Positions 1-64,000 of a DNA stretch of 64,000 bases are shown piece by piece. Origin of the DNA: an uncultured Candidatus Saccharibacteria bacterium (GTDB taxonomy: Bacteria > Patescibacteriota > Minisyncoccia > Phycocordibacterales > PALSA-1337). Within the stretch, counting starts at the first letter, position 1. Every line of letters begins with the position of its first letter. Under the pieces are notes generated by a model. The model was given only the letters and a program-made list of their open reading frames with translations. It was not told the origin of the DNA and searched no databases. The stretch is from assembly GCA_964412585.1 (NCBI GenBank), contig CAYPPJ010000006.1:31-64030 (forward strand). Reading direction: 5' to 3'. The position numbers and the translations under genes are program-made.

Positions 1-325
1 GTGGGAACAGGCTAAACCGCATTCGTGCGGGGTTGCGGGAGTGACTCGTCCTCAAAGGAACTTTGATTGTATACACCAATGTCTCGCAAGGGACGGAGTT
101 GATGTAGCCTAGAGCGATCTAGGTGCCTGGTTGTAGGAGAAGGCTCCACAATCACCACAACAGAGTTGACACCACCCAGTGGAAGCGTCTGTATGGCCAC
201 AGGCAATTTCACATCTCGATCAGAGAGTCCGATCCGACAGGGGTTGAACTCCACTGATAGCCTAAATGAAGCTCTTGCCCCGACCTCCCGGTAGATGACA
301 GCATCGACCGGGACTTTTATTTGAA

Positions 326-1310
326 TTACAAACTAAAATTCTTCAACGAGTACAAGTCCTCATTTTCCTCCTTTTGTACATCAGCTGGTGCACGGTCGTC
401 AACAGGCGTAGAGACTGGAGACTCGAGATTAGAGACTTGCTGAGAAGCAGAATCGGCAGGTTTTGCGGTCTGATCCTTCTTCGCACCTTCAATTTTTTCG
501 AGAAGCATTCTCAAATCATCAGGTGAAAAGAAATCAATCGTGACCGTACCTCCCTCCTTGGTCTTTTCAATCCTCACACGCGTACCCAACGACTCAGTAA
601 AATTTTTCTCAAGCTCAATAAATGCGGGATCCAGATACTTGCCCTTGTTACGAATACGCTCCGTAGCGACGCGACGTGACAGACTTTCAGCTTCACGCAC
701 CGTGAGCTTCTTGGTCATGATCTCCTTGAACAAGACCACCTGCTCTTCAGGGCGGTCAGTGAGCATGAGGAGCGGTCGAGTATGACCCTCTGAAATCTTT
801 CCTTCTTCGAGCGCGTTGATCATCTCATCAGGCAGGGACAAAATACGCATAGAGTTTGAAACATACTCGCGACTCTTGCCCACCTTCTCGGCGATCTGCG
901 CCTGCTTGAGACCAAACTCTTTTGCTAGACGTTCAAAGGAACGCGCGCGATCAACGGGATTCAAATCTTCACGCTGGAGGTTTTCGATGATAGCTACTTC
1001 GAGCTTGAGCTGTGCATCTTCAGGAGCCGAACGGATAAGTGCAGGAACCTGTGACAAACCGGCGAGCTTTGAAGCACGTAGTCGACGCTCACCTGAGATG
1101 AGTTCGTACTCCACCGTCATACCACCACTCTCATGAAATACTTCCTTGCGCGTCACTACGAGGGGCTGAAGGACGCCATACATGCGAATAGACTCGGACA
1201 GGCTCTTGAGCGCCATTTCATCAAATTCACGGCGTGGCTGATACGGGTTGGGGCTGACCTTGTCGACGTCAATCCAAAAGATAGCGTCGTTTACATATGC
1301 AGATGACATG
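326..1310 (-). CDS. parB: ParB/Spo0J chromosome partitioning protein. The tracked ORF is trimmed to the internal Met (MSSAYVNDAIF) because its N-terminal extension would overlap the tRNA-Leu on the other strand.
   Basis: GERRLRASKLAGL ParB box motif, C-terminal HTH region and acidic tail. Confidence 0.8.
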
Positions 1311-1367
1311 CGCCTATTATAATAGTTATTTGATTTTCGTGCGAATTCGGGTAGACTGATGTAACAA

Positions 1368-1449
1368 GCCGGGATGGCGGAATTGGTAGACGCACACGAC
1401 TCAAAATCGTGCGGAGTAATCCATGGGAGTTCGATTCTCCCTCCCGGCA
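1368..1449 (+). tRNA. tRNA-Leu(CAA) with a long variable arm.
   Basis: Acceptor GCCGGGA/TCCCGGC, anticodon stem CACGA/TCGTG with loop CT-CAA-AA, T-arm GGAGTTCGATTCTCC, long extra arm. Confidence 0.8.
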
Positions 1450-1450
1450 C

Positions 1451-2359
1451 ATGAAAACCAAACTCCTCGTTATCTGCGGACCCACTGCAGTGGGTAAAAG
1501 TGATTTGGCTGTATTTTTGGCTGAACAATTCAATGGAGAAGTTATCTCCGCCGATTCACGCCAAGTCTACAAGGGTCTTGATATTGGCACGGGCAAAATT
1601 ACTACTGCCGAAATGCGTGGCATCCCACATTACCTTCTCGATATCGCCGATCCACATGATCGCTTCACCACGATTGACTGGAAACAACACGCAGAAAAAG
1701 CTATTGCCGATATCAGCTCACGTGGCAAACTCCCCATCATTTGTGGCGGCACCGGATTTTACATTTCAACCCTGATCGACGACCTTGGCTTTCCAGAAGT
1801 TGAAGCAGATACCGAAGAACAGAAAAAACTCGAGGCTTTATCCGTCGATGAACTATTCCTCGAACTCAAAAAGGTTGACCCTCATCGTGGTGCCACTATC
1901 GATCCAAAAAATAAGCGTCGCCTGGCACGCGCTATCATTATTGCTCGCGCACTGGGCTCGGTACCACCAGTCACTCAGTCCGTGGAGTCACCGTATGATC
2001 TCTGCATGATTGGTGTGAATCTCCCATCGGAAGAATTGAAAGCACGAATTCATGCGCGCTTGGTCCAGCGCCTTGATGCAGGCATGATTGAAGAAGCGCA
2101 ACGCCTGCACGCTGAAGCACCTCTTGGCGCCGGACTTTCATTTGAACGCATGGATGAGCTCGGACTTGAATACAGATATTTGGGATATTTTTTGAAAAAT
2201 GAATTGACCCGCGAAGAACTTATCGAGCGACTTTCAGCAAAGATTTGGCAGTACGCAAAACGTCAGATGACCTGGTTCAAACGTGACACTCGCATCACCT
2301 GGTTTGCCCCAACAGACCGTGAACAAATTCGCCATTCCGTGGCTCAATTCCTCGCTTAG
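1451..2359 (+). CDS. miaA: tRNA dimethylallyltransferase MiaA.
   Basis: P-loop ICGPTAVGKS at the N-terminus, ISADSRQVYKGLDIGTGK motif. The start is the Met immediately after the tRNA. Confidence 0.85.
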   Translation: MKTKLLVICGPTAVGKSDLAVFLAEQFNGEVISADSRQVYKGLDIGTGKITTAEMRGIPHYLLDIADPHDRFTTIDWKQHAEKAIADISSRGKLPIICGGTGFYISTLIDDLGFPEVEADTEEQKKLEALSVDELFLELKKVDPHRGATIDPKNKRRLARAIIIARALGSVPPVTQSVESPYDLCMIGVNLPSEELKARIHARLVQRLDAGMIEEAQRLHAEAPLGAGLSFERMDELGLEYRYLGYFLKNELTREELIERLSAKIWQYAKRQMTWFKRDTRITWFAPTDREQIRHSVAQFLA

Positions 2360-2437
2360 ATCAAGGTGCTCCGGTACTTGATTTTATCCAAATATAGTGG
2401 TACAATAGTAACAGGCTCTTTGTAAAGCCTGAAACAA

Positions 2438-3220
2438 ATGAAACTCCTCGACCGGGGTCATGTTGTGGCCTCGGCCAAACGGATCCCTTTCAAGCCGACT
2501 GCACTTGTAGTCGTCACACCAAAACGGACAACTCCGTTTCTTGGTTTCAGTGGACTCTGGAGCGTCGGCGACCAGTGGACACTTGCGCCGTCAGCGCTCG
2601 ATCGGTCGATGGTTTCGTGCCCTCTTCGAGGACATGAAAAACATGCGATCCATTCGCTCAATCACGTGTCCCTCATGGATTACGTGCTTGACGCGGAAGA
2701 GCGCCTCAAGGCCAATGGCCCCTCAATCCTGATGGGCCAATCGGCTGGCGGGTATGTGGTGCAGATTTTGGCAAACCGCAACCCTGAGCTGGTCAAAGGC
2801 GTTGTGCTCTTCGCGAGCTCAATGCCCAAAGCACCCGGCGTACGGGCAGTACGTTTCCAAGCCAAGTTCCTGTGGTACTCGTGGTACCTCATGACCGGCT
2901 TCGAATTCTGTTTACGGCCAGCTCAATACCGTTTCGTCCAAGGACGCACCAAGGTGCTACTCGGACGCGAATCAGGTCGTGCCGCTGCCGATGTGCTGGG
3001 ACGCAAGATCCCCGTCGAGCCGATCCTCCATTGTCCTGTGTACAGTATCACGGGAAATATGGATCAGTTCGCGGACGTCGGACGTCAGAAACTTCTCGCC
3101 GACTATCACCATGCGGACTTCGAAGTCATCTTCGGGGACCACATGTTCCACTGCGACAAAGAAGTCGCACCCCGAGCTTTCAGGCTCGTTCGAGACTGGT
3201 GCTTCAAGCATCAGATCTAA
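2438..3220 (+). CDS. Alpha/beta-hydrolase fold protein; start uncertain.
   Basis: GQSAGG nucleophile-elbow (GxSxG) motif, later Asp/His candidates. Confidence 0.45.
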   Translation: MKLLDRGHVVASAKRIPFKPTALVVVTPKRTTPFLGFSGLWSVGDQWTLAPSALDRSMVSCPLRGHEKHAIHSLNHVSLMDYVLDAEERLKANGPSILMGQSAGGYVVQILANRNPELVKGVVLFASSMPKAPGVRAVRFQAKFLWYSWYLMTGFEFCLRPAQYRFVQGRTKVLLGRESGRAAADVLGRKIPVEPILHCPVYSITGNMDQFADVGRQKLLADYHHADFEVIFGDHMFHCDKEVAPRAFRLVRDWCFKHQI

Positions 3221-3234
3221 ACTCACGCGATCTG

Positions 3235-3276
3235 CCGGAACCTCATCACTGGGGTTCCGGCATACTTTTTTATATA
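3235..3276 (+). terminator. Rho-independent terminator.
   Basis: GCCGGAACC...GGTTCCGGC hairpin followed by a T-run. Confidence 0.6.
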
Positions 3277-3389
3277 AATAAAAAAGCGGCCGGACGACAA
3301 GCGTCTAGCCGCGAAAGGTATGAGTGGTGTTTGGCACAAATGGCCGGGGTGTCAACTGGCTTTCAGCCGACACCATCTTCGCCTTCAAT

Positions 3390-3791
3390 CTAGGTAGCCG
3401 GTTCGGATGTTCGCGCATCTCCCGGAAACCCGTGCTTCTCCTGGTCAGCCAGCCAGCGGAAAACATAGTCAACAATCGAGTGGGCCTGCCGCACGGCTGG
3501 ATAGGTCGTCGCCCCCGACGGTTCAAAGCGCATAAAGGAAAACTTCTTCGCGAGAACGTCCAGCGGGACTCCGTACTGCAACAGGAGGCTGGTCAACGTA
3601 CCAATGGTATTAAGTAGCCCTTCAATGGTGTTCCCCGAACCATTCATTGTAATAAATAGTTCCCCCGGTGTGTTGTCATCGTAGAGTCCTACGGTGAGGT
3701 ATCCTTCGTACCCGCCGAACGCAAACTTGTGGGTGATTGCCTTGCGCGTTTCCGGAAGCGAACGACGAGATGGTGCTATCGATGTGCTCAT
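3390..3791 (-). CDS. Standalone class II ribonucleotide reductase (NrdJ) C-terminal domain-like protein, TSCPD-like.
   Basis: HKFAFGGYEGYLTVGLYDD..GELFI...LLQYGVPLDVL...RFEPSG...SIVDYVFRWLA matches my recollection of the C-terminal segment of B12-dependent RNR. It is only 133 aa with no NrdJ body adjacent. Confidence 0.5.
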   Translation of the reverse strand: MSTSIAPSRRSLPETRKAITHKFAFGGYEGYLTVGLYDDNTPGELFITMNGSGNTIEGLLNTIGTLTSLLLQYGVPLDVLAKKFSFMRFEPSGATTYPAVRQAHSIVDYVFRWLADQEKHGFPGDARTSEPAT

Positions 3792-3886
3792 GTATTGCCT
3801 TTCATTTCATTATCTCGTATCGCCATGACACAAGATGGTAGATTCAAATCTAAGACTACACCTAGAATATTGGCTGTCAAGAATAC

Positions 3887-5050
3887 TTACTTCTTCCTCC
3901 TCAAATACCTCTTCCCTTTTAGTTTCTCCGGCAAATAACTGTCCGCGCCACTCCCCGGCTTATTCGGATATTTCTCATACCCCTTCCCATAATTCAACTC
4001 CTTCATCAGCTTCGTCGGAGCATTCCTGATCTTGAGAGGTATTGGCAAATTTCCCATCTTCCTGACATCATCGAGCGCCTCGAAATAGGCATCATTCGCC
4101 GAACGATCTTTTGCAGCCAGCGCCAGATATGCTGTACCGTGCGCCAGGTTGATCCCCGCTTCGGGGAGACCGATAGACTCCACCGCCCGAAAGACTTCAT
4201 TGGCCACGACCAGCGCCGTCGGCTGAGCCAGACCAATATCTTCCGAGGCAAAGATGACCATGCGTCGCGCAATGAACTTGGGATCTTCACCACCTTCGAT
4301 CATGCGGGCCAGATAATAGATGGCCGCATCAGCATCGCCAGCACGCATGCTCTTGATGTAGGCCGAGATGGTATCGTAATGTTCCTCCCCTTTCTTATCA
4401 AAACGGATAAAGGCGTGCTCGAAGGTATTCTTGAGGGTCTCCAGCGTGATCGAGCCATAGAGTCGCTGGGCATTTTCCAAAGCCGTGATGGCGATACGCG
4501 CGTCGCCATTGGCCAGAGCCACCAGCCAGTCCAGCGCATCCTTGGGCACCTTGATCTTGGTACGCTTCACAATACTCTTGAGGTCGGCTTCGGTGAGACT
4601 CTTCAGCACAAAGACGCGACAGCGTGACAACAGTGCGGGGATGATCTCGAAACTCGGATTCTCCGTGGTCGCGCCCACCAAGACCAGTCGACCGCTCTCC
4701 ACGTACGGCAGCAAGAAATCCTGCTGGGCTTTGTTGAAGCGATGGATCTCGTCGAGGAACAAGAGCTTGGGACGATTTTCCAGTAAGGTATCTGACTCCT
4801 CAACAATGGCACGAATGTCGTCCTTGCCCGCAGAGACAGCCGAGAGTTCGTAGAGTCGCGCATTGAGTGCCGCGGCATATATCTTGGCCAAGGTTGTCTT
4901 GCCCGTCCCCGGCGGGCCCCAGAGGATGAATGAGAAGAGATGCTTGTCAGTGATCGCCTGGTACAGCGCCTTACCCTTGCCCACCAAGTGTTCCTGGCCG
5001 ACGTAGTCTTTGAGCGTTTGCGGGCGAATGAGGGATGCGAGGGGTTGCAT
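3887..5050 (-). CDS. rarA: Replication-associated recombination protein A (RarA/MgsA), AAA+ ATPase.
   Basis: Walker A GPPGTGKTTLAK, Walker B LFLDEIHRFNKAQQD, MgsA C-terminal helical domain. Confidence 0.85.
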   Translation of the reverse strand: MQPLASLIRPQTLKDYVGQEHLVGKGKALYQAITDKHLFSFILWGPPGTGKTTLAKIYAAALNARLYELSAVSAGKDDIRAIVEESDTLLENRPKLLFLDEIHRFNKAQQDFLLPYVESGRLVLVGATTENPSFEIIPALLSRCRVFVLKSLTEADLKSIVKRTKIKVPKDALDWLVALANGDARIAITALENAQRLYGSITLETLKNTFEHAFIRFDKKGEEHYDTISAYIKSMRAGDADAAIYYLARMIEGGEDPKFIARRMVIFASEDIGLAQPTALVVANEVFRAVESIGLPEAGINLAHGTAYLALAAKDRSANDAYFEALDDVRKMGNLPIPLKIRNAPTKLMKELNYGKGYEKYPNKPGSGADSYLPEKLKGKRYLRRKK

Positions 5051-5051
5051 C

Positions 5052-6644
5052 TTATTCTTTCAGAAAACTTATAAACTCATTTTCTAGTTCAAAACTCAAT
5101 TCGCCCTGCTTAAGAGAATTCAACATTTCAATAGGCTTTTGGGAAGAAGATGCAGGCTTAGTAAATCCAAGGTATTTTTCTAAATCCGGGGTAAGTTTTT
5201 TAATGACTGACGTGTAGCTATTTTTGTTAGCAAATATATCACTATTTCTTTCTTTGTTATCAGGATTAGACTCGTCATCTATATCAAATAATACTTTATG
5301 CTTGATACCAAATTCACTACATAATGTCATAAAACGCGGAATATTATATTTTCCTCCACAATCGATAACGTAAATATTTAAACCAAGTCCCTTTTCAAAA
5401 ATTAAGTAATTCAGAAAGACTTTGTCTGTTGGGCCTTCGACTAATATGACCTCATCCACAAAAAACATGGTATTCCTGTCAGGATTCAACCATAGTATAA
5501 AATTGAAGACATCTTCTTCTAATTTCATGCCATCTAGAAATTCCTTACCTGCACGAAAAATTTCACTATGCCCATCCTTTCGAATTAATCTTGAAATACT
5601 TGCCAAGGCATCACTTTTTGTACTAATTAAGTTTGGGGAATGAGTACACAAAATGACTTGTCCAGTAGCCGATTGCGCAATCTTCTCCAAACCTATGAGC
5701 AATTTTCTTTCTTGATCATAATGCAATAAAGCCTCTGGTTCTTCATACAATAAAAGTGTAAAATTGCCATTAAAATTTTTCTTATCAGTTTTAACTCTCT
5801 TTCCTTCAATTTCTGCCCAAAGAAGCAATAAATTGTTAACTATTGCCCTCTGTGCCCCAGAGCCTAAAAACATTGGGTCTTCCTCTTGATTTGTCTCGTC
5901 AGAAATGAAACGCAGTTGAGAACCTGTCAAAACAATATCTTCTGGTGTTGGAGGTAACAATGTGATTTTGGTTCGTAAATTCCAAGAAGAAAGTTTTTTA
6001 GTTAAATCCTCTTCAATTTCATTAATGCTGTTTAAATTGCCACTATTTTTTACTGGACTCCTTAAATCTTGGGCAAAAGACTTTGTATTTTTAACAAGCT
6101 CTGTCCAGGAAGGTAATGATTCAAGGGTATCAGATATTATTCTGGTTAATAATTTCGTAAATATTGATGATTTTACCTGTTTAAGTTCATCAGAAAGACC
6201 TTTGACGGCAGGGACATAGATGATATTTCCTAACTTTCCAATTTGCACATTTTTCGCGCCAAAGAAATCCTCTTCTCGCTCTGTTATAATTCCATCACGA
6301 TTCTCAAAGCCATGAGGCTTACCTTTTAAATTATCCCTAGAAAAACGTTTAATTACTTTCAGTTTATTATCGGGTAACTTATAAAATTCAGGCAATTGAG
6401 AAAATTCTTCTTCACTTAAACAAAACTCGAGTGTTATTTCTATACTTGAATCAGCACCACATCCCCTAAAAAAATCTTCATTTGTAACATTATAATCGCC
6501 ATAAAAGGCTCTCAAAGCGTGTATTACGCACGATTTCCCTGCGTTATTTTGTCCAATAAGTGTCCAAACATCATCTTTTGGACCTGCAACTTTGACATCC
6601 TTCAAAGATCGAAAATTCTTAATTTCTACTGATAGTAATTTCAT
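5052..6644 (-). CDS. Class-1 OLD-family ATP-dependent endonuclease (N-terminal ABC-like ATPase plus C-terminal Toprim).
   Basis: IKNFRSL..LIGQNNAGKS Walker A, LLLYEEPEA Walker B, CTHSP H-loop, Toprim VILVEGPTDKVFL plus DIDDESNPDN acidic motif. Low GC relative to flanks by eye. Confidence 0.7.
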   Translation of the reverse strand: MKLLSVEIKNFRSLKDVKVAGPKDDVWTLIGQNNAGKSCVIHALRAFYGDYNVTNEDFFRGCGADSSIEITLEFCLSEEEFSQLPEFYKLPDNKLKVIKRFSRDNLKGKPHGFENRDGIITEREEDFFGAKNVQIGKLGNIIYVPAVKGLSDELKQVKSSIFTKLLTRIISDTLESLPSWTELVKNTKSFAQDLRSPVKNSGNLNSINEIEEDLTKKLSSWNLRTKITLLPPTPEDIVLTGSQLRFISDETNQEEDPMFLGSGAQRAIVNNLLLLWAEIEGKRVKTDKKNFNGNFTLLLYEEPEALLHYDQERKLLIGLEKIAQSATGQVILCTHSPNLISTKSDALASISRLIRKDGHSEIFRAGKEFLDGMKLEEDVFNFILWLNPDRNTMFFVDEVILVEGPTDKVFLNYLIFEKGLGLNIYVIDCGGKYNIPRFMTLCSEFGIKHKVLFDIDDESNPDNKERNSDIFANKNSYTSVIKKLTPDLEKYLGFTKPASSSQKPIEMLNSLKQGELSFELENEFISFLKE

Positions 6645-6696
6645 AACCTAATCCTACTCTTCCTAGAAATTTTGTCTAATAACAGTTCTTAGCGCC

Positions 6697-7212
6697 CTAA
6701 AAACAAACCACAAATGATAGAAAAATTAAGATTATACCAGCAGTTGATGCTGAAATAGCAAGTGATAGATGACTATCTATATTCTCAGCAATTTTAAGTT
6801 CTGAAACTTCTGATACGTCGTTAACGTTTGCGTCAAATTCTGAATTTATCTTACTTAATTTTGAAAAATCTTTATCAATTATTGCTTTCTTAATTTCGCG
6901 CGTTTCCCGAACTGATTGATTAATTCTTTTTTCAGTATCATTAAATTGACCGAGTAATCTGTTTTTTGTATTCAACATCAAAAACAAAATTGATCCAACA
7001 ACAAAACATTCACCAAAGAAAAATAGCTTCATGCTAATAACACTCGAAAATGCTGTAAAACCAAATCCGGCAATTAGTCCGAGTACCCCTAAAAGCGAGA
7101 TAATATAGTTAACAGAAATTTGATATTCTTCGCGATGATTTTTAAGAAATTTCTCACGCAGCGAAATTATGAACTGCCCGTATTCAATTGCTTTTTCGAG
7201 TTCAGTTTTCAT
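6697..7212 (-). CDS. Small membrane protein (two central TM helices, a C-terminal TM, a coiled-coil-like charged segment) encoded directly upstream of the OLD nuclease.
   Basis: Hydrophobic segments ISLLGVLGLIAGFGFTAFSSVI, FFFGECFVVGSILFLML and GIILIFLSFVVCF. Same low-GC island. Its stop lies 52 bp from the OLD start, and its start lies 2 bp after the upstream gene's stop. Confidence 0.5.
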   Translation of the reverse strand: MKTELEKAIEYGQFIISLREKFLKNHREEYQISVNYIISLLGVLGLIAGFGFTAFSSVISMKLFFFGECFVVGSILFLMLNTKNRLLGQFNDTEKRINQSVRETREIKKAIIDKDFSKLSKINSEFDANVNDVSEVSELKIAENIDSHLSLAISASTAGIILIFLSFVVCF

Positions 7213-7214
7213 AT

Positions 7215-7745
7215 TTAAAAATTATAAACCCACCCAGGCTGCCACTTAAAATGCGTGGTCACCAGCTTTTCCAAGGGCACACCATTCAAGACATTCTCAA
7301 TGCCATACTGGGTGGCGCGATGACCGATGACCATCACTCGCTTGCCATCATAGTTTTTCTTGAGATCATCGAGAAATGATTTCATGCGAGCCGTGGTCTG
7401 GGTATAGCTCTCGCCATTAGGAAACGGCGTCGAGATGCGCTGCGGCTTTTCGGCATCAACGATCTCGCTGGGCTTCTGGGTCAGATCGCCATAATTGCAT
7501 TCGCGGAGCCTTGCATCGCGGATGATGGGCCACTTGGTGCCAAAGCCGATCTCGGCGCTCTTGTACGCACGCTGGAGGTCGGAGCAGAAAATGGCATCGA
7601 AGTGGTCGTCCTTGTAACGCTGGCCCATCTCGACCGACTGACGTTCACCGAGCGGCGAGAGCGCGACATCATTCCATCCGGATGACAGATGGGCTTCGTT
7701 GTCGAAGGTGGTGCCGTGGGCTTCGAAGATGAGGGTGAGGGGCAT
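7215..7745 (-). CDS. Histidine phosphatase (phosphoglycerate mutase) family protein with a variant active-site motif.
   Basis: LIFEAHGTT...GWNDVALSPLGERQ...VMVIGHRATQ family pattern. The canonical RHG reads AHG. Confidence 0.55.
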   Translation of the reverse strand: MPLTLIFEAHGTTFDNEAHLSSGWNDVALSPLGERQSVEMGQRYKDDHFDAIFCSDLQRAYKSAEIGFGTKWPIIRDARLRECNYGDLTQKPSEIVDAEKPQRISTPFPNGESYTQTTARMKSFLDDLKKNYDGKRVMVIGHRATQYGIENVLNGVPLEKLVTTHFKWQPGWVYNF

Positions 7746-7871
7746 GCCACTATAGTACTCCCCTCCAGTGCATTGATGAATATTGACATGAGTCTATATT
7801 CGTGCTTATATATTATTAACTGCACTTTATGTGCCTCAAAAGCACAGCAAACCACAACACAAAGGACACCC

Positions 7872-8378
7872 GTGAATTTCAAAAACTCACGACTCAAAAT
7901 TGCCTATTACGATGAACCTGACATGGCGCCAAATCCTCTACAATGTGTCGCCTATCATATCTACGGCAGACAAATCGTCTTTACCGGCTTACACAACGGT
8001 GATGACGGTCCGCGCGGATCTACGATCAACTACGCAGAAGAGGTCGTCCGAGCGATTGCTACGCAAGAAGCGATTGATGGACGTCGGTATACTTTCTACG
8101 ATCTGCAGACGTGCCGTGGGTATGGTGGGCGTGGCGGAGAATATTACCGAGGAAGTTATTGCCTCAATGAGCTCGAGCTCTCCTGGCCACAAGATGGCAA
8201 CACACCCAATCGTGACGTTAGATGGATTGAAGGTCATGCCAATGAGGAGGTTCTGTCCGATTTCGCAGAATTCATCTGGGATGATCTGCCCGTCGGAACA
8301 CCTATAAACATTGCTGTCCAACGAGGCGGACTCAAGCCGTTACTACCCCAGCAAAAACTGCTGAGTACACGCGCGTGA
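7872..8378 (+). CDS. Hypothetical protein; GTG start chosen after an AAAGGA RBS because the longer ATG ORF would be antisense to the phosphatase gene.
   Basis: ORF followed by a terminator hairpin. No recognisable motifs. Confidence 0.35.
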   Translation: MNFKNSRLKIAYYDEPDMAPNPLQCVAYHIYGRQIVFTGLHNGDDGPRGSTINYAEEVVRAIATQEAIDGRRYTFYDLQTCRGYGGRGGEYYRGSYCLNELELSWPQDGNTPNRDVRWIEGHANEEVLSDFAEFIWDDLPVGTPINIAVQRGGLKPLLPQQKLLSTRA

Positions 8379-8396
8379 CAACTACGCGTTCACACA

Positions 8397-8426
8397 CCCC
8401 GGAATCGGTTTCCGGGGATTTTTATT
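8397..8426 (+). terminator. Rho-independent terminator.
   Basis: CCCCGGAA-TCGG-TTCCGGGG hairpin followed by a T-run. Confidence 0.6.
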
Positions 8427-8549
8427 TCCTTGATTCCCTACAATCCCCTTTGCTACAATACCTCCACTAGAAATTCCCCTCCGTAACTCAAGCACTGACA
8501 GCGCACGCTGGGTGCTTTTTTATCTACTTATTAACCTAAATATCACAAC

Positions 8550-9008
8550 ATGAATAAAACAACTGAACTCCTCAACCTAATAAAATGGATGGCTATACAA
8601 GCTCAACTTCAGCTAGCCCCGCAATCTCAATTTCCTGAAAGGAAACAAATATGGTGGGCGTGTCTAGGACAAAATATCGGTATTGAAACAAACGGCAAAA
8701 ACTATCGTTTTGAAAGACCGGTATTGGTAATAAAAGCATTCAATGCGTGCGCGCTATTTGTCGCACCTCTCACAAGCACTCTAGGGACTCATCAATTTCT
8801 TATTGAATTTAACCACCTAGGACAAAAGAAATCAGTCAACGTGTCTCAATTGCGAACACTAAGTGCCAAAAGATTTACAAAAAAGATCTCCGACATGTCA
8901 GATGCTGATTTTGACCGCATTATTTCATCGATTCAGAAAATTGTCCTCAATAAACCTGAAACCCCGCAGAGCGGGGTTTCTTTTGAGCTCCCTCACGAAG
9001 TGGAGTAA
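8550..9008 (+). CDS. PemK/MazF/Kid-family toxin-like protein, orphan.
   Basis: KQIWWACLG..G.E..G, RPVLVI, VAPLTS and SQLRTLS resemble Kid/PemK (GEIW, RPVLIV, VVPVTS, Q.RT.D). AT-rich. No antitoxin ORF upstream. Confidence 0.55.
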   Translation: MNKTTELLNLIKWMAIQAQLQLAPQSQFPERKQIWWACLGQNIGIETNGKNYRFERPVLVIKAFNACALFVAPLTSTLGTHQFLIEFNHLGQKKSVNVSQLRTLSAKRFTKKISDMSDADFDRIISSIQKIVLNKPETPQSGVSFELPHEVE

Positions 9009-9218
9009 AAGGTTCGGAAAGACTTTCCAGTCCCTCCTCGAATCCTCTAATAATGGAGGATGAATAAGCAAATTGTATTCTCCTAAAATGAGAAAGTCAA
9101 GATTACGAATTGTCTCTTCCTGTATACATTGACACCACCTAAAAATAATGTTAATAAGAACATGGCTTTGTTAGATAACCCAGTACGGCCGCAAGGCCTT
9201 TGAAAGGAAACCCTACCC

Positions 9219-10685
9219 ATGAGACAAAAACCAATGGATTGGTTCGCCCAGAGGATTATTGAACCTCGGGACGAAATCAAGGAACGAAACCACGAGGCGT
9301 CGAAAGGACTGATTGGCTTCAGCTTCTTCACCTTGCTCGCATTCAAATCCCCTCTTCCCGCAAAAATCGTAGCAGTTGCCTGGCCGGCCATCGGCCTCCT
9401 GGTGCTGTACATCCGCCTCGGTCTTGAGGCGAAACACTACAAGTCCAGCCGCTGGACTGAGTTCTTGATCGGGTGGAAATTATGGGCCGAGATGGTCATG
9501 GAGATCTATCTTTGGCCGCTCCAACTACTCTTCATCTTGATCGGCAGTCGAGATACATGCTCGTACCGAAACACACTCCGAACCGTCCGCGTTGACACCT
9601 TGATTGAAAAGCTTGGCAAAGTTGGCCACGCCTTCGATTCGGCAGAACGGATGTTCGGCGATGATGTAGACCATGCTGCAGAGCAAGGTCGCGCTATCGA
9701 GGAACTGCCAGAGCAAATGGTTTTGACGGCAAAAACGGGCGCAGTCTGCGGTGCCACAGTCATGACCATGGCGACCAGTGCGGCTTCAGCTGCATCACCG
9801 GTACCGGTCACACCTACCAACAGTATCAATGTCTCGGTCACCGGCTGGGCCACTGCTGTTGGAGATATTTCGGCACAAGGCAAGCCCAAAGGGAGTCTTG
9901 AGTACGCGCGAGCATTCGTCACAGTCTCGGATGAGACACTCCGTACCAGCTTCTTCACCGAACTGGCGCTGGACGCGTTTCAGACACCAACGAATCCCGA
10001 TGTTCTCAAACGCTTCTTCTTCACCTTCAATCTTGACGACAAGACAACGGTGAATGTCGGACGCATGTTTGTAGCTGGTGGCTGGATAGGCCCCGGGCCG
10101 ACAGACTTGGAGACTGTGGACTACTTCAGGTTTCCCTTCACCTTTCAGGGCTACGCTGCCCAGGTGGATGTGAGTCGAGGTCCTTGGCACTTCCTCGCAG
10201 ACGTGTCGGGTGTTACCGGACTCTCGTTTCTCGATGGTGGTCAATTCGACATCATTGAGCACAGCGGGCACCTGTCACGGTCATTCGGCTCGCCATATGA
10301 GCTCGGGCTGACATGGCAAGTGAGCGAGAAGTTTGCTCGCGTAGCGGTGACTGGCTCTGCCAATCCGCTGCCCTGGCTCACGACTCGCGGCATGTTCTAT
10401 TACGACCGCGAGGTCGGACAAGGTCAGCGCACCAGTACCATCGGATGTTATGGCTTCGCCAGCGTCCAGCCCTTCCATTCGATCCCGTGGCTCTCCGTTC
10501 ACGGTCAGGCAGATGACAAAATCGGCCTCGACCATCCAGAACAGGAACCACTGACGGTTACTATTGGTATGCGAGCAACGTTCAGCAAACGCCACTCGTT
10601 CATCATGGATTACCGTTCAAGTTACGGCTCCGCTCACGCAGGCGACTCCGACGGAGTCCGCATGGCGTGGCAGACGACGTTCTGA
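9219..10685 (+). CDS. Hypothetical membrane-associated protein in a high-GC block. N-terminal TM helices, beta-rich C-terminal half ending in a terminal Phe.
   Basis: Long ORF with hydrophobic N-terminal segments; no catalytic motifs recognised. Confidence 0.45.
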   Translation: MRQKPMDWFAQRIIEPRDEIKERNHEASKGLIGFSFFTLLAFKSPLPAKIVAVAWPAIGLLVLYIRLGLEAKHYKSSRWTEFLIGWKLWAEMVMEIYLWPLQLLFILIGSRDTCSYRNTLRTVRVDTLIEKLGKVGHAFDSAERMFGDDVDHAAEQGRAIEELPEQMVLTAKTGAVCGATVMTMATSAASAASPVPVTPTNSINVSVTGWATAVGDISAQGKPKGSLEYARAFVTVSDETLRTSFFTELALDAFQTPTNPDVLKRFFFTFNLDDKTTVNVGRMFVAGGWIGPGPTDLETVDYFRFPFTFQGYAAQVDVSRGPWHFLADVSGVTGLSFLDGGQFDIIEHSGHLSRSFGSPYELGLTWQVSEKFARVAVTGSANPLPWLTTRGMFYYDREVGQGQRTSTIGCYGFASVQPFHSIPWLSVHGQADDKIGLDHPEQEPLTVTIGMRATFSKRHSFIMDYRSSYGSAHAGDSDGVRMAWQTTF

Positions 10686-10790
10686 AGGTTTCCTACAATT
10701 CTTCGCAGGCGCATCGGCAACGATGCGCTTTTTTTATACAACAAAAAACCCACCATTCGGCGGGCTCTTTGTGCGCGATGCGCGGAGATA

Positions 10791-11303
10791 TTATTTGTTT
10801 TGAGACTGCTCAAAGGCGCTATAGACGCTAGCAGTATTCTTTGCTGAAAGCCCTGAATCAATGACAGCGATAGGTGATGTCGAACGTGTTGCCTGGCATT
10901 TTTCATTGGTAACTGTACATGCGATTTCAATCACAATATTCTGACCAATCTCAGTCTTTGATGGAACCCAGACCGCATCACCATCATTTTGGGTAAATGA
11001 AGCGATAGTACGGATGAGCTTGTAACTCACTGGATCTGAACTTTCTCGGCGGAGGATATTGATCGTGACTGTTGGCGAAGAATAATTTTGAGATGTCCAC
11101 TTGATATGCTGAACTTCGCCAACCTTGACGGTACCTGAGATTGATTCTACAAGTGCCAACGAAGCTCCACTCACGACAGGGGTCTGTGTTACAGGAGTGA
11201 CGGCGACATTTGTTGAGCTCGGAGAGGTCAATGCGGCGATGATAAGGATGACCGCAGCGACGATAACTGAAACAATCAGAGCCGTCTTAGGTGAAGATTT
11301 CAT
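10791..11303 (-). CDS. Hypothetical N-terminally anchored secreted protein.
   Basis: N-terminal TM LIVSVIVAAVILIIAAL followed by a Thr/Val-rich linker. Confidence 0.45.
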   Translation of the reverse strand: MKSSPKTALIVSVIVAAVILIIAALTSPSSTNVAVTPVTQTPVVSGASLALVESISGTVKVGEVQHIKWTSQNYSSPTVTINILRRESSDPVSYKLIRTIASFTQNDGDAVWVPSKTEIGQNIVIEIACTVTNEKCQATRSTSPIAVIDSGLSAKNTASVYSAFEQSQNK

Positions 11304-11403
11304 AAATAAAATAGTGTTATTACTAACGGTAATGATTATATCATACAGGTATATAATGTCAAGTCAAGGGTTGCTGTGGGGATAAACACTCGACACTTCT
11401 ATG

Positions 11404-11473
11404 CGGGCGATCGAGGAATCGAACCTCGGACAGCGGTTTTGGAGACCGCAGTTATGCCACTTAACTAATCGCC
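11404..11473 (-). tRNA. tRNA-Trp(CCA).
   Basis: Reverse complement gives GGGCGAT...GCGGT-CTCCAAA-ACCGC...GGTTCGATTCC...ATCGCCCG. Confidence 0.75.
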
Positions 11474-11485
11474 CAAATTTCTCTA

Positions 11486-11628
11486 CCTCGAGAAATTTGG
11501 ATCGAGAGATTTCCTCTGGCGAAGCCGGAGGAAATTCGAGACCGAAATTTCCCTTCCTAAGGAAATTCGCGTCGAAAGATTTTTCATGGCGTAGCCGTGA
11601 AAAATTTTCGTGCAGAATTTCCCTATTA
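11486..11628. repeat. Array of four degenerate tandem direct repeats of about 35 bp, each internally palindromic, between tRNA-Trp and rpmG.
   Basis: Units GAGAAATTTGGATCGAGAGATTTCCTCTGGCGAAGCC, GAGGAAATTCGAGACCGAAATTTCCCTTCCTAAG, GGAAATTCGCGTCGAAAGATTTTTCATGGCGTAGCC and GTGAAAAATTTTCGTGCAGAATTTCCC. Confidence 0.55.
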
Positions 11629-11692
11629 CCCCCCTATTTAGCAAAAAAGAGGATATCGTAATCCTACCCTCTTTTTCATCTCTATGCAAAAT

Positions 11693-11848
11693 TATTTCTT
11701 TGCTTCCTTGAAGACCACGTGCTTCCTCAGCTTCGCGCTGTATTTCTTGAGCTCGATCTTCTTTTCGACCGTCTTCTTGTTTTTGCGTGACCAATAGGTC
11801 TCGCCGGTCGACTTGTTTTTGAGTTGTATAAGCTTTTCTTGTGACATA
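11693..11848 (-). CDS. rpmG: 50S ribosomal protein L33 (Cys-less form); absent from the ORF track because it is only 51 aa.
   Basis: Translation MSQEKLIQLKNKSTGETYWSRKNKKTVEKKIELKKYSAKLRKHVVFKEAKK matches the L33 pattern KNK..L.LKKY....KH..FKE.K. Confidence 0.7.
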
Positions 11849-11948
11849 AAGGTATAAAATGGCTAAAAATCGTGTCGCCGTACTATAGCATATAAAATTG
11901 TAGGCCGCAACGCGTGCAAGCGTTGCGGCCCCTAATCATCAAGTCAGT

Positions 11949-13067
11949 TCACGGATTCACTCCGACTGCTTCAGCCTTGCCGACAGGAACTGGGCCACCA
12001 CCACCCGATGGCGAACCATAGTAGCGATGAAGAGTGATCCAACCCCGATCAATCGGCTTGGGACCATTGGGCAGGACCGTCACCACCACTTTTCCAGCAT
12101 TCAGGTTCACGGTGTTAACGCGAGTTTCTTTTCCTCCCCAAGGATACACCGTGCTGTTGTCCTTGAGTTCAAGGGCGACCATATCGCCTTGCTCGGTAAC
12201 TTGGTGCACATAGAACGTGACATCGCCCCAGAGTGACAGCTCCAAGCCTCCATCATCCACGTCGGTGAATATAACCTTTCCCGGCGTGTTCGTTCCAGCG
12301 GTAGTGGGGACACTACAATCAAATGGAACCCCTCCGAGGGAGAACCACGCATCAGTGCGGTCGTTGGGAAATTCAACCCCGACGACGTTGCCGATGTATT
12401 TGATTGCCACATAGCCTTCGTCAGGCGTGACAGGCTTCTTGAACGGCTCAAGTGTTCCTTGTCCCAATGGACTGCCATCACTCCGTTTGCGGAGTGTGTA
12501 GTGATACGAACCACCAACTGGCGGGAGATACGCAGCAAAATTGCCGTTCTCATCGCTGCCGTAGCCGTATCCATAGGTAAATCCTTCGATGTCAAGATCA
12601 ACATCATTGAGATCTGCCCCTGGAGGCAACGGTAAGACGATCTTAATGTCGCCAGGCCGCAGGATAACCTCCATACGATCACCTTTTACGACGTTCTGCA
12701 GGTAGGCGTACCCGTAACCGGCGTACGCGCCTTTCGACGAGCGGGCGTCCACATTCAGGTTGACTTCCTTCATGCGGCCACCATTCGCCATCGGAATACC
12801 GAAGATGGGCTTCGGCAACGGAATATTCACTCCGTTGATCGAGAGGTTGGTGATGGCGAAGTCCGACTTGCGCACCACAAACTTCATCCAAGTGTCCTGC
12901 CATTTGTCATTGACCAAGGACTTGGCGCTGATGGAACAGTCGAACGAGGTCGGTGGCTTCATGACGAAGCCACGGGCAACGTTCAACGGGTTGATGTTGG
13001 CATCGTCCTGGGCCTGCACACACATGCAGAGGGCGATAGCGGAGAGGACTGCGAACAGTTTTTTCAT
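11949..13067 (-). CDS. Secreted hypothetical protein with signal peptide.
   Basis: N-terminal MKKLFAVLSAIALCMCVQAQ signal; high-GC block; Gly/Tyr-rich repeats. Confidence 0.5.
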   Translation of the reverse strand: MKKLFAVLSAIALCMCVQAQDDANINPLNVARGFVMKPPTSFDCSISAKSLVNDKWQDTWMKFVVRKSDFAITNLSINGVNIPLPKPIFGIPMANGGRMKEVNLNVDARSSKGAYAGYGYAYLQNVVKGDRMEVILRPGDIKIVLPLPPGADLNDVDLDIEGFTYGYGYGSDENGNFAAYLPPVGGSYHYTLRKRSDGSPLGQGTLEPFKKPVTPDEGYVAIKYIGNVVGVEFPNDRTDAWFSLGGVPFDCSVPTTAGTNTPGKVIFTDVDDGGLELSLWGDVTFYVHQVTEQGDMVALELKDNSTVYPWGGKETRVNTVNLNAGKVVVTVLPNGPKPIDRGWITLHRYYGSPSGGGGPVPVGKAEAVGVNP

Positions 13068-13099
13068 TTTCGTTCTAGTTTGCTGTTGGTTTGACCGAA

Positions 13100-13411
13100 T
13101 TATTTGACCGAGACCGTGACCGTGTTGGAAAGGGTGTACCCGAGCGCATTAAGTGCCGCTTCAGTGACATCCTGCGCATTCGTCGCTTCCTGCACGAACC
13201 CCGCCGGCACTTCCGGTTGACCCGGTGTAGCGACGACTGATTCCTGATCCGTGGCTTTCGCGTGCGATTGGCGGCTCATATACAACAGAGCCACCATCAC
13301 CACAAGCAAAATCCCACAGAAGATCAACAGGATACGGAACCCACGAAACATCGTGGGAGTACCAAACGTTTGCGGATTTTTCATAGGCTTGTTCCTTCCG
13401 TCCTTCGACAA
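13100..13411 (-). CDS. Small single-TM membrane protein, hypothetical.
   Basis: ILLIFCGILLVVMVALLYM hydrophobic segment. Confidence 0.35.
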   Translation of the reverse strand: MSKDGRNKPMKNPQTFGTPTMFRGFRILLIFCGILLVVMVALLYMSRQSHAKATDQESVVATPGQPEVPAGFVQEATNAQDVTEAALNALGYTLSNTVTVSVK

Positions 13412-13586
13412 TCAACACCTGCTGCCGTAGCAAAAGGCTTGGTTAATTGTTTGTTTGACTGACATGATGATGTCAAAGGACTAAAAATGGGGCTTTTTAC
13501 TACCCCTTTTGTACGGGCGTCAATATAGCATAATAATAGTGTAAAGTCAAGTGCTCCCGCTACGTTAAAGGGAGTACAATAAACCC

Positions 13587-14789
13587 ATGAGACGCCTCCT
13601 CACCCGCCTTTCCAAACGTCGCTTTCCCTACGAACCACTGGTCACGGTCACTATTTCCCGTACACGACTGATCCACAACCTCCACGAGTTCATGAAGGTC
13701 GCACCACGAGGTACCGTCGCACCAGTCCTCAAAAGTAACGCCTACGGACATGGCCTTGTGGATGTGGCACGCATTATAGAAGCAGAACGACGTAGTGATG
13801 GCCGTGCCAAAAAAGACCACATCCCCTTCTTGGTGGTCGATTCATTTTTTGAAGCTGTTGCACTCCGCGCCGCACGAGTCAGATCACCACTTCTCATCAT
13901 TGGCTATACGCGACCAGAAACCATAGCGCGCTCACGTCTCCGTGACGTGTCTTTTACTATTAGCTCTATCGAAACTCTCCGTCACATCGCTGAGTATCAA
14001 TACTCCTTCTTCGACTTTGGTGGTAAACGAATCTCTATTCATCTGAAAATAGATACCGGTATGCACCGCCAAGGTATCCTGCCAAGCGAACTCCACGAGG
14101 TCTCCGACCTGCTCGACATGAATCCGTCCATCGTACTCAAAGGCATATGTTCACATTTTTCATCAGCCGATGACCCAGATCCTTCGGCAACAGAATCACA
14201 GATTCATATCTGGAACAAAGTAGCGAAAGAGCTGCATAATCAATACTCCTCACTCGAACATATCCATATCAGCAACACAGACGGTCATCGCTACGTCAAA
14301 GAATGTTACGCGACTGTCTCCCGGCTCGGCCTTGGCCTCTATGGGCTCGCTGATGGCAGCGTCTTTTCTCCCCCACTCGACCTCAAACCAGTCATGAGTT
14401 TGGAAACAATCATCACTGGTACAAAAAAATTGCAACGTGATGACACAGTCGGCTACGGTAATACATTCAAAGCTGAAAAAGAAATGACCATCGCCACACT
14501 TCCTCTCGGTTACTACGAAGGTGTCGACCGCCGACTTTCAAATAAAGGAATTGTGTTGGTTGGCCCAGAGCGTGTTCCGTGTAAGATCATCGGCCGAGTC
14601 AGCATGAATATCACTGTTATTGATGTGACCGATATACCGCCCGTACAAGCTGGCACCACGGTCACTGTTATAAGCAACCAGCCGCATGACCCAAATTCAG
14701 TAGTGCATATGGCAGAGATGGCTGGAACTATTCCCTATGAGATTGCGGTGCATGTGTCAGGACTGCTCAAGAGAGTGGTGGTTGACTAA
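13587..14789 (+). CDS. alr: Alanine racemase.
   Basis: PLP-lysine motif APVLKSNAYGHG; size and C-terminal beta-domain pattern. Confidence 0.8.
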   Translation: MRRLLTRLSKRRFPYEPLVTVTISRTRLIHNLHEFMKVAPRGTVAPVLKSNAYGHGLVDVARIIEAERRSDGRAKKDHIPFLVVDSFFEAVALRAARVRSPLLIIGYTRPETIARSRLRDVSFTISSIETLRHIAEYQYSFFDFGGKRISIHLKIDTGMHRQGILPSELHEVSDLLDMNPSIVLKGICSHFSSADDPDPSATESQIHIWNKVAKELHNQYSSLEHIHISNTDGHRYVKECYATVSRLGLGLYGLADGSVFSPPLDLKPVMSLETIITGTKKLQRDDTVGYGNTFKAEKEMTIATLPLGYYEGVDRRLSNKGIVLVGPERVPCKIIGRVSMNITVIDVTDIPPVQAGTTVTVISNQPHDPNSVVHMAEMAGTIPYEIAVHVSGLLKRVVVD

Positions 14790-14838
14790 TATGAATGTAG
14801 TGGTACTCTGAGGCTAAACCAACCCCGGAGAATACGTT

Positions 14839-14976
14839 TATGAACCTATGGATTAATGTGGGCCTGATCCTTCTTGTCATTGCGGAACTTGCCGTCTTGG
14901 CATTCGTCATCATGGCGAATCTGATCAAGCGACAACGTGAAGAGCAGTTTCGTTTCGAGCAGAAGCATTCCTGAAA
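14839..14976 (+). CDS. Small (45 aa) single-TM protein, hypothetical; absent from the ORF track.
   Basis: GGAGA RBS 8 nt upstream of the ATG. MNLWINVGLILLVIAELAVLAFVIMANLIKRQREEQFRFEQKHS. Followed by a terminator hairpin. Confidence 0.35.
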
Positions 14977-14990
14977 GATCGCCGCCCCCC

Positions 14991-15023
14991 AACGACAAAG
15001 GCCGGACACGATGTTCCGGCCTT
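14991..15023 (+). terminator. Rho-independent terminator.
   Basis: GGCCGGA-CACGATGT-TCCGGCC hairpin followed by a T-run. Confidence 0.55.
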
Positions 15024-15111
15024 TATCTTGTGCGCCGTGCTGGACTCGAACCAGCGATGCCCATTGGGCCGCGGATTTACAGTCCGCTGCAATAGCCGCT
15101 ATGCGAACGGC
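15022..15111 (-). tRNA. tRNA-Tyr(GTA) with a long variable arm.
   Basis: Reverse complement gives GCGCCGT...GCGGA-CTGTAAA-TCCGC...long extra arm...GGTTCGAGTCC...ACGGCGCA. Confidence 0.75.
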
Positions 15112-15157
15112 GCGCATGTTCGCTCACATAAGGAACAAATCGATTCTAACATATGTA

Positions 15158-16114
15158 TCAAAAATATACATCTAATTTCTCTAGGGCTTCCAGCACAAAG
15201 CGCCTTCGTATATTCGAAGGAACATCGCCGGCCGAGTGATAGACCGGCATCAGCGCATCGTAGTCAGAAGTAATCAGAGATATCTTCGACTGGAGTTTTT
15301 GTATGCCCGCGATTGGAAATGCGAGTTTTATGATCGGGCCCTTCTTTAGGATTTCCGTCGGAGCATATCCGATGCAATCAACCACGACAATATGCCGCGC
15401 CGCCAACATCAGCCGCGGATATTTCTTCTCAAAATTGCGATATCCTTTGCCCCAATAGGTCGGATAGTCATACGACATCTCTTCATTGCCATCAAAGACG
15501 AATAGCGTTTCCTCAAGGCGTTTTGGTTTATCAATTATGGCCTGCAACATAAGCGCCGTTCCGCTGGCATTATCAATGGCTCCAGGACCGACAGAGTCAA
15601 CGTGCGAAAACACTATGGTTTTTGGATTTCTTCGGTTTCCTACCAAAATCTGATATGTCGTCTGTACTTTCTTCAGGACTTTCAGCTCCCCTTTTAGGTT
15701 GCGGGCTTTGAATAAAGCCGGCAAGGAACCAGCGGCAACCGCGCACGACGGTGCAAAAGAGAAATTAGCCCGCGAGATCGCCTTGGAGCGCGGATTGAAG
15801 TTTATGTGCGGAACATCAAGAAAATAACGCGACGACACCAATGAGCTAGTATACGCGGTCACCTCATCAAATGTGCCCGAAGTAAATCCAGTCGGCATGC
15901 AAGGAATGTTTTTTCTATCGGCACGTAACACGCATTTTTTCCAAACTGGCAACTCAACACGATACGTTTCAGTCTTGTAGGTAATACCAAACTCACGTAA
16001 TACTGAAGAAATAACATCGCATGCCTTTTTGGCTGCAACACCTTGCCGCGTTCCCAAAGCTGCCAGTTTACTGACGACAGTATCGAATATAAAATTGTTT
16101 GTTTTGTTTTTCAT
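15158..16114 (-). CDS. M28-family (aminopeptidase-like) zinc peptidase; internal Met start chosen.
   Basis: FSHVDSVGPGAIDNASGTALMLQ motif typical of M28 peptidases. Confidence 0.5.
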   Translation of the reverse strand: MKNKTNNFIFDTVVSKLAALGTRQGVAAKKACDVISSVLREFGITYKTETYRVELPVWKKCVLRADRKNIPCMPTGFTSGTFDEVTAYTSSLVSSRYFLDVPHINFNPRSKAISRANFSFAPSCAVAAGSLPALFKARNLKGELKVLKKVQTTYQILVGNRRNPKTIVFSHVDSVGPGAIDNASGTALMLQAIIDKPKRLEETLFVFDGNEEMSYDYPTYWGKGYRNFEKKYPRLMLAARHIVVVDCIGYAPTEILKKGPIIKLAFPIAGIQKLQSKISLITSDYDALMPVYHSAGDVPSNIRRRFVLEALEKLDVYF

Positions 16115-16204
16115 GGAGGCTTTGGGGCACACATTACTAGTATATAAAGTCCCAACAGACAAGCATAGAGCTTGGCTGTTGGGACGCGAGAGGGACAACA
16201 ACGC

Positions 16205-17242
16205 TCACAATGGGCGGCCGAAACGAAGCACCTCATCAGCAAACCATCGGGTCATGGCGGCGGTCTCGTCAGTCCAATACTGCAGTGGACAGAGCCGCTC
16301 ACTGGCTCGTACCGGCTCGTCAAGGATATGCTGATTGACGTAGAGCATGTCAGGACGAAGCGGCGCCGTTTTGACGACCATGGGCATGAAGCCGGTGGCC
16401 GAGCGAATGGCGTCCATCTCTTTTTCGAAGAGACGCCGAGCTTCAGGAACACCGCCAGTCTCATTATCATAGGTCTCCAACAAGACGAAGGTCCCATCGA
16501 GAAACATAGACAAGTAGAGGTGGTAATACCATTTGGATGAGGGACGGACGGTCAGATCCAGCGCCTCGCTTTCAGTGTAATGCGACGAGGGCGAATCCTT
16601 ACCATCGCCATTGCACCGCCAGACCGTAGCCGGTTTTTTTCCTGCCCGATTGACTTGAGCAAGCACTCGACCATAGGTATCTGACAAATCAGTCCACAGA
16701 TACGGTTCAGGAAATGAGCGAAAGACATTCTGTTGCATCTGCCAGTGATACTGGGCCAGCGAAACGCCGTTGGTGTACAGACGATCCATGCGGGCCATGT
16801 TCAGCTCATCATAAACCTTAACTTGAGGCTGAGTAATCAAAGGTCGATTATCCACCACCAAGCGGGCCTTTTTTGACCACGACACGAACGGCACTCGCGC
16901 ACGGAATAGTTTGTCGTTGCTTCCAGAATTGAACGAATCGCGGGTGAATGCGAGAACGGTGGGTACCAAGCCGAGACGACGGGAGAGCAGATAGCAAGCC
17001 ACGTCTTCACTGCACACTCCTGGAATCTGTCGAGCCAACACGCCATAGGATTTTTCCTGATCGATCACCGGCGCGGAGCCGATGATCCCCGAACCGATCC
17101 CTTCGCGGATAAACCGGCTGTATTCCGGAATACCGAAGGTTCTTTCGACGTGCTGATCAAGCATGGCCCGAATAGTATGTTGTTTCTGTCTGCGCCGCCG
17201 CAGCTCTTCTTTCACCTGAACCACTGAAGTAAGGTAATACAT
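16205..17242 (-). CDS. Hypothetical protein in a high-GC segment.
   Basis: Long ORF with coherent codon usage; no motif recognised. Confidence 0.4.
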   Translation of the reverse strand: MYYLTSVVQVKEELRRRRQKQHTIRAMLDQHVERTFGIPEYSRFIREGIGSGIIGSAPVIDQEKSYGVLARQIPGVCSEDVACYLLSRRLGLVPTVLAFTRDSFNSGSNDKLFRARVPFVSWSKKARLVVDNRPLITQPQVKVYDELNMARMDRLYTNGVSLAQYHWQMQQNVFRSFPEPYLWTDLSDTYGRVLAQVNRAGKKPATVWRCNGDGKDSPSSHYTESEALDLTVRPSSKWYYHLYLSMFLDGTFVLLETYDNETGGVPEARRLFEKEMDAIRSATGFMPMVVKTAPLRPDMLYVNQHILDEPVRASERLCPLQYWTDETAAMTRWFADEVLRFGRPL

Positions 17243-17669
17243 AATGCAGTACTGTAGGTTGTTGTTGCCAAGGAACTCCAGCTCGTTCTAAGCACACTCA
17301 TGCTTAGATGCTGGTGACATACTTCAAGCTATTATCCGAGAGGTGGCGAGGATGGCTTAATATATTTCATCAAATACCAAACATGATTCATATAGATATG
17401 AACCCAAAGAAGATGGAGCGTATGAAGCTTGTTGTTGGTATAGATGTTCATGTGTGAGTGGCTCAGATCTAGACTAAAAGAAAAACCCCAGTCGGGAGTA
17501 TGCCGGCTGAGGTTTTTCCTAATAAGAGCAGATCCTATAAGGCAAAAGCCAAAACAGCCGGCATGGTAAGGTGCCAGAGCGTAAGGGCTGACGTGTTGTT
17601 CTTATAAGTCATGTAATGTAATGATAGCTGTAAGACAATAAAAAAGTCAACTATGTAAGATGCCCTAAC

Positions 17670-20378
17670 CTATTTCTGCCCTACCATCTTTGGCATCACG
17701 ATTGGGCTTTCACCTTTGTGTTTCTTTTTGACCTCAAAGGTAAATTCGGCAGCGCCTCCTTCTTTTGTGTTCTTTGGCATCGGTTTGACACCGACCTCAA
17801 CAGTCCCGCCCTTGGCTACTTCCTGACTAATGAGCAGATTGGCAACCGGTGTAAGTATTTTGGTCTGAATCAGACGCTTGAGTGGACGCGCACCGAACTG
17901 TGGATCATAACCTTCCTTGGCCAAATATTCATACACGGTCGGCAGCAATACGAGATCAATAGACTTTTCAGCCAAACGCTTGACCACCTGATCAACTTGG
18001 ATCTTGACGATGTCCTTTATTGCCTCCGGCGAGAGAATATCGAAAATAATCGTATCATCAACACGATTCAAAAACTCCGGACGGAAATAATCTTTGAGTG
18101 AAGATAGTATTTTATTCTTGGCCTCAATATAGTTTTCCTTGTCTCGATTACCTGAAGTATGCGAGAAGCCAAGTTTCTCCATGCGATCAATATGTTGTGC
18201 GCCAATGTTCGAGGTCATGATGATGACAGTATTGCGGAAATTGACCACACGACCCTTTGAATCAGTGAGACGTCCGTTGTCCAGAACTTGCAGGAGTACG
18301 TTGAAAACTTCTGGATGAGCTTTTTCAATCTCATCAAAGAGAATGACGGCGTACGGACGGTGGCGAACCATCTCAGTGAGACCTCCCGCCTCGTCATAGC
18401 CAACATATCCTGGAGGCGCACCGATGAGTTTCGAGACGGAATGCTTTTCCATGAATTCAGACATGTCGACGCGAATGAGCGACTTTTCGTCATTGAACAA
18501 AAATTCTGCCACAGCTTTGGTAAGCTCAGTCTTTCCGACACCAGTCGGTCCAAGGAAGATAAACGAGCCGATCGGACGGTTCGGGTCAGCGATACCTGCG
18601 CGCGAACGGCGGATGGTATCTGAGATCTTCTTGACGGCTTCATCTTGTCCGACAATACGCTTCTTGAGCTCTTCATCCATGCGGGTCAACTTGTGTGCCT
18701 CAGACTCCAACATGCGCGAAACAGGAATACCCGTCCAACGAGCGACCACGCCAGCGATATCCTCGGCATTGATCTCTTCTTTGAGGATACGGCGGGACGA
18801 CTGAAGTTTTTTGAGACGCTTGCTCTTTTGGTCAAGATCTTTTTCGAGCGCGGGGATAGTGCCATAGCGAATCTCCGCAGCCTTGGAAAGATCGGCACGC
18901 GCCTCAGCCATCTCGGCCTCCACGCGGAGTCCCTCGAGTTCTTTCTTGATGCGCTTGATGTCACCAATAGTTTCTTTTTCATTTGTCCATTTGAGCTCAA
19001 GCTCAGACGTACTTTCTTTGAGATCCGCGATCTCCTTTTCTATCTTGGCCATGCGTGCCTTGGCAACTTTGTCAGTCTCCTTCTTGAGAGCTTCGCGCTC
19101 TATTTCTAGACGCATAATCTTGCGGCGCGTCTCTTCCAATGCTGGTGGCATATTTTCGAGCGAAATGCGCAATGAAGAAGCGGCCTCATCTACGAGGTCG
19201 ACAACTTTGTCTGGTAGGAATCGATCGGTGATGTAGCGGCTCGCCAAGGTTACAGCAGCGACAATCGCGTCATCAGTGATGCGAACGCCGTGGAACAGCT
19301 CATATTTTTCTTTGATGCCACGGAGAATAGCGATGGCATCTTCGACTGATGGTTCGTTGACGAACACCGGCTGGAAGCGACGGGTAAGCGCAGGATCTTT
19401 TTCGATATGTTTCTGATACTCCTTGAGTGTCGTAGCACCAATTGCGCGAAGTTCACCGCGTGCGAGTGCAGGTTTCATCATGTTTGAAGCATCCATTGAG
19501 CCTTCTGAGGCACCAGCACCAACAAGTGTGTGCATCTCGTCAATAAAGAGAATGATCTTGCCATCTGCTTTCTCAACTTCTTTCAAAATGTTTTTGAGAC
19601 GCTCTTCGAACTCACCACGATACTTTGTACCGGCAATGAGCGAACCAAGATCGAGCGAGACCAATTCCTTGTCTTTGAGCGACTCAGGAATATCGCCTTG
19701 TGCCATACGAAGTGCCAAACCTTCAGCAATAGCGGTCTTTCCTACTCCCGCTTCACCAATGAGGATCGGGTTGTTTTTGGTACGACGTGAGAGGATCTGG
19801 ATAATGCGCATGATCTCACTGTCGCGACCAATAACAGGATCGAGTTTGTTTTCTTTGGCAAGTTTGGTGAGTGAACGCGCGTACTTGTAGAGCGTGCGGA
19901 ACTTTTTTGGCTCCGACTCCTGTGATGGCGGATTTTTCTTGAGCTCCTCGATGATCTTGATAACTGCATCACGCTCTATTTTGAAGCGGGACAGAATATC
20001 GCGAGCAACACATGGTACGTCGAATATGGATAGAAAAATGTGTTCGGTCGAAATAAACTCTTCCTTCATGGTTGAAACCACGCGGAGTGAGTTGTCGAGA
20101 ATCTGTGCAAGATCAGGGGTCAGGTAGATCTGATAGGACGGGGAAAGGACGTTTGAGCCATCTGGCGACTCGATGTGTTCAAGAACAACGTCAGTGAGAA
20201 CTGCGGTATCGACTTCCATTTTATCCAAAATCGAGGTTACCATGCTCTCTTCCTGGAGGATGAGGGCGCACAAAAGATGCACAGGATTGACATGGTTTTG
20301 GCCACGTTCTATGGCCAATTCATGGGCTCTGCGCAAGGCTTCTCGGGCTTTTGTAGTGAGTTTATTCAGAGGAGGCAT
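17670..20378 (-). CDS. clpB: ATP-dependent chaperone ClpB.
   Basis: Two AAA modules (GEAGVGKT..., [12 protein letters not shown]), middle coiled-coil domain, Clp N-domain, about 900 aa. Confidence 0.9.
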
Positions 20379-20465
20379 ACGGGGTTATAGTACTATGAAA
20401 ATAGCCACAAGGTCAAATATGACCCTATTTACAAGTTAGCTGGAACTGGCGTCTAGATTTATTAT

Positions 20466-22751
20466 TTACTTTGCTACCTTCACCGCTTCATCAAACTGGA
20501 TCGAGAGTAGTCGTGATGCTCCATCAGAACCCATGGTAACTCCATACAAAACTCCAGCACGCGACATGGTCTCGCGGTTGTGTGTAATCAGAATCAACTG
20601 GGATTGTTTTGAAAGATTTTCAATCATATCTCCATACTTCTTTGAGTTCGCCTCATCAAGTGCCGCGTCAGTTTCATCAAGGATAATAAATGGTGGTGGA
20701 TTGACTTGGGAGACAGCAAAAAGAAGTGCGATAGATGTCAGCGCTCGTTCACCACCAGAGAGCATCATCAAACCCTTCACTTTCTTGCGGGGCAGGCTGA
20801 CATTAACCTCCAATCCTTCTGGACCCTCTTCAGTACCTGATTCTCCGGACATGTCGCCCTCCGTACTCCCTGCTCCGTACTCCGTACTTCCTGCACTCAA
20901 CGCATCACTCAAATCTTCCACATCACTCTTCTTTCGGCGCTTCACTTCTTTGACCACGGTAAGCTCAGCTTTACCGCCACCAAACATCAATGAAAAATAT
21001 TTCTGGAACTCCGTGTTTATTTTGAGAATGCCACTTTTGAATTCATAATCGATACGCACATCGAGATCAGCGATGAGGGCGAGCAATTCTTTCTTTGCCT
21101 TATCCAAATCCTCGAGCTCACGCGCCAAAAATGCATCACGCTCCTCGGTCTCTTTGTATTCCTTCATGACTTCCTGACCACCAGCAGCACCCGAGTCTTC
21201 GAGACGGATCTTGATCTTCTCGATCTGCTTGCGACACTGCTCCTGTGCCTCTCGAGTACGTTCGTGAACTTTCGGCAGATCATAGGTCACCGCATCCCTT
21301 CCTACCATGATGCCTGCCTCACCCAGTTCGCGCTTGAACGCTTCTTCTTCGTGCGAAATAGAATTGAGCGCCACAGTCAGATTGCCCACCACATGTCGAA
21401 CTTCATTTTGACGCGCAATGATACGAAAGACATCCTTTTCCGCATCTCGATTTGTATCTTTTTCACGTTCGATAGTCTGCTTGAGTTCAGCATACTCCTG
21501 AACATATTTGGCTTCCTTTTCAGAAAAATCAGCCAGTTTCGACTCAAGATGAGAACGTTCCTTTGAAAGCTTCGTAATCTCTTGTTCCATATCACTGATC
21601 AGCGCAGAATCAGTATTGGAGCGATGGCGAGCCACAAAACCTTTCAGTGCCGCTATCACCTCATTGAATAGGCGCTTCACATCATCGATAGTTCCGAATG
21701 ATTCAACTGTACGTATGACCTCTTCAACATCTTTGAGATAAACCGTACGAGACTCTTCACTCTTGAGGCGTGACTCTTCTTTTTCGATCGCCCTCTTGTT
21801 GGCTGAAATTTCACCTTCAATGCGACCGAGTTCGCGACCGATAGTATCTTTCTCCGCTCGCGTCTGTGCCAGTTTGCCTTCAAGTGCAATAACTTCATCA
21901 CTCTTCCTATCTTTATTTTTTGAATCAACCAGTATTTTCTTGGCGCGCTCGAGTTCACGTTCCAACTCAACCAACTCTTTTTTGGGACCAGAAATCTCCG
22001 CGTTCATGCGGTCTTTTTCGGTACGTATATAAATATCCTCGTGCGCAAAATAGTCCTTGTACAACGCGACAAGTTCCCTGCGCATCTCTTCTGCTTTTTC
22101 TACCTTCTCAACCTGTTTCTTCAAAAAGCGTAAGTGTGGGGCAATCTCGCGTCGTAGTGATGCAACACGCTCCATGTTCTCATCGGTACGTTCGAGCTTG
22201 CGGATGCTTTCCAACTTCTTCCACTGATAGATCTTGAGACCGAGTGCATCCTCGATCATTTCGCGTCGCTCACGAATCGATGCGGAAAGGATACGATCTG
22301 CTTCTCCTTGGGAAATAATATGATGACCTGTCGCACCAATATGTGCAGTGGCGAGTAACTCAACAATATCTTTGAGACGAACCTGGGAACCATTCAGAAA
22401 ATATTCATTGGTGTTATCGCGGTGGACGACACGCTCGATCGAGACCTCATCAAAGTCGATACCCTGGAATAGTTTCTGTGTATTATCAAAAACGAGTTTG
22501 ACGCTGGCACGATTTGCCCTACTCGCCGCTGCCGGACCATCCCCACCACCGTTCCAGATCATGTCTTCTCCACGCTTGCCACGCAGAGACTTGATTGACT
22601 GTTCACCCAACACAAAACGAAAGGCTTCGGCAGTGTTCGATTTACCCGAGCCATTGGGACCCACCACACCGGTAATAGGAGTATTGAATGTCAAAGAAGC
22701 CTTCTTTGCGAAGGATTTGAAACCGGCGAGTTCGAGGCTCTTCAGATACAT
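20466..22751 (-). CDS. SMC/RecN-like coiled-coil ABC ATPase; short (761 aa) with no recognisable hinge.
   Basis: N-terminal GPNGSGKSN Walker A, long coiled coil, C-terminal LSGGE signature and ILDETDAALD Walker B. Confidence 0.6.
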   Translation of the reverse strand: MYLKSLELAGFKSFAKKASLTFNTPITGVVGPNGSGKSNTAEAFRFVLGEQSIKSLRGKRGEDMIWNGGGDGPAAASRANRASVKLVFDNTQKLFQGIDFDEVSIERVVHRDNTNEYFLNGSQVRLKDIVELLATAHIGATGHHIISQGEADRILSASIRERREMIEDALGLKIYQWKKLESIRKLERTDENMERVASLRREIAPHLRFLKKQVEKVEKAEEMRRELVALYKDYFAHEDIYIRTEKDRMNAEISGPKKELVELERELERAKKILVDSKNKDRKSDEVIALEGKLAQTRAEKDTIGRELGRIEGEISANKRAIEKEESRLKSEESRTVYLKDVEEVIRTVESFGTIDDVKRLFNEVIAALKGFVARHRSNTDSALISDMEQEITKLSKERSHLESKLADFSEKEAKYVQEYAELKQTIEREKDTNRDAEKDVFRIIARQNEVRHVVGNLTVALNSISHEEEAFKRELGEAGIMVGRDAVTYDLPKVHERTREAQEQCRKQIEKIKIRLEDSGAAGGQEVMKEYKETEERDAFLARELEDLDKAKKELLALIADLDVRIDYEFKSGILKINTEFQKYFSLMFGGGKAELTVVKEVKRRKKSDVEDLSDALSAGSTEYGAGSTEGDMSGESGTEEGPEGLEVNVSLPRKKVKGLMMLSGGERALTSIALLFAVSQVNPPPFIILDETDAALDEANSKKYGDMIENLSKQSQLILITHNRETMSRAGVLYGVTMGSDGASRLLSIQFDEAVKVAK

Positions 22752-22952
22752 GGTATGCGCCTTCTATTATAGCGATAAGCGAGGATTTATAAAAGTTGGC
22801 TTTTAGGAAGCAGCCGCACATGTGTGCACATGACCGCCGTTTATTGACTAATTTGCAAAAAGTTGTAGTGTGACAACTAGGGTCCTTTGACATTTGCCAA
22901 GGACATATACAAAGGAATGCGGGAAACATAACAAACAACCTACGAGGTTAAT

Positions 22953-24029
22953 ATGCAAAGTAATAAGAAAAGCTGCGCAGTCCGCGTTGCGTGCCTGCTC
23001 ATGGTACTATTCGCACTGGTCATCTGTCTCTTCATGAGCAGTGAAGTCGGGCTCGAGAATTTCATTGAACATCTCTGGCCAAACGGATATTTGTACGAGT
23101 GGTGGATCGTGGCGGCCGTGATTGTGATTTTTGCCGCCGGTACCATCTGGGCGTTCCGCCCATTATGGACGGAAAAACGACGTCGAAACGACCCGGTTTC
23201 ACGTGTTTCGACATGTGCAATCATTGCGGTACTCTCATCCGCCATGGTCATGATGCCGGTATATGCGACCCCTTCGGCCGATGCTTCAGTCATAGATTAC
23301 AGCTTCCAATATGAACTCTATGGGTACCTGCCCGAGGGTTTGCCCCTCAATGGGGTGGGCTCGCCCAGTGCCCTGCTCTATGGGCCGACCGATGAACATA
23401 ATCTGACTGTTGTATGTGCCGTCGTAGTGGTCGTGACGGTAACGGTCGTTGCCGGAGTCGCCTATGTGACCTACAAGATTATCAAAGCCTGCGATGGCAT
23501 CAGCAAGAAAAAGAAGAAGCAGTTGGAGGACAACGATCCTGATGGGGGCACAAACACATCATCTACGGTCTCGGCATCATTTGTCATTGGATATGTCCCG
23601 CCAACGACAGCCGACAATGCCAACTGCGACTGCGCACAGCCGCCATTCAATTTCAACTTTGGTGGCGCATCCGCAGTCGCGACGAATCTCTCAGCATACG
23701 TCCCTGACCAAGAAAAGGCAGCAGATCTCGACTCATATTTGACACGGAAAGGGCTTTCAACAAACCGGGTTGGTAGCAGTTTCTCCATAGGCAATCAGAC
23801 GGTAGATTCTCTGGCAGGCCTACCGGTTCAAGTTGCTTACCACAACGGAGTCATCGTCGTATCAATTGATGGCAAAACAAACACTGCTACAACCACAATT
23901 GAATACTCGAGTGACCTCACAAGCTGGCGCACACTCGGCGCCATATCAGTACCTGTCGGAACTCGTATCAACGTCGGCGATAGCGTTACTGACAGATCCG
24001 GTCCGCAAGGATTCTGGCGAGTACGCTGA
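22953..24029 (+). CDS. Multi-pass membrane protein, hypothetical.
   Basis: Several hydrophobic helices and a Lys run KKKKQ. Confidence 0.45.
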   Translation: MQSNKKSCAVRVACLLMVLFALVICLFMSSEVGLENFIEHLWPNGYLYEWWIVAAVIVIFAAGTIWAFRPLWTEKRRRNDPVSRVSTCAIIAVLSSAMVMMPVYATPSADASVIDYSFQYELYGYLPEGLPLNGVGSPSALLYGPTDEHNLTVVCAVVVVVTVTVVAGVAYVTYKIIKACDGISKKKKKQLEDNDPDGGTNTSSTVSASFVIGYVPPTTADNANCDCAQPPFNFNFGGASAVATNLSAYVPDQEKAADLDSYLTRKGLSTNRVGSSFSIGNQTVDSLAGLPVQVAYHNGVIVVSIDGKTNTATTTIEYSSDLTSWRTLGAISVPVGTRINVGDSVTDRSGPQGFWRVR

Positions 24030-24111
24030 CCCATTGGGCATGCACACCTTGAGTACTTGGCAAAAATTGGGTAGAGGACGGCTGTCGCGAGGCGGCCGTC
24101 CCTTTTATTAA

Positions 24112-24810
24112 TTACCACCCCTTCACCTCCAGAGCCTTCTCAGCCGCTTGCTGTTCCGCCTCTTGTTTGGACTGCCCCGTCCCAGAAGCAACTTGGACAT
24201 CCTTGAGAAAAACCCCCAGAGTAAACTTTTTATCATGGTCCGGCCCAACTTCCTTGAGTGTCTTATAGGACGGCGTCACTCCTTCTTTTTCTTGTGCTTT
24301 CTCCTGAAAACGGCTTTTGGCATCTATCCACAATTTTTTGCTTATAATCTCCTCAATATCGATAACCTCGAGCACTCGCTCTGAAATAAAATTTGCGGCA
24401 GCATTGTATCCTTGATCCATATAGATAGCGCCGATAACTGCCTCCACGGCATTGGCGAGAATGATCGAACGCGCACGGCCCGTGTCCTTGGCTTCACCTT
24501 TTGAGAGTAAAATGAACTGATTGAGTCCTAGATGTTCAGCAACCTTGATCAAACTCATCGTATTTACTATTGCAGATCGGAATGCTGTAAGCTCGCCTTC
24601 CTGCTTTTTTGGATATTTGCGGAAGAGATAGCTGGTGACCACCAATTCCAACACCGCGTCACCGAGAAATTCGAGACGTTCGTTGTGCTCCAAGCCTGCG
24701 CCTTTATTTTCATTTAAAAAGGAACGGTGCGTGCACGCAGTCCGGAGTGTGGTGATATCGCGGAATTCCACCCCGATTTTTTTTGCTAATTTTTCTATTG
24801 TTTCAATCAT
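24112..24810 (-). CDS. rnc: Ribonuclease III.
   Basis: ERLEFLGDAVLELVV signature; C-terminal dsRBD. Confidence 0.9.
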   Translation of the reverse strand: MIETIEKLAKKIGVEFRDITTLRTACTHRSFLNENKGAGLEHNERLEFLGDAVLELVVTSYLFRKYPKKQEGELTAFRSAIVNTMSLIKVAEHLGLNQFILLSKGEAKDTGRARSIILANAVEAVIGAIYMDQGYNAAANFISERVLEVIDIEEIISKKLWIDAKSRFQEKAQEKEGVTPSYKTLKEVGPDHDKKFTLGVFLKDVQVASGTGQSKQEAEQQAAEKALEVKGW

Positions 24811-24832
24811 GGGATGAAAACACTCTCACTTT

Positions 24833-25732
24833 CTATTTTCCCTCACTGACAATCTGAACGGCTTTGGTAACAATCGGTAGAATATCGTTATAAAAATTGA
24901 GTTCGAGGATATCGGCAAGCTTGAACCATTTTGCATCATCAAGGCCTGGCTTCTTTGCCAACTGCAGTTCCGTAAACTTCGACTCTGCGAGATAATAATG
25001 AACCTGTTTGCGAATCTTGCCAATTTCAGGATCGTTGGCAATGTATTCATTCTGACCGAGATCAGCAATAATCTTCACATCCAAACCAATCTCTTCTTTC
25101 ACCTTGTTGATAGTCCCCTGATCAGGCTCAATGCCTTCGGGAATCTTTCCTTTCGACAACGTCCAGTGACCAAACACATCATGAACAAAGGCGAAATAGA
25201 CTTGGTCACCATCCCATCCGTAGACAACTGCGCCACCAAGATGCTGGATTGGCATCTGTTCGTACGGCACATCAACTTTCTTTTTCTTTGCAGGCTGTGC
25301 ATCCTTGCCCGGTTCACCGAGCTCCTTGTAGACAGCACCGAGCACACCGTTGACAAAGCGACCACTGGTCTCACCGCCAAATGTTTTGGCGAGCTCGATA
25401 GATTCGTTGATAGCGACTTTTGCAGGAACTTCTGAACGATCTGAGAAAAGAAGCTCGTAGAGTCCGAGGCGTAGTACATTGCGATCTACGGGAGAAATCT
25501 TGTCGAGTGGCCAATCTGGCGCAGCCTTGGTAATGATGTCGTTGAGATCTTGTTTCTTCGCCAAAATACCCTTCAACAGAACCTCCATGAAGGAAATATC
25601 AGTTACGCCTGGAGCAAACTCCTTTGCATTGCGTGCGACAATAGTACTCGCGGTCTCATCATGTTGACCACGAGCATCCCACTCGAAGAGGGACTGTAAG
25701 ACGACTGAACGTGATAAGTGTCTATTGGCCAT
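24833..25732 (-). CDS. nusB: NusB-like N-terminal domain fused to a C-terminal NUDIX hydrolase domain.
   Basis: N-terminal 140 aa NusB-like (RSVVLQSLFEWD...). C-terminal GKIPEGIEPDQGTINKVKEEIGL is a Nudix box (Gx5Ex7REUxEExGU-like). Confidence 0.55.
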   Translation of the reverse strand: MANRHLSRSVVLQSLFEWDARGQHDETASTIVARNAKEFAPGVTDISFMEVLLKGILAKKQDLNDIITKAAPDWPLDKISPVDRNVLRLGLYELLFSDRSEVPAKVAINESIELAKTFGGETSGRFVNGVLGAVYKELGEPGKDAQPAKKKKVDVPYEQMPIQHLGGAVVYGWDGDQVYFAFVHDVFGHWTLSKGKIPEGIEPDQGTINKVKEEIGLDVKIIADLGQNEYIANDPEIGKIRKQVHYYLAESKFTELQLAKKPGLDDAKWFKLADILELNFYNDILPIVTKAVQIVSEGK

Positions 25733-25853
25733 GATTTAGATAAAGAACAATTGTATGTACGCTATAGATTTATGATTCAAGATTTAATCCTATATGTATA
25801 ATAGCTTAAACCCTCAATCTTATACCCAGACTCTCAAGTATCAGCGAACCGAA

Positions 25854-26072
25854 CTATTTCTTGGTAGCCTCTGCCTTTTTTGCTTTCTTCGCAACCTTGG
25901 CTGCAAGATTGAGGACCTTGCGACCATTATACCATCCACAGTTCATGCAGAGAGTATGGCTCTTGTGAGCAACACCACAGTTTCCGCACTTTGAAACACG
26001 CCCTGCAGTGAGTGCGTGATGTGAACGGCGGTTGCCGGTGTGACTCCTTGTTGAACGCATGCGTACTACCAT
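25854..26072 (-). CDS. rpmF: 50S ribosomal protein L32 (zinc-ribbon form).
   Basis: MRSTRSHTGNRRSHHALT N-terminus, CGNCG...CMNCG. Confidence 0.75.
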   Translation of the reverse strand: MVVRMRSTRSHTGNRRSHHALTAGRVSKCGNCGVAHKSHTLCMNCGWYNGRKVLNLAAKVAKKAKKAEATKK

Positions 26073-26310
26073 GGAAAAGAGTATGACATATTCATAGATT
26101 TTTCGCAAATTAATCACTCATCCATGCAGGCTTCAGACATAATTTGCCAATCTGCGTCAAATGCGGTACATTGTTTTGGCAACGCGTGTAAGTATTTCGC
26201 CAACGCGCGCTTGAATTCTTTATCTGTCACGCTTTGCGCCCATATATACATATAGGCGCTTCGCTCGAATGTGATGCGAGTGTAGGAACACTCGCGCCAC
26301 ATTCTCACTC

Positions 26311-26383
26311 GCGCCCATAGCTCAGTTGGTAGAGCAGATCCCTCTTAAGGATAAGGTCGTAGGTTCGATCCCTACTGGGCGCA
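26311..26383 (+). tRNA. tRNA-Lys(CTT).
   Basis: GCGCCCA acceptor, D-arm GCTCAGTTGGTAGAGC, anticodon loop CT-CTT-AA, T-arm GGTTCGATCCC, 3' TGGGCGCA. Confidence 0.75.
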
Positions 26384-26513
26384 CAATACAAGGACATATA
26401 ATCAGACAGTCCACAATCCCCATCTTGACATGGTTATATACTCATGCTACTTTTCGAAATGGATTTCATACACTGAATTCGACTCCCCAAAACCCCAACC
26501 CCCGTTTGAACTA

Positions 26514-26921
26514 ATGAAAGACAAAATTCTCGTACTCGGCTCCACTAACATTGGCCGTGTAATCGAATCCGCTCTTGGCACCACTTTTGGAGTCACCACA
26601 CTCCCCATCAACAATGGCTTCGACGGTATGCAGGCACGACACATGTTGCTGTCTGAACCGAACATCAGAAAAGTGTTTGTTGTGCCCAACAACGGACAAT
26701 TGTGTGACGGTCTCAAGACGGTTATCGCCGACGCGCAAAAACGCCGCAAGCCCTGCACCGTCCTTGCTGATGCAGGTTGTAGTGCATCAGGATCACTTCG
26801 GGATCAATCCGAACGTGTTGGCGCCAACTTCGTGAGCGGTGACATCGACCGGGAAACTATCGTCGCGCTCGCCACATCGTCAGTTGCTCAGGCATCTCAT
26901 TTGCCCCATGTGACACATTAG
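26514..26921 (+). CDS. Hypothetical protein with a receiver-like (CheY-like) fold pattern but lacking the phospho-acceptor Asp residues.
   Basis: KILVLGS...VFVVPNNG pattern; weak call. Confidence 0.3.
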   Translation: MKDKILVLGSTNIGRVIESALGTTFGVTTLPINNGFDGMQARHMLLSEPNIRKVFVVPNNGQLCDGLKTVIADAQKRRKPCTVLADAGCSASGSLRDQSERVGANFVSGDIDRETIVALATSSVAQASHLPHVTH

Positions 26922-27103
26922 CCGGTCTCACACACTGCACAGTTTTATTGTTCTTTATGATTGGATAGGTAGACCAAGGCTCGCCAGGCACATGTCAGGC
27001 GGGTTTTTTATTTGTATATAAAGACTTGACTATATTATATATGTGAAGTAAAAATACAACTGAATTTAATGATAGTCATGGAGTTCACAACCGAAAGGCA
27101 CAC

Positions 27104-27832
27104 ATGAATCCCCAGCACCCCACGGAGCTTCATGTTGGAGCTCCGTACATGGATATTATCCCGACCGCTGATGGAGGGTTTCTCTTCACTTGGTCGGGAC
27201 CGCATCTGTATCAAGAAGTTTTCTTGAGCATGCACACAACGTTCCTGCAATGCGAACGAGGAATGTTCATCAGACTCAGCACACCAGCTTCACAGGGTAC
27301 TATCCGTATTGATCGAACCCTGTCCAAGCTTGTTGCACAATACGGCACCATTGAAATGCTCCACATTACCGTCATTGCAGGAGCAACGGTTGCGAATATA
27401 TCAATGTTCTACCAGAACCTTGATCGTTACCGTGCGCATTTGTTTACCTACGAAATGGCTGGCCTCAAGCAGCGTATGGGTGAACAGGCACGCGTGTTTT
27501 ACGAAACCTACCTTGAACCTCCAAAAGTTAAGACCGCAACAACGGTAACTACTAATGGACACGGTGATACTCGAGCGTCTCTCATGAGGTGCCTTTTGGC
27601 CAACATGGCATTCATCGGGATACTTCTCGGCTGGTCGTTGCGAAACCATCACTTACTAAAGCAGCCCGAACAACGAAAGCGAGCACTCCGCAGAGTTGCT
27701 CGATTACGGCGATCTCGCAAGAAGCCAACATCAGCCGCAAAACTAGGCAAACTGGTGGCTTCTCGACGAAAAGCTCTTCGCAAAAAAACACCTCAAAAAC
27801 GTCGTCCGCTACTCGCTATGCGTACCACATAA
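27104..27832 (+). CDS. Hypothetical protein with a central TM helix and a strongly basic C-terminal tail; high-GC island gene 1.
   Basis: FIGILLGWSL TM; RRVARLRRSRKKP...KRRPLL tail; own terminator. Confidence 0.45.
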   Translation: MNPQHPTELHVGAPYMDIIPTADGGFLFTWSGPHLYQEVFLSMHTTFLQCERGMFIRLSTPASQGTIRIDRTLSKLVAQYGTIEMLHITVIAGATVANISMFYQNLDRYRAHLFTYEMAGLKQRMGEQARVFYETYLEPPKVKTATTVTTNGHGDTRASLMRCLLANMAFIGILLGWSLRNHHLLKQPEQRKRALRRVARLRRSRKKPTSAAKLGKLVASRRKALRKKTPQKRRPLLAMRTT

Positions 27833-27833
27833 G

Positions 27834-27860
27834 CAGACCCTCCACCGAGGGTCTTTTTTA
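27834..27860 (+). terminator. Rho-independent terminator.
   Basis: AGACCCTC-CACC-GAGGGTCT hairpin followed by a T-run. Confidence 0.6.
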
Positions 27861-28008
27861 TACTTGACAGAATACTTTAAATATGCTAGTATATAACAAA
27901 AGTTTAACATTGCTGTTTGAATCTCTATACAAACCGTAGAGAGACAGCAACATTCATATGGCAGTAATGCCACGTTGAGTGCAACCCGCACATTCGGAGC
28001 CACATACC

Positions 28009-28806
28009 ATGAAAAAGATCCAACCGGCCGGAAAGGCCGAAACCAAACCCACTCGCCGCAGTCGCAAAGTAGTTGCAAAGGCATCCTCGACCCGTCGTCC
28101 CTCGAAAGAAAAAACGGAAAAAACGACGCCAGAGTTCCCTGCTTACGACGAAGATGCGTGGAAGTGGATGGCGGAGCAGTCAATCCCTGGAGCTTACTCG
28201 CCGATTATGTACATCGGCGTGGAAGTTTCCCACCAGATCTCGGCAATTCTCGGTCGTCCGATGACGCTCGAGGAAGCCCAGTACTTGGTGAAGATTGATG
28301 GCGACTTCGTTAAATGCGCCTATACGGGAACTGAGTTCCAGCCCGTCGAGTACGTCTTCCGGGTCCCCCCGGGACTCAAGGATAAGCTCGCCGCAGGGGC
28401 AAAGTTGACAGAAGTCGAACTCGTAACTGGGGGCGCCTTCTACTTCAACAAAGGCAAGGGTGAAATGATGCCGTTGAGCGGGTCGGTCTTCGAGTATGAT
28501 CGCCGAGCGCAAGCCTACCGCTGGTGCATGTCCAGTCCGCTGGTCATTGCCGCCAACGAGGCACGAAAGATTACCGGCCACATGAAGTGGGGCGCGCCCT
28601 CACATCAGATCAGCAAAATCATGAATGCACGGCAGGAAAACCGTGAGCGTCATGAAAAGATTGCCGGACTGATGAATGAGGTGTTTGCACCTCGCCGCGA
28701 CAGCCGCTTCGGCATCGGGAAGGAAGCCAAGGGAGAGCTGGGCAAGCTCAAGCTCCGTCATCGTAATGGTCGCCGGCAACGGCACCATGAAGTCACGGAG
28801 GACTAA
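28009..28806 (+). CDS. Hypothetical protein with a basic N-terminal region; high-GC island gene 2.
   Basis: ORF in a GC-rich segment; antisense ORFs are judged GC artefacts. Confidence 0.45.
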   Translation: MKKIQPAGKAETKPTRRSRKVVAKASSTRRPSKEKTEKTTPEFPAYDEDAWKWMAEQSIPGAYSPIMYIGVEVSHQISAILGRPMTLEEAQYLVKIDGDFVKCAYTGTEFQPVEYVFRVPPGLKDKLAAGAKLTEVELVTGGAFYFNKGKGEMMPLSGSVFEYDRRAQAYRWCMSSPLVIAANEARKITGHMKWGAPSHQISKIMNARQENRERHEKIAGLMNEVFAPRRDSRFGIGKEAKGELGKLKLRHRNGRRQRHHEVTED

Positions 28807-29070
28807 ACGCTTCGAAACCTTGTGAATTAAGGTACAAATAGAATAACCCAGCTCCAGATGAATCACCGTCTGGAGCTAAACCTTTTATACTGAAGAACCT
28901 ATATTCTTAGCCCTCCTTTTTATATAAATATTTTATGATAATAGGCTTGACAAACCTATTGAATATGTTATAATTGTAAACGTACCTGAAGACTTGATTG
29001 AAACGACTTTTGAAAACAAACCCTTGCCTGAAGACTTAGAGCTTTAGGCAGCATCCCAGAAAGAAAAAAC

Positions 29071-30171
29071 ATGAAACGCACGAAGCCCGCAGCAACGCTT
29101 CCCCCTCCTGCCGCAACGAGCCAAGCCCCGATCACGGCGGCAGCTCGGAAAGCAAAGGGGAACAGTCCTGCAAAGCCGGCTGCCGGCCACAAGCCGACAA
29201 CTGGTTCGAACCGACCCACTCCCCAGCCCAAAGCTGGAGCGGCCACCACCAAGACTACCGTCAAGGTCAGTACGACCTCGACTACAGGTCCCGGTAAAGG
29301 TGGTGGCAAGAAGCCGGCGGCTCGCAAGACCGCCACAACTTCTACTGCGCGCACGCGTCCGGTCAAACCCGGAACGCCGTCGCCGACCGCACCGAAAACC
29401 CCGACTAACCAGCCCGCCAAACAGCCTGCCAAAAAAGCTCGCAATTGGAGCTGGCTCTGGTGGATCTTGATTGCGGTGGCAGTCGCTGGCCTGGTGTTGT
29501 TTGTCTTGTCGAAGGTGTTCGGCCCCAAAGCCGCGACTCTTCCCAAGGCAGTGGTGGCGCCCGCCATCAGCAACAGCATCCCGGCGATCACGCCCACCAA
29601 CACGGTTGGTGCGGTAAGCAATGCCGTGAGCGCGGCAGCAACAAATATCGCTCCTTCGCTGGCGCCATCCGCGCCGACGAACGTCCCCGCCGCCGTCCCT
29701 ATCGCGATGAAGATCGAAGGGGATGGAAACAACGGCAACACGATGTTGGTGAATTATGGAACAGTCCATGTCACCGAGACCGTGGGCAACGCTTGGGCAA
29801 GCGTTGACGGTGGGCCGACAGCGGCATACCGTGGTCACCCCGCCCCAGTGGCTGCAGCGCCGCAAGGAACCTGGTTCCCTGCTGGCTGCCTCACCTGGAT
29901 GTCCGTCGAGGTCCCGCCCAACGAGCGGAACAAGGACACATACACTGTCGAGGTCAAGGTCGACCAAAAGCAGTGCATCAAAGTCCCTGTACCACCGCCG
30001 GGCTGGAAGATGTTCTACTCCTATCAGGCAAACGGGCCTCTGGAGAAGTTCATTGACGGAAAGCCAGTCGCGGACGGAAACCTCCCGTCAGGTGAAGTTG
30101 GGTTCTTTGGAGGACCCACGTGCACTGAGTGCACCCTGAAGATCAGCTTCAGGCACCTCATCAAAAACTGA
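29071..30171 (+). CDS. Hypothetical membrane-anchored protein with a long disordered Pro/Thr/Lys-rich N-terminal region and a C-terminal Cys-containing extracytoplasmic domain; high-GC island gene 3.
   Basis: WSWLWWILIAVAVAGLVLFVL TM helix; codirectional with neighbours; terminator downstream. Overlapping minus-strand ORFs rejected. Confidence 0.5.
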   Translation: MKRTKPAATLPPPAATSQAPITAAARKAKGNSPAKPAAGHKPTTGSNRPTPQPKAGAATTKTTVKVSTTSTTGPGKGGGKKPAARKTATTSTARTRPVKPGTPSPTAPKTPTNQPAKQPAKKARNWSWLWWILIAVAVAGLVLFVLSKVFGPKAATLPKAVVAPAISNSIPAITPTNTVGAVSNAVSAAATNIAPSLAPSAPTNVPAAVPIAMKIEGDGNNGNTMLVNYGTVHVTETVGNAWASVDGGPTAAYRGHPAPVAAAPQGTWFPAGCLTWMSVEVPPNERNKDTYTVEVKVDQKQCIKVPVPPPGWKMFYSYQANGPLEKFIDGKPVADGNLPSGEVGFFGGPTCTECTLKISFRHLIKN

Positions 30172-30187
30172 TCCTTGTTCGATTCAA

Positions 30188-30225
30188 AGCGCGCGGAATG
30201 GCAACATTCCGCGCGTCTTCTTTTA
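30188..30225 (+). terminator. Rho-independent terminator.
   Basis: GCGCGCGGAATG-GCAA-CATTCCGCGCG hairpin followed by a T-run. Confidence 0.6.
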
Positions 30226-30402
30226 TATACAAATATACGGCTCAACTGGAGGCTATTTTAGTGAGTAAATCATTGACATTTGGTACATAATGTGATACAA
30301 TTGATACATATAACACTGGTGCGTGTGCGGCACTAATGAAACTTGAAAAGGAATTCAAACCAACGTCATGAGCGCACAACATGACCTTATGGTACGAAAA
30401 TT

Positions 30403-31398
30403 ATGAAAAAAGAAGCTGAAGAAAAGCTGGTGGCAACACCAGTTCCCTATCGTCGTACATTGGCGAGGAAGTTGTTTGTCTTGACCGGTAACCTGGTCAT
30501 GATCGCATACTTCATCGTCTTGTCCGCGTGGGGACTCGAGTACATCACACCGTTTGCTTTTGGAGCATGCGTCTTGCTGATGTGCTACATCTCTGTCATC
30601 CTGATGTTTTTCGTCAAAGGATACATGATGTTCATCGCCCCGGTGCGCGAATTATGCGCCGGAGTTCTAACCAATCTGTTCTTTGGCCGTAAGGCACCAA
30701 AGACAGATGTTGAAAGCCTGAGTCTCGATTCGATACCATCGATCGAGGAAGTAGGCTGGGGAGTATGGAACTGGAAGTTCCCTTGGCAGTCTGTAACGTA
30801 CGTTGACCTCAAACGCCACATCCCTGTCGGCGGAACAGAAGGAATTGGGTACACGAAAGACCAAGTGGAAACACCGTTCATGTGGAAAGGCTCCGTAAGG
30901 GTTCCACAGGGATACTGTGGGACACTAGTGCGTATTGGGGACGAGGCCGCCATTAGAATGGCTGAAGCATTGACTGACGCCGCAGTTGCGGAAATGATCA
31001 ACAAGGTCAAGTACAAGCAGCTTCCCTCCAAGCAGACTCATCTTGCATACAGCCTCCGGGAATACTACGAGGGGGATGGCAACATGAGCGCACGAGAAGC
31101 GGGGATCGGTCTCGCTATCGAGAAACTGGTACTCAAGTACGCCAAGCGTAGCAAGCGCGTACAAGATGCCGCTGAACTTGAAGTTCAGGCTGATAGCGTG
31201 AACGCATCAGCGGAGCGACTCATGCTCCTAGACCAAGATACACCTCCTGAACGGCGGATGACTGGCAAAGAAGCAGTCGATCGCGTCCTCACCCTCGCAG
31301 GCCAAGGAAACTTGCGCGTTTATGAGGGCCTCAAAGGTGCCGAACCTCTGATCGAGCTGGAGGATGGTCCAAGAAACAAGAAAGGTGGAAAGGATTGA
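30403..31398 (+). CDS. Hypothetical membrane protein (two N-terminal TM helices plus a cytoplasmic domain); high-GC island gene 4.
   Basis: LFVLTGNLVMIAYFIVLSAWG and FAFGACVLLMCYISVILMFFV hydrophobic segments. Confidence 0.45.
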   Translation: MKKEAEEKLVATPVPYRRTLARKLFVLTGNLVMIAYFIVLSAWGLEYITPFAFGACVLLMCYISVILMFFVKGYMMFIAPVRELCAGVLTNLFFGRKAPKTDVESLSLDSIPSIEEVGWGVWNWKFPWQSVTYVDLKRHIPVGGTEGIGYTKDQVETPFMWKGSVRVPQGYCGTLVRIGDEAAIRMAEALTDAAVAEMINKVKYKQLPSKQTHLAYSLREYYEGDGNMSAREAGIGLAIEKLVLKYAKRSKRVQDAAELEVQADSVNASAERLMLLDQDTPPERRMTGKEAVDRVLTLAGQGNLRVYEGLKGAEPLIELEDGPRNKKGGKD

Positions 31399-31400
31399 TT

Positions 31401-31910
31401 ATGGCCGACGAGAAAAAAAATGGATTCATTATTGATGCCGCCATCGGCGGTATCAACCTCGAACCAGATTCGAAGCTGAAGTGGTATGTTCGCGCAATTG
31501 CTGGCAAACCACAACAGATCGGTCTCGGTGTACTGTTCCTGCTCATTGTCATCACGGTGTGGTACTTCCGCACGTTCGGCCTAGCCGGACTACTGAAGAA
31601 CTACGACCGTTGGCACACGGGCAACAACGAGCCCTTGTCTTCACGGCAGGCATCCGTACCTACCATTACCATAACCAAGGGTGTGTGGAGTGAAAAAGTT
31701 GACTCATCGGGCCGTTCACTCGATGAACTTAACATCACTCCGCCGGTACGGCGGGCAGTCATGGTGAACGGAGATCCGAACAGGATCTATCACCTCACAG
31801 CACAAAATGACACGACCAACCTCGGCAATGACGTAAAGTCGTGGCAGTGGATGATTGAGCCGGATGAATCCGTCTCTGTCGCCACGGTCGAATACCGACT
31901 ATCACGATAG
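31401..31910 (+). CDS. Hypothetical single-TM protein; high-GC island gene 5.
   Basis: IGLGVLFLLIVITVWYF TM; stop of the previous gene overlaps the start region; terminator downstream. Confidence 0.4.
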   Translation: MADEKKNGFIIDAAIGGINLEPDSKLKWYVRAIAGKPQQIGLGVLFLLIVITVWYFRTFGLAGLLKNYDRWHTGNNEPLSSRQASVPTITITKGVWSEKVDSSGRSLDELNITPPVRRAVMVNGDPNRIYHLTAQNDTTNLGNDVKSWQWMIEPDESVSVATVEYRLSR

Positions 31911-31925
31911 GACGTGACCAAGCAA

Positions 31926-31960
31926 CTGGCCTGGAAGGTAACACTTCCAGGCCGGCTTTT
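31926..31960 (+). terminator. Rho-independent terminator.
   Basis: GCCTGGAAG-GTAACA-CTTCCAGGC hairpin followed by a T7 run. Confidence 0.6.
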
Positions 31961-31999
31961 TTTATACACTTTTTATTATAAAGAAAATAAATGCTAACC

Positions 32000-32287
32000 C
32001 TATACACTATTGACCGTATTCGCAACCAGATTGATGATGCCCCATGCAGAGAGCATAATAAACATACCGATAAGACCTCCCCACATGCTCTTCTTGCCAC
32101 GATCATGCGCTTCCCCACCCGGCTCACCCCAAATCACTTGGAATACACCGTAGACAAAAACTACGACTGCAACTGCGAACATAAGTGTGATAACCGGATT
32201 GACAATATTATCAATTATTGGATTGACTACCTTGCCAACTGCATTAGCATCAATCTCGGCATGCGCCACCTTGAGAAACGGTAACAT
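32000..32287 (-). CDS. T4SS-pilin-like (TrbC/VirB2-like architecture) small membrane protein, paralog 1 of 5.
   Basis: Signal-like N-terminus, two hydrophobic helices separated by a short charged loop (GEPGGEAHDRGKKSMWG), 95 aa. Confidence 0.45.
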   Translation of the reverse strand: MLPFLKVAHAEIDANAVGKVVNPIIDNIVNPVITLMFAVAVVVFVYGVFQVIWGEPGGEAHDRGKKSMWGGLIGMFIMLSAWGIINLVANTVNSV

Positions 32288-32298
32288 AATCTATGGGA

Positions 32299-32661
32299 TT
32301 ATGGAGTAATCTGTCGAGGATAGTTGATCTGTGGGAACTGGCTCGTCGGAGCATTCGTATCAGTACGGAATGTGTTGGTCAGGATTCGTACAAGGCCCCA
32401 GATAGAAAGGATAACGAAAAGACCGACAATGCCCCACAAAATACCCTTGCCAATCTCTTTGCGTGCATCGGCATTTTCGCCAGCCATGATGTATCGAACT
32501 GCCAAAATGATGATGTAGATGACAGCGACCGCAATGAGAATCTCAATGACGACGTTGCCGATGTTGGTGAGCTTATAGGTCAGTGAATTGACATCCGTAA
32601 TAGCCTGAGCCGAAGCGATAGCTGGTGTCAATACTGCGAGAGTTGCTAATATTTTCTTCAT
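32299..32661 (-). CDS. T4SS-pilin-like small membrane protein, paralog 2 of 5.
   Basis: MKKILATLAVLTPAIASAQA signal, then two TM helices with loop AGENADARKEIGKG. Confidence 0.45.
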   Translation of the reverse strand: MKKILATLAVLTPAIASAQAITDVNSLTYKLTNIGNVVIEILIAVAVIYIIILAVRYIMAGENADARKEIGKGILWGIVGLFVILSIWGLVRILTNTFRTDTNAPTSQFPQINYPRQITP

Positions 32662-32748
32662 GATAATTGTTTAACTATGATTAATGTTGCTGATAATTAT
32701 ACCTCGTATCTTAGAACATGGAAAGTTGACCTGTGGACTAATACCATT

Positions 32749-33348
32749 CTACGGCTCCTGGCCTCGTGGATTGTTAAGCTCGCCATCTAGTTGAGTTGCA
32801 GAAGTCGGGTTATACTCATGACCATATGGATCGAAAGATCCCGTCGGAGAAACGTTCGAGCCACTTCCATTCCCAGGAGTTGTCGGTCCACTTCCGGCCC
32901 CATTGAATGTTGGTGTAGTTGGACCACTTCCTGCTCCATTGAATGAAGGAGTAGTTGGGCCACTTCCGGAACCACCAGCACTTCCTCCAGGGAAGATGTT
33001 CTTAAATGATGTCCATGACGCTGGCTGGTTTGATTCGTTCTGAAGACCAAAGGTGTTTTGAAGAATATTGACCAATCCCCAGAAAGACAAAACAACAAAA
33101 AAACCTATAAGGCTATACATTACGTATTGACCAGCATTCTTTCTATCTTCGTTCGGCTTGATGAAATATTGGATGATATACCATACGAATATAACAACAG
33201 CCAATCCAATGAGAAGAACGAGGAACTGGTTGAGGTAGCTGATAATGAGGTCAATAATGTAAGCCAGATTCTTTCCTGCGGCAAAGGTGATGGCAGGTGT
33301 CAGAAGTGCTATGGCCGTTACGATATGGATCGAAAGATTTTTTTTCAT
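32749..33348 (-). CDS. T4SS-pilin-like small membrane protein with C-terminal GAGSGPTTP tandem repeats, paralog 3 of 5.
   Basis: Signal peptide, two TM helices with loop KPNEDRKNAGQ, repeats NGAGSGPTTP(S/T)F x3. Confidence 0.45.
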   Translation of the reverse strand: MKKNLSIHIVTAIALLTPAITFAAGKNLAYIIDLIISYLNQFLVLLIGLAVVIFVWYIIQYFIKPNEDRKNAGQYVMYSLIGFFVVLSFWGLVNILQNTFGLQNESNQPASWTSFKNIFPGGSAGGSGSGPTTPSFNGAGSGPTTPTFNGAGSGPTTPGNGSGSNVSPTGSFDPYGHEYNPTSATQLDGELNNPRGQEP

Positions 33349-33368
33349 ATTAATGTATAAAATAATAA

Positions 33369-33788
33369 TTACTTGGTGAGTGCTCCTCGAACAGTATTGA
33401 TAGTGTTCGGGTCGACACCAGACGAAGCCAGTGTATTTATAACCACCTCAACAATCACTCGAGCACCAATAACGACCGCCACGCCGATAACAATCCAAAA
33501 CAACCACTCTTTGAGCTCCTTCATCTTCGATGCGTCTCCTCGGGCCAAGATGAACTGCAAACCAACCCAGACCAAGAGTAGTACGGCAATGATGATAACC
33601 ACGTAGCTAAATATCTCAACGAAATTCTGGACGAGGCCTGAAATAGAATCTACCTTGAGGGGGTTTGAGAGAGTAAAAGTACGAGGCGTATCTGATGACG
33701 TTGCCCCAAGCAACAGTGATGGTATGCCCATAAATCCGACTATGGCGGCAGCGACCTTTGTGTACTTGGTTTGTAGAAAATAATTCAT
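33369..33788 (-). CDS. T4SS-pilin-like small membrane protein, paralog 4 of 5.
   Basis: Signal-like N-terminus, two TM helices with loop ARGDASKMKELKEW. Confidence 0.45.
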   Translation of the reverse strand: MNYFLQTKYTKVAAAIVGFMGIPSLLLGATSSDTPRTFTLSNPLKVDSISGLVQNFVEIFSYVVIIIAVLLLVWVGLQFILARGDASKMKELKEWLFWIVIGVAVVIGARVIVEVVINTLASSGVDPNTINTVRGALTK

Positions 33789-33800
33789 GAAAAGTTCTAT

Positions 33801-34337
33801 TTATGGACTACCTAGCAATGACTTGAACGCAGGATTACTGCTCAACCAACTCAACACTTGATATACGATAAACCACGCCGACAGCATAATTATAAACCCA
33901 ATGAACACTTTGGGAAAGATGGACTTTGCCTTACTAATGTTCTTTTCCTTGCCACTTATCATCAAACCTCCTGCATAACTGAACATTAGAATAGCTACCA
34001 ATACACCCACAACCATCATGATATTGATGAGGTGCTGGATGAGGAGCATCACCGCATTGAAGTCACAAGGCACATAGGAGCGACCGCCAAGATCGGCTTC
34101 TGCCTTTTTGATCAGATCAGCGTTCGGTAGAGTTGGCCCATCGCACACTGCTATTTTGAACGCTGAACTACTTGGATTTGTCGAAGGCTCAGTGAGAGGG
34201 GTCTGCATCGTCTGCGTAGGAACTGCAGTAGGAGGTGGGGGTGGCGGATTTGCAGGCGCAGGAGTCTGAGCATAACTTATATAGACTGGAGCTATAGTAA
34301 GTGCGGACAGAACTATAAATTGAGCAAATGTTTTCAT
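33801..34337 (-). CDS. T4SS-pilin-like small membrane protein with a proline-rich linker, paralog 5 of 5.
   Basis: Signal peptide, PPPPPP linker, two TM helices with loop SGKEKNISKAKS. Confidence 0.45.
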   Translation of the reverse strand: MKTFAQFIVLSALTIAPVYISYAQTPAPANPPPPPPTAVPTQTMQTPLTEPSTNPSSSAFKIAVCDGPTLPNADLIKKAEADLGGRSYVPCDFNAVMLLIQHLINIMMVVGVLVAILMFSYAGGLMISGKEKNISKAKSIFPKVFIGFIIMLSAWFIVYQVLSWLSSNPAFKSLLGSP

Positions 34338-34344
34338 GGAGTAA

Positions 34345-35644
34345 TTACTGCAATGCTTGTCTCAATATAATATCATACTCGTCACCGGCATCTTGGATGG
34401 CTTGGTACCTACTCTTTGCTCCACTCGTAATATCCGCGATCATATTGCCAAAAATATCGCGCGACTTTGTAGGATCGGCATCAAGCCAGGTCTTTGCGGT
34501 CAATGCGGCTTCATTGAATATGGTTATATAAGGATCACTTGAACCTTGAGCGATGACATCACGGCGTACCGTTGGAAGATACATGGTCTTGTTGAGTTCA
34601 GAGAGTATTGAAGGATCGGTCAAATATGAAATGACCTGGAAGACGGCCGTGGCGTTAGGAGAACTTCGTACAATAGAAAATGCATTCATGCGAGCATACC
34701 CTGCCTTTATACCTCCGGTGCGAATCTGCGGCAGCGGTGCTACATCAAAATTGAGGTTGGGATTTTTTGTTTGGATATCCTTGAGTTCGGAGGCAAAACC
34801 AAAGTACGTCGCCAAGCTTCCAGCCAGAAAAGCTGACTTGGAGGCAGGCATGCCTCTGTTCCACGAATAATCTGGGCTTGCTGGATCTACAAACTGGGTA
34901 AAGAAATCGACCGCAGGCGTAGGGTCAGCACCTCGAGATGTTTTGAGCGTGCTCTGGATAAATCCGTCTTTATCAGTGCGCGTAATCGGATTGCCCGCTT
35001 GGAGAATAAGAGAAGCCAAGATCTCTCGTGCATTGCTGACATTGGTAAAATCACCGAGTGCAATCGCCGACTTGCGGATATTTCCATTTGTATCCTTTGT
35101 AGTGAGTTTTGCGTTAAGTCCGGTAAATTCGTCCCAATATTTCGGGTACGCTGCAATACCGGCAGCATTGAACATGTCACGATTCCAATACATAACCAGA
35201 GGATCGACAGTAAATGGTATAGCGATGATTCCCGCTGAATTGAGATAAATCGTCCCTTCCTCGATGAAACTGTCAATAAAGGTGCGCTGTGGTAGTGCGG
35301 TAAATGGGATAGCTGCCAGCTTGTCGTAATGTGGTAGCAACATGTCCGCAGATATGAGGACACCATCCGGACCCTGCCCACGAGCAAGCGCTGCGACAAA
35401 CTCCTGCGAAAATGTTGCGGCCGACTTTTGAACATATCTCACGGTAATAGGTTGCGAGAGTACCGTATTGACCTTGGCTACATAATTGTTGAATGTATCT
35501 GCAGGGAATGTACCCCAGAATGTAACTGCGGGAATCGTCGTGCTCGCCGAATTTCCCTTGTACATAGCAAAGGCCGCCACTCCAGCAACAAGAAATATTA
35601 CGAAGAGTACGAGCGTGATAACTTGGAATTTGGTAATTTTCATA
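34345..35644 (-). CDS. ABC transporter substrate-binding protein (family 1, sugar-type), N-terminally anchored.
   Basis: N-terminal TM anchor then a periplasmic-binding-protein-like two-lobe sequence pattern; size about 430 aa. Confidence 0.55.
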
Positions 35645-36163
35645 TCAGTTTCGTGTAAATACAAGACCATAATGATGATCCCCTGCACCAAACGAATCTT
35701 CCAACTTAAAACCATTTTTTTCGAACAGCATCTGGGCCTTCATGGCGGGAACCAATTGTTTTGGACTTAATGCACTGACTTCACTCCAGTCGATGACCAT
35801 GACCTTACCGCCCAGTTTGAGAATACGCTTTATCTCCAAACAAAAATCATCAGGTTTTTCAATCTGAAATAACACGTTAGAAGCGATGACACGGTCAGCA
35901 ATAGCCTCGCGGAGCTTGGTGCCACCAATCTTTTCTGCATTGCCCCAGACAACTTCAATATTTCGCACACCCTGTGTCGAAGCATTTGAGCGTAGGCGTT
36001 CGAGGAGATTTTTCTGCACATCTACTGCATACACACGCCCACTGGAGCCGACTTTTTTGGCAGCCTCAATACTGTAGAATCCGGAGCCTGCGCCCAAATC
36101 GACTACCTTCTGCCCGTCAGTAAGGCCAAATTTTGCAAGATTAGCTGCAGGATCAGAGAACAT
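35645..36163 (-). CDS. Class I SAM-dependent methyltransferase.
   Basis: VVDLGAGSGFYS motif I and a downstream acidic motif. Confidence 0.7.
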   Translation of the reverse strand: MFSDPAANLAKFGLTDGQKVVDLGAGSGFYSIEAAKKVGSSGRVYAVDVQKNLLERLRSNASTQGVRNIEVVWGNAEKIGGTKLREAIADRVIASNVLFQIEKPDDFCLEIKRILKLGGKVMVIDWSEVSALSPKQLVPAMKAQMLFEKNGFKLEDSFGAGDHHYGLVFTRN

Positions 36164-36408
36164 GGGTTAATTATACCCTATTGACGAGTGGCCAAGAAAT
36201 GGGGTTTGGGGACAAATAGCTACAATTACTTTGTTAGAAGCGAAGATGGGATCGGTGTAAGGGATTCGAAGCTTACAGCTTCGGTACAGGTTTCGTATTT
36301 TTTCGGAGCACAGCTCCTCAAAAATATACTCAACCTCTTCGAATCCCTCACGCAAAGCACGCAGGTGCTTTGCCACTCTCCGTCATTCGCTCGTTTCACT
36401 CGCTCAGT

Positions 36409-36494
36409 GCGGAGGGTGAGGGATTCGAACCCTCGATACCTTGCGGTATACACGCTTTCCAAGCGTGCGCACTAGACCACTATGCGAACCCTCC
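36409..36494 (-). tRNA. tRNA-Ser(GGA) with a long variable arm.
   Basis: Reverse complement gives GGAGGGT...CACGC-TTGGAAA-GCGTG...extra arm...GGTTCGAATCCC...ACCCTCCG. Confidence 0.75.
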
Positions 36495-36594
36495 AAATGC
36501 AAGAGATTGGTACTAAAGAAATATAGCAGGGAAAATGCATTAACACCAAACTTTTTTCTCGTATCCCTAATCTCCAATTACTAATCTCTGCCCC

Positions 36595-37488
36595 CTACCA
36601 CCTACCGCTGGCTCCGCCGCCGCCCGAACTCCCCCCTCCAAATCCACCGAAACCTCCGCCGCCGCCACCGTACCCACCAAATCCCCCACCGAATCCACCA
36701 AAAAGACCTGGGCCTCGACCGCCAGATGACCTTTGAGAAAATATAAAATCGAACAACAGTCCAAACACAGCAAGAGCGATAATTGAAATAATGCCCGTGT
36801 ACATAAAACCGGCAAACAATCCGATAACAACACCAGCAATCGCGCCAACAAGACCGCCAAGCCACCACGAGGCAGTGCGGCGGAACTCCCACAACAGAAA
36901 ATTGATCCCAACAAAAAATAGAATCTGTACCGGACCTTTGAATAGCAGCCCCTCAATACCTGTAAGTTCAGACGGACTATGCTGCGTCGCCTGGCCAACA
37001 ACATCATCAGGTGCGCCGAGAATCGGTACAAGCGAGTCGACTGCGTCTGACAATCCTTGAGCATAATTACCCTGTGCAAAAGCTGGGGCTATATCGTTTC
37101 GAATAATTTCGTCTGCCTGCAAATCGGTAAGCGCTGATTCGGCACCATACCCTGTTTCTATCTTAACTTCACGCTCCTTGAGTGCAACGAGAAATAATAT
37201 GCCCGTATCATACTGGGCATCACCTATCTTCCATTCTTCAAAAAGTTTGAGAGCGTAATGTTCGATAGTATCTCCTGCGAGTGTGGGTATGATCGCGACT
37301 GTTACCTCATAGCCCGGGCCATCGCGATATATGGCATCAAGTTTCGCTTCAATATCTTTTTTTTCTTCTCCTCGTAGAACGCCAGCAAAATCATTTATAA
37401 AGCCAGTAGGACGCCCAGGATTGGTGTACGCAAAAACACTGACAGGAATAAACAGTCCGATACACATCATGATCAAGGTCTTTTTCAT
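36595..37488 (-). CDS. TPM-domain (YgcG-like) membrane protein with a glycine-rich C-terminus.
   Basis: TPM phosphatase-like domain, TM helix, GGFGGGFGGYGGGGGG tail; downstream of lemA as typical. Confidence 0.6.
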   Translation of the reverse strand: MKKTLIMMCIGLFIPVSVFAYTNPGRPTGFINDFAGVLRGEEKKDIEAKLDAIYRDGPGYEVTVAIIPTLAGDTIEHYALKLFEEWKIGDAQYDTGILFLVALKEREVKIETGYGAESALTDLQADEIIRNDIAPAFAQGNYAQGLSDAVDSLVPILGAPDDVVGQATQHSPSELTGIEGLLFKGPVQILFFVGINFLLWEFRRTASWWLGGLVGAIAGVVIGLFAGFMYTGIISIIALAVFGLLFDFIFSQRSSGGRGPGLFGGFGGGFGGYGGGGGGFGGFGGGSSGGGGASGRW

Positions 37489-37516
37489 CGAGATAGATGC
37501 ACGAGCTCTGCACAGA

Positions 37517-38074
37517 TTACTGGAGATTGACCTTAGGTGCAGTTGCCGCGCCAGCCGCTGCTTCAAAATAGCTTATCGGATCAAATCCGAATAGTGACGC
37601 AATCACCGAACGTGGGAATTGCTTGATACCAAGTTGGTACGCTTTGACCGCCTCATTGAAACGACCGCGTTCAGCATTGATACGATTTTCTGTGCCTTCA
37701 AGTTGAACCATCAGATCGCGTACAGTCGCTGAAGACGTGAGGGTTGGATAATTTTCCATAACTACCAAGAGCCTACTCAATGAAGACTCGAGCTCCCCTG
37801 CTGCTACAGCCTTTTCAGAAACCGTCTGCGCACCTGAGTATCGAGTACGAGCATCTGCAATAGCGGTAAAAATAGTCTGCTCTTGTTTCATTGATCCCTT
37901 GACCGACTCGACCAGATTTGGGATAAGGTCGAGACGTCGCTGATAGTCAGCTTCAACCTGATGCCATTGCGCAGTAGTTGATTCGCGGAGCGTGACCAAC
38001 CCATTGTATGATGACCAGCCATAGAGAACTACAAGAATGATAATAACCAAGATAACAATAAATGTTTTTTTCAT
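37517..38074 (-). CDS. lemA: LemA family protein.
   Basis: N-terminal TM plus YNGLV..R........W..V...YQRR.DLIPNLV LemA signature. Confidence 0.75.
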   Translation of the reverse strand: MKKTFIVILVIIILVVLYGWSSYNGLVTLRESTTAQWHQVEADYQRRLDLIPNLVESVKGSMKQEQTIFTAIADARTRYSGAQTVSEKAVAAGELESSLSRLLVVMENYPTLTSSATVRDLMVQLEGTENRINAERGRFNEAVKAYQLGIKQFPRSVIASLFGFDPISYFEAAAGAATAPKVNLQ

Positions 38075-38133
38075 ATTGATGTAATACGGTACAGATTATT
38101 CGAAATAATAATAGTGCTCACAGGTAATCTCTA

Positions 38134-39921
38134 TTACCACCCGCCTCCACCGCCTCCGCCACCGCCGCCACCTGAAAATCCGCCACCGCCGCTGCCACCC
38201 ATACCGCCACCCGGCATTGATGTCATGCTCGTGCTCGCCATACTATTGAAACCAGAAAGATTGCTGTAGAGCAACATGGAGTTAAAGTGTCCACCCACTG
38301 GATATCCTTCATACCATGATGGAGGATTGACATATATGTCTGCAAATTCTTTTGACCATGCACTGGCAACGCCAAGCACCATGGCATACGGCAACAATTT
38401 CTCAAAAATTTCAGGTCTCTTTTCAGGTGCATTATGAAAATTGAGTCGATCTTTCTCCGCAATCTGTAGATAATCCTTGAGGCCCAGAATGTATTCTTTT
38501 GCCGCCACACCTTTGATTGTTTTGGCTGGCATGAGACTGTGAAATACGGCCCCAATAATTATCGACAAAATAACCGATGCAATTATGGGAACAGGGCTTA
38601 TGCTCACGGCGACAGCACTAAACACTGAGTCAATAAGGTGATATACAATAATCCCTCCCCACAAAAGTATAAAAAACGACGAAGAGATCGCCTTCGCAGC
38701 CCCAGAGCTTTCGATCTTCAAGTTACTATAGTATTGCTTATCGAGAAGTGTCTGAAGAGCACTCTTCGTGATAATCGGGACTCGGGTGTAGAACGAATTC
38801 TTCAAATCCGACAGTTTTATTTTTTCTCCAGGTCCGGCATTGAGTGCAAACACATGATTGAGGAGTGTCTTATCAAATTCGTTTGGCAAGTCATCATATC
38901 TCCTGAGTAATTCGAGCTCATAGTCGGTATTTTTTATAAACCCAAGAATCTTGTTATCGACGTATTTGATCTTGAGATACCCCTTGGTGGCAAGATAAAT
39001 AATTTCAGAAGAAATGTCAGCCGAGGTAACGCCCTGATTGACGATGCCAGCGACTTCCATCGGCGTCAAACCATCTGGCACGTCATACTGTGGCACAATC
39101 ACGCCCGTACCCTTGGGATCGCGTCCTTTCTTGTACCACTTCCTAAACATCACAATAAACGTAATCAGCGGTAGCAAAATAATGATAAGCCACGTGATGT
39201 ATTTTCCGATGTTGTCAAAAAAATCATCAAGGGCTGAATACGGCACTACAATACCCTTTTGAAACCCGACAGCTGCAGTCAGTCCTTCTCCCGAACGCAG
39301 TTCATGAGAGACCCCGAATGCAAGATCACCTTGTTTTGAGAAATCAACTTCGCATACCCCTTTGCTTCCCTGGGGACCGGAGTAGCATGAAGATTGTTGA
39401 GCAACCGCACCAAGAGGCAACTCAAATTTGACCTGAGCTTTGTATATCGGGATTTCCCAATCGTTGCCAGTCACATTCCAATAAATCTCATCGATATCTT
39501 TGAGTTGTGCAACGGCACTGGTGGCCTTGTACTTGATAACGTAAGTCCGCTGACCTATAAAGGTAACATTCGCATCTCCGATCCTGATACGTACATTTCC
39601 ATTTGCGGACTGACGTACCCAGGTCACAGGATTTCCCTGCATATCAGTTACCGAAATATCCGTAATCGACATAGAGCGATTTTCGGACGAAACTGGCCTG
39701 ATATCGCGATAGATACCATGATGCGCAGACGGACCAGTGTCATAATCAATAACCTCGCGAACAGAAACTGAATTGTCGGTATTGACTGAAACTATCGACT
39801 GAAAGAGTGTAACCGCTTGCTCATGTGTCGCGAGTGACGGAATTGTCTGCGCATGCGCAACGCCGGCCATGGCCCCAAAGAAGGCCAAGCCGGCAAGAAT
39901 AAGTACGCGTATGCGCTTCAT
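38134..39921 (-). CDS. DUF2207-like membrane protein with a glycine-rich C-terminus; partner of the second lemA.
   Basis: Signal peptide, large extracytoplasmic domain, TM helices, GGGMGGSGGGGFSGGGGGGGGGGGW tail. Confidence 0.5.
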   Translation of the reverse strand: MKRIRVLILAGLAFFGAMAGVAHAQTIPSLATHEQAVTLFQSIVSVNTDNSVSVREVIDYDTGPSAHHGIYRDIRPVSSENRSMSITDISVTDMQGNPVTWVRQSANGNVRIRIGDANVTFIGQRTYVIKYKATSAVAQLKDIDEIYWNVTGNDWEIPIYKAQVKFELPLGAVAQQSSCYSGPQGSKGVCEVDFSKQGDLAFGVSHELRSGEGLTAAVGFQKGIVVPYSALDDFFDNIGKYITWLIIILLPLITFIVMFRKWYKKGRDPKGTGVIVPQYDVPDGLTPMEVAGIVNQGVTSADISSEIIYLATKGYLKIKYVDNKILGFIKNTDYELELLRRYDDLPNEFDKTLLNHVFALNAGPGEKIKLSDLKNSFYTRVPIITKSALQTLLDKQYYSNLKIESSGAAKAISSSFFILLWGGIIVYHLIDSVFSAVAVSISPVPIIASVILSIIIGAVFHSLMPAKTIKGVAAKEYILGLKDYLQIAEKDRLNFHNAPEKRPEIFEKLLPYAMVLGVASAWSKEFADIYVNPPSWYEGYPVGGHFNSMLLYSNLSGFNSMASTSMTSMPGGGMGGSGGGGFSGGGGGGGGGGGW

Positions 39922-39928
39922 GTCTATA

Positions 39929-40480
39929 CTAGAATTTAACCTCAACAGGATTCTTTGCCGCAGCATCAGCGGCATCAAGCTGGAAGAATTCCATAGCAGT
40001 AAAGTGGAATGTTGAAGCAATGATGTTACCAGGAAACACCTGAATAGCGGTGTTGAGTTCACGAACATTGCCGTTGTAATAGCGGCGAGATGCCTGGATC
40101 TTGTCCTCAGTCTCAGTCAATTCGGCCTGAAGGGAGAGGAAATTTTGATTTGCCTTGAGCTCTGGGTACGCCTCCGCGATTGCAAAGACGGATTTGAGGG
40201 CGCTTGCCAAGCCGAGTTCTGCTGCACCTTTTTGGACAGGACCCTGTGCGCCCATAGCGGCCGCACGCGCCTTGGTCACATTTTCGAATGCCTGGCTTTC
40301 ATGCGTTGCATATCCTTTGACGGTCGCGACGAGATTGGGAATGAGGTCATATCGACGCTTGAGTTGGACATCAATATCTGACCATGCCTCCTTGGTACGG
40401 TTTACCATCGACACCAAACGGTTGTACGAGACGATGGCCCACAAGACGATCACTATGACTACTATGAGTAGTATTGTCAT
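39929..40480 (-). CDS. lemA: LemA family protein, second copy.
   Basis: YNRLV...W..IDVQLKRRYDLIPNLV signature. Confidence 0.75.
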   Translation of the reverse strand: MTILLIVVIVIVLWAIVSYNRLVSMVNRTKEAWSDIDVQLKRRYDLIPNLVATVKGYATHESQAFENVTKARAAAMGAQGPVQKGAAELGLASALKSVFAIAEAYPELKANQNFLSLQAELTETEDKIQASRRYYNGNVRELNTAIQVFPGNIIASTFHFTAMEFFQLDAADAAAKNPVEVKF

Positions 40481-40525
40481 TGAGGAGATGAGTTAGAAGT
40501 GTTGATAATGCGAACGATGCGGAGC

Positions 40526-41212
40526 TTATTTCTTTGGAGCCTTTGTCTCATCAATACCTTGCGCTGTCGTGACGTATCCGAACGACTTGACCATATCGGT
40601 AAATGCTGTGTCTGAGCTTGCGACAATAGCCTTGTTGTTGTTTTGAGCCTGAGTAATGTTTGAACCAGTAAGACCCTTGCTTGCAGGATCAAGTGTGATA
40701 GATGAGAACGCGAACATATAGCAAATCGTGTCTTTCTGGAGCGAGTACATATGATTGAAGTATCCACGACCCTGAACAGTGTTCGACATAGTAATAGTGC
40801 TGAAATTTAGAGCACCGACTTTGACGGTATCACGGTTCTTGACTGTGGTGACTGGTGGAAACGCACACTTGCCTGAAGTCACTACGATATCAGCCTGGAG
40901 CTTGGCGACAGTTGAAACCTGAGCCTTGTCGATCGGCATGATAAATGAGACACCAGCTTCTGTCTCTGACTTTTCCCACGTGGTCGGATATTTGACTGAG
41001 AATCCAAGTTCTGAATTTTGATATTCAGATGACTGGCTAGAGACCTTGGTAGTTTCACTCACTGGCGCAGACGGAGTAGCACCACTGGCGACAGGTGGAG
41101 TGGCACTCGTGCCTGTATCTGTGGCAGTACCTTTGTCTGATGAACCACCAAAAATAACAATCAGAATAATAGCGATGATAACGAGTATAATGACGACAAT
41201 TCCTTTTTTCAT
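40526..41212 (-). CDS. Hypothetical N-terminally anchored protein with a Thr/Ser-rich linker.
   Basis: N-terminal TM IVVIILVIIAIILIVIF. Confidence 0.4.
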   Translation of the reverse strand: MKKGIVVIILVIIAIILIVIFGGSSDKGTATDTGTSATPPVASGATPSAPVSETTKVSSQSSEYQNSELGFSVKYPTTWEKSETEAGVSFIMPIDKAQVSTVAKLQADIVVTSGKCAFPPVTTVKNRDTVKVGALNFSTITMSNTVQGRGYFNHMYSLQKDTICYMFAFSSITLDPASKGLTGSNITQAQNNNKAIVASSDTAFTDMVKSFGYVTTAQGIDETKAPKK

Positions 41213-41311
41213 ATAATAGTAAATTACTTGCTAATTCAGTAGAGCGTTCTACTGGGTAAAACGAAAGTAACAGGGTTACTCTGTGTTGAACGTATTATAC
41301 CATACGTTACA

Positions 41312-42961
41312 CTAATATCCCATACCACCCATACCCGGATTGGCCGGAACATCCTTCTTCTCTTCCGGATCATCAGCAACAGCCGCTTCTGTCGTAAGGA
41401 GGATAGCAGCAGCTGAACATGCGTTCTCGACGCCCAGGCGAGTAACTTTGACCGGGTCAACAATGCCGGCAGCAATCACGTCGCCAACCATTTCATCTTT
41501 GAGCGCATCATAGCCAATATTTCCCTTGCCGTGTTTCACTTTGTCGATAATAACCGAACCATCTTCTTTGCCTGTGTTGATCACGATCTGACGGAGAGGC
41601 GCCTCAAGTGCTCGAGTCACAATTTCATGTCCGAGAATGATCTCGGGCGACAACGTCTCGCGATGATTTTTGAGCCATTCAGCGAGACGTCCTGCCACTT
41701 TGACCAATGCCACACCTCCGCCAGCAACAATACCTTCTTCGATGGCGGCTTTTGTAGCGTTGACCGCATCTTCTATCTTGAGTTTCAAATATTTCATCTC
41801 GGTCTCAGTAGCAGCGCCAACGCGGATGACCGCAACTCCTCCAGAAAGCTTGGCGATACGCTCTTCGAGCTTTTGTTTGTCATATTTTGATGACGAATTG
41901 TCACGTTGTTTCCTGATTTGATTGACCCGAGCTTCAATCTCACTCTTTTTTCCCTTTCCGCCAACAACTACTGTTGAGTCTTTGGTCGAAATAACCTTGC
42001 GAGCCTTACCGAGCATAGAGAGCTCGGCTTTTTCAAACTTGATACCAACTTCTTCGGTGATAACAGTCGCTCCGACGGTCACTGCAATATCTTCCAACAA
42101 AGATTTCTTAGTATCTCCATATCCTGGAGCCTTGATAGCAAGCACATTGAATGCGCCGCGCAGTTTGTTTACTACAAATGTAGCTAACGCTTCTCCATCA
42201 ACATCTTCAGCAATGATAACCAGCTCTTTCTTGCCTGTTTGTGCAAGCTGTTCGAGCAGTGGAAGTATCTCTTTCACTGAGGAGATTTTTCGATCCGTAA
42301 TGAGGATAGCTGGATCTTTGAATTCAGCTTCCATTCTCTCGGTATTTGTGACCATGTAGGCAGAAATATAGCCCTTATCGAACTGGATCCCTTCGACAAT
42401 CTCCGGATCTTCGAGTGTGGTCGATTGTGATTCCTCGACAGTGACGACGCCATCCTTACCAACTTTTTTTATTGTGCCCGCGATTATTTTTCCAAGTTCT
42501 GCTGACTCTGCAGAAATCGTGGCGACTTGATGTATCTCCTCATCTGACTTGATTGGTTTTGCCTGCTTCTTGAGTTCTTGCACGGCATACTTTGAGGCAG
42601 ACTCAATGCCAGCCTTGATACCCATAGCATTGACCCCCATGGTTGTATGCTTCATGCCTTCAGTAATGATCGCCTGAGTGAGGATCGTTGCGGTAGTAGT
42701 TCCGTCGCCCGCGTTGTCATTGGTCTTCGTCGCAACCTCCTTGATGATCTCCGCGCCCATATTCTCAAACTTGTCCTTGAGTGAAATTTCTTTGGCGATC
42801 GAGACACCATCATTGGTAATGGTCGGGCTGCCGTACCCTTTATCCAAGACGACATTCCTGCCGCGAGGACCGATAGTGATCTTGACCGCATCGGCGACAG
42901 CATCTATGCCGCGCTTGAGGGCCTTTCGTGCTTCTTCGTTGTAGAGAATTTTTTTGGACAT
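41312..42961 (-). CDS. groL: Chaperonin GroEL.
   Basis: Full-length Cpn60 with AAVEEG-like motifs and C-terminal GGMGGM. Confidence 0.95.
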
Positions 42962-43059
42962 AATTTTAAGAAAGAGATTAGTAATGAGTAACTAGTAATT
43001 AGAATAGTCGCAAATGTCGCCAGTGCTTTTCTAGTTACTAATTACTGATTACTAGTTAC

Positions 43060-43365
43060 TTATTTTATTACTGCTAATATCTCGCTTTCACGCACAAGAT
43101 AATATTCTTCGCCATCAACACTGACTTTGTCTCCCCATTGAAAAATAACTTTATCTCCAACCTTGACCGTAAGTGGAATCTTTTTACCTTCTTCAATACG
43201 ACCTGGTCCGACAGCAACTACTTCACCTCGCTTTCCATTTTTTTCTTCATTCACTGTGACAGGAATAATAATGCCTGATGAGGTCTTTTTTTCCTTATCA
43301 TCAGAGTGCTCGCGAATAAGTACGCGGTCCTGAAGTGGTTGTATCTTTTTTGAGATGTCTTTCAT
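43060..43365 (-). CDS. groS: Co-chaperonin GroES.
   Basis: IQPLQDRVLI...GIIIP...GEVVAVGPGR...VKVGDKV pattern; internal Met start chosen. Confidence 0.85.
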   Translation of the reverse strand: MKDISKKIQPLQDRVLIREHSDDKEKKTSSGIIIPVTVNEEKNGKRGEVVAVGPGRIEEGKKIPLTVKVGDKVIFQWGDKVSVDGEEYYLVRESEILAVIK

Positions 43366-43508
43366 GTGTATATGGTTAGGCTGGTAATGTAGTCGCATTA
43401 TATAGAAATGGTGTACATGTGCAAGAGGAATAAGATTGACATAATAATGATTTGATAGTATTGTTTTTCACGAATAGAACCCAGAACAACTAGAAATGGA
43501 GGTTTGTC

Positions 43509-44075
43509 TTGAATGTTTCCGTTCCACCACTCAAAGAGAACCCGTGGACAGCGGTTCCCTTCGGTTACAACTTCAACCGAGATTGTTCAGCCATCGGTGT
43601 TCAGACTGAACTCCGACTCGAGCGACTCGTCCAGGCGGCTCGTCGTGACGGCTACAATATCCCCTGTATCGTGCTTTCCCCAGGGTTTCCACCCCTGCTC
43701 TCGAGAAGTGCCCTGCAAACCAGAACTATGGCTTCAATGATGAAGACCTGGCTGATAAATGAGGGTACATTCAAGCCCGAACAAATCATGGAGAGCGACG
43801 ACAGTTCGATTTGGAACAGCATGAGTGAAATGCGTGAGTCCATGAGAATTATCGAACGTGACAATCTCCCACGAAATATCCTCGCTGTTACCACATGGAA
43901 TCATGCATTCCCGCGACTATGGATTGCCTGGAACATCCTCGTGGCACTTCGTCCAGAATGGCATGTCCGATTTGCGGTCACATGCCGGTGTCGAGTCAAT
44001 ATGAGCCATGAACTCCTCGGCACCGCAAAATATGTGCCTGAAGCTCTTATATCGCGCTTTCGTCATTCCAATTAA
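43509..44075 (+). CDS. Hypothetical protein, possibly DUF218/YdcF-like.
   Basis: Weak resemblance only. Confidence 0.3.
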   Translation: MNVSVPPLKENPWTAVPFGYNFNRDCSAIGVQTELRLERLVQAARRDGYNIPCIVLSPGFPPLLSRSALQTRTMASMMKTWLINEGTFKPEQIMESDDSSIWNSMSEMRESMRIIERDNLPRNILAVTTWNHAFPRLWIAWNILVALRPEWHVRFAVTCRCRVNMSHELLGTAKYVPEALISRFRHSN

Positions 44076-44202
44076 GAATCCGGCTAGTCTGCAACACCTT
44101 CCCCGCCAGACCCCTTGGTCCGGCGGGGACTTTTTCTATATATAGAGCCACCAAATCACCTTTTATTTGCAAAAATGACCCCCCTATGCTATGATATACT
44201 CA

Positions 44203-44424
44203 ATGAAGTCTCTCCTCCCGTATATCCAGATAATCCTGTCCGTTCTTATTGTTGCTGCGATTCTCTTGCAACGTACTGGTGCACAGGTTGGCGGCGCATT
44301 CGGTGGATCCGATAACTTTAGCTCTGCGTTCCATACCCGCCGCGGATTTGAGAAAGGACTCTTCATATTCAGCATCATCATCGCTATCCTGTTCGCAGTC
44401 TCTGCTCTGCTCAACTTGATCTAA
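44203..44424 (+). CDS. secG: Preprotein translocase subunit SecG.
   Basis: Two TM helices with the LLQ..G..GGAFGGS...RRG.EK loop pattern; about 74 aa. Confidence 0.65.
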   Translation: MKSLLPYIQIILSVLIVAAILLQRTGAQVGGAFGGSDNFSSAFHTRRGFEKGLFIFSIIIAILFAVSALLNLI

Positions 44425-44550
44425 TCACAGAAATTCGGAATTCTGAATTCTTGTCGAAATCGTAATACACATCTCGCTTATATTATTTTACAGAATGTAC
44501 GTATTTGAAAGTATATAGAATTTAGAATTCCGTGTTTCTCTCTTAACATC

Positions 44551-46305
44551 GTGAACGACGAACAACTTCCACACGAACTCCGCCTGAAGCGCGGTTCACA
44601 TATCCTGAATTATATTAGACAGTTCTCTGCGACAGAGAAAGTTGTTTTCGGTATATTTGTTATTGCAGCCGCTGTAACCATGATCATCATGGCCGCACGT
44701 CTCAATTCCACTTTTAGTGTCGAAATACCTGCATACGGCGGCAGTCTCAACGAAGGAGTCATCGGACTTCCCCGTAGTATCAACCCGGTACTTGCGCTCG
44801 GCGATGTTGACCGCGATCTTTCTGCACTCATATATTCTGGTCTTACTAGATACAGTAAAGGAAAAATTGTCGGGGATCTCGCTCAATCATTCAAAGTATC
44901 TGCGGATGGATTGACCTACACATTCAAGCTCAAGCCTGATCTTACATTCCATGATGGAACACCCCTCACTACCGAAGACGTCGCATTCACTATCCAAAAA
45001 ATTCAAGACCCGGCTGTCAAAAGCCCGCGTCGTATCGACTGGACTGATGTGACGGTCACGATCATCTCGCCGACAGAGATCAGCTTTGTCTTGAAACAAC
45101 CCTATAGCCCATTCCTGACCAACACGACCATCGGTATTCTACCGAAGCATATCTGGGGCTTGGTGAGCGATGAACAATTCATTTTCAGTCAATTCAACAT
45201 TGAACCGATCGGGTCAGGCCCATACCGCCTCTCATCAATTTCGCGTGATAACGGTGGCATACCAGTAAGCTACACCCTCACATCTTCGCGAGAGTACTAC
45301 GGTAAGATGCCGTACATCAAGACGATTATATTCAACTTTTTTCCTGAGGAGAATGCAGGGCTCAACGCACTCGACCAAGGATCGATCGATAGTTTGAGTG
45401 GCATTTCACCAGAAGCTGGCCATCGACTCGCGACAGATTCAGCGCAGCCATATACCGTACTTTCCTCACCACTCCCTCGTACATTCAGCGTTTTTTTGAA
45501 TCAAGATCAAAATGCGCTCTTTGCAGACAAAACGATTCGACAAGCATTGGACATGTCTATCGATCGAACTACTCTTATTGAAAATGTCCTCAAGGGCTAT
45601 GGCGAACCTCTGACTGGCCCAGCACCATTTATTTCTTCATCAAGCACGGTAGTTCGCAGCGCTCCTTCCGCATCCACATCGATACAGCTGGCGCAAGCGT
45701 TATTGGAAAAAAATGGCTGGAAGAGGATCTCTGGTGTATATACCAAGAAGAACACCAAAACAGGGACCACCACCTTGTCTTTCGATATATACACTGTCGA
45801 TTCACCTGACCTCAAGCAGGCTGCTGAACTCGTCAAAAATGCGTGGACCGCACTTGGTGCTCACGTAACAGTCAAAGTCTATGAAGGAACCGACTTTTAT
45901 CAAAATATAATCCGCACAAGAAAATATGACGCACTCTTGTTCGGCGAAGTCATCGGCAAAGACCGTGACTTGTATGCATTCTGGCATTCATCACAACGCA
46001 AATCGCCCGGTCTCAATGTTGCCATGTATACAAATGCCAAAGTTGATAAACTACTCGACGATATCCGCACAACCAATGACGAAGATGCCCGCGCGCTCAA
46101 GTACGTCCAATTCGACCAACTGATCCGCGCAGACATCCCCGCCATTTTCTTGTATACCTCCGATTTTATTTACGCAGTACCTAAGTCACTTAAAAATATC
46201 CAACTCTCTTCCCTCTCATCATCAGCTGACCGATGGAGTGACGTCACCCAATGGTATATGGAGACAGAGAATGTATGGAACATTAACTTATTCACAAGCA
46301 GATAA
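44551..46305 (+). CDS. ABC transporter substrate-binding protein, family 5 (peptide/nickel type), N-terminally anchored.
   Basis: N-terminal TM, about 580 aa; sequence pattern typical of SBP_bac_5. Confidence 0.6.
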   Translation: MNDEQLPHELRLKRGSHILNYIRQFSATEKVVFGIFVIAAAVTMIIMAARLNSTFSVEIPAYGGSLNEGVIGLPRSINPVLALGDVDRDLSALIYSGLTRYSKGKIVGDLAQSFKVSADGLTYTFKLKPDLTFHDGTPLTTEDVAFTIQKIQDPAVKSPRRIDWTDVTVTIISPTEISFVLKQPYSPFLTNTTIGILPKHIWGLVSDEQFIFSQFNIEPIGSGPYRLSSISRDNGGIPVSYTLTSSREYYGKMPYIKTIIFNFFPEENAGLNALDQGSIDSLSGISPEAGHRLATDSAQPYTVLSSPLPRTFSVFLNQDQNALFADKTIRQALDMSIDRTTLIENVLKGYGEPLTGPAPFISSSSTVVRSAPSASTSIQLAQALLEKNGWKRISGVYTKKNTKTGTTTLSFDIYTVDSPDLKQAAELVKNAWTALGAHVTVKVYEGTDFYQNIIRTRKYDALLFGEVIGKDRDLYAFWHSSQRKSPGLNVAMYTNAKVDKLLDDIRTTNDEDARALKYVQFDQLIRADIPAIFLYTSDFIYAVPKSLKNIQLSSLSSSADRWSDVTQWYMETENVWNINLFTSR

Positions 46306-46337
46306 CACCTTAATACAACACTAGAATCACAATTAAT

Positions 46338-48386
46338 ATGAACCCTATTCAACCAAACAATAACCAACCCCCACGACCTCCACGAGACAGGAACTTCAAG
46401 TTCCAGCGTCGCCCGCACCAAGGTCACACGCGTACACTGCGCACTGATACATCAGGTGCGGCTACTTCGAACAAACCTGTCTTTCATCACGACCACAAGG
46501 GACACTCCCACGCGCCAGTGAGCACACAAGCTGCCAATGGTCATCGCGTCGTCCTCGGCCGTGGTGCTCACAAACATCCAGGAGCCGTCAAACATATTGC
46601 CGGCGCGCGCATGGATATTATTCGTCCCGACGCCGCAAAACCAATGCGCCGCCATGGTCCCGCAAAACCTATGGTGAAACGCGAGGGAGACGTCGTCCCC
46701 GCACTCGCTCCAGACGCTATCCGTATCATCCCACTAGGTGGTGTCGAAGAGATCGGCAAGAACATGACCGCTATCCAATATGGTGACGACATCGTCGTTG
46801 TTGATATTGGCTTCCAGTTTAAAGACGACGATACACCTGGTATCGACTTTATCCTGCCAAACACCAAGTATCTCGAGGAACGTCAGGACAAGATTAGAGC
46901 TGTTCTCATTACCCACGGTCACCTTGACCACATCGGTGGTATTCCCTATATCATGCCCCGTATTGGCAATCCGCCAGTCTATACCCGCCTTCTCACCTCG
47001 ATTTTGATCCAAAAGCGCCAAGAGGAATTTCCTCATGTGCCAAAGATTGATATGAAAGTTGTTGAAAAAAATGAAACAATCACTATTGGTAAACTCAAGG
47101 TCAAATTCTTTGCGGTAACCCACACCATCCCCGATGCTATGGGTGTCATCATAGAAACCCCGTATGGATCAATCGTCCATACCGGTGACCTCAAGCTCGA
47201 CCATGATGATGGTGTTCCTACTGAACAAGAAGTCGCAGAGTATGACCGTGCATTCAAAAATGAAAAAGTATTGATGCTCATGGCCGACTCGACCAACGTT
47301 GAGAACCCAGGCTTCTCATTGCCTGAAAAGACTGTGCACAAGAATCTCGAACTTATTATCCAGAATATGACTGGTCGTCTCATCATTGCAACATTCTCTT
47401 CTCTCTTGGAGCGCTTGCTCAAGATTGTTGAGTTCTCGGAAAAATATGGCAAGAAAGTTGTCGTCGAAGGGCGCAGTCTCAAACAGAATATCGAGATCTG
47501 TAAGGGTCTTGGACTGGTCAAAGCAAAGAAAGAAACCTTCATCACATCTGATGATATCGACAATTACCCGCCTGATCGTATTGTCATCCTTTCGACTGGT
47601 GCACAGGCAAACGACTTTTCTGCGTTGGTACGCATGTCCAACAAGACTCATGCCAAAATCAAGCTCACCCCACGCGACACCGTTGTTCTATCATCATCAG
47701 TCATTCCGGGAAATGAACGTCCAATCCAGAAGTTGAAAGACAATATCTCGCGCCAAGGAGCAAAAATTCTCCACTATCGCATTGCCGATGTCCACTCATC
47801 AGGACACGCCAATCGTGATGAGACAGCGTGGATCCATCGTGCTATCAAGCCGAAATTCTTTATGCCGCTTCACGGATATCACTACATGCTTCGCGCCCAC
47901 TGTGACATCGCAAAGGACGCCAATGGTCTCGCCGAGTCAGATGTGGTTATCCCTGATAACGGTTCTATTATTGAAATCCAGGCAGGTGGTACCAAACTGG
48001 TTAAACTCAAAGAAAAGGCAGCCTCAGGCCTGGTGCTTGTCGATGGATTCTCTGTCGGTGATGTGCAGGATGTGGTCATTCGTGACCGTCAGGCACTGGC
48101 TCAAGATGGTATCTTCATCATCTTCGGCATCCTCAATGCCCAGACCGGCAAGCTCAAAAAGTCTCCGGACATCATCTCGCGCGGTTTCGTCTATCTTCGC
48201 GAATCACAGGATCTTCTCCACGAAGTACGCCTCTTGATCAAAGATACAGTCGAAAAATCTACTCGCGGTATGAATCCTATCAACGTTGATTTCATCAAAG
48301 ACAATGTGACAGATAACGTCTCGAAGTTTTTGATGCAGAAGACTGCAAAGAGGCCGATGGTGATACCGGTGTTGCTCACGATTTAA
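46338..48386 (+). CDS. rnj: Ribonuclease J with a roughly 120-aa low-complexity N-terminal extension.
   Basis: Metallo-beta-lactamase motif LITHGHLDHIGG, beta-CASP and C-terminal domain. Confidence 0.85.
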   Translation: MNPIQPNNNQPPRPPRDRNFKFQRRPHQGHTRTLRTDTSGAATSNKPVFHHDHKGHSHAPVSTQAANGHRVVLGRGAHKHPGAVKHIAGARMDIIRPDAAKPMRRHGPAKPMVKREGDVVPALAPDAIRIIPLGGVEEIGKNMTAIQYGDDIVVVDIGFQFKDDDTPGIDFILPNTKYLEERQDKIRAVLITHGHLDHIGGIPYIMPRIGNPPVYTRLLTSILIQKRQEEFPHVPKIDMKVVEKNETITIGKLKVKFFAVTHTIPDAMGVIIETPYGSIVHTGDLKLDHDDGVPTEQEVAEYDRAFKNEKVLMLMADSTNVENPGFSLPEKTVHKNLELIIQNMTGRLIIATFSSLLERLLKIVEFSEKYGKKVVVEGRSLKQNIEICKGLGLVKAKKETFITSDDIDNYPPDRIVILSTGAQANDFSALVRMSNKTHAKIKLTPRDTVVLSSSVIPGNERPIQKLKDNISRQGAKILHYRIADVHSSGHANRDETAWIHRAIKPKFFMPLHGYHYMLRAHCDIAKDANGLAESDVVIPDNGSIIEIQAGGTKLVKLKEKAASGLVLVDGFSVGDVQDVVIRDRQALAQDGIFIIFGILNAQTGKLKKSPDIISRGFVYLRESQDLLHEVRLLIKDTVEKSTRGMNPINVDFIKDNVTDNVSKFLMQKTAKRPMVIPVLLTI

Positions 48387-48420
48387 GACACACGAGCCAA
48401 AGGGGTGCACATGTATGTTC

Positions 48421-48491
48421 GGATACGCGCGTTCGGCCGTGCTCGGCCGCCGCTATTCTCGGCCTCATCGGCCTGTGAAATGTATCCTCAC
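48421..48491. repeat. GC-rich palindromic MITE/RPE-like element, copy A, intergenic.
   Basis: About 85-90 percent identical by hand alignment to 56818..56890; imperfect TIR TCGGATAC/GTATCCTC; GC-rich core CGGCC..GGCCG. Confidence 0.65.
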
Positions 48492-48668
48492 ACACATGCG
48501 CGCCCCTTTGGCGTGCTTCCTTAAACTGAGCAGAACCCCTCCACTCCAACAGAACTGCGCAGCGATAGGGTTTTCGAACAACAACATAAAGTCACAGCCG
48601 TACTCCGCGTACCTCCGTCTTTTCATGTTGTTGTGAGGAAACCTCTGGCGCGGAGCAGTTCGGCAACA

Positions 48669-50021
48669 CTACAACCCCTGCAACGGATCAATCATAGTTC
48701 GTTGGATGTTGTCTGCTTTTGCAATCACACTATTACCATACGAAGCAATGAGAGACGAGGCGCTACAGGATTTGCCAGAATAGTACTTGCAAGCTGCGTT
48801 TCGCTCTGATGAATAGGTGCCACCTGAAGCTCCTAGGTCTCCCAAATAGATTGATGAGGCCATGAACGCATGCGATGGATTCCATGGATCAGGAATACCT
48901 GAGATGCCTAGATTGGCCGCAATACGATCCTCAAATAGTACCCACGTTGAAGCAATAAACTGCGCAGGACCCATCGCACCACCCCAGCCGACTGATTGAG
49001 GACATGAAACGACCTGCTTCATCGGATCTCCTCCGAGTTTTTTCACAATATCAATAAATGGTTCCACATCACGCCCCGGCTTCATAACTTTTGCAACATA
49101 AGAACCAGTTTTTTTACTGATACCTTCACCTGTTTGTGTATTGGTCAGGTAGCATGCGCCGACATTTGCTCCCAACGCGGACTCTTGGGTCAGAATGGCT
49201 AATACGAAGGCTGGTCTAACGCCTGTCTTTGCAGCAGCTGCCTGCGCATACTTGAGCGCATCGCCAAATGGAATTGGATTGGAGTCACGCAACTGGAACA
49301 ATGCGGCACGTATCTGGGAGGCACGTGCGCGCTTCTCAGCAAGAACAGCTGAATACGCTTTTTCATTGCCTTTGCTTGCGGCTAAGAGACGCTGTTTCTC
49401 AGCCTCATTTGCCTTAATACTCTTTTCTTCTTGCTGGATAATATAACGAGCATCTGTCTCTGCGTTTTTGCGTTTATCAAGCGTACTTTTTTCTGCCTCA
49501 GTCTCTGACTTATCCGATCGGATCCGTTCAAAGGTAGTCTTGAGACCCTCTTGCACTGATTGGAACGAATCAAGATCTGTAAAAAATCCAGTCAGCGTCG
49601 TCTGAGACAAAAGCATTTCAGGCAGTGTATATGTCCCCGCCTCATTGGTCTTGCGCATAATCTGTGCCAAGGTATCTCGTCCACGATCAATACGATCTTC
49701 CAGTTTCCCAATATATACCTCTTTATTTTTTATATCTTTTCCGAGGCTTTCAATAAGCAAATTTTTTGCCTTGATGTTGAGCTGAGCAACTTTGATTTTT
49801 GCCGACAACACGGAAATATCTTTTTGCAATGACGAACTCTGTCCCTGGGCTGAAGCAAGGTCTTTTTCAGCCTGTTTCTGGTCGGCTTCAACCTGTGCCA
49901 ATTCACGTTCTAGTTGTGCTTTTTGTTCAGGAGTAAGAACCTGGGCATGTAGAGGTGCAAAAAATGCCATAAGTGACAATATTAAAACCGCCAGGATGTA
50001 GATTCGTTGCCTGATGTTCAT
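48669..50021 (-). CDS. Secreted coiled-coil protein with a C-terminal lysozyme-like (lytic transglycosylase-type) peptidoglycan hydrolase domain.
   Basis: Signal/TM N-terminus, long heptad-rich region, C-terminal AFVLAILTQESALG motif with a catalytic-Glu context. Confidence 0.5.
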   Translation of the reverse strand: MNIRQRIYILAVLILSLMAFFAPLHAQVLTPEQKAQLERELAQVEADQKQAEKDLASAQGQSSSLQKDISVLSAKIKVAQLNIKAKNLLIESLGKDIKNKEVYIGKLEDRIDRGRDTLAQIMRKTNEAGTYTLPEMLLSQTTLTGFFTDLDSFQSVQEGLKTTFERIRSDKSETEAEKSTLDKRKNAETDARYIIQQEEKSIKANEAEKQRLLAASKGNEKAYSAVLAEKRARASQIRAALFQLRDSNPIPFGDALKYAQAAAAKTGVRPAFVLAILTQESALGANVGACYLTNTQTGEGISKKTGSYVAKVMKPGRDVEPFIDIVKKLGGDPMKQVVSCPQSVGWGGAMGPAQFIASTWVLFEDRIAANLGISGIPDPWNPSHAFMASSIYLGDLGASGGTYSSERNAACKYYSGKSCSASSLIASYGNSVIAKADNIQRTMIDPLQGL

Positions 50022-50086
50022 GTATGGTAAGTATAGCAAAAAGCGCACCGACGTGCGCCTTTTGTGATGACGTATGATGTGGTGAA

Positions 50087-50773
50087 TTATTTCTTGTCAG
50101 CCTTCTTTTCTGCCTTTGCATCTGCAGCTGGAGCAGCTCCCGCCTCACCTTCGACCTCTTCCTTACCCTTCTTTTCAACTTCGATAGCTGACATGTCGAT
50201 AGCTGTTGGCGCTTCTTCGACTTCTTCCTTTGCAACTGCAATAGATGCGATAACTTCCTCTGGATTGATCTTGAGCTCAACACCTTTTGGAAGTACAAGG
50301 TCTTTTGCCTTGATGACATCAGTAAGCTCAACAAGCTTCGAAATATCAACAGTGAGATCATGTGGAAGATCGCGAGGAGCAGCCTCGATCTCAATCTCAC
50401 GATGAACTTTGACGAGAATGCCTGCCTTGTCCTTTACGGCCGGAGAAACGCCTGTAAAGTCCAATGGGACAGAAACCTCTACTTTCTTTCCCTTTTCGAT
50501 AACATAAAAATCAGCATGGCGAACCTCACCGGAAAGTGGATGGATATCTACCTCGTGGATGAGAGTCTCATGCTCAGTACCAGCGGCATCTTTGAGAATG
50601 ACGACTGAGGATTCACCTGCCTTTTTCCAGACCTTCGTAAACTCCTTGGCGTTCAACGTTATCGAAGTTGACGCCTCTTTTGGGCCGTAAAAAACAGCCG
50701 GCATCTTGCCTGCGGCCCTGATAGCTTCGAGCTTATCGGTCGAAACGCGCTTTTCTGCGGTTAATGACAACAT
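50087..50773 (-). CDS. rplY: 50S ribosomal protein L25/general stress protein Ctc.
   Basis: L25 N-domain pattern plus Ctc-type C-terminal domain with an acidic/Lys tail. Confidence 0.75.
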   Translation of the reverse strand: MLSLTAEKRVSTDKLEAIRAAGKMPAVFYGPKEASTSITLNAKEFTKVWKKAGESSVVILKDAAGTEHETLIHEVDIHPLSGEVRHADFYVIEKGKKVEVSVPLDFTGVSPAVKDKAGILVKVHREIEIEAAPRDLPHDLTVDISKLVELTDVIKAKDLVLPKGVELKINPEEVIASIAVAKEEVEEAPTAIDMSAIEVEKKGKEEVEGEAGAAPAADAKAEKKADKK

Positions 50774-50778
50774 GCGGA

Positions 50779-51735
50779 CTATCTTACACTAATTGGTGGA
50801 AAAAGCAACCCGCGAGCCATGCGAGCGGAGCCGGGGTCGTATGACACCAACCCGCGAGCCATGCGAGCGGAGCCGTCCTCCAGGGTGAGGGCAACCCGCG
50901 AGCCATGCGAGGCAGGCTGGGGTTGCATGGCACCAACCACGTGTTCTGGGATACCAGCAAGATAAATCTCGTTAAGTTGCGATAGTGTTAGTGGCGTCTG
51001 AAACACTCCAACATCATCAATCATTCCTTGAAAAAAGAATATCCCTGCATATGCGTACCCAATCCTCGTAAACTGGGGTTGTGGTCCACAGGTATATGCG
51101 GGGACCCCGGCAGCAGTTACATCCCTTCCATTCACATACAAGGTCGCTTTTGTTCCCTCGACTATGATTGCGACATGCTGCCACTTATTGAGACTCAACA
51201 CACCGGTATTGCTAGAAAATGTGAGCGATTCACAAACATATTGGATACCAGCATTTGCATTTATACTAAAACCAGTATTACCTCCTCCTGTCCCCATGAA
51301 GCCGCGTACACCAGAAAACAACGTCGGGTATATCCACGCCATATACGTAAACGAGACCGGCGATGGGTAAACGGATGGAGGATTTGGGTTGATATCAACA
51401 AAGCTTGAAGACCCGTTAAAACTCAACGCATATCCAGTACCTGATGGCGTCGTTGCAACATATCCGTATGGTGACACCATACTTGTTGGCGATCCGTGCC
51501 GCTTGTATATAGACGCGTCTAGTGCCTGACCTGACCCCGTATTAAAATCATACCAACCAAATGCTGTAAGCGACAATAATCTATATACAGCCGATGAAAA
51601 AGATTGGCCTGCGGAGATCTGGGCTTTGTCTCGAACACCACTCAGTGCAACAAGCACCACTGACGAGAGCATGCTAATAATGGAAATCACCACCAGAAGC
51701 TCAATCAATGTGAAGCCTGTAGTGTATCGTTTCAT
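50779..51735 (-). CDS. Type IV pilin-like protein with a LamG/concanavalin-like domain and a C-terminal GSARMARGL tandem repeat, paralog 1 of 3.
   Basis: Prepilin N-terminus GFTLIELLVVISIISML; WQHVAIIVEGTKATLYVNG LamG-like motif; C-terminus encoded by a 3 x 43-bp DNA tandem repeat. Confidence 0.6.
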   Translation of the reverse strand: MKRYTTGFTLIELLVVISIISMLSSVVLVALSGVRDKAQISAGQSFSSAVYRLLSLTAFGWYDFNTGSGQALDASIYKRHGSPTSMVSPYGYVATTPSGTGYALSFNGSSSFVDINPNPPSVYPSPVSFTYMAWIYPTLFSGVRGFMGTGGGNTGFSINANAGIQYVCESLTFSSNTGVLSLNKWQHVAIIVEGTKATLYVNGRDVTAAGVPAYTCGPQPQFTRIGYAYAGIFFFQGMIDDVGVFQTPLTLSQLNEIYLAGIPEHVVGAMQPQPASHGSRVALTLEDGSARMARGLVSYDPGSARMARGLLFPPISVR

Positions 51736-51818
51736 TGAGTATTAAAATCAAACGCACGTAAACTTATCGCTCATATACAAGAGTAAATGCTGCGTTGTGG
51801 CGAATTTTCATCACAGCA

Positions 51819-52619
51819 TTATTGTAGCGCAAGTTGATGATTATTTCGACCTTCTGCATATATTGCCCGCACCTCCATAGCGGTCAATGATTCGGCAAAA
51901 ATCTGCACGTCGTCAATCAGGCCTTTAAATTTATAATTATTTGTCATGCCATTACCAATGGTAAAATCTTGTAACTGAAACAGGCTATTGGAAGTTGCGA
52001 CACTGCCTATCAATTTACCATCTATGTACATTGAGAGTTGACCGGATTTGGTGTCAAAATTGCAAAAAATATGATGCCATTTACTATCATAGATAAGAGC
52101 ATTGGGAACTGCGACACCAAATTGCTGCCAACATGTTGTGTTCGTGCCATTGTGATATATTTGCCGTCCACTACCATCATTATTAAATACAAGTAAATAT
52201 TCATACGATACGCCCGAATCGAGCGCGGCATTGTTTCGGTTAACCCAAAGTGAATATGCATAACTGGCATTTGAAAGTGTACGTGGTATTGATGGAGTAT
52301 ACGTTAGACGATTCACCTGATTCTGGGCATCAAAAGCTGAACCGGCGGAAAAGCTCGAAACGCGACCAATCGATACTGCTGTCGTAAAATTGTTCGATTG
52401 ATCAAGAGGTGCACCTGAGCCCTCATTGAAGTTCGCAAAGAAGATCATATCCGAACCAAGTTTATGATAGTTGTATGTCGCAAAAGTAACAATACTCCCT
52501 ATTCTTCCTTTATCACGCGCACCTTGTAGTGCCACCAACACAACTGATGACAACATGCTGATAATCGATAGGACCACCAGTAATTCAACAAGAGTAAAGG
52601 CTTTGGTATATCGTTTCAT
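51819..52619 (-). CDS. Type IV pilin-like protein with a LamG-like domain, paralog 2 of 3.
   Basis: AFTLVELLVVLSIISML N-terminus; WHHIFCNFDTKSGQLSMYIDG. Confidence 0.6.
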   Translation of the reverse strand: MKRYTKAFTLVELLVVLSIISMLSSVVLVALQGARDKGRIGSIVTFATYNYHKLGSDMIFFANFNEGSGAPLDQSNNFTTAVSIGRVSSFSAGSAFDAQNQVNRLTYTPSIPRTLSNASYAYSLWVNRNNAALDSGVSYEYLLVFNNDGSGRQIYHNGTNTTCWQQFGVAVPNALIYDSKWHHIFCNFDTKSGQLSMYIDGKLIGSVATSNSLFQLQDFTIGNGMTNNYKFKGLIDDVQIFAESLTAMEVRAIYAEGRNNHQLALQ

Positions 52620-52622
52620 TTT

Positions 52623-53498
52623 TTACTGTGCTTCAGCAAGTGTGTGTGTTGGTAAGCCGGCTGCATACATACGCTCAATGTCAGAAGCGGCGAGTGATTG
52701 CGTATATATAGCAACATCATCGATACCACCCTTGAAGGTCTGCGACGCACCATTGTTTAAGTAACCAAGACGGACACACGAAACACGCCTACTTACTCCC
52801 GTAGCACTGGCAAGCATAGGCCCTGGTATTTTTTTGCCATTTACGAAAAACGTGTGTGTGTTACTGGTTGCATTATATGTATAGGCCACATGAGTCCACT
52901 TTGCTTTTGGAATATAGCCGGTTCCGTCATACCACTGGTTGGATCCAACGCCACCATTATAAATGGCGACCTGAACTCCACTCGTAGCAGCAAACCAATA
53001 CAAGCTCGCTAAACGATTGTTCACATCACCACAGTTTGTCGTAATATCACTATAAAAAATCCATCCGTCAGCAGATGTCAAACTCGGCTTGACCCACATC
53101 GAGACTGTGTAGTTCGAAAATGTATTGTCGGGCATTTGTGCAGCAAGTGCAAACTGGCCTCCAACATTTGTACCAAGACCATCCAGTACGTACGATTGAC
53201 CAGCACCGTTTGGATTATCTGTCGTCGAGAAAGTTCCTGCTGCACCATTGGTTCCAACAAAAGCATATTGTGACTGATTGACTAGGGCACCTTTATTGAA
53301 GTCGGAATAGAGTATCGCATCTGCACCAAATGCATGATAGGTATAGCCAGAGAATCGTACCCCCGCACTTACCTGTCCTTTGTCTCTTGCCCCTTGGATA
53401 GCCACCAACACCACTGACGCAAGCATCGAGATAATCGACATAACCACTAGAAGTTCGACGAGAGTGAATGCTTTTGCATCAAGACGACGGTGGATCAT
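52623..53498 (-). CDS. Type IV pilin-like protein with a LamG-like domain, paralog 3 of 3.
   Basis: AFTLVELLVVMSIISML N-terminus; WTHVAYTYNATSNTHTFFVNG. Confidence 0.6.
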   Translation of the reverse strand: MIHRRLDAKAFTLVELLVVMSIISMLASVVLVAIQGARDKGQVSAGVRFSGYTYHAFGADAILYSDFNKGALVNQSQYAFVGTNGAAGTFSTTDNPNGAGQSYVLDGLGTNVGGQFALAAQMPDNTFSNYTVSMWVKPSLTSADGWIFYSDITTNCGDVNNRLASLYWFAATSGVQVAIYNGGVGSNQWYDGTGYIPKAKWTHVAYTYNATSNTHTFFVNGKKIPGPMLASATGVSRRVSCVRLGYLNNGASQTFKGGIDDVAIYTQSLAASDIERMYAAGLPTHTLAEAQ

Positions 53499-53626
53499 GG
53501 GATAAGATTAGAGAGCAAAATATCGAAGCATTATAAAGGTGGTAATAATATTCGCAACAAAAGCCAAGATCAGCACAATATATATTGAGCGCGGCAGTTT
53601 CGCCGTGTGAGCACGAGTATGTATCT

Positions 53627-53908
53627 TCATAAGATGTATGAAATAATGAAATAAGTAATTGCTATATTGATAAGTATAATGATAATAAGTATCCCTTGCG
53701 CAGCAGCAGGGGTCGTAGCGAACCCTTTTTTCATGAGCCATTGGACCATCTTTGGATCATTCCGATTTATAACGGGAGCTCCACCTCCACCAAAAGATGG
53801 GGGTGCAGAAAAACCGCCAGGAGCTGGTCGTTGCGGCGTATAATTAAATTTGTCTTCTTCAAATTCTACTCCTGAGGACATAATATAGATCTGTTTAGCT
53901 GACATCAC
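53627..53908 (-). CDS. Small C-terminally anchored membrane protein, hypothetical.
   Basis: Gly/Pro-rich segment then a hydrophobic C-terminus. Confidence 0.3.
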   Translation of the reverse strand: MMSAKQIYIMSSGVEFEEDKFNYTPQRPAPGGFSAPPSFGGGGAPVINRNDPKMVQWLMKKGFATTPAAAQGILIIIILINIAITYFIISYIL

Positions 53909-53973
53909 TCATTATAGCAGAATACTGCCCTAGATACGCCACCAATGTGGACAACCAGGCCCTTCATAGGTAT

Positions 53974-54838
53974 CTAAATACCGTTGATAATCCTCAGTTT
54001 TTCTTCTACTACTTTTTGCATAGCTAGCTTTGCTGGCTTGAGAAATTTGTACGGAGCAACCTCATCCCCATCGTTGGAAAGTGACTTGAGTAGACCTGAG
54101 CGGTATGCGATGCGTAGCTCAGTATTAACATGAACAATAGCCACACCAGCTTTGACTGCCGCACGAATATCCTCCGCAGAATTGCCCGATGCGCCATGAA
54201 GGACAAGAGGAACTCCTGTGGCCATAGAAATTTCTTTGACCCGGGCGATATTGAGAGCTGGGTCACCACCGCGGACAACCCCGTGAATATTCCCGACCGC
54301 TGGCGCCAAGAGGTCCACACCCGTCTCTTTGACAAACTGGGCCGCAACCTCTGGTTTGGTCATATTGGTATCACCAACGACTGCCCCGTCCGGAATCGCA
54401 TCCAATATTTTTGATGATGTTCCAATAAAGCCGAGTTCGCCCTCGACGATCACATCTCGACCTGATTTTTTGGCAAACTCAACACATTTGTGTGCGATTG
54501 AGACATTTTCCTCAAAAGAAAGTTGTGCGCCATCAAAAATCACCGCATCAAATCCTGCTGTTATCGCTTCTTTGACACGCTCAAATGAATATGTGTGATC
54601 TGCATTCAAGAAAATGGGCTGACCGCGATGTTCGCGAACACTTTTTACCACCGCAGTAATCTCATTGACCCCCACATAGTCACGTTCGCCTTCTGAAACA
54701 CCAATGATGACAGGTAGATTGAGTTCCTTGGCCGCATCGACAACTGCCCATACACCATCGAGAGTAGAAACATTAAAATGACCAATAGCGACGTGTTTTG
54801 ACTGCGCATCTTTTATATATTCGCGAAGTGTTTTCATA
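53974..54838 (-). CDS. fba: Class II fructose/tagatose-bisphosphate aldolase.
   Basis: VAIGHFN, LNADHT, VLHGASG motifs; internal Met start. Confidence 0.75.
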
Positions 54839-54903
54839 GTGAAAAAGCGATTAGTAATCTCCGTGTGCATAATTGTACCACACAACAATGATATAATACT
54901 TCC

Positions 54904-55899
54904 ATGTTCCACAGACCTCTTGACCTCATCACTATCGGCGACATCACCACCGATGCGTTCATCAAACTCAAAGAAGCAGAGGTGCACTGCAAGATTGACC
55001 ACAATACCTGCGAGATTTGCATGTCTTTTGGCGATAAAATCCCTTTTGAAAGTGCCAAGATCGTCAAGGGTGTAGGTAATGCGGCAAATGCAGCTGTTGC
55101 GGGTGCCCGACTCGGTCTGCGTACGGCACTGGTTGCAAACATTGGCACAGACCTCAATGGTCAGGAGTGCATGAATTCACTTCAGCACAATCATGTAGTC
55201 ACGTCATATATCAGGAAAAATGAAGGCAAGGCCACCAATTATCATTATGTCTTATGTTATGGCGCTGAGCGAACAATACTAGTCAATCATGTCGACTATG
55301 ACTACAAGCTGCCGAAATTACCAGAGGCACGATGGATCTATCTAACGTCATTGGCTTCAAATACTTTTCCATATCATATGGCAGTTGCCGACTATATCGA
55401 GGCTCACCCACAGATGCGTGTGGCTTTCCAACCTGGCACATTCCAAATGAAGCTTGGCTTTGATGAATTGAAACGTATCTACTCACGAACAGATGTTTTT
55501 ATCGTAAATGTCGAAGAAGCACAGCGCATGCTCAATACCGATTCACACGACGTAAAGTTACTAATGTCCAAGCTGCACAATTTTGGACCAAAGCTCATTC
55601 TGGTAACTGATGGTCCGAAAGGGGCCTATATGTTCGATGGCGACCACCACTATTTCATGCCAATCTATCCGGATCCAAAACCACCCACTCAGCGTACTGG
55701 ATGTGGCGACGCATTTGCCTCAACCTTCGTCTCCGCTCTCGCTATGGGTAAATCACCTCTAGAAGCCCTGACTTGGGCACCAGTCAATCCGATGTCAGTC
55801 GCACAGTTCGTTGGCGCACAAGAAGGGTTACTTACTCTCGAACAACTTGAATGGTGGCTTAAAAAAGCACCGGCAGATTATCGGGTCAAAGAGATTTAG
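54904..55899 (+). CDS. PfkB-family carbohydrate kinase.
   Basis: C-terminal TGCGDAFASTFV (DTxGAGD-type) motif; N-terminal GG-type pattern. Confidence 0.65.
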   Translation: MFHRPLDLITIGDITTDAFIKLKEAEVHCKIDHNTCEICMSFGDKIPFESAKIVKGVGNAANAAVAGARLGLRTALVANIGTDLNGQECMNSLQHNHVVTSYIRKNEGKATNYHYVLCYGAERTILVNHVDYDYKLPKLPEARWIYLTSLASNTFPYHMAVADYIEAHPQMRVAFQPGTFQMKLGFDELKRIYSRTDVFIVNVEEAQRMLNTDSHDVKLLMSKLHNFGPKLILVTDGPKGAYMFDGDHHYFMPIYPDPKPPTQRTGCGDAFASTFVSALAMGKSPLEALTWAPVNPMSVAQFVGAQEGLLTLEQLEWWLKKAPADYRVKEI

Positions 55900-57254
55900 G
55901 TATGCAATCGCCTGAATTCACCCCACTTCCCTTCAACAATCGCTTTTCGTGCATTTTTTACCAGATGCACCAAGAAATAGAGGTTGTGTATTGAAGTTAA
56001 TGTGGCGGCCAGCATTTCTTTGGCACGGAAAAGATGTGCAAGGTACGCCTTTGTATAGTTGGTGCAGGTATAACAACCACAGTCCTTTTCTATAGACGTA
56101 AAATCAGAGACAAACTGTGCATTGAATAAATTAATTCGGCCTCCTTTTATATATGCCGCTCCGTTGCGAGCGATACGTGTAGGCGCGACGCAATCGAAGG
56201 TGTCAATACCATTCTCAATTCCTAAAATGAGATCCTCGGGTTCGCCAATACCCAGGAGGTGACGTGGCTTATTCTCAGGCAATTCTTCGCAGACCCAGCC
56301 GACTGCGGTTCCAATGTCATCTTTATCAAATGAACCACCGATACCAAACCCGTCGAAATCCATTGAACCAATTGTTTTGGCAGAATGTCTACGTAGATCT
56401 TCGTGACGACCGCCCTGAACGATGCCAAATAAGGCGGACGTGCGAGACAAGATTTTTCTGGACACGCCGTCGACGCGTGGTCGCGTCGCGGCTGGTTCTC
56501 CCTCGCCTTCGCTCGGTCCGAAGCGTCCAGAAAAACTGTCTCCCACGTCCGCCTTTCGGTGTGCATCCAAACAACGCTGCGCCCAGGCATGAGTACGTTC
56601 AACAGCTGCTTTCTGCTTCTCATACGACTCCTGCGGTGAGAGACATTCATCAAATGCAAAAATAATGTCGGCACCAATGGCGTGCTGGATTTCAATGGAG
56701 CGTTCAGGAGTGAAGCGGTGCGTTGAACCATCGATGATTGATTTGAAGGTGACGCCATCATCGTCGATTTTGGCTAACTTAACGGACTTAGCTTCGTCGG
56801 ACATGAGTTCTGATACGCGCGTTCCGGCCTGCTGGCCGGCCGCTATGCTCGGCCTCAACGGCCTGTGCAATGTATCAGAACCCATGTCCTTCTTTGCTTC
56901 GTCCGTATCTGTTTGCCGTCCAATCTTCGATCCACCACCAAACGCCGGACCGAGTGAAAATGCTTGGAAGCCTCCCGAGTCCGTGAAGGTCGGGCCCTTC
57001 CAATTCATAAATTTTCCAAGACCTCCGGCTTTTTTGAGGACTTCAGTACCTGGTTGAAGATAGAGATGGTATGTATTCGCAAGAATGGCATCAGCCCCGA
57101 GTGAAGCGACCTGCTCTGGTGTAAGTGACTTTATCGTCGCTTTTGTGCCCACAGGAATAAAGGCGGGAGTCTGAATGTCCCCATGCGGTGTTTTGATGAC
57201 GCCTGCACGGCCCTTTGCGCCAGGAATCTTTGCTTCAATAGAAAATGAGAGCAT
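55896..57254 (-). CDS. tgt: Queuine tRNA-ribosyltransferase (Tgt) carrying two in-frame GC-rich insertions.
   Basis: FTDSGGFQ, catalytic-region motifs and the zinc-binding CxCxxC..H C-terminus; extra segments of about 55 and 40 aa. Confidence 0.8.
   Translation of the reverse strand: MLSFSIEAKIPGAKGRAGVIKTPHGDIQTPAFIPVGTKATIKSLTPEQVASLGADAILANTYHLYLQPGTEVLKKAGGLGKFMNWKGPTFTDSGGFQAFSLGPAFGGGSKIGRQTDTDEAKKDMGSDTLHRPLRPSIAAGQQAGTRVSELMSDEAKSVKLAKIDDDGVTFKSIIDGSTHRFTPERSIEIQHAIGADIIFAFDECLSPQESYEKQKAAVERTHAWAQRCLDAHRKADVGDSFSGRFGPSEGEGEPAATRPRVDGVSRKILSRTSALFGIVQGGRHEDLRRHSAKTIGSMDFDGFGIGGSFDKDDIGTAVGWVCEELPENKPRHLLGIGEPEDLILGIENGIDTFDCVAPTRIARNGAAYIKGGRINLFNAQFVSDFTSIEKDCGCYTCTNYTKAYLAHLFRAKEMLAATLTSIHNLYFLVHLVKNARKAIVEGKWGEFRRLHT
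56431..56555. repeat. GC-rich element flanked by a 12-bp perfect TIR, inserted in-frame in tgt.
   Basis: AAGGCGGACGTG ... CACGTCCGCCTT; internal palindrome CGACGCGTGGTCGCGTCG; GC far above the gene average. Confidence 0.55.
56818..56890. repeat. GC-rich palindromic MITE/RPE-like element, copy B, inserted in-frame in tgt.
   Basis: 9-bp perfect TIR TTCTGATAC/GTATCAGAA; about 85-90 percent identical by hand alignment to copy A. Confidence 0.65.
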
Positions 57255-57307
57255 GAGGTAAGAATAGAGAATATCGGCCCAATTAGCAAGAAAATGCGTG
57301 GCTAAGC

Positions 57308-58021
57308 TTGTTCTGTTATAATGAACACACTATGCATAACGAACATTCACCCATATCGCGCAAGGACGTTCACGCTGATACGACCAAGCATCATCTGGAA
57401 CAGATTAACAAAGAGTTCAAAGATGGTTTTGAGTTTCTAAAGAAATATCCAAAATCAGTCACTATATACGGATCTGCTCGAACAAAACATGACTCAAAAG
57501 AATTCAAGCTCGCCGAGCAGCTCGGACATCGCATTGTAAAAGATCTCAAATATGCGGTCGTCACGGGCGGTGGGCCAGGAACCATGGAAGCTGCTCACAA
57601 AGGTGCCCGCGAAGCTGGTGGGCAAGCAGTCGCGCTTGGCATTTCTCTTCCTCATGAAGCAAACGTCAATCACTACGCCACCGACCGACTCCAATTCACG
57701 TACTTCTTTTCTCGTAAAGCTATGCTCGCGTTCGCTGCAGAAGCATATGTGTTCTTCCCTGGTGGATTTGGAACCTTTGATGAACTGTTCAGCACACTTA
57801 CATTGATCCAGACTCGCAAAGTCCCTTCTGTTCCTGTTATTCTGGTTGGTTCATACTTTTGGAATGACCTCGCCAATTTCATCAATAAGAAAATGTTTGA
57901 GCAACAAGAGGCTATCGCCGACTATGATCGAAACATATTCAAGATAACTGATGACATTGATCAGATTATAGACATCATTCGCACTGCACCAGTTTCAGAA
58001 TGGTGGAGAAATATCAACTAA
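57308..58021 (+). CDS. LOG-family protein (cytokinin riboside 5'-monophosphate phosphoribohydrolase-like, Rossmann fold).
   Basis: VTGGGPGTMEA and PGGFGTFDEL motifs. Confidence 0.7.
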   Translation: MFCYNEHTMHNEHSPISRKDVHADTTKHHLEQINKEFKDGFEFLKKYPKSVTIYGSARTKHDSKEFKLAEQLGHRIVKDLKYAVVTGGGPGTMEAAHKGAREAGGQAVALGISLPHEANVNHYATDRLQFTYFFSRKAMLAFAAEAYVFFPGGFGTFDELFSTLTLIQTRKVPSVPVILVGSYFWNDLANFINKKMFEQQEAIADYDRNIFKITDDIDQIIDIIRTAPVSEWWRNIN

Positions 58022-58044
58022 TATTCTTCCTTACAAAAAATCCC

Positions 58045-59328
58045 CTATTTGGGGATTTTTTGATAATTCTTGCTTGTCGGATCCTCACTCTTTTCTCTAC
58101 GCACAAAAGCAATGAATACAAGCCATCCCGCGCCGACAGCAGCTCCTGCAATGTAAACTGGTGCCGCTGGAGCAATAGTTGCCGCCAAGAATCCAGCCAA
58201 GACCGGTGGCGCTATTTGTGAAAATGCCTGAACGCTTGTATTAATACCCAAAATCTCACCTTGTATAGCTGCGGGAGCACGACGACTCGCCAAGCTTGGC
58301 AGCAACGACATACTTATGCCATTTGCTAGTGCGAAGAAAGCGCCAGTCAACAAAAGTCCTGGAATGGTGTACGGTAAATAAAACGCAAAAATTCCCAACG
58401 AACCGAGCACGAGCGACCACCGAAGTAGAACAACCTCATCGTAGTAGCGCGATAACAGTGGCACAAGCACGGCTTGTGCTATGACAATCCATAGGCCCGC
58501 ATATCCAATATAGTATCCGATACCAACCTGAGTCATATTAAATCGATCAATCAGATAGACACTAAAGAATGTGGCCACAAATGTTATACCCGCATTGAAG
58601 AAGAAATTGGTAGCAAACACTGAACGTAGACGCCGCATTCCGTATGCGCGAATGATATCAGCGAGGCCTTTATGGAATTTGAGCGGAGTTCCCGCCACGC
58701 GCGTGTTCGTCTCACCCACATAGCGGTATACCAAAAATGCATTAAAGCCTGAGAGTGCCGCCGCAAACAAAAACGGGGTGGTAATACTGAACCATGAAAT
58801 AAGCGTCGGATCAGAAAGAAGTCCCCCGAGGACTGGGCCAATAATAAAACCAGTCCCATATGCCGCACCGATCAACCCGAAATGCTTTGCACGATCTTTT
58901 GGTCGAGTTAGATCGGCAATAGCTGCTTGCGCCACCGAAATACTTCCCCCTGCTATACCATCTACAACGCGGGAGAAAAAGAGAAGGAAAATGTTATGAG
59001 TCACAATACCGATCGCAAGGATCAGAAAACCGACAGCCGTACCAATGAGGGCAACAGTCAATATAGGGCGACGACCATGACGATCAGAAAGTTGTCCAAG
59101 GACCGGCGCAGAAAAGAACTGGATCATTGGGTAGGTCGCAATGAGAAAGCCGAGGAGAATATATCCAAGGGTCAGAGAGGCTGATGGCGGCAGCACATAG
59201 TACATCGAATCCGGGTTCGCAAAGAGTTGTGGAACCACCGGAACGAGAATACCGTAACCTACGAGGTCGAGGAATATAGCGAGCAAGATGACTGGCAGGG
59301 CTCGCGGGTTGTTTTTTGACATAAACAC
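58045..59328 (-). CDS. MFS transporter.
   Basis: 12 predicted TM segments; GxLaDrxGrrP motif LGQLSDRHGRRP. Confidence 0.8.
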   Translation of the reverse strand: MFMSKNNPRALPVILLAIFLDLVGYGILVPVVPQLFANPDSMYYVLPPSASLTLGYILLGFLIATYPMIQFFSAPVLGQLSDRHGRRPILTVALIGTAVGFLILAIGIVTHNIFLLFFSRVVDGIAGGSISVAQAAIADLTRPKDRAKHFGLIGAAYGTGFIIGPVLGGLLSDPTLISWFSITTPFLFAAALSGFNAFLVYRYVGETNTRVAGTPLKFHKGLADIIRAYGMRRLRSVFATNFFFNAGITFVATFFSVYLIDRFNMTQVGIGYYIGYAGLWIVIAQAVLVPLLSRYYDEVVLLRWSLVLGSLGIFAFYLPYTIPGLLLTGAFFALANGISMSLLPSLASRRAPAAIQGEILGINTSVQAFSQIAPPVLAGFLAATIAPAAPVYIAGAAVGAGWLVFIAFVRREKSEDPTSKNYQKIPK

Positions 59329-59364
59329 TATTGTAGCAAGAAAATGCCCGGTCTTGAAGATGTA

Positions 59365-59472
59365 GGCCAGGAGGCGGGCATGGTGTTTCGATGGTAGGTA
59401 AAGTCACATTAATACTCCGCATACTGCCGTCTTTTACCGGACAGAGAAACACCATGCCCGCCTCCTGGCCCT
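59365..59472. repeat. Perfect 25-bp inverted repeat (stem) with a 58-nt loop in the MFS leader region.
   Basis: GGCCAGGAGGCGGGCATGGTGTTTC ... GAAACACCATGCCCGCCTCCTGGCC. Confidence 0.6.
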
Positions 59473-59490
59473 TACGTATCAATAGTCTAG

Positions 59491-59522
59491 TTACCCACGA
59501 AAAAACCCGCCTTTCGGCGGGT
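59491..59522 (-). terminator. Rho-independent terminator, bidirectional in shape, downstream of the RRM gene.
   Basis: A-run, AACCCGCC-TTTC-GGCGGGTT, T-run. Confidence 0.65.
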
Positions 59523-59549
59523 TTTTTCTCTAAGGAGTGTCCTTGGCTG

Positions 59550-59801
59550 TTACGCTTTTGGGCGAGCCTCCGATACGACAATCTTGCGACCATCGAGTTC
59601 TGAACCATTCAGTTTCTCAATAGCGGCTGAAGCATCTGCATCACCGGCCATTTCTACGAAGCCGAAGCCCTTTGAGCGGCCTGACATCTTATCCATGATA
59701 ACGGTTGCTGATTCTACAGCACCTGCCTGTTCGAAGTGTGACTTCAGGGTCTGGTCAGTAGTACCCCAGGCAAGACTGCCTACGAAAAGTCTCTTTGACA
59801 T
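59550..59801 (-). CDS. RRM-type RNA-binding protein.
   Basis: RNP2 LFVGSL and RNP1 KGFGFVEM motifs. Confidence 0.8.
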   Translation of the reverse strand: MSKRLFVGSLAWGTTDQTLKSHFEQAGAVESATVIMDKMSGRSKGFGFVEMAGDADASAAIEKLNGSELDGRKIVVSEARPKA

Positions 59802-59905
59802 GTTTCTTTGTTCTCCCGTGCGTTAATTTAACAGCGTAAGGACGAGATACTTACACGCGCACTAGTATAGCACATTGCTGGGATAAAAGCAAGTGCCTTC
59901 CTTCC

Positions 59906-62900
59906 CTATGATGTTGGGGCGTCTGATGGGACTGGAGCAGGTTCCGGTGCTGGCGCAGGAGCTGGTGCTGGTATCGATTCTGGAGTTGGTGCAGGCGCAG
60001 GAGCTGGAGCTGGGGCCGGAGTCGGTTCTGGAGCTGGAGTTGGTGCAGGCTCTGGAGCTGCGGCTGGTACAGTGGTATCAGTTGAAGAGGTAGTTGTGTC
60101 AGTTGTCGTTGTTGTATCGGTCACAGAACTTCCTTCTGAAGCCGGTTCCCCTGTACCTGAGGAACTAGTACCTGCGCCAGTTGTCATCTCTGGTGAAGTT
60201 GTAGCTGATTCTGCTGGTGGAGTCACGACGTTGACGGTCGTTGTATTATTCCCTGTTGGAGTTGTTGTTTGGGCGACCGGTGGAGTCGAAACTACTGTCG
60301 CACTTTGCGCTGTACTAGGTGCTTCGGCAGTACATGCCCCTGGACGCTTGTCCCAATCACCATTGCGAATCTGAACACAAAAGACTTGTCCTGTTGCAAC
60401 ATCATTGATCTCAAGACCCTTTGATACAGCCACGGTCTGAGCTTCGACACGGTCTGAATAGACAATGTGTGCTGTCATTTTATCCATAGTCCAGTCCCCT
60501 GCGCTTTGCAATGATTCTTTGACAGCAACCGCGACTCGAGAAATAAATGAAGGCGTCGAGCTTGCCAGTGTCTCGGCAGTGCTCGATGCAATCTGGACAC
60601 GTACGGCAGATGCGATAACAGTGATAAATGTTGAGCTTGAAGTGAGTGCTGAAAGACTATTCTCAATGCGTGCAGTAGTCCTATCGTCAAAGAGAGCGAC
60701 GATCGAAGAGGTTGTGGCAGTCAATTCGTCGATACGAGCTGAAAGAATCGAAACTGTGTTATTTGTTGTATCGAGCGCACTTGCCAACGTCCTCGTGGTT
60801 TGAGAAGTTGATGCCAAGTTGGTTGTTAATGACTGCATATCGGCTGCAGTGTTCGAGCTGAGTACATTGAGAGTTGCCGTCGTACTTGCGAGAGTAAATT
60901 CAAACCCTGAATTTTGGCTGCCGAGTTGAATCGTAGTCGAAGCGAGCGAACCGATCTGTCCCTGTTGTTCTTGGATTGCCTTGACTACCGTAGCGATCAT
61001 GGCACGGTCATCGATACCTGTCAGTTCTCCCTTTTCGTTATGCGTTGCAAAATGGTCGTTAACTGCACCCGCATCTTCTGCAATAAAACCATATCGAGTA
61101 CGACCATCACCTTCATTATAGACAAATGAAACCGGCTGCAGATCACGGATAGCTGCAAGGCCATTCAAGGACAAAGCGGTAATGTCATGCTTTGTCGCAC
61201 GTATAGACGAAGTACATGCATCTGAACCAGAGTTGTAAACAACTTCTTTACCCGCAGTCAAGCAGAGTGACCCTGCGCCGAAGTTTCCAGTCAAACCGCT
61301 CATAGCAACAGTTCCTGCAACGGCAAGTGTTCTCCATGGTGTGGTGGTACCGATGCCGACACTGCCATCTTTATCAATAAGCAGTAAGGTGCTGTTTGAA
61401 CTCGATGCTACCACTAACAAAGGAGTCGTGCTTCCTGATCCGCCCTGTATTGAGACTCGGCCAAATGGAGTAGTTGTACCGACACCGAACATACCGTTGC
61501 CGGCGATCGCGTCGTTGCTAACAAGCAAACTCGCATTAGTGACTTTTACATCAGCCTGGCCGGCTCCACCACCAGTAGGTCCTGTTGTGAAGACGAGCCT
61601 ATCGTTGTTGGAGCTACCACCACTATTGTATGTCTGTATAGCAAATGCATCGGTCTTGGTGCCGCCATTGTATCCCAAAGATGTAAGATATCTTTTTACA
61701 TTAGTAGACGTCAAACCAGCTTGTATATTTTCAGTCTGGAATGTTCCGGTAACTTTTACGTTACCAGTCGCACGACCAACACGGAATCGTTCGGTATAGG
61801 GGAATGAACCACTGCTTGAATCGGCAAAGACCAAGTCGCCATACTGCCCTGATCTCGTATCGCCATACAACGTCGAACCCGCTGCCCCAGGAATAAACCA
61901 CTGCAAGCCCATCTGTGAATTTGAACTAGCACCAGACACCCACCTAATCAATGATTGGGTAGTACTTGCCATGTTTATCTGACCATTGTCTTGAATAGAT
62001 ATCATCTCTTTATCAGCAGAATCAGAAAGCACAAATGCACGACCTGTACCCGTGCCAGATCCTTTGATAGCAAGTTTTGCAGATGGTGAGGTCGTACCAA
62101 TACCAACATTACCACCACCATTGAAGATAGCGTCGTAGTTGTTGGTTCCACCGGTGACAGAAGAAACGTAGAGACCAATATTATTCGCGTTCGATCCATT
62201 CCATGTGCCTGTTGAGGAGATGTTAATGCCTGTTTTGTTAATAGAAGCAGTTGATGATGTTGCAGTGTTTAGCACTTTGATACCGTCGAACGCTGCAGTT
62301 TTGGCCGTCGAAATCGCTTCCGACGATATGTCGAGTAATGCGGTAGGAAGCTTTGCTGCCCCGATAGACCAGAGACCATTTCTGATACGTCCTGTTTCAA
62401 CATCAAGATTGGAGAATATGATGTTTCCACTTGCCGAAAATGCGCTATTCAATTCCGTATCACCGTTGTTCGTATTGTAATCAATAATGAACTTACTGCC
62501 TGATGCGTTACTGCGCAGGAGACCAGACTTAGTAAGGGTGTTATCAGTCTTTAATGATAGGTAGAAACCAGGCTGCTGATAACTTCGCAATTCACCGCCA
62601 CCGATATTTCCATCAGCACCTGACGAGATAACACCGTCGACATCAAATAGGTTCGTACTTGCAGTCGATGAACCGACCTTTACTTTTCCGTTATCAAGCA
62701 CCTGGAAGAGCATGCGGTTATTCGAATCTGAAATAATAGTATTTCGTGTAGTCCCAGTCGTACCTCCTTTTATTGCAAGATTTGAAGCAAATGGTGTCGA
62801 GGAGCCAATGCCTAATTTACCTCCCGTAAAGACAAGTCCAGTTCCAGATGTAATCGAGCTTCCATCAAAATAATTCACACCATTGGTAGTCTGGGAATTT

Positions 62901-64000
62901 GCATTGGTACCACCATACGCAGTCGCAAGTGTACCGCCTGTGATGTTATCTGCATTCAAGCCTGTTATCCCTACACCATCACCAAAGAATGACCCGCCCG
63001 TTGTAATATCTCCCGCTGACTCGAAGGTAGAGTCCGTGTACATATTTCCGAAAAATTCGTGATTATAGGATGCTGAATTGGGTCCACCATATCCAAAAAG
63101 TGAAGAATTGGCTTCAAACTCCATCGGGCCTGTTGAATTGGCGATAATACCATTCACGTCAAGTTTGTATGCTGGCGTAACGCCAATGCCAACATTACCA
63201 TTCACGACCAGACTTCCATCAGTACCCAAAACTCCGCCAATTACCCTGTAGAGATTCGTATCTGATCCTGAATTGTTATCACCTGCAGAAGAGAAGGCAA
63301 ACTTATAATCTGATGGCACACGGAATTCCTTGAGTGAATCGGTAAGGTTAAGAGCGAGAGTTCCCTGCTCCCAGACACCGAGATTCGATCCATTTGATGC
63401 AAAACCATCGAGAGGATAATCCTTGAAGCTAATTGAAGGCCCATTCACACCTGCACCTGCTATAACACTTCCATTTGGGAATGAAGCCTTTGTTGAACTA
63501 ATAAAGCTGTTAGTTGCCAACTTTGTATTACCATTCACCTGTAGTCCGCCCGCAAGCGTACTCGTAGCAGTCGTGGATGTCGCTGTGTAATATGATGAGA
63601 CAACTTCACCAACAACAGAGAGTTTAGCGTATGGTGAGCTGGTTCCAATACCAACATTCCCTCCATTAAAGAATGATGTGGCATTATTTGTTATGTTAAG
63701 ATTGCCATTCGCTGAGGTAAGCGCCGTATCATTCAAATACATTGAGCCAGTACCTGTGCGCAATGTTCCCTTCACCCACAAGTTTGCAGCGAAAGATGAT
63801 GTTGCATTTGCTCCTGTGCCATTGACATCAATAAAGCCGGCGAAAGTGCTTGTTGCGGTAGTGGATGTTGCCGTAAAGTATGCCGCTGTTGGACCACTTG
63901 TAGCAGTAAGTGTAGTCCCAGAAGTAAAGGCTGCCAACATTCCCGCAGTACCACCGGTAACACCTGAACCACCAGTGATACCCAGTGTCGAGGTTGCTAC
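59906..64000 (-). CDS. Giant tail-fibre-like surface protein, partial (N-terminus beyond the window). It has Gly/Thr/Ser-rich beta-helix-like repeats, a C-terminal intramolecular chaperone (peptidase S74) domain, and a Pro-Ala/Thr-rich tail.
   Basis: SSIRATKHDITAL...GFIAEDAGAV...ATHNEKGELTGIDDRAMIATVVKAIQEQQ matches the endosialidase-chaperone domain pattern; PAPAPAPEP low-complexity C-terminus. Confidence 0.6.
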   Translation of the reverse strand, partial: VATSTLGITGGSGVTGGTAGMLAAFTSGTTLTATSGPTAAYFTATSTTATSTFAGFIDVNGTGANATSSFAANLWVKGTLRTGTGSMYLNDTALTSANGNLNITNNATSFFNGGNVGIGTSSPYAKLSVVGEVVSSYYTATSTTATSTLAGGLQVNGNTKLATNSFISSTKASFPNGSVIAGAGVNGPSISFKDYPLDGFASNGSNLGVWEQGTLALNLTDSLKEFRVPSDYKFAFSSAGDNNSGSDTNLYRVIGGVLGTDGSLVVNGNVGIGVTPAYKLDVNGIIANSTGPMEFEANSSLFGYGGPNSASYNHEFFGNMYTDSTFESAGDITTGGSFFGDGVGITGLNADNITGGTLATAYGGTNANSQTTNGVNYFDGSSITSGTGLVFTGGKLGIGSSTPFASNLAIKGGTTGTTRNTIISDSNNRMLFQVLDNGKVKVGSSTASTNLFDVDGVISSGADGNIGGGELRSYQQPGFYLSLKTDNTLTKSGLLRSNASGSKFIIDYNTNNGDTELNSAFSASGNIIFSNLDVETGRIRNGLWSIGAAKLPTALLDISSEAISTAKTAAFDGIKVLNTATSSTASINKTGINISSTGTWNGSNANNIGLYVSSVTGGTNNYDAIFNGGGNVGIGTTSPSAKLAIKGSGTGTGRAFVLSDSADKEMISIQDNGQINMASTTQSLIRWVSGASSNSQMGLQWFIPGAAGSTLYGDTRSGQYGDLVFADSSSGSFPYTERFRVGRATGNVKVTGTFQTENIQAGLTSTNVKRYLTSLGYNGGTKTDAFAIQTYNSGGSSNNDRLVFTTGPTGGGAGQADVKVTNASLLVSNDAIAGNGMFGVGTTTPFGRVSIQGGSGSTTPLLVVASSSNSTLLLIDKDGSVGIGTTTPWRTLAVAGTVAMSGLTGNFGAGSLCLTAGKEVVYNSGSDACTSSIRATKHDITALSLNGLAAIRDLQPVSFVYNEGDGRTRYGFIAEDAGAVNDHFATHNEKGELTGIDDRAMIATVVKAIQEQQGQIGSLASTTIQLGSQNSGFEFTLASTTATLNVLSSNTAADMQSLTTNLASTSQTTRTLASALDTTNNTVSILSARIDELTATTSSIVALFDDRTTARIENSLSALTSSSTFITVIASAVRVQIASSTAETLASSTPSFISRVAVAVKESLQSAGDWTMDKMTAHIVYSDRVEAQTVAVSKGLEINDVATGQVFCVQIRNGDWDKRPGACTAEAPSTAQSATVVSTPPVAQTTTPTGNNTTTVNVVTPPAESATTSPEMTTGAGTSSSGTGEPASEGSSVTDTTTTTDTTTSSTDTTVPAAAPEPAPTPAPEPTPAPAPAPAPAPTPESIPAPAPAPAPEPAPVPSDAPTS

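What the first reader, a model, noticed from the sequence alone, without database searches (positions are those of the whole stretch)
59906..64000. Giant (>1344 aa) tail-fibre-like surface protein with a phage-type intramolecular chaperone (S74) domain
The C-terminal part contains the endosialidase-chaperone / peptidase S74 pattern (S.IR.TK.DI...GFIAEDAG...ATHNEKGELTGIDDRAMIA). In phage tail spikes this domain autoproteolytically releases a trimeric beta-helix. Upstream are long Gly/Thr/Ser/Asn-rich repeats typical of beta-helical fibres. Downstream are a coiled-coil-like stretch and a PAPAPEP-rich tail. In a cellular genome this suggests a tail-fibre-derived adhesin, possibly used for host-cell attachment, or a prophage remnant.
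Basis: partly seen in the sequence, partly recalled or inferred. Interest (0 to 1): 0.55.

Follow-up and report, generated by a model that had tools for sequence, protein, structure and literature searches.

The report
Phage-like surface fibre of a Parcubacterium
This is a chromosomal gene of an ultrasmall Patescibacteria (Parcubacteria) bacterium for a very long surface fibre that resembles a phage tail fibre and carries a self-cleaving folding domain; it is probably an attachment fibre, and it belongs to a large, little-studied family in these bacteria.

Summary
A minus-strand ORF (stop at 59906-59908) stays open to the window end: 1364 codons here, at least 1641 aa on identical public contigs, and the 5' end is never assembled.

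Residues 935-980 match Pfam Peptidase_S74 (35 bits against a cutoff of 22). The Ser932/Lys937 dyad is invariant in 40 homologues. An AlphaFold model (core pLDDT >90) matches the MyRF ICA and endosialidase chaperone structures.

Upstream lies a G/T/S/N-rich shaft with six VGIGTxxPxxxL loop motifs. This motif is shared with MyRF and the Bdellovibrio MAT fibres. Downstream lie a heptad-periodic helical stretch, a small two-cysteine beta domain and a Thr/Pro/Ala tail.

The visible 60 kb is housekeeping, with no phage genes. A Ca. Taylorbacteria MAG has the gene in the same place, so it is not a prophage fibre. Against that ortholog, neighbouring genes are 82-98% identical but the fibre is a mosaic: the tip plus S74 core is 36% identical, and the C-terminal cassette 82%.

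Best reading: an exported, trimeric, MAT-like adhesive fibre that self-cleaves at Ser932.

What differs from known fibres: S74 is internal, and it is followed by a conserved cassette that non-S74 giant fibres also carry.

Function and cleavage are inferred, not shown.

The parts
59906..64000 (-). Visible part of the fibre gene: 1364 codons plus the stop codon at 59906-59908. The 5' end lies beyond the window.
   Evidence: The same frame extends to 1641 aa on L001/L019/L020 and is still truncated there.
61208..64000 (-). Fibre shaft and tip, residues 1-931 of the window protein. It is G/T/S/A/N-rich and built of modules separated by capping-loop motifs. This is the predicted mature fibre after cleavage.
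   Evidence: Composition. The modules are variably shared with homologues. A single-sequence PDB search found nothing.
63620..63661 (-). Capping-loop motif 1 (residue 114, GNVGIGTSSPYAKL).
   Evidence: DNA repeat family D2.
63158..63199 (-). Capping-loop motif 2 (residue 268, GNVGIGVTPAYKLD), a degenerate copy.
62780..62821 (-). Capping-loop motif 3 (residue 394, GKLGIGSSTPFASN).
62072..62113 (-). Capping-loop motif 4 (residue 630, GNVGIGTTSPSAKL).
61454..61495 (-). Capping-loop motif 5 (residue 836, GMFGVGTTTPFGRV).
61325..61366 (-). Capping-loop motif 6 (residue 879, GSVGIGTTTPWRTL), the last one before the S74 domain. This stretch aligns with MyRF 'GRVGINTDRPDEAL' and with the Bdellovibrio MAT fibres 8ond, 8ojn and 8ol4.
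   Evidence: invariant G13, P19 and W20.
61214..61264 (-). Conserved cysteine pair C913/C929 immediately before the cleavage serine; a possible disulfide.
   Evidence: C44 is invariant, and a cysteine is the majority residue at the second position in the A2 consensus.
60992..61207 (-). S74 intramolecular-chaperone/protease core, residues 932-1003. The predicted catalytic Ser932 is the codon at 61205-61207 and Lys937 the codon at 61190-61192. The predicted scissile bond is Ser931|Ser932.
   Evidence: The cleavage position is inferred by analogy with Bd3182 S782 (PMC10769870).
60491..60991 (-). Ser/Thr/Ala/Leu-rich helical region with heptad periodicity, residues 1004-1170; a putative trimeric coiled coil.
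   Evidence: AF2 helices; period 3.5 with 8/1000 shuffles reaching it; 75-85% identical to the L003 ortholog.
60326..60490 (-). Small beta domain, residues 1171-1225, carrying the conserved pair C1208/C1223 (…LEINDVATGQVFCVQIRNGDWDKRPGAC).
   Evidence: AF2 predicts five strands with pLDDT about 84. The module occurs in 194 cluster representatives of 1.84e9, with or without S74 upstream.
59909..60325 (-). Low-complexity Thr/Pro/Ala/Ser tail, residues 1226-1364. The last 55 residues are P42 A29 %. No TM segment and no sorting signal.

Best explanation
The gene encodes one subunit of a long, homotrimeric cell-surface fibre of a Parcubacteria-group bacterium close to a Ca. Taylorbacteria MAG. It is evolutionarily related to phage tail fibres and closest in design to the Bdellovibrio 'mosaic adhesive trimer' (MAT) fibres.

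Inferred mechanism, in order:
1. The protein is exported by Sec. Full-length relatives with the same C-terminal cassette carry a signal peptide and a beta-rich N-terminal domain, which probably holds the fibre on the cell.
2. The C-terminal region trimerises first and templates folding of the intertwined beta-helical shaft. This region comprises the S74 intramolecular chaperone, the heptad coiled coil and the small disulfide beta domain.
3. The Ser932/Lys937 dyad then cuts the chain before Ser932.
4. This releases a 433-residue C-terminal fragment and exposes the fibre tip. The tip and the variable shaft modules bind a ligand on another cell (host or prey) or on a surface.

Shown here: the S74 domain with an intact dyad and the IMC fold, the repeated capping-loop motif, the cellular non-prophage context, and the mosaic hypervariability. 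Inferred: trimer formation, export, cleavage, and adhesion.
For: - S74 identity: Pfam hit above cutoff. The homologue profile hits solved S74 fibres and the MyRF ICA domain. The AF2 core has pLDDT >90 and Foldseek gives probability 1.0 to 7dc3 and 0.92-0.97 to 3gw6. There are 195 viral S74 matches.
- Catalytic residues: Ser932, Lys937, G971 and A974 are invariant in 40 and in 33 homologues.
- Shaft: the capping-loop motif occurs 6 times. It aligns with MyRF and with Bdellovibrio MAT structures. PMC10769870 describes this same motif, S74 self-cleavage (Bd3182 S782A) and surface display.
- Cellular context. Synteny with L003 has neighbours 82-98% identical.
- Mosaicism: blocks of 75-95% identity alternate with blocks of 0-35%. 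The tip plus S74 core is 82% identical to an unrelated-position protein, P0121, but 36% to the ortholog.
- Export: full-length relatives have a signal peptide plus a beta-rich domain. Two conserved Cys pairs fit an extracytoplasmic protein.
- Family: 464 hits, those with source names almost all from Parcubacteria/Patescibacteria, many labelled 'tail fiber domain-containing protein'.
Against: - The N-terminus of this gene was never seen, so export and anchoring rest on homologues only.
- Homology of the relatives' N-terminal domain to the MAT N-terminal domain was not established. Foldseek against PDB gave only generic beta-sandwich hits at E >= 0.03, and afdb50 was unavailable.
- Unlike known S74 fibres, about 360 residues follow the S74 core. 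That cassette also occurs in giant fibres without S74, so it may have a lasting role (anchor or trimerisation) rather than being discarded.
- The 'D' of the SDxxxK motif is Ile here.
- Trimerisation could not be modelled; only monomer AF2 was possible.
- Hosts of Parcubacteria are unknown, so the binding target is pure inference.
Confidence: 0.65

Rival explanations
1. It is an ordinary tail fibre of a prophage or prophage remnant, and the rest of the element lies beyond base 64000.
For: S74 domains are typical of phage tail fibres and spikes. The DNA upstream of the gene cannot be seen.
Against: - There are no phage genes in the 59.9 kb on the visible side and no PHROG hit.
- The gene occupies the same position, next to the same RRM-MFS-LOG-TGT genes, in a different MAG.
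- Loci of the full-length homologues P0003 and P0008 show GatB, Obg, MurJ, LepA and a surface-protein cluster but no capsid, terminase or portal genes.
- Relatives have signal peptides, which phage fibres lack.
- No close relative exists in IMG/VR.
Confidence: 0.04
2. The S74 cut is a release switch rather than only a folding check. The C-terminal cassette (coiled coil, disulfide beta domain, PT/PA-rich tail) tethers the nascent fibre to the cell wall or an assembly site. Autocleavage then frees the fibre from it, following the MyRF 'cleave to release' logic.
For: - The cassette is an independent, conserved module found at the C-terminus of giant fibres with and without S74.
- It is 82% conserved between orthologs while S74 and the tip are swapped.
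- Pro/Thr-rich tails are wall-spanning linkers in Gram-positive surface proteins (general knowledge).
- Distant S74 relatives in IMG/VR contigs end in a C-terminal TM helix directly after S74.
Against: - There is no TM segment, LPXTG or other anchor in the tail.
- The beta domain gave only insignificant SH3/Tudor-like fold hits, E 0.4-2.
- Nothing shows wall binding.
- This reading is compatible with, and hard to separate from, the best explanation.
Confidence: 0.15
3. The fibre is a structural or protective envelope component, for example a glycocalyx-like coat or a decoy for phages, rather than an adhesin for a host cell.
For: The rapid, mosaic divergence of the fibre and of the neighbouring pilin-like genes would also be expected under phage-driven selection on exposed surface structures.
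Against: The characterised cellular relatives (Bdellovibrio MAT fibres) bind prey glycans (PMC10769870). Phage S74 fibres are receptor-binding proteins.
Confidence: 0.1
4. It is the fibre of a contractile or non-contractile phage-tail-like particle (eCIS or tailocin) encoded upstream.
For: PF13884 occurs in eCIS tail fibres (10.1101/2020.09.22.308684, found). The upstream DNA is unseen.
Against: No sheath, tube or baseplate genes are present in the window or next to full-length homologues. The conserved upstream cluster in homologues consists of fn3, WxLIP_PGBD-like and unknown small proteins.
Confidence: 0.03

Closest known systems
Bdellovibrio bacteriovorus MAT (mosaic adhesive trimer) fibres, S74 subgroup, e.g. 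Bd3182 (Caulton et al. 2024, PMC10769870; PDB 8ond, 8ojn and 8ol4 for related members)
   Same: - It is chromosomally encoded in a bacterium, not a phage.
- It is very long with a beta-rich shaft.
- It carries the repeated capping-loop motif VG(I)G/N-x-x-x-P-x-x-x-L.
- It has an S74 chaperone/protease with a Ser...Lys(+5) dyad.
- It shows mosaic module exchange.
- Relatives have a signal peptide plus a beta-rich N-terminal domain.
   Different: - The host is a Patescibacteria bacterium, a group absent from that paper's list of MAT-bearing taxa.
- S74 is not terminal: a coiled coil, a two-Cys beta domain and a PT/PA tail follow it.
- It is longer (at least 1641 aa, relatives 3000-5000 aa, against about 1000 aa).
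- Homology of the N-terminal domain to the MAT one is untested.
- The sequence link to solved MAT fibres covers only about 30-40 residues (E 4e-4 to 1e-3).
Phage tail fibres and spikes with a C-terminal intramolecular chaperone (endosialidase K1F 3GW6; T5 pb1 4UW8/8HQZ; 8JOV; S16 gp37 6F45)
   Same: The S74 fold, the catalytic Ser/Lys pair, the GxIAxE motif, and a preceding triple-beta-helix-type stalk.
   Different: It is not in a phage genome and has no PHROG match. The shaft is far longer, and about 360 residues follow the chaperone core. The IMG/VR relatives examined (L027-L034) end 7-131 residues after S74.
Eukaryotic MYRF ICA domain (7DC3)
   Same: It is the best structural match to the model (Foldseek E 8e-4, TM 0.57-0.61). 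The VGI(N/G)TxxPxxxL stalk loop is shared, and S74 is internal to the protein in both.
   Different: MYRF has a DNA-binding domain before the ICA domain and a TM helix after it. Here there is no TM segment anywhere in the visible 1364 aa, and the context is extracellular.

Membership tests
Peptidase S74 / intramolecular chaperone auto-processing domain (PF13884) | Profile match above the curated threshold | tested here: met
   35.1 bits against a cutoff of 22, E 1.6e-8, residues 935-980.
Peptidase S74 / intramolecular chaperone auto-processing domain (PF13884) | Catalytic Ser with Lys five residues downstream (SDxxxK) | tested here: met
   The sequence is S932-I-R-A-T-K937. Ser and Lys are invariant in alignments A1 and A2. 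The 'D' position is Ile in this protein.
Peptidase S74 / intramolecular chaperone auto-processing domain (PF13884) | IMC fold as in 3GW6 and 7DC3 | tested here: met
   AF2 core pLDDT >90. Foldseek: 7dc3 probability 1.0 and TM 0.57-0.61; 3gw6 probability 0.92-0.97. 195 BFVD S74 hits.
Peptidase S74 / intramolecular chaperone auto-processing domain (PF13884) | The domain forms the C-terminal end of the fibre protein | tested here: not met
   About 360 residues follow the core. The IMG/VR relatives examined end 7-131 aa after it.
Peptidase S74 / intramolecular chaperone auto-processing domain (PF13884) | Autoproteolytic release after trimer folding | not testable with these tools
   This needs expression of the wild type against S932A and K937A mutants.
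MAT (mosaic adhesive trimer) fibre superfamily | Signal peptide followed by a conserved ~130-aa beta-rich N-terminal domain | not testable with these tools
   The 5' end of this gene is absent from the window and from all public contigs. Relatives sharing the C-terminal cassette have a signal peptide plus a beta-rich domain with pLDDT 83-93. Its homology to the Bdellovibrio domain could not be tested: afdb50 was unavailable and the PDB search was uninformative.
MAT (mosaic adhesive trimer) fibre superfamily | Beta-helical shaft with recurring capping-loop motif V-G-(I)-G/N-pi-x-x-P-x-x-x-L | tested here: met
   Six copies in the window and eight in the 1641-aa version. The profile aligns this motif to 8ond, 8ojn, 8ol4 and MyRF.
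MAT (mosaic adhesive trimer) fibre superfamily | Mosaic exchange of tip and shaft modules between family members | tested here: met
MAT (mosaic adhesive trimer) fibre superfamily | Trimeric state and display on the cell surface | not testable with these tools
   Only monomer prediction was possible. No localisation data exist.
Prophage tail fibre | Embedded among phage structural, packaging, lysis or integration genes | tested here: not met
   None on the visible side. The gene has a conserved chromosomal position in L003. The upstream side was not visible.
MYRF-type membrane-tethered factor | TM helix C-terminal to the ICA domain | tested here: not met
   The maximum 19-residue Kyte-Doolittle mean is 1.38 in residues 932-1364.

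The most novel reading that the evidence does not exclude
Parcubacteria, whose hosts and attachment mechanisms are unknown, may use hypervariable, cassette-shuffled, phage-derived trimeric fibres as their host-range determinants, here sitting about 6 kb from equally hypervariable pilin-like genes. In that reading, the conserved post-S74 cassette (coiled coil, disulfide beta domain, PT/PA tail), also shared with non-S74 giant fibres, is a previously undescribed wall-tethered assembly platform from which the S74 protease releases the finished fibre.
Probability: 0.15. Interest if true: 0.75.

Novelty: new variant of a known kind. Interest (0 to 1): 0.45.

Why it matters
How Patescibacteria outside the Saccharibacteria find and hold their hosts is unknown. 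A 2024 review (PMC11665869) names only type IV pili and unnamed surface-associated proteins predicted to act as adhesins, both known from a Saccharibacteria study.

A chromosomal, self-processing, phage-like fibre that is mosaic between near-identical genomic backgrounds is a concrete, testable candidate for the specificity determinant. Its tip modules could be expressed and used to fish for host cells or glycans.

The finding also extends the MAT/S74 fibre design from predatory Proteobacteria to the candidate phyla radiation. It identifies a recurrent C-terminal cassette that Pfam and NCBIfam do not recognise.

This particular gene is, however, one of hundreds of auto-annotated 'tail fiber domain-containing' proteins. 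The surprise is therefore moderate.

Full report
**1. What is there**

On the minus strand, a reading frame ends with a stop codon at 59906-59908. It is open for 1364 codons to the last base of the window. JGI contigs that carry the identical sequence continue the frame to 1641 aa and still begin inside the gene. Every public contig long enough to reach that far breaks at the same nucleotide. A related 3083-aa protein (P0121) is truncated at the same 'GNVGIGTINPTYK' motif. The repeats evidently defeat short-read assembly.

Numbering below is that of the 1364-residue window protein. Residue i starts at base 64000-3(i-1).

**2. Anatomy**

- **Residues 1-931, shaft and tip.** The composition is G15 T13 S12 A9 N8 %. 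There are six copies of G-x-[VLF]-G-[IV]-G-T-x-x-P-x-x-x-L, at residues 114, 268, 394, 630, 836 and 879. These are also visible as a 45-nt DNA repeat family. No other ORF in the window has this motif.
- **Residues 913 and 929.** A conserved cysteine pair.
- **Residues 932-1003, S74 core.** Pfam PF13884 matches at E 1.6e-8 and 35.1 bits against a cutoff of 22.
- **Residues 1004-1170, helical region.** It is S/T/A/L-rich and predicted helical. Hydrophobic residues show a 3.5-residue period, reached by 8 of 1000 shuffles.
- **Residues 1171-1225, beta domain.** Five strands with a second conserved cysteine pair, C1208/C1223, and pLDDT about 84.
- **Residues 1226-1364, tail.** It is T24 P22 A17 S12 % and ends in PAPAPEP-type repeats, encoded by degenerate tandem repeats.

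No segment is hydrophobic enough for a membrane helix; the maximum 19-residue Kyte-Doolittle mean is 1.38.

**3. The S74 domain is genuine and looks active**

In alignments of 40 and of 33 homologous regions, the invariant columns are Ser932, Lys937, Gly971, Ala974 and Cys913, plus G/P/W of the preceding loop. Ser and Lys have the +5 spacing of the SDxxxK dyad described for S74 proteins (PMC10769870). The D position is Ile here.

A profile of the alignment finds solved S74 fibres: 8jov at 2e-14, the S16 long tail fibre 6f45 at 3e-9, an 'L-shaped tail fiber assembly' entry 8hqz at 3e-8, and the MyRF ICA domain 7dc3 at 1e-5.

The AlphaFold model of residues 870-1230 has pLDDT >90 across the S74 core. 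Foldseek ranks MyRF ICA first (E 8e-4, probability 1.0, TM 0.57-0.61), followed by the endosialidase chaperone 3gw6 (probability 0.92-0.97). It also finds 195 viral S74 proteins at E <= 1e-3.

By analogy with Bd3182, where the mature fibre ends at A781 and S782 is catalytic, cleavage would fall between Ser931 and Ser932. It would release a 433-residue fragment. That cleavage occurs is inference.

**4. Cellular, not prophage**

The other 59.9 kb encode the following:

- ParB, MiaA, MgsA, alanine racemase, ClpB, SMC, NusB, GroEL
- solute-binding proteins, RNase J, ribosomal protein L25
- class II aldolase, PfkB kinase, TGT, a LOG-like protein, an MFS transporter and an RRM protein
- five tRNAs

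There are no capsid, terminase, portal, tail or integrase genes. The fibre itself has no PHROG or NCBIfam match.

A Candidatus Taylorbacteria MAG (L003; Patescibacteria group, Parcubacteria group) has the same gene order. Its neighbours are 82-98% identical to the window's: RRM 98, MFS 94, LOG 93, L25 92, FBA 91, PfkB 83 and TGT 82 %. The gene is therefore a stable resident of this chromosomal position.

Loci of the full-length homologues P0003 and P0008 are likewise housekeeping (GatB, Obg, MurJ, LepA). They also share a conserved upstream cluster of five non-phage genes. The window's own upstream side remains unseen; this is the main gap.

**5. Family**

The whole protein finds 464 relatives. 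Those with source names are almost all from Parcubacteria/Patescibacteria MAGs, and many are auto-annotated 'tail fiber domain-containing protein'. 96 of the top 120 carry the S74 region.

Full-length members with the same C-terminal cassette (P0003, P0012, P0123, P0126; 1898-3400 aa) begin with a signal peptide ending AxA. A beta-rich domain follows ('INYQGKLT…VADGTY…NGLFSV…FNQTLYL…PRK'), with AF2 pLDDT 83-93 over about 95 residues. That domain is widespread in Parcubacteria and is mostly seen on truncated records. Other family members start instead with an HTH_17-like domain.

**6. Mosaicism**

Against the positional ortholog in L003, identity swings between blocks:

| Residues | Identity to L003 ortholog |
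|---|---|
| 44-123 | 85-95% |
| 284-363 | 70-80% |
| 364-1003 (distal modules and S74 core) | 0-35%, or absent |
| 1004-1243 | 75-93% |

The tip plus S74 core (residues 879-1003) is 82% identical to P0121 and 66-69% identical to several proteins with otherwise different architecture. It is only 36% identical to the ortholog. Module 268-393 has essentially no relative among the 120 best hits, and module 394-629 has one.

The three pilin-like genes 6 kb away (N_methyl + Laminin_G_3) are also only 23-36% identical between the two genomes. Exposed surface proteins are thus being exchanged or diversified on a conserved backbone. This is the pattern expected for specificity determinants.

**7. The post-S74 cassette**

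An exhaustive HMMER search with residues 1125-1230 finds 194 cluster representatives among 1.84 billion (99 at E <= 1e-10). The match always lies near the C-terminus of large proteins, up to 4986 aa. Only about 55 of 136 new representatives have an S74 core upstream. The others place different domains before the same ASST-rich helices, two-Cys beta domain and PT-rich tail.

IMG/VR holds no close relative. Its distant S74 relatives match only the tip plus S74 core and end 7-131 residues later. Four of them end with a C-terminal TM helix.

The cassette is therefore an independent module of giant fibre proteins related to this one, not part of the phage-type chaperone. Pfam and NCBIfam do not recognise it. 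Its fold matches for the beta domain (SH3/Tudor/bL19-like) are not significant.

**8. Closest known system**

The profile also matches the Bdellovibrio MAT fibres 8ond (Bd2133), 8ojn and 8ol4 through the capping-loop motif, at E 4e-4 to 1e-3.

Caulton et al. 2024 (PMC10769870) describe 21 MAT proteins. Each has a signal peptide, a conserved N-terminal beta domain, a trimeric beta-helical shaft with this very loop motif (also noted in MyRF), and either an S74 chaperone/protease or other adhesive tips. The S74 domain shows self-cleavage that an S782A mutation abolishes. The proteins are surface-displayed, and one binds prey glycans.

Their list of MAT-bearing taxa covers Oligoflexia, PVC, Alpha- and Deltaproteobacteria, FCB and OP3. 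It does not include Patescibacteria. I found no paper linking S74 fibres to Patescibacteria.

**9. Verdict**

The prophage alternative is not.
- The most likely mechanism is an exported homotrimeric fibre whose C-terminal S74 chaperone templates folding and then cuts itself off at Ser932, exposing a variable binding tip.
- It is a new variant of a known kind: a MAT/S74-type fibre in a Parcubacterium, with S74 internal and followed by a conserved, uncharacterised cassette.
- Interest is moderate. The family is large and already auto-annotated. It nonetheless offers a concrete handle on host recognition in a lineage where that is an open question.

Noticed in passing
window 50779-53498 (minus strand): Three tandem type IV pilin-like genes (N_methyl + Laminin_G_3). 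They are only 23-36% identical to their counterparts in the syntenic Taylorbacteria MAG L003, while flanking housekeeping genes are 82-98% identical. This is a second hypervariable surface locus about 6 kb from the fibre gene.
   Followed up: partly
L026 4436-9997, L025 4410-10011, L008 12407-17080, L013 189-4263: A conserved gene cluster lies immediately upstream of full-length fibre homologues. It consists of a divergent HTH_17/MerR gene followed by five genes: about 300 aa (HTH-like N-terminus), about 225 aa, about 325 aa (weak WxLIP_PGBD peptidoglycan-binding hit), about 250 aa (a paralog of the 225-aa protein) and about 510 aa (fn3). There is no copy inside the window. Whether it precedes this gene is unknown.
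   Followed up: partly
proteins P0018, P0026-P0028, P0035, P0037, P0130, P0166: Some giant fibre homologues start with an HTH_17/excisionase-like domain ('…YISSSRAAE..YTSDYIGQLCRGGK..GRSWF') instead of a signal peptide. This suggests a cytoplasmic N-terminal domain on an otherwise extracellular fibre.
   Followed up: no
L027 5194-5769, L028, L029, L032 (IMG/VR contigs): Distant S74 relatives on contigs classed as viral end with a C-terminal TM helix right after the S74 domain ('EENWKWIVFGIFGLVLIYQQREIIKLKNK'). This architecture is reminiscent of MYRF.
   Followed up: no
window 5052-6644 (minus strand); low-GC patch 6001-8000: An OLD-family nuclease (AAA_15 + TOPRIM; PADLOC Old 2.8e-50, also GajA/AriA-like) lies next to small ORFs without hits, in a patch of GC 0.40. 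It is probably a small defence island.
   Followed up: partly
window 26311-32000: Directly after tRNA-Lys (26311-26384) there are five or six ORFs without Pfam hits and with no significant PHROG hit. One is a Pro/Thr/Lys-rich membrane protein (29071-30171). GC rises to 0.56 and AT skew to 0.19. This could be an integrated element of unknown kind.
   Followed up: partly
L001/L019/L020 position 1-3; P0121 residue 1: All public contigs long enough to span this gene start at the same base inside it, and a 3083-aa relative is cut at the same motif. This is a systematic assembly break at a repeated module. Gene lengths in this family (and many 'partial' records) are therefore underestimates.
   Followed up: yes
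L026 16376-17977: The fibre homologue P0008 is followed by a 533-aa Gly_rich_2 (PF21722) protein with a PHROG 'tail fiber assembly' match. This may be a second fibre-related gene in that locus; it is not present downstream of the window's gene.
   Followed up: no
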